Shown here piece by piece: positions 1 to 40,651 of a DNA stretch of 40,651 nt. The notes beneath the pieces are model-generated. The model worked only from the letters and a program-made list of their open reading frames with translations, did not search any database and had not been told where the DNA came from. Source of the stretch: an uncultured Clostridia bacterium. GTDB lineage: Bacteria; Bacillota; Clostridia; RGIG6154. Every line of letters begins with the position of its first letter. The first letter of the stretch is position 1. The stretch spans positions 1 to 40,651 of the forward strand of contig CALXJH010000221.1 of NCBI GenBank assembly GCA_944388555.1, written 5' to 3'. A program made the position numbers and the translations under genes.

Positions 1-90
1 GAAACGATGGATTGTGTAGCAAAAAAATACAAAAAATATTGAAATATATGGTAAAACAAAGAGAAAATTAGAAAAAAATTACAAAAATTA

Positions 91-119
91 TTGCTTTTTT
101 TAAAATAGTATGCTAAAAT
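91..119 (+). promoter_or_regulatory. Putative sigma-70-type promoter of the 1809-aa secreted enzyme gene
   Basis: -35 TTGCTT (91-96), 17-nt spacer, TG-extended -10 TAAAAT (114-119), 40 nt before ATG 159. Shares the 16-mer ATTGCTTTTTTTAAAA (90-105) with the site at 11803-11818. Confidence 0.45.
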
Positions 120-158
120 ACAGTAAAGCAATTACAAAAAGAAAGGATAGGTAAGGCC

Positions 159-3100
159 ATGAAACAAAAAATAATTGCGATGATGGTTTTCGTTTGTATG
201 TTGTGCAGCTGTGTGCCAGCTGTTTCAATGGCTGCCGATGATACGACCATATTTATATCCGCCGAAGATTTTGGGGATAATGTGGGAACTTGGACCTTGG
301 CAAACCGTGACGCCGGAGCGTTTGGTTATGTGCTGCGGGCTTCAGGCGGGGGCAGACCGGAAAACAGCAAAAACGCTGAGATACATATCAATTTGCCCGA
401 AACGGCTACGTATACCGTATGGGTGCGCACGAGAGATTATAAGGCGGGCGTTGATGCAAATGGAAATGAAATAAAAGCAGGAGAGCGTTTGTGCCAGATA
501 CAGGTCGGAGATACACGGCTTGAAAAAGATTTGGGCGCGCACGGACAAGACGCTTTTGCTTGGGAAGAAGCGGGGACGGTAGAACTGCAGGCCGGGGAAA
601 CTTCTGTTATATTGGTAGATACGACAGCCAATTACGCCAGAGTAGAGGCCATTGCGCTGTCTGTGAATGCAAAGCTTGTATTGCCGGATACACAGGCAGC
701 ATTGACGGCCGCGTATGAAACTTACGCGCCGGAGATTATAGCGTTTGAGGGAGAGGATGCACAAACGGATGAAGTTGTTGTCAACCCAGTTCTTCCGGAC
801 GGAGAAAAGCCGGCAGCTGTAAGTACATATTTCTTGGGTGCAGATTCTTTTGCAGGGCATCTTGGAACCTGGCTTGCACCGGGAAAAGACGGCTCTGTTC
901 TTCCTGTATTGCGTTCGCCTGGCGGACAAAATCCAGAAAAAACTTCCCCAGCTATTTCTTCTTTTGAGCTAACGCAGGAAGGCGTTTACTATTTATGGGC
1001 ATGGAGCAGAGACTACGCAGATGGTGCGCGGACGTTCAAAATTGCAGTAGATGGAAACATAACAGAACGAGAACTAGGTGCACACGGCCTAAACGGATGG
1101 GCATGGGAATATTGCGGTAAGCTCGAAATGGATGCCGGAACCATTCAGGTTGAAGTTATAGACAGTAAAAACAATTACGGACGTTTGCAGGGTATTGTCA
1201 TTACAAACGATCCTACTTATGTCCCAGAAGAAACGGAAGCTGTCGCGAAAAACCAGGTGAAGGCAAATATGTCGGCTTCCTATACCAGCAATATTACAGG
1301 TGTTATTGCAAACCCGAATATACCACAGGGGGATTTTGAGTTTAATCCGCAGGAAAGTTATATTGTTGTGACGTCACAGGATTTTAATGAAGCAAATCTT
1401 GGAAGCTGGACGCTTTCTTCAGTGAGCATGGGAAGTGTGATGAGTCAGATCGTAATGTCTGCAAGCGATGGAAGAGAGCATTTAAGCGATCCGGCTGTTT
1501 TCCCGGTGGTTATACCTAAAACAGGCATCTACAAAGTAATGGTGCATAGCAATGACGCACCCTCAAACAGTGGCAGAAAGTTTAAAGTACAGGTAGGCGA
1601 TACAGCTGCACGTGAATGCGGACAACATGGATTAGGCTGGGGATGGGAAAGCTTTGAAGTGCCTGTTGTTGCGGGGGAAACGGAATTAAAAATCATTGAC
1701 CATACCGGAAATTACGGTCGGTTTGATATGATTGTGATTACGAGCGATACCGCATTTGAAGTACAGGAGACACGCAATAATTTGCTCGCACTTGCGGATC
1801 TTGCAAAAAACAGACCGACTGATTTTGAAATACAAAAAGACGCAGATCGGCCTGCAGATGAAATAGCAGTAAACTTAAACGGGGCGTATATGACATTTGA
1901 TGTACCGCCCGTTCTCATAAATGACAGAACGATGGTTCCGTTCCGTGCGATTTTTGAAGCGCTTGGATGTATTGTTCAATGGGATGACGCAACGCAAACG
2001 GCAACCGGCACGAGAAACGGCAAAAAAATACAGCTCACCATCAATCAGAATGAAGCGAAAGTAGACGGCGTCAAAACAATGCTGGATTCGCCGGCAGTAC
2101 TAATCAATGACCGTACGTTGGTGCCGCTGAGATTCATATCTGAGTCGTTGGGGGCTGACGTGGTTTGGGAAGATCCCACACAAACCGTTTATATTGCGGC
2201 GCAAATTCCGCCGCAGATCGTTATGTTGACGCCTGAAAGTTTTTATGATACCGGAACATGGATATTGGAAGGCGTAACGGCAGGAAGTTTTGACTGTGGG
2301 ACACTGCGTGGTGCCGTACCGCCTGAAATTGACGGCCCGGCAGGGCCTGAGGATGGAGATCCGTCTTCAACGATTTCAGCAAAAGCGAATATAACTGTTG
2401 CACGAGACGGCGAATATAAAGTGTTTGCGCATTGCCGTGATTACACAACAAGCTACACATCCGAAAGAACATTTGCCGTTGCAATCGACGGACAGCAAGT
2501 AGGCGGCAATTTAGGTACGCATCGCAAAAACGGATTTTACTGGCAGGAGGCAGGCACTATAGAACTGAAAGCTGGTGAGCATACGTTTGAGCTTTTAGAT
2601 ACATCCGGTTTCTATGCGCGGTGTGACATGATCGTGCTGACAGATGACTTGAATTATCAGCCTTCTACTTTATATAGTGAAATGCTGGCATTATCTGCGC
2701 CTGTTTCCGCGTCTGAAGTGGAGAATCCTGTTTTTCCGGCTTATGCCAAAGAACAAGGCGACGTGCAGGATACAGTTACCATTCAGAATGATAAGATCCG
2801 GGTAGACTTTTATAAAGTAAACACAAGCGGCGGTCAGGTTATTCAAAATGAAATTTACAACTATTATAATGGTCAATGGGTGAAAACAAATAATCGTTCA
2901 GAAGAACTGGGCTATATTGTTCTTCGCGCGGATGAGGCTGCATTAGGAACATCACCACAGGATCGATATGTTTTTTCGACTTCTTATAAAGTAAATGGTA
3001 AAAATTCGGCATATACGGGCGTTGAATTGTTCAGAGCAGGACTTTCTACCTGGTTTATTCCAACAGACTATCAGATTATTTCAGATAAAGCGGTACAACT

Positions 3101-5588
3101 TACCGCATCAAATGATCTAGGGACTGTTACAGCACTTTGGGAAATAGCAGACGAAACAGAAGCACCTAAAGTTACTGTTACCGGAACATTTACGCAAGAC
3201 GGTTATTACACAATCGGCGCTTGGGAAGGCGATGAAATGGCGTATGAAACTTTTGATTTCGCGTTGGCGCCTTTCCGCGTGCAGGGCAAACGTGTAGACG
3301 ATGAAATCGGTGTTTATACGGAACAGTATTTGTTCACACCGATGGGATGCTATACATTGCCGGAAAACAATGCGTACAGCGCGGAAAAAGTTACGAAAGG
3401 CGTTGTGGTTGATCCCTCATTTACTGAAGTTAAATGGGTAAAGCGCAAAGATGCGTCTTACGGGATTGCCATGAAAGGACCGGATAATGGATATCGCGGC
3501 AGTGTGTTCGCACCTATTCTTGGATCGGAAGAATCTAAACTTTCTGCGGGAAACAGTTTCAGTTATACATATAGAGTCATCAGCAAAGTTTCAGACTGGT
3601 ATGACAACTATACGTTCATTGCATCAGATTTATATGGGGTAGACAGTTATCGGCAGAACACCTATTCCACTTTAAATGACGCAATCTTTAATACCAGAAC
3701 ATATTCTTTGAATCCAGACTTTTCCGGCTGGGATCCTTTGGATAAATCTTATTGGAATATTGAAAGCAAAAATACAACTTCTGTAGCAGATCCTATGGAA
3801 GCGCTGCAAACTTATTTGCTCACAGAAGATGAAACTTATTTAGAACAGCGTACGCTGCCTACGATCGCAAACTTTATGACACGCGGCAGCCTGCATTTTA
3901 ACAGCAAAGGCATAGAAAAGAGCAATGGCTATGTAGATGCGGAGAAAACGCCTTATTCAATCGGCAACTTTATCAGTTGTCTGAATATGAATGTTAAGGG
4001 GGGCATGTATGAGCTTACCCGCGGCAGAGTGCCGTATATGCTTGAAACAGGCATCAATCAGACACTTGCGGGACAAAATGTCAACGGCTATAGCTCCATG
4101 ACGCCTTTCTCAGATGATTTATACCTATATAAATATACAGGTGACCGAAGCTATCTGGAAAGTGCAATGGAGAGCGCAGATAAATATTTGACCGACACAG
4201 TTTATGCACCGCAGACCGAACCGGTAGATTTTTCTGCTTTCGTTTATATTTCTTATTATCCGAATATTCCGGCACTTTTGGATTTATATGAGGCAAGCGG
4301 AGAACAGCGTTATCTGGACGCAGCGTACTATGCCGCCAAATGGCTGGTTACAACTCTTTGGGTTCCCGGTGTAGATGGTGATAAAAAATATGGAACCATG
4401 ACGGTAAATAATGGTATTAAGGCAACGTCAAATGGTGTACACGACTGGTATGGCGATACCCAGCGCATTGTCGGAAAAGACAATACAACCGATTACACCG
4501 AAACAGTAGAAAACTGGGTGGTTTCAAGAGTTGGTTTAGGATTAGAGCAAGCTTCCACTTTCTATGGAAATCAGTCTTCTACCAATATGATTATGAGTAT
4601 GTGGGTGGGAGATTTGCTGCGCATAGCAACTTATACCGGGGATACTTTCCTTGCAAACGCGGCTGAAAACGCTGTTGTGGGAAGATTTTCCAACTATCCC
4701 GGATATTATTATGGCTATATCGGATTTACCAGTACACAGATGAAAGAAAACTATCCGTATGAAGGCCCGGATGTTACAGCAATTTATTATCACCATATTC
4801 CGCCCTTTATGGCAATGCTGGAGGACTTTATTATTAACCAAAGTTTTTATCGGTCAAATGGAAAAATCCATTTTCCAAGCGTACGTCAAAGCGGATATGC
4901 TTATTTCACGTCGAACCATTATGGATTCCAGACGGGAGCTGTGTATGACTTAGAAGATATGTGGCTGTGGATAGATGAAGGTGTGCTTGATTCCGGAAAT
5001 CTGCAGATTGACTGGGTTGGTGCGAGAAAAGATGGTGTTGTTGCGTTTGCACTAATGAACCAATCCGATCAGGATGTCACAACGACAGCTGCTTTAGGAG
5101 AAAAAATCGGCAATGTTACAGGTAAAGCCGTGCTTTATGACCAGGCTGGCAATAAGAGTGAAATAGATGTTACGGATGGTAAGTTTACCGTAACGGTGCC
5201 GGCAAAAGGTATTGCAACTGTGGCAATTACCGCAGACAGTGTTAAAGCGCCTGCTTATGCTGCGTTTGACTATACTTTAAGCGGCACAGAAGTCGAAACA
5301 GGGTCCACCTATTTTGATCACGGAAATGGTAAAGGCATTGTGCTGCAAATGAACCCTGACAACTATTATGCATATGTTTACGTAACCGACAAACCGGATA
5401 CTGTTGCGGAAGTAAAACTTTCGTACACTGCAGGAGAACAGAAAGAAACCCTCTCAACAACAAATTACCCATATGAATTTATTGTGAAAGTAAATGATCC
5501 AACCAAGGTATTTACATATGAAATAGAATTGATTGGAACAGATGGAACTTCTAAGACAGTAAAGGGTGGCACCATTCAGCCGCTTTAA
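159..5588 (+). CDS. Giant secreted multidomain glycan-active enzyme candidate: signal peptide, 4 unassigned beta-sandwich-like modules, Cu-amine-oxidase-N 'stalk' pair, ~960-aa unclassified catalytic region
   Basis: 1809-aa ORF. Signal peptide MKQKIIAMMVFVCMLCSCVPAVSMA. Four internal repeats. DRTMVPFRAIFEALG and DRTLVPLRFISESLG stalk motifs. The C-terminal region has a beta-rich part, then a helix-rich toroid-like part (SYLESAMESADKYL, GEQRYLDAAYYAAKWL), then a beta-rich tail. A strong terminator follows. Confidence 0.9.
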   Translation: MKQKIIAMMVFVCMLCSCVPAVSMAADDTTIFISAEDFGDNVGTWTLANRDAGAFGYVLRASGGGRPENSKNAEIHINLPETATYTVWVRTRDYKAGVDANGNEIKAGERLCQIQVGDTRLEKDLGAHGQDAFAWEEAGTVELQAGETSVILVDTTANYARVEAIALSVNAKLVLPDTQAALTAAYETYAPEIIAFEGEDAQTDEVVVNPVLPDGEKPAAVSTYFLGADSFAGHLGTWLAPGKDGSVLPVLRSPGGQNPEKTSPAISSFELTQEGVYYLWAWSRDYADGARTFKIAVDGNITERELGAHGLNGWAWEYCGKLEMDAGTIQVEVIDSKNNYGRLQGIVITNDPTYVPEETEAVAKNQVKANMSASYTSNITGVIANPNIPQGDFEFNPQESYIVVTSQDFNEANLGSWTLSSVSMGSVMSQIVMSASDGREHLSDPAVFPVVIPKTGIYKVMVHSNDAPSNSGRKFKVQVGDTAARECGQHGLGWGWESFEVPVVAGETELKIIDHTGNYGRFDMIVITSDTAFEVQETRNNLLALADLAKNRPTDFEIQKDADRPADEIAVNLNGAYMTFDVPPVLINDRTMVPFRAIFEALGCIVQWDDATQTATGTRNGKKIQLTINQNEAKVDGVKTMLDSPAVLINDRTLVPLRFISESLGADVVWEDPTQTVYIAAQIPPQIVMLTPESFYDTGTWILEGVTAGSFDCGTLRGAVPPEIDGPAGPEDGDPSSTISAKANITVARDGEYKVFAHCRDYTTSYTSERTFAVAIDGQQVGGNLGTHRKNGFYWQEAGTIELKAGEHTFELLDTSGFYARCDMIVLTDDLNYQPSTLYSEMLALSAPVSASEVENPVFPAYAKEQGDVQDTVTIQNDKIRVDFYKVNTSGGQVIQNEIYNYYNGQWVKTNNRSEELGYIVLRADEAALGTSPQDRYVFSTSYKVNGKNSAYTGVELFRAGLSTWFIPTDYQIISDKAVQLTASNDLGTVTALWEIADETEAPKVTVTGTFTQDGYYTIGAWEGDEMAYETFDFALAPFRVQGKRVDDEIGVYTEQYLFTPMGCYTLPENNAYSAEKVTKGVVVDPSFTEVKWVKRKDASYGIAMKGPDNGYRGSVFAPILGSEESKLSAGNSFSYTYRVISKVSDWYDNYTFIASDLYGVDSYRQNTYSTLNDAIFNTRTYSLNPDFSGWDPLDKSYWNIESKNTTSVADPMEALQTYLLTEDETYLEQRTLPTIANFMTRGSLHFNSKGIEKSNGYVDAEKTPYSIGNFISCLNMNVKGGMYELTRGRVPYMLETGINQTLAGQNVNGYSSMTPFSDDLYLYKYTGDRSYLESAMESADKYLTDTVYAPQTEPVDFSAFVYISYYPNIPALLDLYEASGEQRYLDAAYYAAKWLVTTLWVPGVDGDKKYGTMTVNNGIKATSNGVHDWYGDTQRIVGKDNTTDYTETVENWVVSRVGLGLEQASTFYGNQSSTNMIMSMWVGDLLRIATYTGDTFLANAAENAVVGRFSNYPGYYYGYIGFTSTQMKENYPYEGPDVTAIYYHHIPPFMAMLEDFIINQSFYRSNGKIHFPSVRQSGYAYFTSNHYGFQTGAVYDLEDMWLWIDEGVLDSGNLQIDWVGARKDGVVAFALMNQSDQDVTTTAALGEKIGNVTGKAVLYDQAGNKSEIDVTDGKFTVTVPAKGIATVAITADSVKAPAYAAFDYTLSGTEVETGSTYFDHGNGKGIVLQMNPDNYYAYVYVTDKPDTVAEVKLSYTAGEQKETLSTTNYPYEFIVKVNDPTKVFTYEIELIGTDGTSKTVKGGTIQPL
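249..668 (+). repeat. Module copy 1 of an unassigned ~135-aa CBM-like domain
   Basis: FISAEDFG..GTW..YTVWVRTRDY..GAHGQDAFAWEEAGTVELQAGE..DTTANYARVEAIALS. Same motif order as copies 2-5. Confidence 0.7.
828..1214 (+). repeat. Module copy 2
   Basis: FLGADSFAGHLGTW..YYLWAWSRDY..RTFKIAVDG..GAHGLNGWAWE..NNYGRLQGIVITND. Confidence 0.7.
1359..1757 (+). repeat. Module copy 3
   Basis: VTSQDFNEANLGSW..YKVMVHSND..RKFKVQVGD..GQHGLGWGWE..AGETELKIIDHTGNYGRFDMIVITSD. Confidence 0.7.
1863..2198 (+). other. Copper amine oxidase N-terminal-like (stalk) domain pair inside the giant enzyme
   Basis: Two half-repeats, PPVLINDRTMVPFRAIFEALGCIVQWDDATQT and PAVLINDRTLVPLRFISESLGADVVWEDPTQTVYI. Same motifs as the stand-alone protein at 11100-11528. 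Confidence 0.75.
2220..2657 (+). repeat. Module copy 4
   Basis: LTPESFYDTGTW..YKVFAHCRDY..RTFAVAIDG..GTHRKNGFYWQEAGTIELKAGEHTFELLDTSGFYARCDMIVLTDD. Confidence 0.7.
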
Positions 5589-5602
5589 ATAAAAAGCGTA
5601 AT

Positions 5603-5636
5603 AAAAACCGCAGACTTTTAAGTCTGCGGTTTTTTA
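5603..5636. terminator. Bidirectional rho-independent terminator between convergent genes
   Basis: 9-bp stem CCGCAGACT / AGTCTGCGG with a 4-nt loop, flanked by an A-run (5603-5607) and a T-run (5630-5635). Confidence 0.85.
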
Positions 5637-5652
5637 CAATGCAATATTTAGA

Positions 5653-6927
5653 CTACAGCGTTTTACGAAGCGAAAAGAAAGAGAAAAACGCAACGCAGGC
5701 TTCAGTAACCACAATGGAGGACCAAACACCGACCATGTCAAAAAGGTAGGCAAGTATAATGGCAGCGGGTAAAATTACAATGAACCCCCGAGATGCAGAA
5801 ATAAAAAAGCCTAACTTTGGACGATCTACTGCAGCAGTAAACGCTGCCATAAAAATATTGAAGCTGGAAAACAAAAATGATAGAAAATAAATATGAATTC
5901 CTTGTACCGTGATTTCTGTCAGTTCTCGGCTGTTTTGGGAGTTAAAAAGCAAAGTGATGGGTTCGGCAAAAAAGAACAAAACAAGCAAAAAAAGAACGGC
6001 AAGCAGTTCACAGGTATATATGCCTAGGCGTGCGGTATTTTTCATTTGCAAATGATTGTTTTCGCCGCAGGCTTTGCTTAATATAGGTTGACAGCCGCTG
6101 GAAACACCATTAAAAACAGCTACAAGAACCATTGCAATATTTGCCACAATACTATATGCTGCCACACCGGTATTTCCTGCAAGCCTTAAAATCAGGAAGT
6201 TAAATACAATAATAACAATTCCTGAAGAAAGTTCCGTAATAAAGGAGGGGAGTCCCAGTGCACATGCGTCTTTGAGCGCAGAAAGTTTTACAGTAGAAAT
6301 CTGAAATGGAAAACTGTTCTGTTTTTTTATAAAATGTATAGAAAGAATCAAAAGACTGATAACTGGAGAAACGCCGGTTGCCAAGGCAGCTCCAAACATT
6401 CCAAGTCCTAGTGGAAATACAAATACATAATCTAACAAGATGTTGGTAAAACTGCCAATTAACATTGCAGTCATCGCAAGGCGCGGCTGCATGTCGTTTC
6501 GTACAAAGCTGCTTACAAGGTTGTTTAACATAAACGCAGGAGAAAAAAATAATAAAATTCGTAAGTATTCGCTGGTTAAAGAAACCGTGTTCGCGTCTGC
6601 ACCTAAAAATAGTGCAGTTTGCCTGGACAGAAAGATGCCCCATAATATATAAACAAGGGACAGAATCAGTGTCCAGCTGAGTATTTTTGAAAATACATCT
6701 TTTTTCCCCGAAAGAGAAAAACGCGTTGCGCCGCCTACACCTAACATAAGGCCTGTTCCGTTGATGATACTAAATACCGGAATTGCAAGGTTAAGAGCGG
6801 TTAGGCCAGTTTCTCCAACGCCGCGGGCAATAAACAATGTGTCCGCCAGAATATAGCAGGAAACGCCTACCATTCCTAAAACATTACTGGAAACGTATTT
6901 GAAAAATAGTTTTGCTGTAGACCGCAT
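5653..6927 (-). CDS. MATE family efflux transporter
   Basis: Polytopic membrane protein. The N-terminus MRSTAKLFFKYVSSNVLGMVGVSCYILADTLFIARGVGETGLTALNLAIP is typical of MATE. I chose ATG 6927 because GGAGG lies about 9 nt upstream; the track ORF extends to 7080 without an RBS. Confidence 0.85.
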   Translation of the reverse strand: MRSTAKLFFKYVSSNVLGMVGVSCYILADTLFIARGVGETGLTALNLAIPVFSIINGTGLMLGVGGATRFSLSGKKDVFSKILSWTLILSLVYILWGIFLSRQTALFLGADANTVSLTSEYLRILLFFSPAFMLNNLVSSFVRNDMQPRLAMTAMLIGSFTNILLDYVFVFPLGLGMFGAALATGVSPVISLLILSIHFIKKQNSFPFQISTVKLSALKDACALGLPSFITELSSGIVIIVFNFLILRLAGNTGVAAYSIVANIAMVLVAVFNGVSSGCQPILSKACGENNHLQMKNTARLGIYTCELLAVLFLLVLFFFAEPITLLFNSQNSRELTEITVQGIHIYFLSFLFSSFNIFMAAFTAAVDRPKLGFFISASRGFIVILPAAIILAYLFDMVGVWSSIVVTEACVAFFSFFSLRKTL

Positions 6928-7170
6928 TTTTATGAACCTCCGCTTCAAAAGTTTTATCAGTATACCATAATTAAATTTATAAGTCAATGTTTTCTTTAAA
7001 AATACAGAAAATTTATGGAAATAATGTGAAAAATCACTAAAAAATTGTGTGCATTTTTGGAAAAAACAATATAAACACATATATTTATGCTAATTTCTAA
7101 TCTCACACCATGTATTTTTGACAAGATATGTAGTATTATTAAATATAGAAATTTATGACATTGAAAGGAT

Positions 7171-8145
7171 GTGGCAAAACAAGTGAGCAAGCAAAAGAAA
7201 GTGCAAGTGACTTACCCTGAAGGGGTATATGTTGCTCCCAAAAAAAGCCTCTTAAAGTACATAGCTACAAATAAATGGCTTTATATCTTACTCTTGCCCG
7301 GGCTTTTGTATCTCTTGGTGTACAATTACCTGCCAATGTTTGGTGTTGTAATTGCATTTCAGGATTTTAACATGGTTAAGGGTATTTTTCACAGTGATTT
7401 TATAGGTTGGGAAAACTTCGCACTCCTGTTCCAGGAACAAAGATTTTATGAGGTGTTTGCGAATTCTGTAATCCTGTCATTTTACAATCTGATTTTCGGT
7501 TTCCCGATACCAGTTATTTTGGCAGTATTGCTGAATGAAATCAAACAGGATCTTTTCAAGCGTTTCGTGCAGACAGTTTCTTATCTGCCGTACTTTATCT
7601 CCTGGGTTGTTGTTTCCGGTATGCTTCTGCAATACCTCTCTCAGAGTGATGGTATGGTAAACTTCATTATTGAAAAATTGGGCGGCGAAAAACTTCCGTT
7701 CCTGATGTCACCGAAGTATTTCCGAGGAATTATAGTTGTTGCCAATATGTGGAAAGGTGCCGGCTGGGGTTCTATTATCTATCTAGCGGCAATGAGCAAC
7801 TTGGATCAGCAGGTATATGAAGCGGCGCTTATTGATGGTGCAAACCGTTTCCAGAGAATGCGTTACATAACAATTCCGGGTATTATGTCTACTATTATTA
7901 CTGTACTTATTTTGAATATGGGTACCATTATGAATAATGGTTTTGAACAGATTTTCATGCTCCAGAATTCTATGAACTTGGAAGTTTCCGAAGTGTTTGA
8001 AACCTACACCTATAAACAGGGTCTTATGTTAGGTAACTTTGGATATTCTACTGCTGTTGGTTTGTTTAAATCGGTTGTAAGCTTCTTCTTAGTTATGACG
8101 ACAAACTTTATAGCAAGAAAAGTTGGACAGAAAGGATTGTGGTAA
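7171..8145 (+). CDS. Carbohydrate ABC importer permease (LplB/YteP-like)
   Basis: Six-TM MalF-type permease with an EAA-loop-like EAALIDGANRFQRMRYITIPG. The start is uncertain: GTG 7171 sits directly after AAAGGA, and GTG 7183 is an alternative. Confidence 0.85.
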   Translation: MAKQVSKQKKVQVTYPEGVYVAPKKSLLKYIATNKWLYILLLPGLLYLLVYNYLPMFGVVIAFQDFNMVKGIFHSDFIGWENFALLFQEQRFYEVFANSVILSFYNLIFGFPIPVILAVLLNEIKQDLFKRFVQTVSYLPYFISWVVVSGMLLQYLSQSDGMVNFIIEKLGGEKLPFLMSPKYFRGIIVVANMWKGAGWGSIIYLAAMSNLDQQVYEAALIDGANRFQRMRYITIPGIMSTIITVLILNMGTIMNNGFEQIFMLQNSMNLEVSEVFETYTYKQGLMLGNFGYSTAVGLFKSVVSFFLVMTTNFIARKVGQKGLW

Positions 8146-8148
8146 GCG

Positions 8149-9021
8149 ATGAAAAACAAATTGTATTTTTTTGATTATGTAAACTTCGTTTTAATGGGCT
8201 TGGTTATTGTAATCACACTCTATCCTTTCTTAAACGTGTTTGCGATATCTTTTAGTAGTTATGCAGAATACTTAGAGAACCCGTTGCGTATTTGGCCGGC
8301 TTCTTGGGCGCTTGGTGCCTACAGAGATATTTTGGGACGATCCACCCTTTGGTCCAGTTATGGAAATACAATTTTTGTAGCACTGGCTACCACGGTTATT
8401 GCCTTATTTATGTATCTGCTGACGGCCTATCCGCTTTCCAGAAAAGATTTGCGCGGTAAAAGCGGTATCATGACCTTTATTGTGTTCACCATGATGTTTA
8501 ACGGCGGTTTGATTCCTACATTCTATTTGATCCGCTCTCTACATCTTTATAACACACTTTGGGCGTTAATCTTTACAATGCTGTTTTCAGCATACAACGT
8601 AACGCTTATGAAAAACTTTATGGAATCGATTCCGGACAGTTTAGTAGAAGCAGCCAGAATTGACGGTGCATCAGAATTTTATATTTTGTTCCGCATTATG
8701 GCACCATTGTCTAAAGCTATTATCGCAACGCTTGCTATGTTTGTTGCGGTTGGACAATGGAATGCATATGCATCTTCTATCTACTATATCAAAGATTCCA
8801 GTAAGTGGACACTTGCGTTGTTCCTGCGTGAAATCATTTTAGGTTCTTCTATTCAGAACGTTGTATCCGGCGCGGGAGAAGACTTGATGGAAGAAACGGT
8901 TGAACCGATTACCATGCAGTATGCAGCGCTTATTATCACAGTAGTACCTATCTTAGTTGTATATCCTTTTGTACAGAAATATTTTGTTAAAGGTATGATG
9001 GTAGGTTCTGTAAAAGAATAA
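8149..9021 (+). CDS. Carbohydrate ABC importer permease (LplC/YtcP-like)
   Basis: MalG-type permease with EAA loop EAARIDGASEFYILFRIMAPL. Starts 3 nt after the previous stop. Confidence 0.88.
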   Translation: MKNKLYFFDYVNFVLMGLVIVITLYPFLNVFAISFSSYAEYLENPLRIWPASWALGAYRDILGRSTLWSSYGNTIFVALATTVIALFMYLLTAYPLSRKDLRGKSGIMTFIVFTMMFNGGLIPTFYLIRSLHLYNTLWALIFTMLFSAYNVTLMKNFMESIPDSLVEAARIDGASEFYILFRIMAPLSKAIIATLAMFVAVGQWNAYASSIYYIKDSSKWTLALFLREIILGSSIQNVVSGAGEDLMEETVEPITMQYAALIITVVPILVVYPFVQKYFVKGMMVGSVKE

Positions 9022-9137
9022 TTGGTCAGAAAAAAGTTTGTATGGATGAATAAATAAGGTGCTGCTGCTAAAAAGCAGCACCGTGAGAATTATTGCGTGC
9101 AAAAAATAGATTCGAACACGCACATTAAACTGATTTG

Positions 9138-9181
9138 AAGATTTTTGTATTTTGCAAAAATCTTTCAATAAAAATTATAAT
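9138..9181 (+). promoter_or_regulatory. Internal promoter with overlapping palindromic operator candidate upstream of the binding-protein gene
   Basis: Perfect 10-bp inverted repeat AAGATTTTTG-N7-CAAAAATCTT (9138-9164) overlaps -35 TTGCAA (9152-9157). An 18-nt spacer precedes -10 TATAAT (9176-9181). Confidence 0.45.
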
Positions 9182-9209
9182 TAAATTTATTTAAAAAGGA
9201 GAGAAAAAA

Positions 9210-10811
9210 ATGAAAAAGTTAGGGAAAATCTTAGCTTTGGTACTGGCAGCAGCTTTGGTACTGTCCTTGGTTGCCTGCGGTGAAGATGCTTCCGGCGATA
9301 AAACCTTAAGATTGTTCGGTAACATCGGCAGTGCAGATGGATATTCTGTTATTGACGAAGAGATTCTCGCAGCGTTTAAACAACAGACAGGTATCACTGT
9401 TGAACTGGAATATGTTGCATCTTCCGGTTATCAGGAAAAATTACAGTTGATGCTTGCTTCAGGTGAATATCCGGATGCAGCAGTATTCCCGTCCACAACA
9501 ACACAGGCATATATCGATTCTGTAGAAAATGGTATTGTAGTTGAACTCAACGAATACTTAACAGAAGAAAACGCGCCAAACTTGATGGCATATACTTATG
9601 AAAGTGCATGGGAAGGCGTTAAATTCTTTGGCGATGATAGAATTATGGCAATCCCGAGAACTTCTTTGATTCGTAACGAAGGTATTCAGATTCGTGCTGA
9701 CTGGTTAAAAGCAATCGGCATGGGCGATATTTTAGAGCGTGATAAGAAACAGGTTACCGCTGATGAATTTAAAGAAATGTTGAAGAGAATGACATTTAAT
9801 GATCCTGACGGAAATGGTCAGAATGATACATTAGGTAGTTCTCTTTGGGCAGATGACGCTACAAAGCAGTATGGACCGATTGAATTCGCGCGTGGTTTCT
9901 ATGGTGACTATGGCTGGTATAACTACGAAGGTGAAGATTATACCTATATGATGCCGCAGTATTCAAAGAAATCCGATATCTATAAGAACCAGCTTCAGTA
10001 TTCTGCTGACTTATATCAGGCAGGCTATTTAGATAAAGATGGTCCTTCTTTAAAGAAATCCGATGTTAACGATAAGTTTAATCAAGGCAGACTGGGTGTT
10101 GCACCTCAATTCTCTGGTCATATTGCAAACAACGGTGAAAAGAAAATCTTAGATCTGTATGAAGGTCAGCGCTGTCAGACAAATGAAACCTATGTTGACT
10201 ATATCTATGCAGAAGATGCAAATGGTGTAGTAGCTGGTAACGGTTATTACAAACCGATGTGGGGACAATGGTGCGTATTTACAACATGTGCCGATCCTAA
10301 CATGTTTGTTAAGTTCTGTGACTTCTTGCTTTCAGATGAAATCTGGGATTTAATCGCAAATGGTAAAGAAGGCGTTACATATACTATGGTTGACGGCTAC
10401 AGAGAAACCATCCAGACACAACCTGGTGAGCAGGCATTGGGTGCTAGCTTCCCGTCTGGTGTAGTTCGTAAAGCCGGTGACGCTGCTTACTTTACTAGTA
10501 ACGAAAAATTAGAAAAAGATCTTGTATACTTCAAGCCTTATTTGGATAAAGCATTCCAGACTTCTCAGGAAACTTTAGTTGAACAGTTAGATAATGGCTT
10601 TACACCTACTGTTGCTTCTACAACTAAGTTTATTAACTATCAGAGCAAGATGGCTGAAGAAATTACCAAGATTTGTACAGGTGCCGTTCCGGTTTCTGAA
10701 TATGACACACTTCTTCAGGGCTGGTACGATGCCGGTGGTCAGCAATATGTTGAAGAAATGAATGAATATATTGCTAAGAACCAGGCACAAAAAGCACAAG
10801 CTGCAGAGTAA
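9210..10811 (+). CDS. Extracellular solute-binding lipoprotein of the sugar ABC importer (LplA/YtcQ-like)
   Basis: AGGAG RBS 8 nt upstream. Lipobox LSLVAC after a signal peptide. The 533-aa size is typical of the large LplA-type family 1 binding proteins. Confidence 0.88.
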   Translation: MKKLGKILALVLAAALVLSLVACGEDASGDKTLRLFGNIGSADGYSVIDEEILAAFKQQTGITVELEYVASSGYQEKLQLMLASGEYPDAAVFPSTTTQAYIDSVENGIVVELNEYLTEENAPNLMAYTYESAWEGVKFFGDDRIMAIPRTSLIRNEGIQIRADWLKAIGMGDILERDKKQVTADEFKEMLKRMTFNDPDGNGQNDTLGSSLWADDATKQYGPIEFARGFYGDYGWYNYEGEDYTYMMPQYSKKSDIYKNQLQYSADLYQAGYLDKDGPSLKKSDVNDKFNQGRLGVAPQFSGHIANNGEKKILDLYEGQRCQTNETYVDYIYAEDANGVVAGNGYYKPMWGQWCVFTTCADPNMFVKFCDFLLSDEIWDLIANGKEGVTYTMVDGYRETIQTQPGEQALGASFPSGVVRKAGDAAYFTSNEKLEKDLVYFKPYLDKAFQTSQETLVEQLDNGFTPTVASTTKFINYQSKMAEEITKICTGAVPVSEYDTLLQGWYDAGGQQYVEEMNEYIAKNQAQKAQAAE

Positions 10812-10834
10812 TAACATTTTTTCAAGCAATTAAA

Positions 10835-10863
10835 GAACAGTCCGTGAGGGCTGTTCTTTTTTT
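10835..10863 (+). terminator. Rho-independent terminator
   Basis: Stem GAACAGTCC / GGGCTGTTC, loop GTGA, followed by T7. Confidence 0.8.
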
Positions 10864-10997
10864 ATTTAATTCTCGATGCGTGACATGCATGTAAAATATA
10901 TATTTTTTAAAGTTACGAAATAGCAGATTCCCGGATAGATGTACACATTCCATATAATATAGTGGAAAAAAGCAAACATAACGCTTTATGCCATCTC

Positions 10998-11026
10998 TTG
11001 ACTTTTTTACCAAAATAGTGTAAAGT
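10998..11026 (+). promoter_or_regulatory. Putative promoter of the stand-alone stalk-domain gene
   Basis: -35 TTGACT (10998-11003), a T-rich 17-nt spacer containing AAAATAGT as in the promoter at 91, and -10 TAAAGT (11021-11026). Confidence 0.35.
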
Positions 11027-11099
11027 TATATTAAAGTATTTTACTAACTTTTTATCGTTTTGTTATAAGTAGATTCTATAAAAGAAAGGACAGATGTAA

Positions 11100-11528
11100 A
11101 TGCGTTTAAAAAAAATTGTATGCTTGCTGTTCTGCTTATGTTTGATTTCCGGCCTCCCGATTTTTTCTCAGGCACAAAGTGTACGCGTTGAACTGAATGG
11201 AGAGGAAATTTCTTTCCCAGATGTGCAGCCGTGTTTAATCCAAGACCGTACAATGGTACCAATGCGTGCTATTTTTGAAGCGCTTGGCGCTGGTGTTTAT
11301 TGGGAAGAAACCGATCAAACTATTTTTTCTTTGCGGGGAAATACAACTGTTATTATGCAAATTGATAATCCGCAAATGTTTGTAAATAACAATACGGTTA
11401 TTTTGGATGTTCCACCTGTTTTACTTGACGACCGCACGATGGTTCCATTGCGTGCAGTGTCTGAGAGCTTTGGCCTGATTGTGGACTGGGATGATGCGAC
11501 GCAAACAGTTTATATTTCTGAAAATTGA
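11100..11528 (+). CDS. Secreted copper amine oxidase N-terminal (stalk) domain protein
   Basis: Signal peptide MRLKKIVCLLFCLCLISGLPIFSQA. Duplicated motif DRTMVPMRAIFEALG / DRTMVPLRAVSESFG..WDDATQTVYI. Confidence 0.85.
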   Translation: MRLKKIVCLLFCLCLISGLPIFSQAQSVRVELNGEEISFPDVQPCLIQDRTMVPMRAIFEALGAGVYWEETDQTIFSLRGNTTVIMQIDNPQMFVNNNTVILDVPPVLLDDRTMVPLRAVSESFGLIVDWDDATQTVYISEN

Positions 11529-11734
11529 TACAAAATATCTCTAAAAGAAACCTTTGACTTTTCTGATTGTTGCGTACGGCGCAGCAGTCAATGGTAGTAA
11601 ACGATAACAAAAGAGCAAGCTATGCCGCCGTATTGTGCTCAGTTTGCGCTATTTTATAACTTTCAAAATTTACAGTGTAAAAGAATATGGCGTTTTTAAT
11701 TGTTTTTTGGCATAATCATTTCTTCCGTATACAG

Positions 11735-11762
11735 AAACATCTCTTTTTAGGGATGTTTTTTT
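11735..11762 (+). terminator. Rho-independent terminator
   Basis: Stem AAACATCTC / GGGATGTTT (one G-U pair), 6-nt loop, followed by a T-run. Confidence 0.55.
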
Positions 11763-11803
11763 GTATTCATATTACTGAAATTGGAAAAATTCCGTTAAAA
11801 GTA

Positions 11804-11832
11804 TTGCTTTTTTTAAAAAGTTGTAGTATAAT
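11804..11832 (+). promoter_or_regulatory. Putative promoter of the oxidoreductase-uxuA-SDR unit
   Basis: -35 TTGCTT, 17-nt spacer, consensus -10 TATAAT (11827-11832). The 16-mer ATTGCTTTTTTTAAAA is identical to 90-105. Confidence 0.5.
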
Positions 11833-11878
11833 AAAACAAATAATAAAAATATTATACTTTTGAAAGGAAAGACATGTT

Positions 11879-13045
11879 ATGGATAAAGTTATCTTAGGTA
11901 TTATCGGTTATGGTAATATGGGTTCGGATCATGCAAAACGCATCACAAACGGCGATATTCCTCGCATGAAACTGGGCGCTATTTGTGATATTGACAAGGC
12001 AAAGCTTGAAAAGGCGAAAGCTGTTTTAGGGGAAGATGTCGCTTATTTTGAGAACTACAAGGATATGTTGGCATCTGGTAAGATTAACGCTGTTTTGGTT
12101 GCTACACCGCATTATCTGCATCCTGAAATGGTGATTGACAGTTTTAAAGCGGATATGAATGTAATTTGTGAGAAACCGGCGGGTGTATACACCAAGCAGG
12201 TTAATGAAATGAATGAAGCTGCGAAAAAATACGGCAAAGTATTTTCTATGATGTATAACCAAAGAACAAATCCTTTGTATGTTAAAGCACGTGAACTGAT
12301 CCAGCAAGGTGAGCTGGGCGATTTAAGACGAATGGTTTGGATTATTACAAACTGGTTCCGTACACAGGCTTATTACGATTCCGGTACATGGAGAAGCACA
12401 TGGAGCGGAGAAGGCGGCGGTGCGCTCATCAATCAGAACCCACATCAGTTAGATCTTTGGCAGTGGCTGTGCGGTATGCCTAAAACGATTCGCAGCACTT
12501 GCTATTATGGCAAATGGCATGACATTGAAGTAGAAGATGATGTTACGGTATTTGCAGAGTATGAAAATGGAATGACTGCGACTTATATTACATCAACCGG
12601 TGAAGCTCCTGGAACAAACCGATTGGAAATTACCGGTACAAAGGGTAAAATTGTAATAGAAGGCGATAGCATGAAATTCTGGCAGAACAGAGTGGATGAT
12701 GTTACATATTGCAAAACCGCAAAAGGCGGATTTGGTACACCCGAACTTTGGGAAATTCAGGTTCCAGTCAAAAAGCCGGCTTATTTACAGCATAACGGCA
12801 TTTTGAAGAACTTTACAGATGCTGTTTTAGATGGTGCGGAATTGATTGCACCCGGCGAAGAAGGCGTTTTGGGTTTAAACATTTCTAATGCCATTCATAT
12901 GTCTTCATGGACTGGTGAAACCGTTACTTTACCGGTGGATCCTGATAAATTTTACGCATTGCTCCAGGAGAAAATTGCAAATTCAAAAGTTGTGAAAAAA
13001 GAAGCAAAAGCGGTTGAAAGTGTAGATATGAGCTCTACTTTTTAA
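11879..13045 (+). CDS. Gfo/Idh/MocA family oxidoreductase (YteT-like)
   Basis: N-terminal Rossmann GIIGYGNMG, the family motif ICEKPAG, and a C-terminal alpha/beta domain. Confidence 0.85.
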   Translation: MDKVILGIIGYGNMGSDHAKRITNGDIPRMKLGAICDIDKAKLEKAKAVLGEDVAYFENYKDMLASGKINAVLVATPHYLHPEMVIDSFKADMNVICEKPAGVYTKQVNEMNEAAKKYGKVFSMMYNQRTNPLYVKARELIQQGELGDLRRMVWIITNWFRTQAYYDSGTWRSTWSGEGGGALINQNPHQLDLWQWLCGMPKTIRSTCYYGKWHDIEVEDDVTVFAEYENGMTATYITSTGEAPGTNRLEITGTKGKIVIEGDSMKFWQNRVDDVTYCKTAKGGFGTPELWEIQVPVKKPAYLQHNGILKNFTDAVLDGAELIAPGEEGVLGLNISNAIHMSSWTGETVTLPVDPDKFYALLQEKIANSKVVKKEAKAVESVDMSSTF

Positions 13046-13047
13046 TG

Positions 13048-13081
13048 AAAAAAACCGTTTATCTAAGATAAACGGTTTTTT
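13048..13081 (+). terminator. Rho-independent terminator
   Basis: 12-bp stem AAACCGTTTATC / GATAAACGGTTT followed by a T-run. Confidence 0.85.
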
Positions 13082-13143
13082 GTGATACATCCAAATAAAA
13101 TTAGAGTGTGTTATTATTTGCTTTGCAGAAAGGAATTTAATAT

Positions 13144-14190
13144 ATGGAAATGACTTTTCGTTGGTATGGGGCATCAGATCCGGTCACACTTGAAAAAATT
13201 CGCCAAATTCCAGGCGTTACAGGCATCGTTTCTGCCATTTACGATATACCCGTAGGCGAAGTATGGCCTGTCGAGCGTATTAAGCAATTAAAGGCAGAAG
13301 TAGAAGCTGCTGGATTGTGCTTGACAACAATCGAAAGTGTACCGGTGCATGAGGATATTAAGATTGGTGCTTCTTCAAGAGATAGACTTATTGCCAATTA
13401 TGCACAAACGCTAAAGAATCTTGGTGCGTGTGGCATTGAGGTAGTATGTTATAATTTTATGCCGGTATTTGACTGGACGCGTTCCGACTTAGCCTTCCCT
13501 TTGCCGGATGGTTCTAATGCGCTTATTTATGATCAAAAAACGGTACTGGAAATGAATCCTGAAACGGGAGATTTAGCACTTCCCGGCTGGGACGCAAGCT
13601 ATACGAAAGAACAAATGAAAGGGTTGCTGAATACCTACAAATCTATTGATAAAGAACAGCTTTGGGAAAATTTAACCTATTTTCTGCAAGGTATTATTCC
13701 GGCTGCGGAGGCGTCCGGCATTAAAATGGCAATTCATCCGGATGATCCGCCGTGGGGCATTTTCGGTTTGCCGCGCATTATTTCTAACAGAGAAGATTTG
13801 CTGCGCTTGGTAAAGGTCGTGGATAGCCCGGCAAATGGCATTACCCTTTGCTCTGGGTCTTTAGGGGTGGATCCTGCAAATGATGTACCCGCCATGATCC
13901 GTGAATTTGGCGGTATGGATCGAATTCATTTTGCCCATTGCCGAAATATTAAAATTACAGGCGAAAAATGTTTTGAAGAATCCGCGCATTTAAGCAGCGC
14001 AGGTTCATTGGATATGTTTGAAATTCTAAAAGCATATCATGATGTTGGCTTTGAAGGACCCATGCGTCCCGACCACGGAAGAATGATTTGGGGTGAAAGC
14101 GGCAAACCCGGATATGGATTATATGATCGTGCACTTGGTGCCGTATATTTAAATGGTTTATGGGAAGCCATTTGCAAACTTTCTAGTTAG
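13144..14190 (+). CDS. uxuA: Mannonate dehydratase
   Basis: The N-terminus MEMTFRWYG, the ~350-aa length and [12 protein letters not shown] all match my memory of UxuA. Confidence 0.85.
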
Positions 14191-14251
14191 TTTTCTTATA
14201 CATATGGTTAGACAGAATGAATTTTGAAATAGGAAAGGAGATTTTTATAAT

Positions 14252-15094
14252 ATGGTTCCATTTCATGTAGATTTAAATGGAAAAACTGCAGTGATTACCG
14301 GTGGCGGCGGTGTGCTTTGTTCGGCATTTGCCAAGGCTTTGACAGAATGTGGCGCGTCGGTGGCTGTCTTAGATTTAAATCCTAACGCAGCCAAAAAAGT
14401 GGCAGATGAAATTACTGCGCAGGGGGGTACAGCAATCGGTATTGCAGCAAACGTTTTGAACAAACAAAGTTTGGAAGAAGCAAAAATACAGGTAGAACAG
14501 AAGTTTGGTGCTTGCGATATTTTGCTCAACGGAGCAGGCGGAAACAACCCGAAAGGCACTACGTCACATGAATATTATGAGCCGTCGGATCTAATGGATC
14601 CGGAAGTTATATCTTTCTTTGACTTGGACCCGGCTGGGATAGAATTTGTATTTAACCTGAATTTTATAGGTACGCTTTTGCCTACGCAGGTTTTTGCAAA
14701 AGATATGAAAAAGGGAAGCGTTATCTTGAATGTTTCTTCCATGAATGCGTTTACACCTTTAACAAAAATTCCTGCTTACAGCGGAGCAAAAGCAGCAGTT
14801 TCTAATTTCACGCAATGGCTTGCTGTACATTTTTCAAAGGCAGGAATACGCGTGAACGCCATTGCGCCCGGTTTTTTTGCAACTGCGCAGAATCATGCGT
14901 TATTATTCGACAGCGAAGGCGGATATACAGACCGCAGCCGTAAAATCATTTCTCAAACGCCGATGGGGCGTTTCGGAACGCCGGATGAGTTAATAGGAGG
15001 ATTGCTGTATTTGGTAGATAACAATGCTTCTTCTTTTGTCAATGGAATCATCTTGCCTATTGACGGAGGATTTGCTGCTTACTCCGGTGTATAA
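14252..15094 (+). CDS. SDR-type D-mannonate oxidoreductase-like enzyme (UxuB function inferred)
   Basis: TGGGGVLC glycine motif, NGAGGNNPKGTT, catalytic YSGAK. Sits directly downstream of uxuA. Confidence 0.7.
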   Translation: MVPFHVDLNGKTAVITGGGGVLCSAFAKALTECGASVAVLDLNPNAAKKVADEITAQGGTAIGIAANVLNKQSLEEAKIQVEQKFGACDILLNGAGGNNPKGTTSHEYYEPSDLMDPEVISFFDLDPAGIEFVFNLNFIGTLLPTQVFAKDMKKGSVILNVSSMNAFTPLTKIPAYSGAKAAVSNFTQWLAVHFSKAGIRVNAIAPGFFATAQNHALLFDSEGGYTDRSRKIISQTPMGRFGTPDELIGGLLYLVDNNASSFVNGIILPIDGGFAAYSGV

Positions 15095-15207
15095 AAAACA
15101 GTCTGCTTATGATTTGTTTTGAAACCCGTTTCGTGATTATAAAGAAATATTATGAAAAGATATTTGTTTTCTGCTTTTTAATTGTGCTTTGACACAAAAA
15201 TTTGCAT

Positions 15208-15243
15208 AAAAACCGTCAAATTTTCAGTATTTGACGGTTTTTG
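15208..15243 (+). terminator. Rho-independent terminator
   Basis: Stem AAACCGTCAA / TTGACGGTTT with an 11-nt loop and a T-run. Confidence 0.7.
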
Positions 15244-15315
15244 CATTAAAAAAAATTTTTTTTGCAACCTTTTTGGCTTTTTAGAGGTATTATTGATAAA
15301 AGGAGGTTTTATCAA

Positions 15316-16167
15316 ATGAAAAAAATAATTTCAATTTTGTTGGTATTGATGCTGAGCTTATCTATTGTCAGCTGCGGTAATAATACGGACGAAGATAACA
15401 AAAAACAAGAGGAACAAAAACAAGAACAAGAACTCGTAGTAGGACAAGAAGACAAAGACACGGACACCAAAGAAGAGGAGAAGCAGGAACAAAAACCTGT
15501 AGCAAATGAAAAAGAAGATAACAAAAATAACACTGCGCAAAAAAATGATACGGCAGCCAATAATCAGTCTGTGCAGAAACCTACAACACAGACACAAACA
15601 CAAAAACCTACAACAACACAACCTACACAACCTACACAGCCGTCGCAACCTACACAACCTTCGCAACCTACACAACCTACACAACCTACACAACCTACAC
15701 AACCGACCCAGCCTGAAGAAAAACCTGCTGAACCGGAAAAACCAGCATTTGATTCTCTTTCAGACTTAGTATCTAAGATATATGCAAATACAAGTAATTT
15801 TGAAATCAGAGTATCTCCTACCACACAAATCAACTTATCCGATTCTTATCAGCTTAAGTATTATTTGGGCCTCAGCAGCGCAAGCAATATAGAAGAGGCT
15901 GTATATTCTGAATCTCTGATCGGTTCTATTGCATATTCTCTTTGTGCAGTAAAAGTGAAGAACACTTCTGCGGCTACAGTAGCAAGCTCTATCCGCAGCG
16001 GTGTAGATCCGAGAAAATGGATCTGCGTAGAAGCAGAAAGCGTATTTACTTCTACCTACGGTGATTATGTTCTGTTGGTAATGGCAGAATCCAAGACGGC
16101 AGACAATCTTTACCAAGCATTTAAAACTGTAACGAATAATGCATGTACAGCACGAGTAAACAGATAA
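15316..16167 (+). CDS. Lipoprotein with acidic/Lys-rich and (QPT)n linkers and a C-terminal globular domain (DUF4358-like, from memory)
   Basis: AGGAGG at 15301, ATG 15316, lipobox LSIVSC. The track start 15262 is an upstream TTG with no RBS. Confidence 0.8.
   Translation: MKKIISILLVLMLSLSIVSCGNNTDEDNKKQEEQKQEQELVVGQEDKDTDTKEEEKQEQKPVANEKEDNKNNTAQKNDTAANNQSVQKPTTQTQTQKPTTTQPTQPTQPSQPTQPSQPTQPTQPTQPTQPTQPEEKPAEPEKPAFDSLSDLVSKIYANTSNFEIRVSPTTQINLSDSYQLKYYLGLSSASNIEEAVYSESLIGSIAYSLCAVKVKNTSAATVASSIRSGVDPRKWICVEAESVFTSTYGDYVLLVMAESKTADNLYQAFKTVTNNACTARVNR
15619..15717 (+). repeat. Tandem 9-bp repeat (11 units, consensus CAACCTACA = Gln-Pro-Thr)
   Basis: Units counted directly. Seven are perfect CAACCTACA; four are variants (CAGCCGTCG, CAACCTTCG, CAACCGACC, CAGCCTGAA). 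Confidence 0.95.
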
Positions 16168-16193
16168 TACTCATTTAAAAAGGAGCAGCAAAT

Positions 16194-17576
16194 ATGGTAT
16201 TTTCCAGCTTAGTATTTTTATATTATTTTTTACCCATTGTAATCGTATTATATTTTATAATGCCAAGACCATTGAAAAATATTGTATTACTCATCTCCAG
16301 TTTAGTATTTTACTTCTATGGGGAACAGTGGCTGGTTTGGATTATGGTAATATCCACAATAACCGACTACTTATGTGGTTTAATAATAGAAAAATACAGA
16401 AAAAGCAAAAAAATATCCATTGCTGCTCTTATTGTTTCGCTGGTAGTTAATTTAGGGCTTTTAGGTTATTTTAAATACAGCAATTTCTTTGTTGAGAATA
16501 TTAACGCCCTTTTAGGTGCAAACATTCCGCTTTTGAATGTATCATTGCCTATCGGAATTAGTTTTTACACCTTTCAAACGATGAGCTATACCATTGACGT
16601 ATATAGGGGAAATGTGGCAGCGCAAAAGAATTTTCTCTCTTTTGCAACATTTGTTACCATGTTTCCCCAATTGGTTGCAGGACCAATCGTGCGTTATGCA
16701 ACCATTGAGCATGAGTTAAACCACAGAAAGCATACCATGCAGAATTTGTCTTATGGTGTATGCCGCTTTGTAGTAGGGCTTGCTAAAAAGGTTCTGATTG
16801 CCAACGTTTTAGGTGATTTTGGGAATATTTTTTCATCTGTAACGGATAAATCCATTTTGTTTTACTGGGTTTATGCGATATCCTATACATTGCAAGTGTA
16901 TTTTGACTTTTCAGCGTATAGCGATATGGCAATTGGCCTTGGGAAGATGTTTGGATTTTCGTTTCCGGAAAACTTTAATTACCCGTTCATTTCAAAAAGT
17001 ATTTCCGAATTTTGGAGAAGATGGCATATCTCAATGGGAACATGGTTCAGAGATTATGTGTATATTCCGCTTGGAGGGAACAGGGTATCGGCTAAGAGAT
17101 GGATTTTTAACATTTTTGTTGTGTGGTTTCTTACCGGTTTCTGGCACGGTGCCGCCTGGAATTTTATTATCTGGGGTTTATATTTCTTCCTGTTCTTGGT
17201 AGTCGAAAAACTGCTCATTGGCAAATATTTAAAGAAAGCACCTTCTTTCTTTCAGCATGTATATGTGTTGTTCTTTATATTGATCAGTTTTGTAATATTC
17301 AGCGGTAATGCCAAAGAGGTTTTACCTGCTATGTTCTCTGTTGGTAAAATACCATTTATAAATGACGTTACAGTGTATTATTTAAAGAGTTACTTTATTG
17401 TTTTCTTAATTGCGGTTGTCGGCTCTACACCGCTTATTAAAACGCTTTATGGAAAAATTGAACGAAGTAAAGCGGTAAGATGGACAGAGCCGGTTGTTGT
17501 TCTTTTGCTTTTGATTTTCTCAACAGCCTACCTGGTAGAAGGGTCATTTAATCCTTTCCTATATTTTAGATTTTAA
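16194..17576 (+). CDS. MBOAT family O-acyltransferase (AlgI/DltB/PatA-like)
   Basis: Polytopic membrane protein with SISEFWRRWHISMGTWFRDYVYIPLGGN and FLTGFWHGAAWNFIIWG (conserved His). AGGAG RBS. Confidence 0.9.
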   Translation: MVFSSLVFLYYFLPIVIVLYFIMPRPLKNIVLLISSLVFYFYGEQWLVWIMVISTITDYLCGLIIEKYRKSKKISIAALIVSLVVNLGLLGYFKYSNFFVENINALLGANIPLLNVSLPIGISFYTFQTMSYTIDVYRGNVAAQKNFLSFATFVTMFPQLVAGPIVRYATIEHELNHRKHTMQNLSYGVCRFVVGLAKKVLIANVLGDFGNIFSSVTDKSILFYWVYAISYTLQVYFDFSAYSDMAIGLGKMFGFSFPENFNYPFISKSISEFWRRWHISMGTWFRDYVYIPLGGNRVSAKRWIFNIFVVWFLTGFWHGAAWNFIIWGLYFFLFLVVEKLLIGKYLKKAPSFFQHVYVLFFILISFVIFSGNAKEVLPAMFSVGKIPFINDVTVYYLKSYFIVFLIAVVGSTPLIKTLYGKIERSKAVRWTEPVVVLLLLIFSTAYLVEGSFNPFLYFRF

Positions 17577-17606
17577 GATTTGCAACTTAAAAAAGAGAGG
17601 TGACTT

Positions 17607-18692
17607 ATGAATAATAAAATTACGCCTATCATTTTTATTTTATTTATTTGCTTGTTTTTTGTGGCATCTGTATTAAAAGAACCAGATGAAATTTCTGTTT
17701 CGGAAAGAAGAAAACTTGCTTCCTTTCCGGAGATTACTTTTGCCTCTGTTTCAGATGGCGCAGCCATGGATAATTTTGATAAGTATATAAGTGATCAGTT
17801 CCCTTTAAGAGAAGGATTCAGAAAGCTAAATGCATTTTTTCAATATGATATTTTTATGCAGAAAGACATCGGTGGATTGTATTTTGCGGAGGATCACATA
17901 TCCAAGCTTGAATATCCATTTAATACTGACTCGGTACAAAATATCATAGACAAAACCAATCATATTTATCAAACTTATTTTGAGAATGCCGGAAACAATG
18001 TGTATTTTACGATTATCCCGGATAAAAACTATTATATAGCCGCAAAAAACGGGTATCCGAGTATTGATTATAAATTGCTTGAAAGTACGGTAACAGAGGG
18101 GTTAAAAATACAGTATATCCCTATTTTTGATCAGCTTGCTGCAGAAGATTACTACTACACGGATTCACATTGGCGGCAGGAAAAAATATCAAAAGTATAT
18201 CAAACACTGGCAAATGCAATGCATGTACAGCCAAGCGGAACGTATACAATCAATACGTATGGACCGTTTTCAGGGGTGTTTGCATCTCAGAGTGCGGCGA
18301 CAACACAGAAGGATACGCTGTATTACCTTACCAATGACGTCATAGACAATTGTTCGGTTTATAACTTTGAGACAAATGCTTATACAGGCATATACGATTT
18401 TGAGAAGGCAGAGGAAGATTATGACAAATATTCTTTATTCTTATCCGGACCTGCGGCACTTTTGACGATTGAAAGTCCGTATGCGGATTCTGATAAAGAA
18501 TTGATTATATTCCGTGATTCTTACGGATCGGCGCTTGCACCTTACTTTACGCAGAATTATAGGAAAATTACGGTTGTTGATACGCGCTATATAGCAAGCG
18601 ACTATATAGGAGAATTCATCGACATAAATGACCAGGATGTTTTATTTGCCTACAGCACAGGTTTAATCAATAACAGCTATTCGCTTAAATAG
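17607..18692 (+). CDS. DHHW family protein (AlgJ/AlgX/PatB-like extracytoplasmic partner of MBOAT)
   Basis: N-terminal membrane anchor. DSHW at 18162-18173 sits where the family-defining DHHW motif lies. Immediately downstream of the MBOAT gene. Confidence 0.75.
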   Translation: MNNKITPIIFILFICLFFVASVLKEPDEISVSERRKLASFPEITFASVSDGAAMDNFDKYISDQFPLREGFRKLNAFFQYDIFMQKDIGGLYFAEDHISKLEYPFNTDSVQNIIDKTNHIYQTYFENAGNNVYFTIIPDKNYYIAAKNGYPSIDYKLLESTVTEGLKIQYIPIFDQLAAEDYYYTDSHWRQEKISKVYQTLANAMHVQPSGTYTINTYGPFSGVFASQSAATTQKDTLYYLTNDVIDNCSVYNFETNAYTGIYDFEKAEEDYDKYSLFLSGPAALLTIESPYADSDKELIIFRDSYGSALAPYFTQNYRKITVVDTRYIASDYIGEFIDINDQDVLFAYSTGLINNSYSLK

Positions 18693-18737
18693 TTTTTGAG
18701 AATCACGTCTTTCATACAGGAAAAGAAATGGTTTTAT

Positions 18738-18775
18738 ACAGCACTTCAACAGATTTTGTTGCGGTGCTGTTTTTG
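18738..18775 (+). terminator. Rho-independent terminator
   Basis: Composite stem ACAGCAC..CAACA / TGTTG..GTGCTGT followed by T5. Confidence 0.65.
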
Positions 18776-18796
18776 TATTAAAAATATATTTTATTA

Positions 18797-18824
18797 TTGC
18801 TTTTTTTTTCATATCTGTTATACT
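18797..18824 (+). promoter_or_regulatory. Putative promoter of the second giant enzyme gene
   Basis: -35 TTGCTT within ATTATTGCTTTTTTTTT (compare 88-101), 16-nt spacer, -10 TATACT (18819-18824). Confidence 0.4.
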
Positions 18825-18902
18825 ATAAAGTAATAGATAAAACAGTCGTTTAGATCGTTTTTCAGGCTGTTCTTAGGTAAAAAAGAGGGGAGATTGCAGG
18901 GG

Positions 18903-19142
18903 ATGTTTAAAAAGTGGATGTGTTTTATTTTGTGTGTAGTTTTTGTTGTTTCTTTTATGCCTTTGAGCCAAGCGACAGCGACAGAATATGTGGTGTATTC
19001 CGATAGTCCTCTGATTTCTTTGAGCGGAACATGGACGCCCTCTAAATATGGTCCCGACTACGCTTACTATAATGCTACACCCGGAGACACTATAACCTTT
19101 CAGTTTCCGGAAGTACCTGCCGGCAGATATGAAATTTTATAG
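18903..19142 (+). CDS. N-terminal fragment (signal peptide plus start of repeat A1) of the second giant secreted enzyme, cut off by a -1 frame break
   Basis: GAGGGGAG RBS and ATG 18903. Signal peptide MFKKWMCFILCVVFVVSFMPLSQA. It ends GRYEIL-stop, while paralogous repeat A2 reads GRYELFVENATRPTVHAAWDL. The continuation IETVTRPTIHAAWDL lies in the -1 frame. Confidence 0.8.
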   Translation: MFKKWMCFILCVVFVVSFMPLSQATATEYVVYSDSPLISLSGTWTPSKYGPDYAYYNATPGDTITFQFPEVPAGRYEIL

Positions 19143-19918
19143 AAACGGTAACACGGCCTACCATTCATGCCGCATGGGATTTGGCGGCAGAAGTTACAGT
19201 AATGAATGGCGAGAATTCTGATACGAAGTATTTGAACCAAAAATATGCGGCAGTTTTTTCAAGCCGTCAGGAGGCGCTTGCGGCAGAAAGCGGTGCGGTG
19301 TCGCCCGGAAGTGAGGCGCAGGATGTGAAATATACCTATGTTTCTCTCGGAAGCTATGATATCTCGGATCAGGCAACGGGCGCCGTTGTTTTAAAAGCGT
19401 CCGGCGGGTGTTATACCATGGCATCTAAAATCAAACTCGTGGAGCTGTCAGATGAATATGTAATTGCACCAGGGGATACGCGGATTATGAAAGATGATGC
19501 ATGGTCGAATGTCGCAGGATATGGAAGCGGCCAGGTTTATTTTGCCAACAGGGCGGAAAGCCGTATTACGTATATGCTTGAAAATCTGGAGCCAGGTCGG
19601 TATGAACTATTTGTAGAGAATGCTACACGGCCTACCGTTCATGCCGCATGGGATTTAAACGCAAAAATTGAGTTTACGGCAAGCAATCAAACAGCCACAG
19701 TGTACCTGAATCAAAAATACGCGGTTGCATCTTGGGAAAAAAGTGAAGCGGCAGCGGCGGTTTCGGGTGCTGCTGTACCCGGCGAAAGTGCGGGAGATGT
19801 AAACTATACGGATGTTTCATTAGGTGTTTATGATTTTTCGGATGACGGGAACGAAAAAGTTTCCATCATAGCATCAGGAGGAGGGTATACCATGGCGTCT
19901 AAAATTAAGCTGGTATCA
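18984..19918 (+). repeat. Tandem duplication of a ~155-aa domain (A1 18984-19450, A2 19451-19918); a shorter third variant lies at 19952-20338
   Basis: A1 and A2 share ...GRYE..RPT(I/V)HAAWDL..YLNQKYA..GGxYTMASKIKLV. The nucleotide stretch ACACGGCCTACC(A/G)TTCATGCCGCATGGGATTT occurs at 19151-19182 and 19626-19657. Confidence 0.8.
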
Positions 19919-22900
19919 ACAGATAAAGCATTGACTCAAATTCCGGAAAGCATAGAGCCAATTATTATAAACAATGAAGATACTGCAAAGTTTGAAACTT
20001 CTGGAAATTGGATCGTAAGTGGACTTAAAGGATATGGCGGTTCGGGAACGATTTATACCACCGATTCTTCTGCTAAAGCCAAGTTTAAAATAGAAAACAT
20101 TCCTTCCGGATTATATAAAGTGTCGTTTTATTCGCTGTCTACAACTTCCAATCCGCAGACAGAAATAGAAATCTTCCACCAAAACAGTACAGACAATCTT
20201 ATTTTTGATGCAACAAAAGCCGATGGATTCTCCACCTTAGGATTTTATCTTTTTTCAGGGGACGGAACGGAATATTTAATGGTGACAGGAAGAAGCAGCA
20301 CCAATACCCGCGTAGACAGTATCATGCTTGAAAAAATACCGGGCGGTTCGGATACGGAAATAGAAAAACATTTATTACAGATTCCAAATGTGGATTTGGA
20401 TTATGTAAGCCAGGATTTATCTCTGCCGCAAGTTGGATATAATGGTACCCAAATCTCGTGGCAATCCGATAAGCCGGATGTCGTTTCAGCGCAAGGAGAA
20501 GTTTTTTCGTCTGTGCTTTCCCAAAAGGAAATTGTAACAATGACTGCATTTATTTCAAAAGAAGGACAGCAGACACAAACAAAAACGTTTACTTTGACTG
20601 TGATTCCAAGTACGCCGCTTGTGCTATCAGGTGACGGAATGGTGATAGATGGTGTTTCGATAGACGCAGAAGACCCCTTTACTTTTACTGTAAGAGGAGA
20701 CAGGTATCCGAGTGTCAAATATAGACCGGCAGACGGATTTTTTGATCTATCCGGCTATGAAGTGCTAGCTGTAACTTACGAAAATGTGGGCAGCGTGCCA
20801 TTTTCTATTTCTACCTGGGCTGTTTCTGACGGTTGGGGCGGTATTGGAGGTGTTGGATACTATCAAGGAGAGGCAACCGGGCCCGACTACATTTCTATAA
20901 ATCCGGGTGAAACCAAAACGCAAAACATTTATGTGCAATCTTTCTTCCCGGATCAAAGAAACAAAATGATTGATCCGTCTAATATTACAGCGATACATAG
21001 CGTTTTTAATTCCGGCACACAGAAAGGTGCGAAAGCAAAAATTTTGAGTGTACAGGCGCAGGGCGTTTATACGGATCATTATAATCCTTCCGAAAGACTG
21101 ATAGCGCCTGTTATGCAGGAAGGACAGCCTGAAAAAGGAAAAAGGGTTCGAGTTGGAACAGAGGAGCTTTATTACGCATTGTATTTACCGAAAAACTGGG
21201 TGGATTTGCCAGACAAAAAATATCCGGTTATCGTAGAGTTTAACGGTAATATTTTTTACAGCGGCGGATGCTATTCTACCGGTCTTCCGGAAGATTGCAT
21301 GATGGGTTACGGCGTATCGGAAGGATATGATTATATTTGGATATCCCTTCCCTTTGTATCAGAGGCGGATACCGTTGCTACAAATGCGTGGGGAAGTGCG
21401 CAGAAAACCAGGGATTATACCTTGAAAACTGTCAGAGAAGTATTAGAAACCTATCATGGAGATCCTGCCGGCGTGCTTATTGCCGGATTTTCCAGAGGCG
21501 CTATTTCTACAGGCTATATTGGTCTGATGGATGACGAAATAGCAGATACCTGGATTGGATTCCACGCTACCCAGCATACCGATGGAAGCAATTGGAACGG
21601 TGCGCAGATTGGTTATGAGGAGCGGGGTGTAAGAGTTTTAAACCGCGCAGCAATGATTGTGGATAACGGCTCTTACCCTTGGGCAACCTTGATACCGAGT
21701 TTGGGTTATCCCTTATTGAATTTAAGTTCCGGAATTGTTTGGCATACACCGAGTAATTCTATGGATTACAGAGAGTCATCCCAGCAGGAAAGACAATGGT
21801 ACCGCGAAACCTATTTGAATAAACCCGGTACAAAAGCGTTGACCGGAAAGGTAACCGACAAAAATGGCAATGCTGTTTCCGGTGCGTTGGTTGAAACAGG
21901 AAAAACGCATTTTACAAAAACCGATATGGAAGGCAATTATACATTAGACGGCTTGATTCAGGGAGAAAGAGAAATTTCAGTTACCGTAAATGGTGTAAAA
22001 ATGAAATCGGAACAGATAGATGCTTTTGAAACCAGTGTGTTAAATTTCGTTCTGTCTGATTATGAAGAGCAGCTGTATACGGCACAAATATCCGGAAATG
22101 TTTTATCGGATAATACAGATGCTCAAATAACCGTGACGCTTATAAATAAAGATACCGATGTTTTATCGGTTAAAAAATATCAAACGGATGGTAGCTTTGC
22201 GTTTTTAAATCTGGAACCCGGCAATTATATTTTGAAAATAGAAAAGATGGGATATCTGCCTGAAATAACAGAGGTTTCCGTACAGGAAGCAGAGCGCAAA
22301 GTGCTTGAAGATATAGTGCTTTCACGTTTTGGATTAGCAGAAAGCGAGACCAATCTTTTGATTATGCCCGGAGATTTCTTTACAGATATGGGTACATGGA
22401 AGCGGACCGAAGATGGCGGATACATTGTATTGGAAGGTTTATCCGACATTTCCGCGCATGCACAGGAGGCGAGCACAAAAATAAAGATTCCCAAAGACGG
22501 TGTTTATTATGTGTGGGCGCTGGCAAAGAATGATAGCAATGCTGCAGGAAATTCCTCCTGTAAAATCGGTGTCAACGGGATAGAACTCCCAAACTACATT
22601 GGAGATTACAATGCAGCGTCCGACATTCAAACAACCGGCGCATACAGTTGGGATTTAGCTGGGCAAATTGCACTCAATAACGGTATGGCTTCTGTTTCAC
22701 TGCTGGATGTAAATAAAAATTGTGCAAGCGTAGCTGCCATTATATTAACTACGGATAAGACTTTCAATGGGTTGGGCGAAGTTGATTTACGTGAAGTAAA
22801 GAGCTACCAGGCAGAGGTATGTACAGGAAATTTAGATATCTCTGGTTTAAATGTGAACAGAAACACGATATCCTTTACCTTAAAGAACAGAACGGACGAT

Positions 22901-23149
22901 TTGTTGGAAAAATGTGTCATGCTTGTGGTTCTTTATGCTGCACAGGGTAAAATAGTGGATGTACAAACACGGAAGTTGGAGACACCGCTTCCGGCAAGAA
23001 AAAGTTTGCAGCAGACAAATCTCGTTTTTGATGCCGATAAGCAATGGACAACAGGAAAAGTTATGTTATGGGAAAGCTTTGAGACAATCAAGCCTTTGCA
23101 AACGCCTGAGCTCTTTACTTTTCAAGCGGCAGATACAATGACGGATTGA
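19181..23149 (+). CDS. Main body of the second giant secreted enzyme: repeats A1-A3, atrophied Ig-like domain, beta-sandwich, alpha/beta esterase, 2 CarboxypepD_reg-like domains, shared module copy 5, C-terminal beta domain
   Basis: 1322-aa ORF whose frame is open from 19133. GFSRG nucleophile elbow (21485-21499, Ser codon 21491-21493) follows YALYLPKNW..YPVIVEFNGN. GKVTDKNGNAVSGALVE..DMEGNYTLDGL. There is no signal peptide of its own, so it needs the upstream fragment. Confidence 0.85.
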   Translation: MAAEVTVMNGENSDTKYLNQKYAAVFSSRQEALAAESGAVSPGSEAQDVKYTYVSLGSYDISDQATGAVVLKASGGCYTMASKIKLVELSDEYVIAPGDTRIMKDDAWSNVAGYGSGQVYFANRAESRITYMLENLEPGRYELFVENATRPTVHAAWDLNAKIEFTASNQTATVYLNQKYAVASWEKSEAAAAVSGAAVPGESAGDVNYTDVSLGVYDFSDDGNEKVSIIASGGGYTMASKIKLVSTDKALTQIPESIEPIIINNEDTAKFETSGNWIVSGLKGYGGSGTIYTTDSSAKAKFKIENIPSGLYKVSFYSLSTTSNPQTEIEIFHQNSTDNLIFDATKADGFSTLGFYLFSGDGTEYLMVTGRSSTNTRVDSIMLEKIPGGSDTEIEKHLLQIPNVDLDYVSQDLSLPQVGYNGTQISWQSDKPDVVSAQGEVFSSVLSQKEIVTMTAFISKEGQQTQTKTFTLTVIPSTPLVLSGDGMVIDGVSIDAEDPFTFTVRGDRYPSVKYRPADGFFDLSGYEVLAVTYENVGSVPFSISTWAVSDGWGGIGGVGYYQGEATGPDYISINPGETKTQNIYVQSFFPDQRNKMIDPSNITAIHSVFNSGTQKGAKAKILSVQAQGVYTDHYNPSERLIAPVMQEGQPEKGKRVRVGTEELYYALYLPKNWVDLPDKKYPVIVEFNGNIFYSGGCYSTGLPEDCMMGYGVSEGYDYIWISLPFVSEADTVATNAWGSAQKTRDYTLKTVREVLETYHGDPAGVLIAGFSRGAISTGYIGLMDDEIADTWIGFHATQHTDGSNWNGAQIGYEERGVRVLNRAAMIVDNGSYPWATLIPSLGYPLLNLSSGIVWHTPSNSMDYRESSQQERQWYRETYLNKPGTKALTGKVTDKNGNAVSGALVETGKTHFTKTDMEGNYTLDGLIQGEREISVTVNGVKMKSEQIDAFETSVLNFVLSDYEEQLYTAQISGNVLSDNTDAQITVTLINKDTDVLSVKKYQTDGSFAFLNLEPGNYILKIEKMGYLPEITEVSVQEAERKVLEDIVLSRFGLAESETNLLIMPGDFFTDMGTWKRTEDGGYIVLEGLSDISAHAQEASTKIKIPKDGVYYVWALAKNDSNAAGNSSCKIGVNGIELPNYIGDYNAASDIQTTGAYSWDLAGQIALNNGMASVSLLDVNKNCASVAAIILTTDKTFNGLGEVDLREVKSYQAEVCTGNLDISGLNVNRNTISFTLKNRTDDLLEKCVMLVVLYAAQGKIVDVQTRKLETPLPARKSLQQTNLVFDADKQWTTGKVMLWESFETIKPLQTPELFTFQAADTMTD
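22352..22765 (+). repeat. Module copy 5 of the unassigned domain shared with the 1809-aa protein
   Basis: LLIMPGDFFTDMGTW..GVYYVWALAKND..CKIGVNG..YSWDLAGQIALNNGMASVSLLDVNKNCASVAAIILTTD. Same motif order, but more diverged. Confidence 0.55.
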
Positions 23150-23216
23150 GTTAATCACAAGGAGCTTGCGTAATAATATGCATCAAACAAACCTTGAAAG
23201 GAATTATTAGAAAATA

Positions 23217-23534
23217 ATGAAAAAATGCAAAATTACAGTTATGAAAATAGCATGTTATGCGGATTTGATTGAAAAATACGAAAATCCCATAGCACATCCC
23301 TGTGATATGAAGCAAGGGCAGATATTTATTGCAAATGGATGGCAGAAGCCGGAAGGCATGTGTCAGAGTGCGTGGGACAGCATGTCTGCATTCGTTATGG
23401 CGCTATCCCATGGCGCAGAAAACTTCTATGACGGATGGATGAAAAATAAAGCATCTGCAATGATTGCCTGCAATGATGGTTTTCGGCCGGTCAGCTTCTT
23501 GATAGAGGCGATGGACGAAGAGGCAGAGGAATGA
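23217..23534 (+). CDS. TIGR04076 family protein (assignment from memory)
   Basis: 105 aa. MKKCKITVMK...PCDMKQGQIF..PEGMCQSAWDSM..CNDGFRPVSFLIE resembles my recollection of the family pattern. Confidence 0.6.
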   Translation: MKKCKITVMKIACYADLIEKYENPIAHPCDMKQGQIFIANGWQKPEGMCQSAWDSMSAFVMALSHGAENFYDGWMKNKASAMIACNDGFRPVSFLIEAMDEEAEE

Positions 23535-23724
23535 TAAAAAATTGCGCACACATACGGAAGTATTCTTCAGGCAGAAAAAGTTTATTGTTGGAATCTTCTG
23601 TTTGGCAGGCAGGGAGAAGGTTTATAACCTTCTGTTTACGATCATAAAATCTGGTGGATTTGTATAAAGAAATTTGAGAAAGCATGTAATAGGATATTTG
23701 TTTTTAAGTAGCAGAGGTGTAAAT

Positions 23725-24465
23725 ATGAGCATAGAACAATTTGCAGATATGATCCGTCAAAGCAATCGTATCGTTTTTTTTGGAGGTGCCGGTGTTTCTA
23801 CAGAAAGCGGCATGAAAGATTATCGCAGTAAAGACGGGCTGTATCATACAGTAAAAGATTATGGCGTTCCGCCCGAAACAATACTCAGTATCGATTTTTT
23901 CAAGGCACATCCGGATATTTTTTATGATTTTTATCGCAAATATTTTATGGTGGATGCACAGCCCAATAAGGCACACGAAGCTTTAGTAAAGCTTGAGCAA
24001 AAAGGAAAGCTGAAATCGGTTATTACGCAGAATATAGACGGGCTTCATCAAAAGGCGGGCAGTAAGAATGTAATTGAACTGCACGGAACAGCCAAACGGT
24101 TTTATTGTTATGCCTGCAATAAAATGCTGGATGCTGCACAAGTTTTGCAGCAAATAAAAAAAGGGGAAGTCCCAAAATGCAGTTTCTGCGGCGGATTAGC
24201 AAAGCCAAAAGTTGTATTATATGGAGAAATGCTCTATGACGGCGTTGCTGAGGCCGCAATTGATAATATTGAGAACGCAGACATGCTTATCATCGGCGGA
24301 ACTTCTCTTGCAGTATATCCCGCGGCATCTTTTGTGCAATATTTTAAAGGGAAATATATTGTAGTTGTTAACCGGGACGCCACCAATTTTGACAATCATG
24401 CGGGTTTAGTATTTAGAGATAGTATAGGGGCAGTTTTTAATGATGTTATGCGCAGACTGGAATAA
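23725..24465 (+). CDS. cobB: NAD-dependent protein deacylase (Sir2/CobB-type sirtuin)
   Basis: GAGVSTESGMKDYRS, QNIDGLH, Zn ribbon CYAC..CSFCGG, GTSLAVYPA. ATG 23725 has AGAGG upstream; the track start 23674 is a TTG. Confidence 0.85.
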   Translation: MSIEQFADMIRQSNRIVFFGGAGVSTESGMKDYRSKDGLYHTVKDYGVPPETILSIDFFKAHPDIFYDFYRKYFMVDAQPNKAHEALVKLEQKGKLKSVITQNIDGLHQKAGSKNVIELHGTAKRFYCYACNKMLDAAQVLQQIKKGEVPKCSFCGGLAKPKVVLYGEMLYDGVAEAAIDNIENADMLIIGGTSLAVYPAASFVQYFKGKYIVVVNRDATNFDNHAGLVFRDSIGAVFNDVMRRLE

Positions 24466-24658
24466 TGCTATTTTGCAATACCAATCCAAAGGACAAGGTG
24501 AAAAACAGATGCCAAAGCATATCCGGCAAACGCTGAACAAATTATGCGCTTTTCAAATTTAATCATTGTGTATTTATATTGAAAATGAATAACAGGACAT
24601 GTTTAAAATAGCGTAAACTTTATTATGTTTCGAACAGTAATGATTAGGAGTGTGAAAA

Positions 24659-25012
24659 ATGATTATTTTTATGTGTTATCCTAAATGCACAACTTGTCAA
24701 AAGGCAAAGGCGTGGCTTGATGAAAACAAAAAGGAATATACGTTCCGCAATATTAAAGAAAACAATCCAACCCTGGATGAAATTAAGACATGGCATAAAA
24801 TGTCCGGACTTCCTTTGAAGAAATTTTTCAATACAAGCGGACTTTTGTATAAGTCATTAAACCTGAAAGAAAAACTGAAAGATATGTCAGAAGACGAACA
24901 GTGCGCATTACTTTCAACAGACGGTATGCTTGTCAAACGGCCATTGGTCGTTGGCAAGGACTTTGTGCTTGTTGGTTTTAAAGAAAAAGAATGGCAGGAC
25001 GCACTTAAATAA
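24659..25012 (+). CDS. ArsC/Spx/MgsR family protein (YffB-like)
   Basis: 117 aa. N-terminal CTTC redox motif in YPKCTTCQKAKAWL, and C-terminal LVKRPLVV. Confidence 0.75.
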   Translation: MIIFMCYPKCTTCQKAKAWLDENKKEYTFRNIKENNPTLDEIKTWHKMSGLPLKKFFNTSGLLYKSLNLKEKLKDMSEDEQCALLSTDGMLVKRPLVVGKDFVLVGFKEKEWQDALK

Positions 25013-25302
25013 CTTGTTGCAAAAATAGTATTTTCTCTTTTAGCCAAATGAATGACCAAGATAAGACATGTAAACAAGTTTTAATAGAGATGTTTTTGTT
25101 TTATTATACAAGCAATCATATGTAAAAAAATTATAAGAGTTGGAGATTGGAACGAACAGGATAACGAAAATGATCTCTTTACTGCGAAGCGCAGCCCGAG
25201 CGCAGAAAAGCATACGGGTCAATCGAGGAAATCAAAGTCAACAATTAAGCAGATTGGATAAAGTTATTATTAGAGCCATAAAATTTTCATGTTTGAGGGA
25301 CA

Positions 25303-25860
25303 ATGAATATTGAAATTATAAAGAGCAAGAGGAAAACTCTTGTTATAGAAATTAAAAAAGATTTGCGGATTATTGTCCGTGCGCCGCTGTTTGTGTCAGA
25401 CAGGGAAATACGGCGGTTTGTTGCAGAAAAATCCGATTGGATTGAAAAGACATTACAAAAGGTTCAGGCAAGAAATGAACAGGAAAAGAAAAATCTTCTT
25501 CCAAAATTTACGAAAGAGGAAATCCGTGATCTTGCGCGCCAAGCTTTAGAGCTTATACCAGGTCGTGTAGAAACCTATGCAAAAATAATGGGCGTTACCT
25601 ATGGTAAAATCAGCATAAGAAATCAGGTATCCCGTTGGGGAAGCTGTTCTTCAAAAGGCAATCTTAATTTTAATTGCCTTTTGTTGTTGTGCCCAAAAGA
25701 GGTGCTCAATTACGTGGTTGTTCATGAACTATGCCACCGAAAAGAAATGAATCACTCCAAAAAATTTTGGCAGCTTGTGGAGCGCTTTTGTCCTGAATAC
25801 GAGCAACATAAGAAGTGGCTCAAAGAGCAGGGAAATGAACTTATAAGGAGGCTGCCGTAA
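25303..25860 (+). CDS. YgjP-like (DUF45 / M48-type) zinc metallopeptidase
   Basis: HELCHRKEMNHSKKFW (HExxH..H) near the C-terminus, and SRWGSCS upstream of it. Confidence 0.8.
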   Translation: MNIEIIKSKRKTLVIEIKKDLRIIVRAPLFVSDREIRRFVAEKSDWIEKTLQKVQARNEQEKKNLLPKFTKEEIRDLARQALELIPGRVETYAKIMGVTYGKISIRNQVSRWGSCSSKGNLNFNCLLLLCPKEVLNYVVVHELCHRKEMNHSKKFWQLVERFCPEYEQHKKWLKEQGNELIRRLP

Positions 25861-26040
25861 TGCCTGCGTTTAACGAATATTTGTGGAATGCAAAAACATA
25901 TATTCGATGCCATATTCTTTTTGAACTAAATCATTTGCTTTTTATTGCTGTATACCATTATTGCGCATATAGTACGCATCTGTGGATAGTATTGTGAATT
26001 GAACTTTTCAGCGTTGTCATAATTTGGGTACTTGCTCCAG

Positions 26041-26069
26041 TTGACAATAATAAACGATTAACGATAAAT
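26041..26069 (+). promoter_or_regulatory. Near-consensus sigma-70-type promoter at the head of the ABC / nucleotidyltransferase-kinase island
   Basis: -35 TTGACA (26041-26046), exactly 17 nt of spacer, -10 ATAAAT (26064-26069). Confidence 0.55.
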
Positions 26070-26090
26070 GAAAAAAGACATTTTAAGAAA

Positions 26091-26258
26091 ATGAGTCGAG
26101 TATATACAGTGTTTATAGGGGGGACAATTGTGGCGTCTATTATTGTGTCTGGTATAGAACAATATGCATTTTCTTATTCAGTGGGAGTATGTTCAACATC
26201 TTTGTCGTTATTGCCTGCATATTTTCGGGAAAATTCGGAGCTAATTAATAAGATTTGA
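26091..26258 (+). CDS. Hypothetical 55-aa hydrophobic, Ser/Thr-rich peptide (below the track's 60-aa cutoff)
   Basis: ATG 26091 to TGA 26256-26258. MSRVYTVFIGGTIVASIIVSGIEQYAFSYSVGVCSTSLSLLPAYFRENSELINKI. It is the first ORF after the promoter, but has no convincing SD. Confidence 0.25.
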   Translation: MSRVYTVFIGGTIVASIIVSGIEQYAFSYSVGVCSTSLSLLPAYFRENSELINKI

Positions 26259-26302
26259 ATGTTGGTATCAACATTTGAAAATACAAGAAAGGAGAGAAGA
26301 AA

Positions 26303-26551
26303 ATGAAAAAGATATATTTAAAGGAATACATTATTAAACAAATTTTTTATTCTAATTATATTCCATTCTATCTCGACAACGGTGTAGAACGTAATTATAA
26401 ATTGCTAAATAATTTGCTTAAGAATGTTTTGATTTACGAATATGAATTTCTGCCGGAAAAGAAAAGTGTACATTATCTTGCGGATTTTTGCGAAAACATT
26501 TTTAAAAACTTAATTCATAAAAAGGGGGATGAGCGATGTCGGATGTCTTAA
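26303..26551 (+). CDS. 82-aa hypothetical protein, possible PqqD-like peptide-recognition element (RRE)
   Basis: AGGAG 7 nt upstream. Overlaps the next start by 16 nt. Very AT-rich. The C-terminal pattern YEFLPEKKSVHYLADFCENIFKNLIHKKG resembles PqqD's Y.v..e....dv..Fl..L...glI. Confidence 0.6.
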   Translation: MKKIYLKEYIIKQIFYSNYIPFYLDNGVERNYKLLNNLLKNVLIYEYEFLPEKKSVHYLADFCENIFKNLIHKKGDERCRMS

Positions 26552-28284
26552 AAAAGCCGTTCAAATCGGTTGCCGTATGTTTTAAATACGACAGGTTATA
26601 CAGCATTCTGATTCTCATTAGTTTTATCATCTCCGGCGCAATACCGCCACTGGAAACGCTCATCTTAGAGCGTGTTTTGGTTTCAATACAACACAAAGCA
26701 TTTGCGCCGATACTGATTCTTATTTTGCTTTTGCCGCTGCTTGCGGGTCTTGCGGGCAAGCATTTGCTGAAATATGCAACGCTTAAGCTGAATAACACGC
26801 TTTCGGTTAACTTTGAATCGGACTATTTAAATCAGCTCATTCATTTGGAATATGCTTGTTATGAAGAGCCTGATATACGGGATGCCATCGCTCGCTTTTC
26901 CGCTCCGGCAAGCTTGATAGCCGATACATACATCACCCTGCTACGGCTGTTTAGTTGCTGCATTTCCATAGTCGGTTATCTTTTCGTTTTCTTCTCGGTT
27001 TCCGCTTGGACGCTCCCTGCAATTTTAGTTTTATTTGCAGTATCTGCAGCATTCGGATTAAGCGAAGTGAAAAAACTAAGACGGGTACAGGTCAGCCAAA
27101 CCGTAGAGCAAAGAAAGGCAAGCTATATCGGCAATTTGTTCACCAACAAAGCCACATTAAAAGAAATGAAATTATTTGGATTTTCGGATTATTTAATCGG
27201 AAGATTTCACTTACTCAGCGATAAGGCTATCAAAAAGGAACTTAAAGTTACCCGGAAAGGATTTTTGAACGGAATTGTTTCACAGCTTTTGAACCTGCTG
27301 ATTACGGCTGCAGGCATTTCTTTGCTGATTGTTTTGGCACTTCGAAAGGAAATAGAAATGTCCCGAGTTATCGCTCTTGCTACAGCTCTGCCGACTTTAA
27401 CAAGATACGCCGCCTGGCAAATTCCGCTGTCTTTGTCAGACATAAGCAAAAAAAATAATATATGGAAAGACTATGAGCTGATTGTAAGCTGCCCTAAGGC
27501 GAAGGAAGGGACAGTCGAACAGATAGAACATCCAGTCATAGAATTCCGCAACGTGTTTTTTACATATCCCGGGGTGGACAGCCCTGTCTTAAAAGGTTTT
27601 TCCGCAGTGATTTCGCCCGATGAGAACACGGCAATCGTCGGCATGAATGGGTGCGGAAAGTCAACCATCATTAAACTGATTTTAGGTCTGTACCAAGTGG
27701 ACAGCGGCGAAATTACAGTTGGCGGCATAACGCTTGAGCAGCTATCCTACAAAGCAAAAGTGTCTTTGTTTACCGCAGTATTCCAGGACTATCCGATTTA
27801 TCAGACAAGCATTGAAGACAACATTTTGGTTTCTGACAGCCGCATTCCCGCAGACAACGAAAAAATTTCCAATATTTTATCTCATACGAATTTAACGGAT
27901 ATGATCGAACGCCTGCCGAACGGACTGCACACAAAAATCGGACGCTTATATGCGGACGGAATCGAACTTTCGGGGGGCGAAGGGCAGAAAATCGCCATTG
28001 CACGAGGTCTTTATTCTTCAAGTAAATTTTTGATTTTAGACGAGCCGACAGCCGCTTTGGACCCGAAAACGGAAAGCCAGATTTATGAAAGCTTCTCCGA
28101 GATGTTTAAGCAACGCTCGTGCATTATTATTTCACACAGACTGGCAGTTGTCAAAATGGCAGACAAAATTCTGTTTGTGGAGAACGGACGCGTTAAAGAA
28201 TCCGGCACGCATGATGAGCTGATGCGTTTAAACGGAAAATACGCAAAAATGTTTGCTGCGCAGGCGCAGTGGTATATGAAATAA
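26536..28284 (+). CDS. ABC exporter half-transporter (TMD-NBD), pair 1 subunit A
   Basis: About 330-aa 6-TM domain, then Walker A GMNGCGKST, Q-loop FQDY, signature LSGGEGQK, Walker B FLILDEPT, H-loop ISHRL. Confidence 0.9.
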   Translation: MSDVLKKPFKSVAVCFKYDRLYSILILISFIISGAIPPLETLILERVLVSIQHKAFAPILILILLLPLLAGLAGKHLLKYATLKLNNTLSVNFESDYLNQLIHLEYACYEEPDIRDAIARFSAPASLIADTYITLLRLFSCCISIVGYLFVFFSVSAWTLPAILVLFAVSAAFGLSEVKKLRRVQVSQTVEQRKASYIGNLFTNKATLKEMKLFGFSDYLIGRFHLLSDKAIKKELKVTRKGFLNGIVSQLLNLLITAAGISLLIVLALRKEIEMSRVIALATALPTLTRYAAWQIPLSLSDISKKNNIWKDYELIVSCPKAKEGTVEQIEHPVIEFRNVFFTYPGVDSPVLKGFSAVISPDENTAIVGMNGCGKSTIIKLILGLYQVDSGEITVGGITLEQLSYKAKVSLFTAVFQDYPIYQTSIEDNILVSDSRIPADNEKISNILSHTNLTDMIERLPNGLHTKIGRLYADGIELSGGEGQKIAIARGLYSSSKFLILDEPTAALDPKTESQIYESFSEMFKQRSCIIISHRLAVVKMADKILFVENGRVKESGTHDELMRLNGKYAKMFAAQAQWYMK

Positions 28285-28297
28285 GGAGGGTTACGGA

Positions 28298-29008
28298 ATG
28301 AATGATTATTGGAAAAACCGAAAACTCCTTTGGAATACTTATAAACTGATTTTTGTTTCGCACCCCTTTCTTACGGTTTTTGAGGGGCTAACCTACCTAT
28401 TTAATGCGCTTATTGCCGGCATAATGCCTTTAGCGTGGAAAATGCTGTTTGAAGGTATCAGCCGTATTATAAGCGGTGCTTCCCTGCAGAAAATATGGTT
28501 TCCGATAGGTGTGTTTTTCGCCTTGCAAAGCCTTGAAATCGCTTTACTTTTGCTTAGCAGAATGCCCGACCGCGTGTTTGGATACCGGCAAAAAATAACC
28601 ATGAGTCTAAAAGAAAATTTGTGTGGTAAAGCATCTAAAATTCCTTTTATTGAATTTGAAAATGATGATATTTACAACGCTTTTATGCGGGCGGAAAAAG
28701 CCGTCAGTTCAAACACGCCCATACTTTTGTTAAACTACATGTATCAGACGCCGGCGCTGCTGATATCCATACTGACCATGACGGTTACCATGTGGACGTT
28801 CTCATTCTGGTTTGTTCTTGCGGCAGCCCTTTCCGTCCTGCCCGCAACAATTATTTACTGCAAAAAGGGAAAAACAACCTACAATTATCAATACGGTCAG
28901 ACCGCAAAACTAAGAATGAGAGATTATTTTCGGTCGCTGTTTTTGCATTTAAGCAGTGCCAGAGAAATGCGGGTGTATAATTCCTCGGGCTTTTTCAAAG
29001 ACAAATGA
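28298..29008 (+). CDS. ABC exporter half-transporter pair 1 subunit B, N-terminal TMD part (ends at an in-frame TGA)
   Basis: AGGAGGG RBS. 236 aa of TM helices only. TGA 29006-29008 is in the same frame as the ORF that follows. Confidence 0.75.
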   Translation: MNDYWKNRKLLWNTYKLIFVSHPFLTVFEGLTYLFNALIAGIMPLAWKMLFEGISRIISGASLQKIWFPIGVFFALQSLEIALLLLSRMPDRVFGYRQKITMSLKENLCGKASKIPFIEFENDDIYNAFMRAEKAVSSNTPILLLNYMYQTPALLISILTMTVTMWTFSFWFVLAAALSVLPATIIYCKKGKTTYNYQYGQTAKLRMRDYFRSLFLHLSSAREMRVYNSSGFFKDK

Positions 29009-29014
29009 CTGCGC

Positions 29015-30037
29015 TTGCAAAAAACAATCTGCAAAGAACTCCTGGAACTTTACAACACTCACTTTAAGCTAGATTTGCTTATTGAAAGCTTCAGGGTAAT
29101 CGGATACGGATTGGGAACGCTTTTATCCGTTGTTTTTTTCAGCATGGGGGCTATCTCAATCACTTCACTAGGTGCATGTTTAAAGTCTTTCGGATCACTG
29201 CAAACGACTTATGATTTGTTTTTAAACAATTTAAATTCCATGCAGGAATCCTATTTATTCTTTAACGATTACCTTGCGTTTATGAAAGTAAAAGAGGGAC
29301 CGCCCCAAAATTGTCATACGGCAGATACATTTGATTCGGTTGCCGCCGAGCACCTGTCGTTTAAATATCCGAATCAAACGAAAAATGCTTTGCATGATAT
29401 TTCTTTTTCGGTAAAGCAAGGCGAAAAAATAGCCATTGTGGGCGAAAACGGTTCGGGAAAAACAACACTGTGCAAGATTCTGGCAAATTTATATTCTCCG
29501 ACAGGCAAAATTTTATGGAACGGGCTTCCGTATAATCGTTGCAGTGTTTCCGCACTTTTTCAGGATTATGTAAAATACTGCGCAACCGTTAAATTAAATG
29601 TTGTGCTGAGTGACATTAAAAACATAGATAAGGACGCGCAAATTTCAAAAATCCTTTCCGAAAACGGACTTGGCAAACTGCCGCTCGACTTAAAACTGGG
29701 AAAAGAACTGGACGGAACAGAGTTATCCGAAGGACAATGGCAAAGACTCGCGCTTTCGCGCGCTGAATTTCCGAATTCGGAGATTTTAATTTTTGACGAA
29801 CCAACAGCGGCTGTAGACGCAGTTGCGGAAAGAGAGCTGTTTGAAAAGCTCATTAGCAATTCGGACGGCAAAACGCTTTTCCTCGTAACCCACAGAATCG
29901 GTTCTGCACGGTTGGCAGACCGAATTATCGTGTTAGAACACGGAAAAATTGCAGAAACAGGCACACACGAACAATTGATGAGCAATAGGGGAAAATACTA
30001 TGAAATGTTTAACGCGCAAGCAAAATGGTATGCGTAA
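29015..30037 (+). CDS. ABC exporter half-transporter pair 1 subunit B, C-terminal TMD part plus NBD (same frame as 28298-29008)
   Basis: Walker A GENGSGKTT, Q-loop FQDY, degenerate signature LSEGQWQR, Walker B ILIFDEPT, H-loop THRI. Joined, 28298-30037 codes for about 579 aa, close to its neighbours (582, 595 and 601 aa). Confidence 0.75.
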   Translation: MQKTICKELLELYNTHFKLDLLIESFRVIGYGLGTLLSVVFFSMGAISITSLGACLKSFGSLQTTYDLFLNNLNSMQESYLFFNDYLAFMKVKEGPPQNCHTADTFDSVAAEHLSFKYPNQTKNALHDISFSVKQGEKIAIVGENGSGKTTLCKILANLYSPTGKILWNGLPYNRCSVSALFQDYVKYCATVKLNVVLSDIKNIDKDAQISKILSENGLGKLPLDLKLGKELDGTELSEGQWQRLALSRAEFPNSEILIFDEPTAAVDAVAERELFEKLISNSDGKTLFLVTHRIGSARLADRIIVLEHGKIAETGTHEQLMSNRGKYYEMFNAQAKWYA

Positions 30038-30106
30038 AGATTTTGATAAGCTGTATTCAAAATATATATTTGTTTTTAAAAAATAGGCACATGGAAATAC
30101 AAAGGG

Positions 30107-31288
30107 GTGACAAGATTAATAGAGAACGAGGTTTATACTTTGCAAAATTTCATAAAACAAGAAAAAGTTCGTTTAAGTATGAATACAGATGAAATTGTGC
30201 ATAAATACAAGCTATATAATTTGGCTCCTGAAGATTTATTAAGCAGAGAGGCACGATTGTTTCGCGCGTTTACATGCAATATACAAATGCAAAAAAATAA
30301 ATTATTTTTAAGCGAATTAACCAATATAATGAAATTTGCTTCTTCTGATATGAAAATCGTTTTATTTAAAGGCCTTTCTTTAGCCTATAACTATTATACT
30401 AATCCGGAGGAAAGGTTGTTTAACGATGTAGATATTTTTACGCACGATGTTAATAAAGTTATAAATCTTTTGATTTCACAAGGGTATAGCCTCGAAAAGC
30501 AATATAAAAGTAGGTACTATTTATATATGGGAGAGTGTTACGAGCCTGATTCTAATGGATATTTTAATAAGTTAAACTTGAATCACATTGAGTGCTATAA
30601 AGACGTAAATAATATGTGTATTGTGATAGAGATTCATAAGAATATATTAAACAAGTTGCGTTATCCGGATGTAAATCAAGACGAAATTTACGAAAGATGT
30701 ACATCTAATTTTCTTGATATAAATGCAGTGTTTGAACTTGAAAAACACGATTTATTGCTTTACCAGGTATGTCACTTTAGTACGCATTTGTGTGCATATA
30801 TGTCATATATTGACAAAGATCGTTTGGAAACACTTCCTTCCATTCCGATCAGATATATTCACGATATAATGTATGAAGTGGAAAGCTGGATTATTCATTG
30901 TCTTGATTGCACTGTTTTACATAGTGCTGGTGTCCGGCTTTGTGGGAAGAACATTGCTTTAATTGGTCAAAGTATGTCTGGAAAGTCAACATTGACGCAC
31001 TATTTATGTAAGCGAGAAGATGGAAAATATTTTGATGATGACTGCATTTATTTACACAAAAATAAAGTATGGGGATTTAATTTTCCAATGGCTCTTCGTG
31101 CACTCCATGATAATTGCCAGGGAGTTATTGGGTATACTGATGATGCAGTAATGAAAAACCGTTGTTTGATAGATATAGATAACAAGATTCAATCATCAGG
31201 AAAAATGACATTGTTCTTTTTCCCCATTATAATAAATTTGGTGAAAATACTATTGATAAAGTTTCAACAAGCAATTTGTATGTGTTGA
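30107..31288 (+). CDS. Fusion protein: PF14907-like nucleotidyltransferase domain plus HPr-kinase-like P-loop domain (C-terminus frame-broken)
   Basis: N-domain VLFKGLSLAYNYYTNPEERLFNDVDIF (DVD at 30425-30433). C-domain LHSAGVRLCGKNIALIGQSMSGKSTL (Walker A 30965-30991) and FDDDCIYL. The start is uncertain (GTG 30107 or ATG 30179). The in-frame tail after FFFP looks like nonsense. Confidence 0.8.
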   Translation: MTRLIENEVYTLQNFIKQEKVRLSMNTDEIVHKYKLYNLAPEDLLSREARLFRAFTCNIQMQKNKLFLSELTNIMKFASSDMKIVLFKGLSLAYNYYTNPEERLFNDVDIFTHDVNKVINLLISQGYSLEKQYKSRYYLYMGECYEPDSNGYFNKLNLNHIECYKDVNNMCIVIEIHKNILNKLRYPDVNQDEIYERCTSNFLDINAVFELEKHDLLLYQVCHFSTHLCAYMSYIDKDRLETLPSIPIRYIHDIMYEVESWIIHCLDCTVLHSAGVRLCGKNIALIGQSMSGKSTLTHYLCKREDGKYFDDDCIYLHKNKVWGFNFPMALRALHDNCQGVIGYTDDAVMKNRCLIDIDNKIQSSGKMTLFFFPIIINLVKILLIKFQQAICMC

Positions 31289-31428
31289 TTTTAAACAATA
31301 TTAGACATAAGAAGAATATGGCTACATTATATTCAGATGTGGGAAATATTGTTTCTAAGGCTAGAGGTTACAGTTTATTTTATACTAATACGGAAAACGC
31401 TATGCACTTAATTAAAAGCATATTATAA
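31183..31428 (+). pseudogene. -1-frame continuation encoding the expected C-terminus of the HprK-like domain
   Basis: The -1 frame is open from 31183 and reads ...LFPHYNKFGENTIDKVSTSNLYVLILNN...ARGYSLFYTNTENAMHLIKSIL-stop (31426-31428). This fits the family's C-terminal pattern. One extra base in the T5C4 run at 31217-31225 would join the frames. Confidence 0.55.
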
Positions 31429-31487
31429 GCGCTAACAATAATAAAGAAAGAAAGAACTACAAAAAAGGAATCGGTGAATTATAAGCA

Positions 31488-33275
31488 ATGGACAACAGGC
31501 ATATTTTTAACAACTTAATATATATAGCTAAAAATTGGATTCGGTGGGATAAAAAGGGCACAATTGTCGCTTTCTTAAAAATTCCGGTTGCAATTTTAAT
31601 CCCGATTGTTACAGCTTTTTTTAACAAAACATTTGTTGAACTTATAGCAAATAAGGCAAGTGCAGAAGTATTTATTGCGATTTTGGGTTCGGTTTTCCTA
31701 TTAACGGCTGTGCTGAATTGGCTTTTGCATTTGATAACCGAAAAAACGGAGGTATTTCAGCTTAACATCAGTATTCATTATGCAATTGAAGCGTTTGAAA
31801 AACTTTTGAAAATGGATTATGAGCTTTTAGAGAGCTACGATGGACGCGCAAAATTTGACCGCTGCCGCCGGTTTGCGCTTGAAGGCAGCAATTCGGATGG
31901 TGCGTGGGCAGTTGTAAGACTGATAGGTCTTTCGCAAAGTTTGTTCGGAATTTTAACCTATGCATCCATTCTAAGCGTGATACATCCTTTGCTGGTTCTT
32001 GTTATTTTAGTAACTTGCGCACTAGAATCGGCTACATACCATTTCATCAATAAAATTGCTGCCGAAACGGAAGACAAAATGGTAGAAAGCGAAATGAAAT
32101 TTTCTTATTTTTTTCGTTTGGCAACCGATTCAGAAAAAGGAAAGGATATTCGCTTGACCGGGGCGGCGGCATGGCTTAAGCGAACGTTAAACAAGAGCAT
32201 TTTAGCATATTTAAAAATCATGCATAAATTTACCACTGAAACAACACAGTTGACCGTTTTACAAGCCTTGTGCGCCATGGTACGGGACGCAGCAATATTC
32301 GGATTTTTGATTTGGAGTGTGCTGATGAAAACGATTGCCGTTTCGGATTTTGTATTCTGCTTTGAACTTGCGGCAGGATTTTCGGTTTGGATTAACGGCG
32401 TTGCCGGACATGTGGCAAGTCTGAAACGTATATCAATTGAATGCGGCAAATATTGTGAATTTATGGCGTTAGATAAGAAAGCAACCGAAAAAAAACAAAT
32501 TTTGCGGAATGAAGAGATTAAAAGTGTTGAATTCCGCGATGTATGCTTCGGTTACGAAGAAAACAATATGGTTTTAAAACATATCAGTTTTACCATAAAA
32601 AAGGGCGAACGTATTGCTGTGGTAGGCGAAAACGGAGCAGGTAAAACGACGCTGATAAAATTGCTATGCGGCCTTTATACGCCCACATCGGGGCAAATTT
32701 TAATAAATGGGCATGATTTGAGGTGTTTAGATGTAAAAGATTATTTTAGCCGACTGTCCGTTTTGTTTCAGGACTATACATTGCTCCCGATGAGCATAGC
32801 GGAAAATATCACGCTTTCACATAAATACAGCCGGCAAAAAGTGGATAAGGTTTTAGAGAAGGTCGGACTTACAAAGAAAATTGAAAAATTAAAGAACGGT
32901 CTTGACACAAAGTTAGGGCAGCAGTTAAATGAGCAAACTGTCTCTCTTTCGGGTGGGGAGCTGCAAAGACTGCTTTTTGCCAGAGCACTTTATAAGGATT
33001 CGCCGATTTTGATTTTGGACGAACCTACGGCCGCGCTTGACCCGCTCGCGGAGGAGGCCCTTTATTTACAGTATTTCGGGCTGACGAAAGAAAAAATATC
33101 GGTTTTTATTTCGCACAGACTGAACTCTACAAAATTCAGCGACAAAATCTTGTTTATGTGTGATGGTGAAATCGCGGAACAAGGGACTCATGAAGATCTG
33201 ATGGCGCTTCGCGGAAGGTATTGGGATATGTATAATGTACAAGGCTTTTACTATCGGGAGGAGAGTGCGATATGA
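31488..33275 (+). CDS. ABC exporter half-transporter (TMD-NBD), pair 2 subunit A
   Basis: Walker A GENGAGKTT, FQDY, LSGGELQR, ILILDEPT, ISHRL. Confidence 0.9.
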   Translation: MDNRHIFNNLIYIAKNWIRWDKKGTIVAFLKIPVAILIPIVTAFFNKTFVELIANKASAEVFIAILGSVFLLTAVLNWLLHLITEKTEVFQLNISIHYAIEAFEKLLKMDYELLESYDGRAKFDRCRRFALEGSNSDGAWAVVRLIGLSQSLFGILTYASILSVIHPLLVLVILVTCALESATYHFINKIAAETEDKMVESEMKFSYFFRLATDSEKGKDIRLTGAAAWLKRTLNKSILAYLKIMHKFTTETTQLTVLQALCAMVRDAAIFGFLIWSVLMKTIAVSDFVFCFELAAGFSVWINGVAGHVASLKRISIECGKYCEFMALDKKATEKKQILRNEEIKSVEFRDVCFGYEENNMVLKHISFTIKKGERIAVVGENGAGKTTLIKLLCGLYTPTSGQILINGHDLRCLDVKDYFSRLSVLFQDYTLLPMSIAENITLSHKYSRQKVDKVLEKVGLTKKIEKLKNGLDTKLGQQLNEQTVSLSGGELQRLLFARALYKDSPILILDEPTAALDPLAEEALYLQYFGLTKEKISVFISHRLNSTKFSDKILFMCDGEIAEQGTHEDLMALRGRYWDMYNVQGFYYREESAI

Positions 33276-35077
33276 AAAAAAGTAATTTCCGGCGTGCTCT
33301 TGCATACATACATTCATATAAAAAAAGCGCTGTACTGACAGCGGTATTTACTGCAATTCTGCGGGCAATAACGCCGTATATATACATTTTTGCTACGGCA
33401 AAAATTATCAATCTGCTGATGAAAAATGCCGACTTAAAAAGTGTTTTATTTGTTGCAGGTTTTGCAGTTATTGCTCAAATGTTGCTTTCCGTTTTAAAAT
33501 ATTGGCTTGAAAACTTACATCTGGAAAATCAGGATGGACTGAACGCATATGAGAAAACGCAAATTACCAAGGCGCTTTTGGATATTGATTATAATCGGTT
33601 TGAAGGCACTTTTTTAGAACAAAAAGTTCTTCAGCACCGTGATGAACTTTCACGCGAAGGCGGTATCTTAAATAAGTATATCAATAGCATTGAAAACTTT
33701 TTAGAATCGGCTTTAAGTCTTTCTGTTGCGCTGATTTCGCTGGTTCCTTTCTTTAAAAGTTTTATTATTGCCGGCGAAACAGGGGTTATTGATTCTATGT
33801 GGTTTGGGATTATTCTAATTGTTTTAACCCTTGTTTTTGTACTTTTGCTCCTTGCGTTAAAGGGTAAAATTGCAGAAGGAAATGTTTTGCTGCGCAACAA
33901 ATACGCAAAGCATAATTTGATCTTTTCTTATTATAACGATTTTGTTTGCAATTATAAAACAGGAAAAGAAATACGGATTTTTAACCAGGCACCGATTATA
34001 CTGGAACAGATAAACAGCGAAATGTTTAAAAAAGGCGTCCCTCTGCAGCAAAAAATTGCTGACAGAAACAGTTGGACCTTAGCGCTTGATGACTTGATTT
34101 CTGCGGCTATTCTGTTTGCCTTTTCGCTGCTCGCCGGAATAAAATGTGCGGGCGGGTTTTATGCTGTTGGAGATGCTGTCGCTTATATCGCGTGCTTTAC
34201 ACAGGTGACAAAAGCGCTGAGCACACTTACCGGAATGTATGGTAATTGGAAAATTTTATCACCGCGTACTGAGCTCTACAACAGCATTTTAGAAATGGCA
34301 AAAACGGAAAACAAGCAAACTGTTCGCTGCCCTAAGCTATTGGAACAAATTCAATTTGAAAATGTTAATTTTTCTTATGAAGGCGCAGACCATCTTGCAT
34401 TACGGAATTTCAGCCTAACAATTCATGCAGGCGAAAAAATTGCGGTCGTCGGCGAAAACGGTTCGGGCAAAACAACGTTTGTAAAGCTCCTTTGCGGTTT
34501 GCATGCGCCAAACAGCGGGCAGATTTTGTTGAACGATACAGACATTTCATCGTTTGACAAAACCGAATATCAGAATTTATTCTCCGTGGTTTTTCAGGAT
34601 TCCTATTTGTTTTCCTTGCCTTTGGGCGAAAATATTGCGGTGAACGAAAAATTTGACGATAACCGCGTTAAAACGTGTTTGGAGCAAGTTGGTTTTACAA
34701 AAAAATACGGCTTAAATACAGTGCTTTACCGCGATTGTGATAAGTGCGGCGTAAATATTTCGGGCGGCGAGGCGCAAAAATTAACGCTGGCACGCGCTCT
34801 TTACCGAAATAAGCCTGTAATCGTGTTGGACGAGCCGACCTCGGCGCTTGACCCGTACGCCGAATTTGAACTTTATAGACAGTTTTCTAAATTGACAAGC
34901 GGGAAAACGGCAATTTATATTTCACATCGCCTGTCAAGCTGTCGGTTTTGTGATAAAATTGCAGTGTTTCATCATGGTGAACTTGTTCAATTCGGAACAC
35001 ATGATGAACTGATGCAGAATGAATCGGGTAAGTATTACGCGCTTTGGACCGCGCAGGCTAAATATTATAGTTTGTAA
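33272..35077 (+). CDS. ABC exporter half-transporter (TMD-NBD), pair 2 subunit B
   Basis: ATGA overlap with the previous gene. GGGAGGAG RBS. Walker A GENGSGKTT, FQDS, ISGGEAQK, VIVLDEPT, ISHRL. Confidence 0.9.
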   Translation: MKKSNFRRALAYIHSYKKSAVLTAVFTAILRAITPYIYIFATAKIINLLMKNADLKSVLFVAGFAVIAQMLLSVLKYWLENLHLENQDGLNAYEKTQITKALLDIDYNRFEGTFLEQKVLQHRDELSREGGILNKYINSIENFLESALSLSVALISLVPFFKSFIIAGETGVIDSMWFGIILIVLTLVFVLLLLALKGKIAEGNVLLRNKYAKHNLIFSYYNDFVCNYKTGKEIRIFNQAPIILEQINSEMFKKGVPLQQKIADRNSWTLALDDLISAAILFAFSLLAGIKCAGGFYAVGDAVAYIACFTQVTKALSTLTGMYGNWKILSPRTELYNSILEMAKTENKQTVRCPKLLEQIQFENVNFSYEGADHLALRNFSLTIHAGEKIAVVGENGSGKTTFVKLLCGLHAPNSGQILLNDTDISSFDKTEYQNLFSVVFQDSYLFSLPLGENIAVNEKFDDNRVKTCLEQVGFTKKYGLNTVLYRDCDKCGVNISGGEAQKLTLARALYRNKPVIVLDEPTSALDPYAEFELYRQFSKLTSGKTAIYISHRLSSCRFCDKIAVFHHGELVQFGTHDELMQNESGKYYALWTAQAKYYSL

Positions 35078-35178
35078 ATTAAAAAAAGATTTTGACTCAT
35101 TGTATATAAAATTTTCAGACAGTCTTTATCAAGATGGAAAAATCAGCTTTTCATAAATCAACGAAAAGAGACAATCAT

Positions 35179-35937
35179 TTACTTTCCTTTCCTATATTTT
35201 AGGGGTGTTGTTCCTGTAATGTCAGTAAAGACTTTTCTAAAATGGTTTTCAGAATTAAAACCCACCAAGCGACTTATGGTAGCAACAGAGTAGTTTTGTT
35301 TTTCCAAATATTCCATAGCAACATTGATTTTGATGAAATTCTGAAATCGAATTGGTGTTTGCCCTAATTCTTTCTGAAACAAATGGTAAAGAGTAGACTC
35401 ACTAACGCAACACTTTCTTGCTATATCCCCAATAGAAAAATTATTATTCCAGTTGTCAGTAATAAATTCAATAGCTGTTTGCAAGGTTTTATCATATGAA
35501 TTTTTGGATTGCACCATTTGAGGAAGCACTTTTTGCAACAGTTTATAAAACAACGAATAGGCTTCCAATTCTTTAATATAGTCGATTGACAATAGATTGG
35601 CTATTTTAATTAGATCATTCTTGATTTCTTGATTGCAATAAATAATTTGAGGTTCATATCTAAATTGCTCATAGTGCATAAAACAACTCACATAAATCAC
35701 TTCAATTTCAGGATTGCCGTGCCACTCAGAATAACAATAAATATTCTCCGGAATAAATACGATGTCCCCCTGGTTTACATTGAGCTTTTTATTCAAATAG
35801 ATATAGGTTCCGCTACCTTTTATTATAACGCCAACTCGAGTTTTTCTTCGATTGCTGTTCCCGCGGCAAAAATGATAAGTATTAAAGATATGCTTTGATG
35901 TGGAAAGCTCCGAAACATAGATTTTTCCGCCCTGCAT
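35179..35937 (-). CDS. AraC family transcriptional regulator (cupin sensor plus HTH)
   Basis: C-terminal dual HTH (FSIGDIARKCCVSESTLYHLFQKELGQTP...ISRLVGFNSENHFRKVFTDITGTTPLKYRK). ATG 35937 has GGAGGTG 9 nt upstream; the track ORF starts at GTG 35955. Confidence 0.88.
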   Translation of the reverse strand: MQGGKIYVSELSTSKHIFNTYHFCRGNSNRRKTRVGVIIKGSGTYIYLNKKLNVNQGDIVFIPENIYCYSEWHGNPEIEVIYVSCFMHYEQFRYEPQIIYCNQEIKNDLIKIANLLSIDYIKELEAYSLFYKLLQKVLPQMVQSKNSYDKTLQTAIEFITDNWNNNFSIGDIARKCCVSESTLYHLFQKELGQTPIRFQNFIKINVAMEYLEKQNYSVATISRLVGFNSENHFRKVFTDITGTTPLKYRKGK

Positions 35938-36049
35938 CTTTTCATACACCTCCACAACGCATTGCAGAATAGTTACTTTTTTTACAGTATAACATATTGA
36001 ACGGCCTTTTGCAAGATGATATAATAAAATAAATATAGGGAGGCTAGCT

Positions 36050-36746
36050 ATGGAATTTCATAATAAAACCGTAATAATTACAGGCGCATCTATCGGAATT
36101 GGCAAGGCAACTGCCATCGAATTTGCAAGAATTGTTGATATCAATGCCGAAGGACTGAGGAAATCAATTTAATGGGTGCAAATATAACACCATACATTTG
36201 CGATGTGCGCGATGAACAAAGAGTTCACGAGGGGGTAATTCAGGAAATTATTAACCGATATGGCAACATGGATATTTTGCTTAATAAGGCAGGATTTTGG
36301 AGAATGTGGAAGCCGTTTGTAGAAACAACCAGCGACGAATGGAAAAAGCGATTAAATGTAAATGGCTTGGTGCTGTTGTATTTTACCCATGCGGTTCTTC
36401 CCAATATGATAGAAAACGCTTACGGAAGAATTATCAACATTGGCTCTGTTGCGGGTGTATACGGCATTGCGAATATGGCTGATTACTCAATGGCTCAAGG
36501 TGCAGTAAGCCTATTTACAAAAGTACGCGCAAAAGAGGTGGTTTTCTAAGGTATTATGGTAAACAATGCTGTTCCGGGAAGTGTCAGAAACGAAGGGCAA
36601 AAGTTGAAACAGATTTGTGTTATATGGGAAGAAATGGAGAATTGGAAAAATATGCGTACTTGATTTGATTTTTAGCAAGCGATAAAACTGCCTATATAGC
36701 AGGTCAGGATTATCAAATTGATGGCTGCAAAAAAATTAAAAGATAA
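36050..36746 (+). pseudogene. Decayed classical SDR oxidoreductase
   Basis: GGGAGG RBS, MEFHNKTVIITGASIGIGKAT. The beta2 segment is deleted (FAR-IVDIN). Frame break at 36170. In-frame TAA 36547-36549. A second -1 break lies before 36621. In-frame TGA 36666-36668 inside LI*FLASD. YxxxK is degraded to YSMAQ. It ends AGQDYQIDGCKKIKR-stop. Confidence 0.8.
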
Positions 36747-36777
36747 CCCATACAATCATGAAAAGGAGAAAATACAG

Positions 36778-37542
36778 ATGGAATTTCAAGGTAAAACAGC
36801 GATATCAACGGGTGCAGCATCCGGCATGGGCTTGCTCTTTGCGCAAAATTGGGCAGATCTTGGTGGAAACGTCGTTATGTGCGATGTTAATGAAGAAGCG
36901 CTCAAAACATTTGCTGAGGAGATAAACAGTAAGAAGAAAGGCAAAGCGATAGGTGTTGCCTGCGACGTAAGAGACTACTTTCAGGTGTGCGCTGCGCGGG
37001 ACAGGGCGGTTAAAATTTTCGGAAGTATTGACATAATGTGTAATTTTGCGGGTGGAACTGCAGTCCGTATGCAGAAAGTAGACCATACGCAGTACCCCGA
37101 ATTTCCTGATGTGCCCATTGATGTTTACGACTGGGGCATTGATGTAAATTTGAAAGGCCCTTTCTATTTTGCACACGCTGTACTGAAACAAATGAGAGAA
37201 CAAAAAAGTGGGCTTATTATCAACATCGGCTCAATCACCGGACAGGAAGGTGACGGATACGGAATGGATTATCCGACATCAAAAGCGGGTCTTATGTTTG
37301 GACTTACAAAATCCATCGCACAATACGGCTCGAAATATGGCATCCGATGCGTATGCGTTTCGCCCGGACCTGTTCTAACCCGTGCAGCTATGGCGAACAT
37401 GAAAACGCTTCTGGGCAGAGCTGCAGAGCCGCAGGAGATCATAGATCTAATTCTATTTATTGCATCAGATAAGGGACAATCCATTAACGGAGAAAATATT
37501 ATGATCGATGGTGGCAGAAATGCTGCGGGGAGGCGGTGCTGA
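36778..37542 (+). CDS. SDR family oxidoreductase (intact)
   Basis: AAGGAG-type RBS and ATG 36778 (MEFQGKTAISTGAASGMG). Catalytic YPTSKAG. C-terminal SINGENIMIDGG. Confidence 0.85.
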   Translation: MEFQGKTAISTGAASGMGLLFAQNWADLGGNVVMCDVNEEALKTFAEEINSKKKGKAIGVACDVRDYFQVCAARDRAVKIFGSIDIMCNFAGGTAVRMQKVDHTQYPEFPDVPIDVYDWGIDVNLKGPFYFAHAVLKQMREQKSGLIINIGSITGQEGDGYGMDYPTSKAGLMFGLTKSIAQYGSKYGIRCVCVSPGPVLTRAAMANMKTLLGRAAEPQEIIDLILFIASDKGQSINGENIMIDGGRNAAGRRC

Positions 37543-37544
37543 AA

Positions 37545-38339
37545 ATGAAGCCGACATTTTTAAATCAAAACAGACCGTTAATTACAGGGATGATACTGAA
37601 GGACAATCCAGATAGGATAAAATTTGCTGTTAAAAATTCCATCTATGACGGTGCGGATTGCCTTGGTATACAGCTTGAATGTCTAAAAAAAGAATACAAA
37701 ACCGAGGAAAATTACAAAAAGATATTTGCTGCTTGCGCTGGACATCCTGTATATATCACCAATTACAGAGGAAACGAGAACGATGGTTTCTCTGATGAAA
37801 AACTTGCCGACGAACTTGTTAAGGCATTAGCGTGCGGAGCTACACTGGGTGATGTGCCTGCAAGCCTTTTTGACAGCGAAAGCGGTATGGGAATTGGGTT
37901 TGAGCTTTCTATGAAGCAGGACGCCATAGACTGTCAAATGCGGTTGATATATAAGCTTCACAGTATGGACAAAGAGGTGTTAATGTCATCTCACGTTCTC
38001 AAATTTACACCCGCTGAAACGGTCCTGGAGATTGCCTATGAGCAGAAAAAGCGGGGTGCGGATATCATAAAAATAGTGACTGCCGCCAACTCCGACGAGG
38101 AGCAAATGGAAAATTTGAGAATTACGACACTTTTAAAAAAAGAATTAGATATTCCGTTCCTATTTTTGTCGGGGGGCACACATTCTAAAATCCATAGAAT
38201 GATTGGGCCTCAGCTTGGCTGTATTTCTTATCTTGCAGTGAGAGAGCATGATGAGCGAGCCGTGCCGACTCAGCCTACAATCAAGGCAGCAAAGGCAGTG
38301 AGAGATAATTTAGATTATTTACCGGATATTGTTGAGTAA
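37545..38339 (+). CDS. Type I 3-dehydroquinate dehydratase-like protein (divergent AroD family)
   Basis: SSHVLKFTP (His codon 37992-37994) and ADIIKIVTAANS (Lys codon 38070-38072) match the catalytic His/Lys contexts of type I DHQase. GGGGAGG lies 11 nt before ATG 37545. GTG 37536 is an alternative start. Confidence 0.6.
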   Translation: MKPTFLNQNRPLITGMILKDNPDRIKFAVKNSIYDGADCLGIQLECLKKEYKTEENYKKIFAACAGHPVYITNYRGNENDGFSDEKLADELVKALACGATLGDVPASLFDSESGMGIGFELSMKQDAIDCQMRLIYKLHSMDKEVLMSSHVLKFTPAETVLEIAYEQKKRGADIIKIVTAANSDEEQMENLRITTLLKKELDIPFLFLSGGTHSKIHRMIGPQLGCISYLAVREHDERAVPTQPTIKAAKAVRDNLDYLPDIVE

Positions 38340-38352
38340 GGAGAATTGCGGT

Positions 38353-39351
38353 ATGAAAAAGATAAAAGTTGCGCAGATTGGTACGAGTAAAAACAGTCAC
38401 GGGAACCCAATATGGCAAAGTCTTTTAAAACAGTCAGATATTTTTGAAGTTGTGGGATATGCATTTCCTGAAAATGAAAGAGAAAAATTTCCGGATTGCG
38501 CGAAGGCGTTTGATGGTTACAATGAAATGACTGTTGATGAAATATTAAACAATCCTGAAATTGAAGCGGTCGTAGTTGAAACGGAGGAAATACATCTTAC
38601 AAAATATGCCCTTATGGTTGCAAATGCGGGTAAGCATCTGCATATGGAAAAACCCGGTGGTGTTGACTTTGCCGACTTTAAAAAACTTGTTGAAATATTA
38701 AAATCTAAAAATCTAACTTTTTCGACAGGATATATGTATCGTTTCAATCCGAAAATTCAAGAAGCGCTTTTAAAAGTAAAAAACGGTGAGCTTGGTGAAA
38801 TATATTCGGTTGAAGCGCATATGGATTGCAAGCATTCTGCTGAGGTCAGACAATGGCTTGACAATTTTCCCGGTGGAATGATGTTCTTCTTGGGATGTCA
38901 TTTAATTGATTTAATTTATCAAATTCAGGGGGAACCGGAAGAAATCATTCCTCTAAATTGTTCGACCGGATACGACGGGGTTACAGCCAACGATTACGGA
39001 ATGGTCATATTTAAATACAAAAATGGCGTATCTTTTGCCAAAACCTGTGCCAATGAAAACGGCGGTTTTTTAAGAAGACAGCTTGTCATATGCGGTGCAA
39101 AAGGTACCATTGAAATCAAACCATTGGAGGTTTCGGCGGAGGGCGGACTATATACCGTTGTGAATGAAAATTATAATACAGACTGGTACAAGGAGGGTAC
39201 TGTTACCCAAAGCGAAATTTATGACCGTTATGATGCCATGGTAAAAAATTTTGCGGATATTGTAAGAGGGAAAAAAGAAAACTCGTATTCCTATGACTAC
39301 GAATTAAATCTGTATAGGCTGATTCAAAAAGCATGCGGAGGTTGCAACTGA
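38353..39351 (+). CDS. Gfo/Idh/MocA family oxidoreductase
   Basis: AAGGAG RBS. KVAQIGTSKNSHG Rossmann start and the HMEKPG family motif. Confidence 0.85.
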   Translation: MKKIKVAQIGTSKNSHGNPIWQSLLKQSDIFEVVGYAFPENEREKFPDCAKAFDGYNEMTVDEILNNPEIEAVVVETEEIHLTKYALMVANAGKHLHMEKPGGVDFADFKKLVEILKSKNLTFSTGYMYRFNPKIQEALLKVKNGELGEIYSVEAHMDCKHSAEVRQWLDNFPGGMMFFLGCHLIDLIYQIQGEPEEIIPLNCSTGYDGVTANDYGMVIFKYKNGVSFAKTCANENGGFLRRQLVICGAKGTIEIKPLEVSAEGGLYTVVNENYNTDWYKEGTVTQSEIYDRYDAMVKNFADIVRGKKENSYSYDYELNLYRLIQKACGGCN

Positions 39352-39352
39352 C

Positions 39353-40369
39353 ATGAAAACCAAACAAATTATATTCACAAAACCTTGTGTTGCAGAGCTT
39401 TTGGATGTCGAATGCCTTCCGCCAAAGGAACACGAGGTAACGGTAAGCTTGGAGTATTCTGCAATCAGCTCCGGAACAGAAAAAGCCAACTTTATTGGAT
39501 TAAGAAACGGGACGAATGTTGCAGAAGATGAAAAAGCTGTTTTTCCTAGAACAGTTGGTTACAGTGCGGCAGGCATTGTGTCCGAAGTAGGCAGTGACAT
39601 AACCGATATTAAAATCGGCGACAAAGTCGTGGTATATTGGGGAAAGCATAAAAAGGACATAACTGTAAACAGAAATAATGTTGTCAAAATTCCCGATGGG
39701 GTTTCCATTAAAGAAGCATCTATGGCGTTGATTTCCACGTTCCCTCTCGCAGCAATCAGAAAAACGAAGCTCGAAATCGGCGAATCCACAATGGTAATGG
39801 GGCTGGGTATCCTCGGAATATTTGCTGTTCAGGAATTAAAAGCGGCGGGAGCGTATCCCATAATTGCCGCTGACCCGGTCAAACAACGCCGTGACTTTGC
39901 TTTGAAAATGGGTGCAGACTATGCGTTAGACCCCATGGACGATAAGTTTGTTAAAGATGTGATAACACTGAGTGACGGCGGAGTAAATGTCTGTATCGAG
40001 GTCACGGGGCTTGGAATCGGGCTGATTCAAGCACTTGATTGTATGCAGAAAATGGGCAGAGTTGCCCTTTTGGGGTGTACACGAAACTCGCATTTTGAAA
40101 TAGATTATTACGCTAAGGTCCACGGCAGAGGAATATCGCTCATCGGTGCACACACAATGGCACGCCCCAAGATAGAATCATCGGCGGGGCAATGGACGGA
40201 TGCAGATGATTTGAAAGCAATTATGAACCTGATCAAAGGAAAACGCTTGAATTTCAAGGATATGATTTGCGAAATTCACGCGCCAACCCAAGCAAATGAG
40301 GTATTTAACAGATTGGCAAATGAAAATGATTTTCCTATAGGGGTGCTGTTTGATTGGAGGAATCTATAA
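39353..40369 (+). CDS. Medium-chain dehydrogenase/reductase (alcohol dehydrogenase superfamily) lacking the canonical catalytic Zn ligands
   Basis: GroES-like N-domain and GLGILG Rossmann motif. The position of the usual GHE motif reads GYSAAG. Confidence 0.8.
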   Translation: MKTKQIIFTKPCVAELLDVECLPPKEHEVTVSLEYSAISSGTEKANFIGLRNGTNVAEDEKAVFPRTVGYSAAGIVSEVGSDITDIKIGDKVVVYWGKHKKDITVNRNNVVKIPDGVSIKEASMALISTFPLAAIRKTKLEIGESTMVMGLGILGIFAVQELKAAGAYPIIAADPVKQRRDFALKMGADYALDPMDDKFVKDVITLSDGGVNVCIEVTGLGIGLIQALDCMQKMGRVALLGCTRNSHFEIDYYAKVHGRGISLIGAHTMARPKIESSAGQWTDADDLKAIMNLIKGKRLNFKDMICEIHAPTQANEVFNRLANENDFPIGVLFDWRNL

Positions 40370-40542
40370 AGAAAAAAGTGTTTTTAATTGCCGAAGGCGG
40401 AACGTTAGGTACATATGTGACAGAAGGGCTTTTGAGGCTTGAAGACGACGTTGCTATTATTTGTCTTGCGGACAAACAATCTAATCATGAAAACTTAAAA
40501 TATTATAAAGCAAATGCAAGTTTAGATTTTTTAAGGAATTGA
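40354..40542 (+). CDS. N-terminal fragment of a Rossmann-fold NAD(P)-binding protein (epimerase/NmrA-like), frame-broken
   Basis: KKVFLIAEGGTLGTYVTEGLL glycine-rich start. It stops at 40540, but the -1 frame continues KELIWKNHYNGIVNFIHY... to 40622. A T6 run at 40527-40532 is the likely break. The window ends soon after. Confidence 0.45.
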   Translation: MEESIKKKVFLIAEGGTLGTYVTEGLLRLEDDVAIICLADKQSNHENLKYYKANASLDFLRN

Positions 40543-40651
40543 TTTGGAAAAATCATTATAACGGTATTGTGAATTTCATTCACTATCGAAATTATCAGGA
40601 CTATATACTTTACCATGAATGATTGTCGCAAAGCACAGAGCACTTGATTTT

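Follow-up and report, generated by a model that had tools for sequence, protein, structure and literature searches.

The island of same-strand genes described here, in a window of 40,651 nt (the whole stretch of DNA that was analysed) from an uncultured Clostridia bacterium, is very probably the mosaic remnant that recent decay has left of a radical SAM/SPASM RiPP gene cluster linked to agr genes. The locus can neither make nor tailor a peptide, and as a non-producing remnant it retains just three intact ABC genes (ABC1a, ABC2a, and ABC2b). The decay is recent, because dN/dS is 0.08–0.20 across all pieces of the island. A first-pass annotation had read it as an undescribed type of system, lacking a core enzyme, for the leader-guided tailoring and export of a peptide. 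Much of what that annotation observed stands, including its ORFs, overlaps, motifs, and domain calls, the link to RiPP tailoring, and a caveat of possible decay (an in-frame TGA at 29006–29008 and a frameshift near 31206 are both present). The system inferred from them does not: the gene fusion is a deletion junction, the 82-aa ORF a chimera, and the 55-aa ORF the tail of an AgrB.

Gene content of the island

The ORF list bears out the coordinates of seven tightly spaced ORFs, all on the forward strand, with overlaps of 16 nt and of ATGA. PF00005 is found in each of the four ABC genes, and the motifs quoted earlier are all present (FKGLSLAYNYY..NDVDIF, LHSAGV, GQSMSGKSTL, and FDDDC). As had been noted, the window has no core RiPP enzyme: no radical SAM, PqqD, YcaO, Lan, or lasso enzyme was found in any frame, nor was a precursor remnant or precursor-like ORF.

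Intact relatives of the cluster

Intact relatives with enough flanking sequence all encode a radical SAM/SPASM maturase and a PqqD-type protein together with a Cys-rich precursor, ahead of the HprK-like gene. Among those with enough upstream sequence (L001, L004, L005, L006, L008–L011, L025, and L033), PqqD is present in every one and radical SAM in all that reach past PqqD; L005 is cut inside PqqD and so shows PqqD only. In these relatives precursor, maturase, and PqqD lie directly upstream of the kinase gene; equivalent loci do have a canonical core enzyme, which by its own terms refutes the first reading. The trio of kinase, PqqD, and nucleotidyltransferase that the first reading invoked does exist, in intact relatives L001 and L033.

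In the intact cluster, agrA/C/B/D genes stand beside a Cys/Ser/Thr-rich precursor. The precursors of the relatives are homologous to one another, with the leader pattern Y-x-K-P-x-V-x-[IV]-Y...E.EA.A, Ser/Thr near the C-terminus of the core, and, in the two nearest relatives, the core CSGCGGKCHRGSN. Next come a maturase of about 450 aa, which carries CxxxCxxC (CKLRCNYC) and, at its C-terminal end, a SPASM-like cluster of Cys (CKNCIAFRVCGAGCP), a 100-aa PqqD-type protein, and an HprK-like P-loop kinase of 265–280 aa; two ABC half-transporters and then a PF14907 nucleotidyltransferase end the cluster. Upstream of the L001 precursor are the tail of a LytTR-type regulator, an AgrC-like kinase, an AgrB (PF04647, E 1e-35), and an AgrD-like 49-aa peptide (TIGR04223, 21 bits vs. 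a cut-off of 19). In L025 the order is ABC-ABC-kinase-NTase-precursor-rSAM-PqqD-kinase-ABC, the layout that would be expected in the window before its deletion. In L003, the 633 nt past the nucleotidyltransferase gene include no recognisable precursor.

The nucleotidyltransferase-kinase fusion

The 393-aa ORF at 30107–31288 had been described as a single gene fusing two domains. It is physically present as such, and both domain calls hold, but it is made of pieces of two truncated genes that are separate in relatives. In its N-terminal half, PF14907 scores 71.5 bits (cut-off 31.2). The closest homologue of this half is a 514-aa nucleotidyltransferase (P0002; 90% identity), from which it diverges right after ..IRYIHDIM. 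The profile is matched over positions 47–196 of 249 in the window vs. 47–249 in P0002, so that the nucleotidyltransferase fragment (30107–30866, about 250 of 514 codons) lacks its entire C-terminal half along with the last part of the PF14907 domain. The second half is closest to P0003, an HprK-like protein of 265 aa, with 77% identity beginning at its residue 79. By the window sequence alone (HprK_rel_B, E 0.005) the HprK-like call is weak, and it holds only because of the intact relatives: HprK_rel_A matches P0003 at E 5e-8, and P0003 is modelled with a PEPCK/HprK fold.

The position of the junction is sharply defined. By blastn, window 27565–30872 matches L003 1–3296 at 89%, and L003 then runs on for 1.4 kb that are absent in the window, while window 30867–35115 matches L001 4709–8954. 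The six nucleotides shared by the two alignments, TAATGT (30867–30872), are common to the L003 nucleotidyltransferase gene and the L001 HprK-like gene in a three-way comparison. The kinase fragment (30867–31428, from codon 79 of 265) is itself broken by a 1-nt deletion near 31206, a gap relative to both L001 and L002, which moves its last ~70 codons to another frame (31198–31425); in tblastn, P0003 residues 79–198 map to 30866–31225 and residues 190–265 to 31198–31425. Among 139 HMMER matches from 1.84 billion representatives, both halves are covered by the window's own protein alone. Taken from these alignments, the fusion gene is most readily explained as a deletion scar joining two separate truncated genes. 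With the frame, the NDVD motif, and the P-loop kept, residual activity is formally possible.

The agr remnant and the 82-aa ORF

The left end of the island aligns with the agr genes of L001. Window 25888–26313 matches L001 1808–2237 at 90% (blastn), and L001 AgrB residues 99–215 match 25887–26234 at 87% amino acid identity (tblastn). The remnant (25887–26258) thus covers only the C-terminal ~117 codons of agrB, with an in-frame TGA at 25995–25997 where an intact relative has TTA; this TGA is shared with an independent assembly (L016). The 55-aa hydrophobic ORF (26091–26258), taken earlier for a gene of its own, was rejected as a free-standing peptide gene: by tblastn against L001 AgrB, it is the last third of this 5'-truncated pseudogene. 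Homology to L001 stops at 26313, 11 nt into agrD, leaving ~4 codons of it. The agr-type quorum sensing systems (AgrB/AgrD/AgrC/AgrA) near Clostridia peptide clusters are similar in that the L001 cassette lies directly upstream of the precursor; the difference is that the window keeps just these two fragments.

The promoter proposed for the island (26041–26069) sits within the agrB coding remnant. Its −35 element (TTGACA, 26041–26046) is perfect and its spacer is 17 nt, as claimed, but its −10 (ATAAAT) shares just three of its six positions with TATAAT and does not pass the criteria of the promoter scan, which found 43 promoter-like sites in the region vs. 35.7 ± 6.3 expected, no enrichment. 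At the same place the intact L001 agrB reads TTGACA, 20 nt, ATCAAT, and the 17-nt spacing comes from a lineage-specific 3-nt deletion.

The 82-aa ORF (26303–26551), whose end overlaps the start of ABC1a by 16 nt, is a chimeric junction ORF with segments of three different origins. Up to 26313 it consists of the RBS of agrD and about four codons of that gene; a stretch of 190 nt with low GC content follows (26314–26503, GC 0.253); and from 26504, where homology to L018 begins, it runs through the 5'UTR and RBS native to ABC1a into the start of that gene. It has no Pfam or NCBIfam match, a search of 5.8 billion proteins returned nothing but the ORF itself, and its AF2 model is all-helical with a pLDDT of 49. 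Its proposed role as a PqqD-like RRE was rejected on the lack of homologues, the three-segment structure, and an hhalign probability of 0.2% against the family's real PqqD (alignment A3).

The ABC exporters

ABC1a (26536–28284) is an intact half-transporter of 582 aa with TMD and NBD (PF00664 and PF00005), 88% identical in amino acid sequence to P0143. Its partner ABC1b (28298–30037) is a pseudogene, split into ORFs 28298–29008 and 29015–30037 by a TGG to TGA nonsense change at 29006–29008 (TGG in the intact 579-aa L003 gene); PF00005 is found in the 3' piece. In L018 this pair stands alone, adjoining the S10 ribosomal operon. The second pair consists of intact half-transporters, ABC2a (31488–33275; 595 aa; PF00005, E 7e-37), orthologous to L001 5329–7113, and its partner ABC2b (33272–35077; 601 aa; PF00005, with a degenerate signature motif), joined by an ATGA overlap. 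Past ABC2b, at about 35115, the homology to the intact cluster ends, and the nucleotidyltransferase gene that follows ABC2b in L001 and L033 is absent.

A degenerate signature motif in one partner is typical of heterodimeric ABC exporters. The window pairs resemble those of MsbA/ABCB type, without a C39 peptidase domain, in having this feature in one partner of each and TMD plus NBD in all four genes; they differ in that none of the four reaches an NCBIfam cut-off, and in the loss of ABC1b.

ABC1a, ABC2a, and ABC2b might still be expressed and serve in export or immunity, and self-protection by them is possible. It is conceivable, if doubtful, that ABC2a/ABC2b, and perhaps ABC1a, are retained under selection and would export or resist the peptide made by related producers in the same gut community, which is compatible with decay and at this same tentative level would add a function for the surviving exporters. 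No gene of the island but these three is intact, Walker A and B are preserved in ABC2a and ABC2b, and the ABC1 pair is a stand-alone module elsewhere. ABC2a and ABC2b also have the lowest dN/dS (0.076 and 0.095, vs. 0.14–0.20 for the stumps), although these are raw pairwise values that mostly reflect the time before decay. Also against selective retention, ABC1b is inactivated and the upstream promoter is only a partial consensus match.

Proposed history of the locus

The window shows five lesions. Neither agrC nor the first ~98 codons of agrB is left, and the agrB stump bears a TGA. Next, agrD breaks off after ~4 codons and continues into unrelated AT-rich DNA, behind which lies a separate module of ABC1a, ABC1b, and nucleotidyltransferase. 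The third is the nonsense mutation in ABC1b. The fourth is a microhomology-mediated deletion, in frame by chance, that begins near codon 250 of the nucleotidyltransferase gene and ends at codon 79 of the kinase gene; by comparison with L025, L001, and L033, it would have removed the precursor, radical SAM maturase, and PqqD. The fifth is the −1 frameshift in the kinase stump. The content of the deleted segment is deduced from relatives at 30–85% identity, as no contig of the same lineage spans the intact nucleotidyltransferase-to-kinase interval.

That the strain instead has an intact cluster, and the contig was mis-joined or mis-called, is improbable. The contig is apparently metagenome-derived, the fusion junction and the frameshift are observed on this one contig only, the frameshift adjoins an A-run, and a neighboring SDR gene is also broken. 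However, the left-hand junctions are real: they recur in two independent assemblies (99.4–99.7% identity), from other samples and together with the agrB TGA and the 82-aa ORF. It would take far more than 6 nt of microhomology to mislead an assembler into a false join; both nonsense changes are base substitutions rather than indels; and the five independent lesions agree in direction. A working system without a core enzyme, in which an 82-aa RRE guides a peptide to a bifunctional fusion for export by two ABC pairs, is hardly credible: in its favor are co-directional, closely packed genes, an in-frame fusion, a significant PF14907 match, and a kinase part that still has its P-loop and DDDC motifs, but the PF14907 domain is truncated, the kinase is frameshifted and without its first 78 residues, the architecture is unique, neither small ORF is what was proposed, the window has no precursor-like ORF, and the relatives have a radical SAM core enzyme.

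The intact family

Besides the agr cassettes and the heterodimeric exporters, two kinds of known systems are among the closest counterparts of the decayed cluster. Like radical SAM/SPASM thioether RiPP clusters (ranthipeptide/sactipeptide; SCIFF maturase TIGR03974, PapB NF047865, CefB, RumMC), the relatives have a Cys-rich precursor, a radical SAM protein of ~450 aa, a PqqD-type RRE, and ABC exporters. They differ in that the RRE is a separate protein and an HprK-like kinase and PF14907 nucleotidyltransferase are added; in the window, maturase, RRE, and precursor are all deleted. The maturase belongs to no named family, because it scores far below every curated cut-off (at best 72 bits vs. 425).

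In pseudomycoidin, the Ser at the C-terminus is phosphorylated by the kinase, and the phosphate receives a hexose from PsmN (PMC9266682). The resemblance to such lasso tailoring pairs (PadeK, PsmK; PsmN; paeninodin, pseudomycoidin; NCBIfam "HprK-related kinase A" set) lies in the co-occurrence of the three protein types in L001 and L033 and in the Ser/Thr near the C-terminus of the cores. However, neither the window nor any relative has a lasso cyclase or leader protease, the core enzyme is radical SAM, similarity to TIGR04352 is weak (32.5 bits vs. a cut-off of 200), and both genes are stumps in the window. In the intact cluster, PqqD would present the leader to the maturase, which would cross-link the cysteines; the kinase and then the nucleotidyltransferase may decorate a Ser/Thr, by analogy with PsmK and PsmN, and the ABC pair would export the product. 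Family resemblance alone suggests this chemistry, thioether formation and phosphorylation alike. This combination of radical SAM, PqqD, HprK-like kinase, and nucleotidyltransferase lies outside the window, but as a family it is mildly interesting.

Structure of the 393-aa ORF

The 393-aa ORF at 30107–31288, first read as a nucleotidyltransferase–kinase fusion, is by sequence comparison a deletion scar joining two separate genes. A search among 5.8 billion proteins returned only five for it, and the best matches are separate genes. P0002, an intact 514-aa PF14907 nucleotidyltransferase, shares 90% identity with the first 63% of the query and diverges directly after ..IRYIHDIM; P0003, an intact 265-aa HprK-like protein, is 77% identical to the C-terminal part, the match beginning at residue 79 (..MYEVESWII). 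In DNA comparisons, the relative locus L003 (ABC-ABC-nucleotidyltransferase) aligns to window 27565–30872 with 89% identity and continues for a further 1.4 kb that is absent from the window, while DNA of a second relative, L001, aligns to 30867–35115 at 84%. Both alignments include the 6-nt sequence TAATGT, where they overlap and which is found in both parental genes, a signature of microhomology-mediated deletion. HMMER gave 139 matches among 1.84 billion representative proteins, 45 to the nucleotidyltransferase half only (median length 509 aa, the full length of the subfamily being ~510 aa) and 95 to the kinase half only (median 272 aa); none except the window's own protein has both halves.

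Neither half is complete. PF14907 is found in residues 58–229 (Pfam; 71.5 bits vs. a gathering threshold of 31.2, E 1e-19), covering profile positions 47–196 of 249 compared with 47–249 in P0002, so that the last fifth of the domain is missing, as is the entire C-terminal half of the protein. A PDB sequence search with the nucleotidyltransferase gave no match. Of the kinase, residues 1–78 are missing, and a 1-nt deletion near 31206 puts the last ~70 codons out of frame.

Membership in HprK-related kinases A and B was judged by the curated cut-off of TIGR04352 and TIGR04355, 200 bits. In the NCBIfam scan the window ORF reached just 15.9 bits with HprK_rel_B (E 0.005), a weak match, and had none to HprK_rel_A; the intact relatives P0003 and P0005 (also HprK-like) scored 32.5 and 30.2 bits with HprK_rel_A. 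On these scores the relation of this kinase family to both groups is a distant one, not membership. Its fold was judged on P0003, whose AF2 model (pLDDT 73) matched PEPCK (E 8e-7, TMq 0.43–0.50) and HprK/P (E 2e-4, TMt ~0.5) in a Foldseek search of the PDB, and is predicted to be an HprK/PEPCK-like P-loop kinase fold. The motifs GxSxSGK[ST] and DDDC are invariant across the family alignment. A PDB sequence search with the kinase profile returned only weak P-loop matches, plus HprK at E 0.1–0.2. Another HprK-like gene, in L014 (128–2685), is split into two parts (128–652 and 2335–2685) by an insert of ~1.7 kb with two transposase-like ORFs (712–1215 and 1302–2264), an independent inactivation within the same gene family.

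Transporter genes

ABC_tran is found by Pfam in all four transporter genes. ABC1a (26536–28284), ABC2a (31488–33275) and ABC2b (33272–35077) each combine an N-terminal membrane domain, ABC_tran with Walker A and B motifs, and an open frame. In ABC1b (28298–30037) the frame is interrupted at 29006–29008, where TGG of the intact 579-aa gene of L003 is replaced by TGA. ABC2a and ABC2b, and also ABC1a, may be surviving exporters or immunity pumps in the present strain. Homology to the intact cluster stops at about 35115, and the window lacks the nucleotidyltransferase gene found after the ABC pair in the relatives L001 and L033.

In another relative, L018 (2954–6474), ABC1a and ABC1b are found alone, with 88.7% nucleotide identity to window 26504–30038, flanked by an S10 ribosomal protein operon and a lipoprotein-like gene and with their own TTGACA-containing upstream region. 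The pair is therefore a separable module, which moves independently of the peptide cluster.

Small ORFs and left junctions

The 55-aa and 82-aa ORFs at the left end of the island have no family match in Pfam or NCBIfam, and by sequence neither is a gene. Window 25887–26258 corresponds to the C-terminal ~117 codons of agrB, with 87% identity to the L001 protein, itself a match to PF04647 at E 1e-35. The 55-aa ORF is the tail of this stump. What remains of the agr cassette is AgrB residues 99–215, with an in-frame TGA in place of TTA in L001, and the first ~4 codons of agrD. In L001 (2227–2376), an AgrD-like 49-aa peptide scores just above the TIGR04223 cut-off; its predicted thiolactone ring is of five residues, CYVMY (MKKIKMFLIKHAGTLAAIALMISISSLDSACYVMYHQPRVPAMLDEYRR). 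The near-consensus promoter described in the first-pass annotation does have a perfect −35 and a 17-nt spacer, the spacing being due to a 3-nt deletion in this lineage, but its −10 (ATAAAT) is poor, it lies inside the agrB stump, and such sites are no commoner in the island than in shuffled sequence.

L001 homology extends only as far as 26313, taking in 11 nt of agrD, so the ribosome-binding site and MKKI start of the 82-aa ORF are those of agrD. From 26504 on the sequence is the native ABC1a 5' leader, as in L018. The intervening 190 nt (26314–26503; 25% GC) match nothing. A model of two tandem units, in which this stretch would derive from the end of a second HprK-like gene, was rejected: tblastn gave nothing, and a family HMM built from 83 sequences detected no HprK remnant there in six frames. 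The other proposal, that the 82-aa ORF encodes an RRE, has no support either. In addition to the lack of a PqqD match in Pfam and NCBIfam, its hhalign probability against the family's PqqD alignment is 0.2%, and its sole homologue is itself. An AF2 model from the one sequence alone (pLDDT 49) consists of helices only, with no confident fold.

Two independent ENA assemblies have the same left-hand arrangement, including the TGA, at 99.4–99.7% identity, so the junctions are genuine and have become fixed in a lineage that circulates. Relative to L016 and L017, otherwise 99.4–99.7% identical, ABC1a of the window has a 6-nt in-frame indel at 26788–26793.

Intact relatives

The relative loci with enough upstream sequence were L001, L004, L005 (cut inside PqqD), L006, L008–L011, L025, and L033. 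A PqqD gene adjoins the kinase gene in every one of them, and a radical SAM gene is present wherever the sequence extends beyond PqqD. The gene order is precursor, radical SAM (~450 aa), PqqD (~100 aa; PF05402), HprK-like kinase, and ABC transporter, and the only Pfam families recorded are Radical_SAM, PqqD, ABC_tran, and NTP_transf_5. L033 has a complete unit, in which a second ABC gene, an S24-like peptidase and the PF14907 nucleotidyltransferase follow. In L001 there are in addition, upstream, a LytTR regulator tail, agrC, agrB, and agrD. The maturases have a CxxxCxxC motif and a SPASM-type Cys cluster; they are nearest to SCIFF and PapB ranthipeptide maturases (E 1e-20), yet far under the cut-offs for these. 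A leader, Y-x-K-P-x-V-x-[IV]-Y...E-x-E-A-x-A, is common to the precursors, whose cores are rich in Cys/Ser/Thr; the core is identical in L001 and L033, the nearest intact relatives (CSGCGGKCHRGSN). The L010 precursor (1984–2109) is frameshifted compared with the near-identical L009 (8029–8157), reading MKYMKPQVAIY/ELCKN... vs. ...YDEEVMQELEAAAGSTCNC..., and is either a decaying copy or a low-coverage assembly error.

L025, from a human-gut Clostridiales MAG, has the order ABC-ABC-kinase-nucleotidyltransferase-precursor-rSAM-PqqD-kinase-ABC, a layout from which the window's deletion would yield exactly the observed arrangement. Its positions 80–12346 (MGYG-HGUT-04030) hold two adjacent radical SAM peptide units. 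The first starts with a distinct precursor, a radical SAM gene (347 aa) and a peptidase-like ORF, and continues with ABC-ABC-kinase-nucleotidyltransferase; the second, next in order, is precursor-rSAM-PqqD-kinase-ABC.

A profile search of genome contigs found no relatives with the kinase alignment and 13 loci with the maturase alignment. The same radical SAM and PqqD pair is present in L020 and L021 (~7700–9700) and in L023 (116–2045), loci whose MAG labels include Planctomycetaceae, the archaeon Methanocorpusculum and Treponema; a matching precursor was detected in L020 and L023. None of the three has an HprK-like gene within reach, so the kinase seems to be an accessory in one subgroup of Clostridia. 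The core pair itself appears to be horizontally mobile.

State of the window cluster

No trace of a maturase, PqqD or precursor was found in any frame of the window (best E with the family HMMs 0.9, none, and 1.2, respectively). All three are present in the relatives, and the window is thus a remnant rather than a member of the radical SAM/SPASM RiPP clusters. There is no PqqD beside the kinase by HMM in six frames, so no kinase–PqqD–nucleotidyltransferase tailoring trio of the lasso-associated 'HPr-rel-A' type, and no Asn-synthetase-like lasso cyclase or transglutaminase-like B2 leader peptidase among the island ORFs (Pfam and NCBIfam). Precursor HMM hits in the window and 3' of the L003 nucleotidyltransferase gene were noise (E >1), and a 37-aa Cys-containing ORF in L003 (4322–4435), considered as a precursor, does not match the family. 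The whole island had no match among plasmids.

The first-pass annotation had warned of possible decay, rightly, given the frameshift, the TGG to TGA change in ABC1b and the truncated agrB with its TGA. Pairwise dN/dS against relatives is 0.08–0.20 for every piece; most divergence therefore predates decay and the lesions are recent, and as a test for relaxed selection these ratios indicate no more than that. No precursor, core enzyme or RRE can be encoded by the island, nor can a complete kinase or nucleotidyltransferase, and we infer that the present strain is a non-producer.

A short-chain dehydrogenase gene at 36050–36720 is also broken: its sequence is spread across three frames and contains stops, and an intact paralogue (36718–37542) lies immediately downstream. 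This second pseudogene near the island reflects either several recent pseudogenes in the genome or assembly indel errors. Copper-amine-oxidase N-terminal and CarboxypepD_reg domains occur in large putative surface proteins encoded at 159–5588, 11100–11528, and 19181–23149. The remaining genes of the window, for sugar-acid metabolism and housekeeping, are typical of a gut Clostridia genome of ~40% GC, and none is a further gene of peptide biosynthesis.

Discussion

The first-pass annotation holds in part. Co-directional ORFs, overlaps and quoted motifs are present as it described, and its domain-level calls were sound, for PF14907 above threshold and for the HprK-like fold in P0003, as was its identification of ABC domains; the HprK-like half is weak in the window itself, and the −10 and the small ORFs did not bear scrutiny. 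Its central proposal, an orphan system lacking a core enzyme, was to be dropped if equivalent loci had one; they have a canonical radical SAM enzyme, and by that standard the proposal is refuted. As a degraded version of a radical SAM RiPP cluster, the window is ordinary. Its main value is as a correction: an apparent bifunctional enzyme and RRE are a deletion scar and junction ORFs, neither fit for annotation, mining or expression as a system. It is also a clean example of how the decay of a gene cluster yields chimeric ORFs that stay in frame and so resemble novel domain architectures.

In the ancestor, expression would have been under agr control, with PqqD guiding radical SAM cross-linking of cysteines. 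The kinase would then phosphorylate Ser/Thr and the nucleotidyltransferase decorate the product further, on the model of PsmK and PsmN in pseudomycoidin (PMC9266682, PMC6993621), before export by the ABC heterodimer. The intact family joins a radical SAM/SPASM maturase to a kinase/nucleotidyltransferase pair that the searchable literature describes for lasso peptides only, so the radical-SAM-coupled family would be a novel variation on a familiar type, but in other genomes; no link between HPr-kinase-like enzymes and radical SAM RiPPs was found in the literature searched. The gut Clostridia loci that are intact (e.g., L033, L001, and L025), rather than the window, deserve expression. A combined reading, tentative and in our view rather doubtful, is that they represent an undescribed RiPP subclass, an agr-controlled, radical-SAM-cross-linked Cys-rich thioether peptide (core CSGCGGKCHRGSN) with HprK-like phosphorylation and PF14907 decoration, and that the window is its wreck, a natural non-producer keeping exporters as immunity. 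If true, this would be the first use of a lasso-type kinase/nucleotidyltransferase tailoring pair outside lasso peptides.
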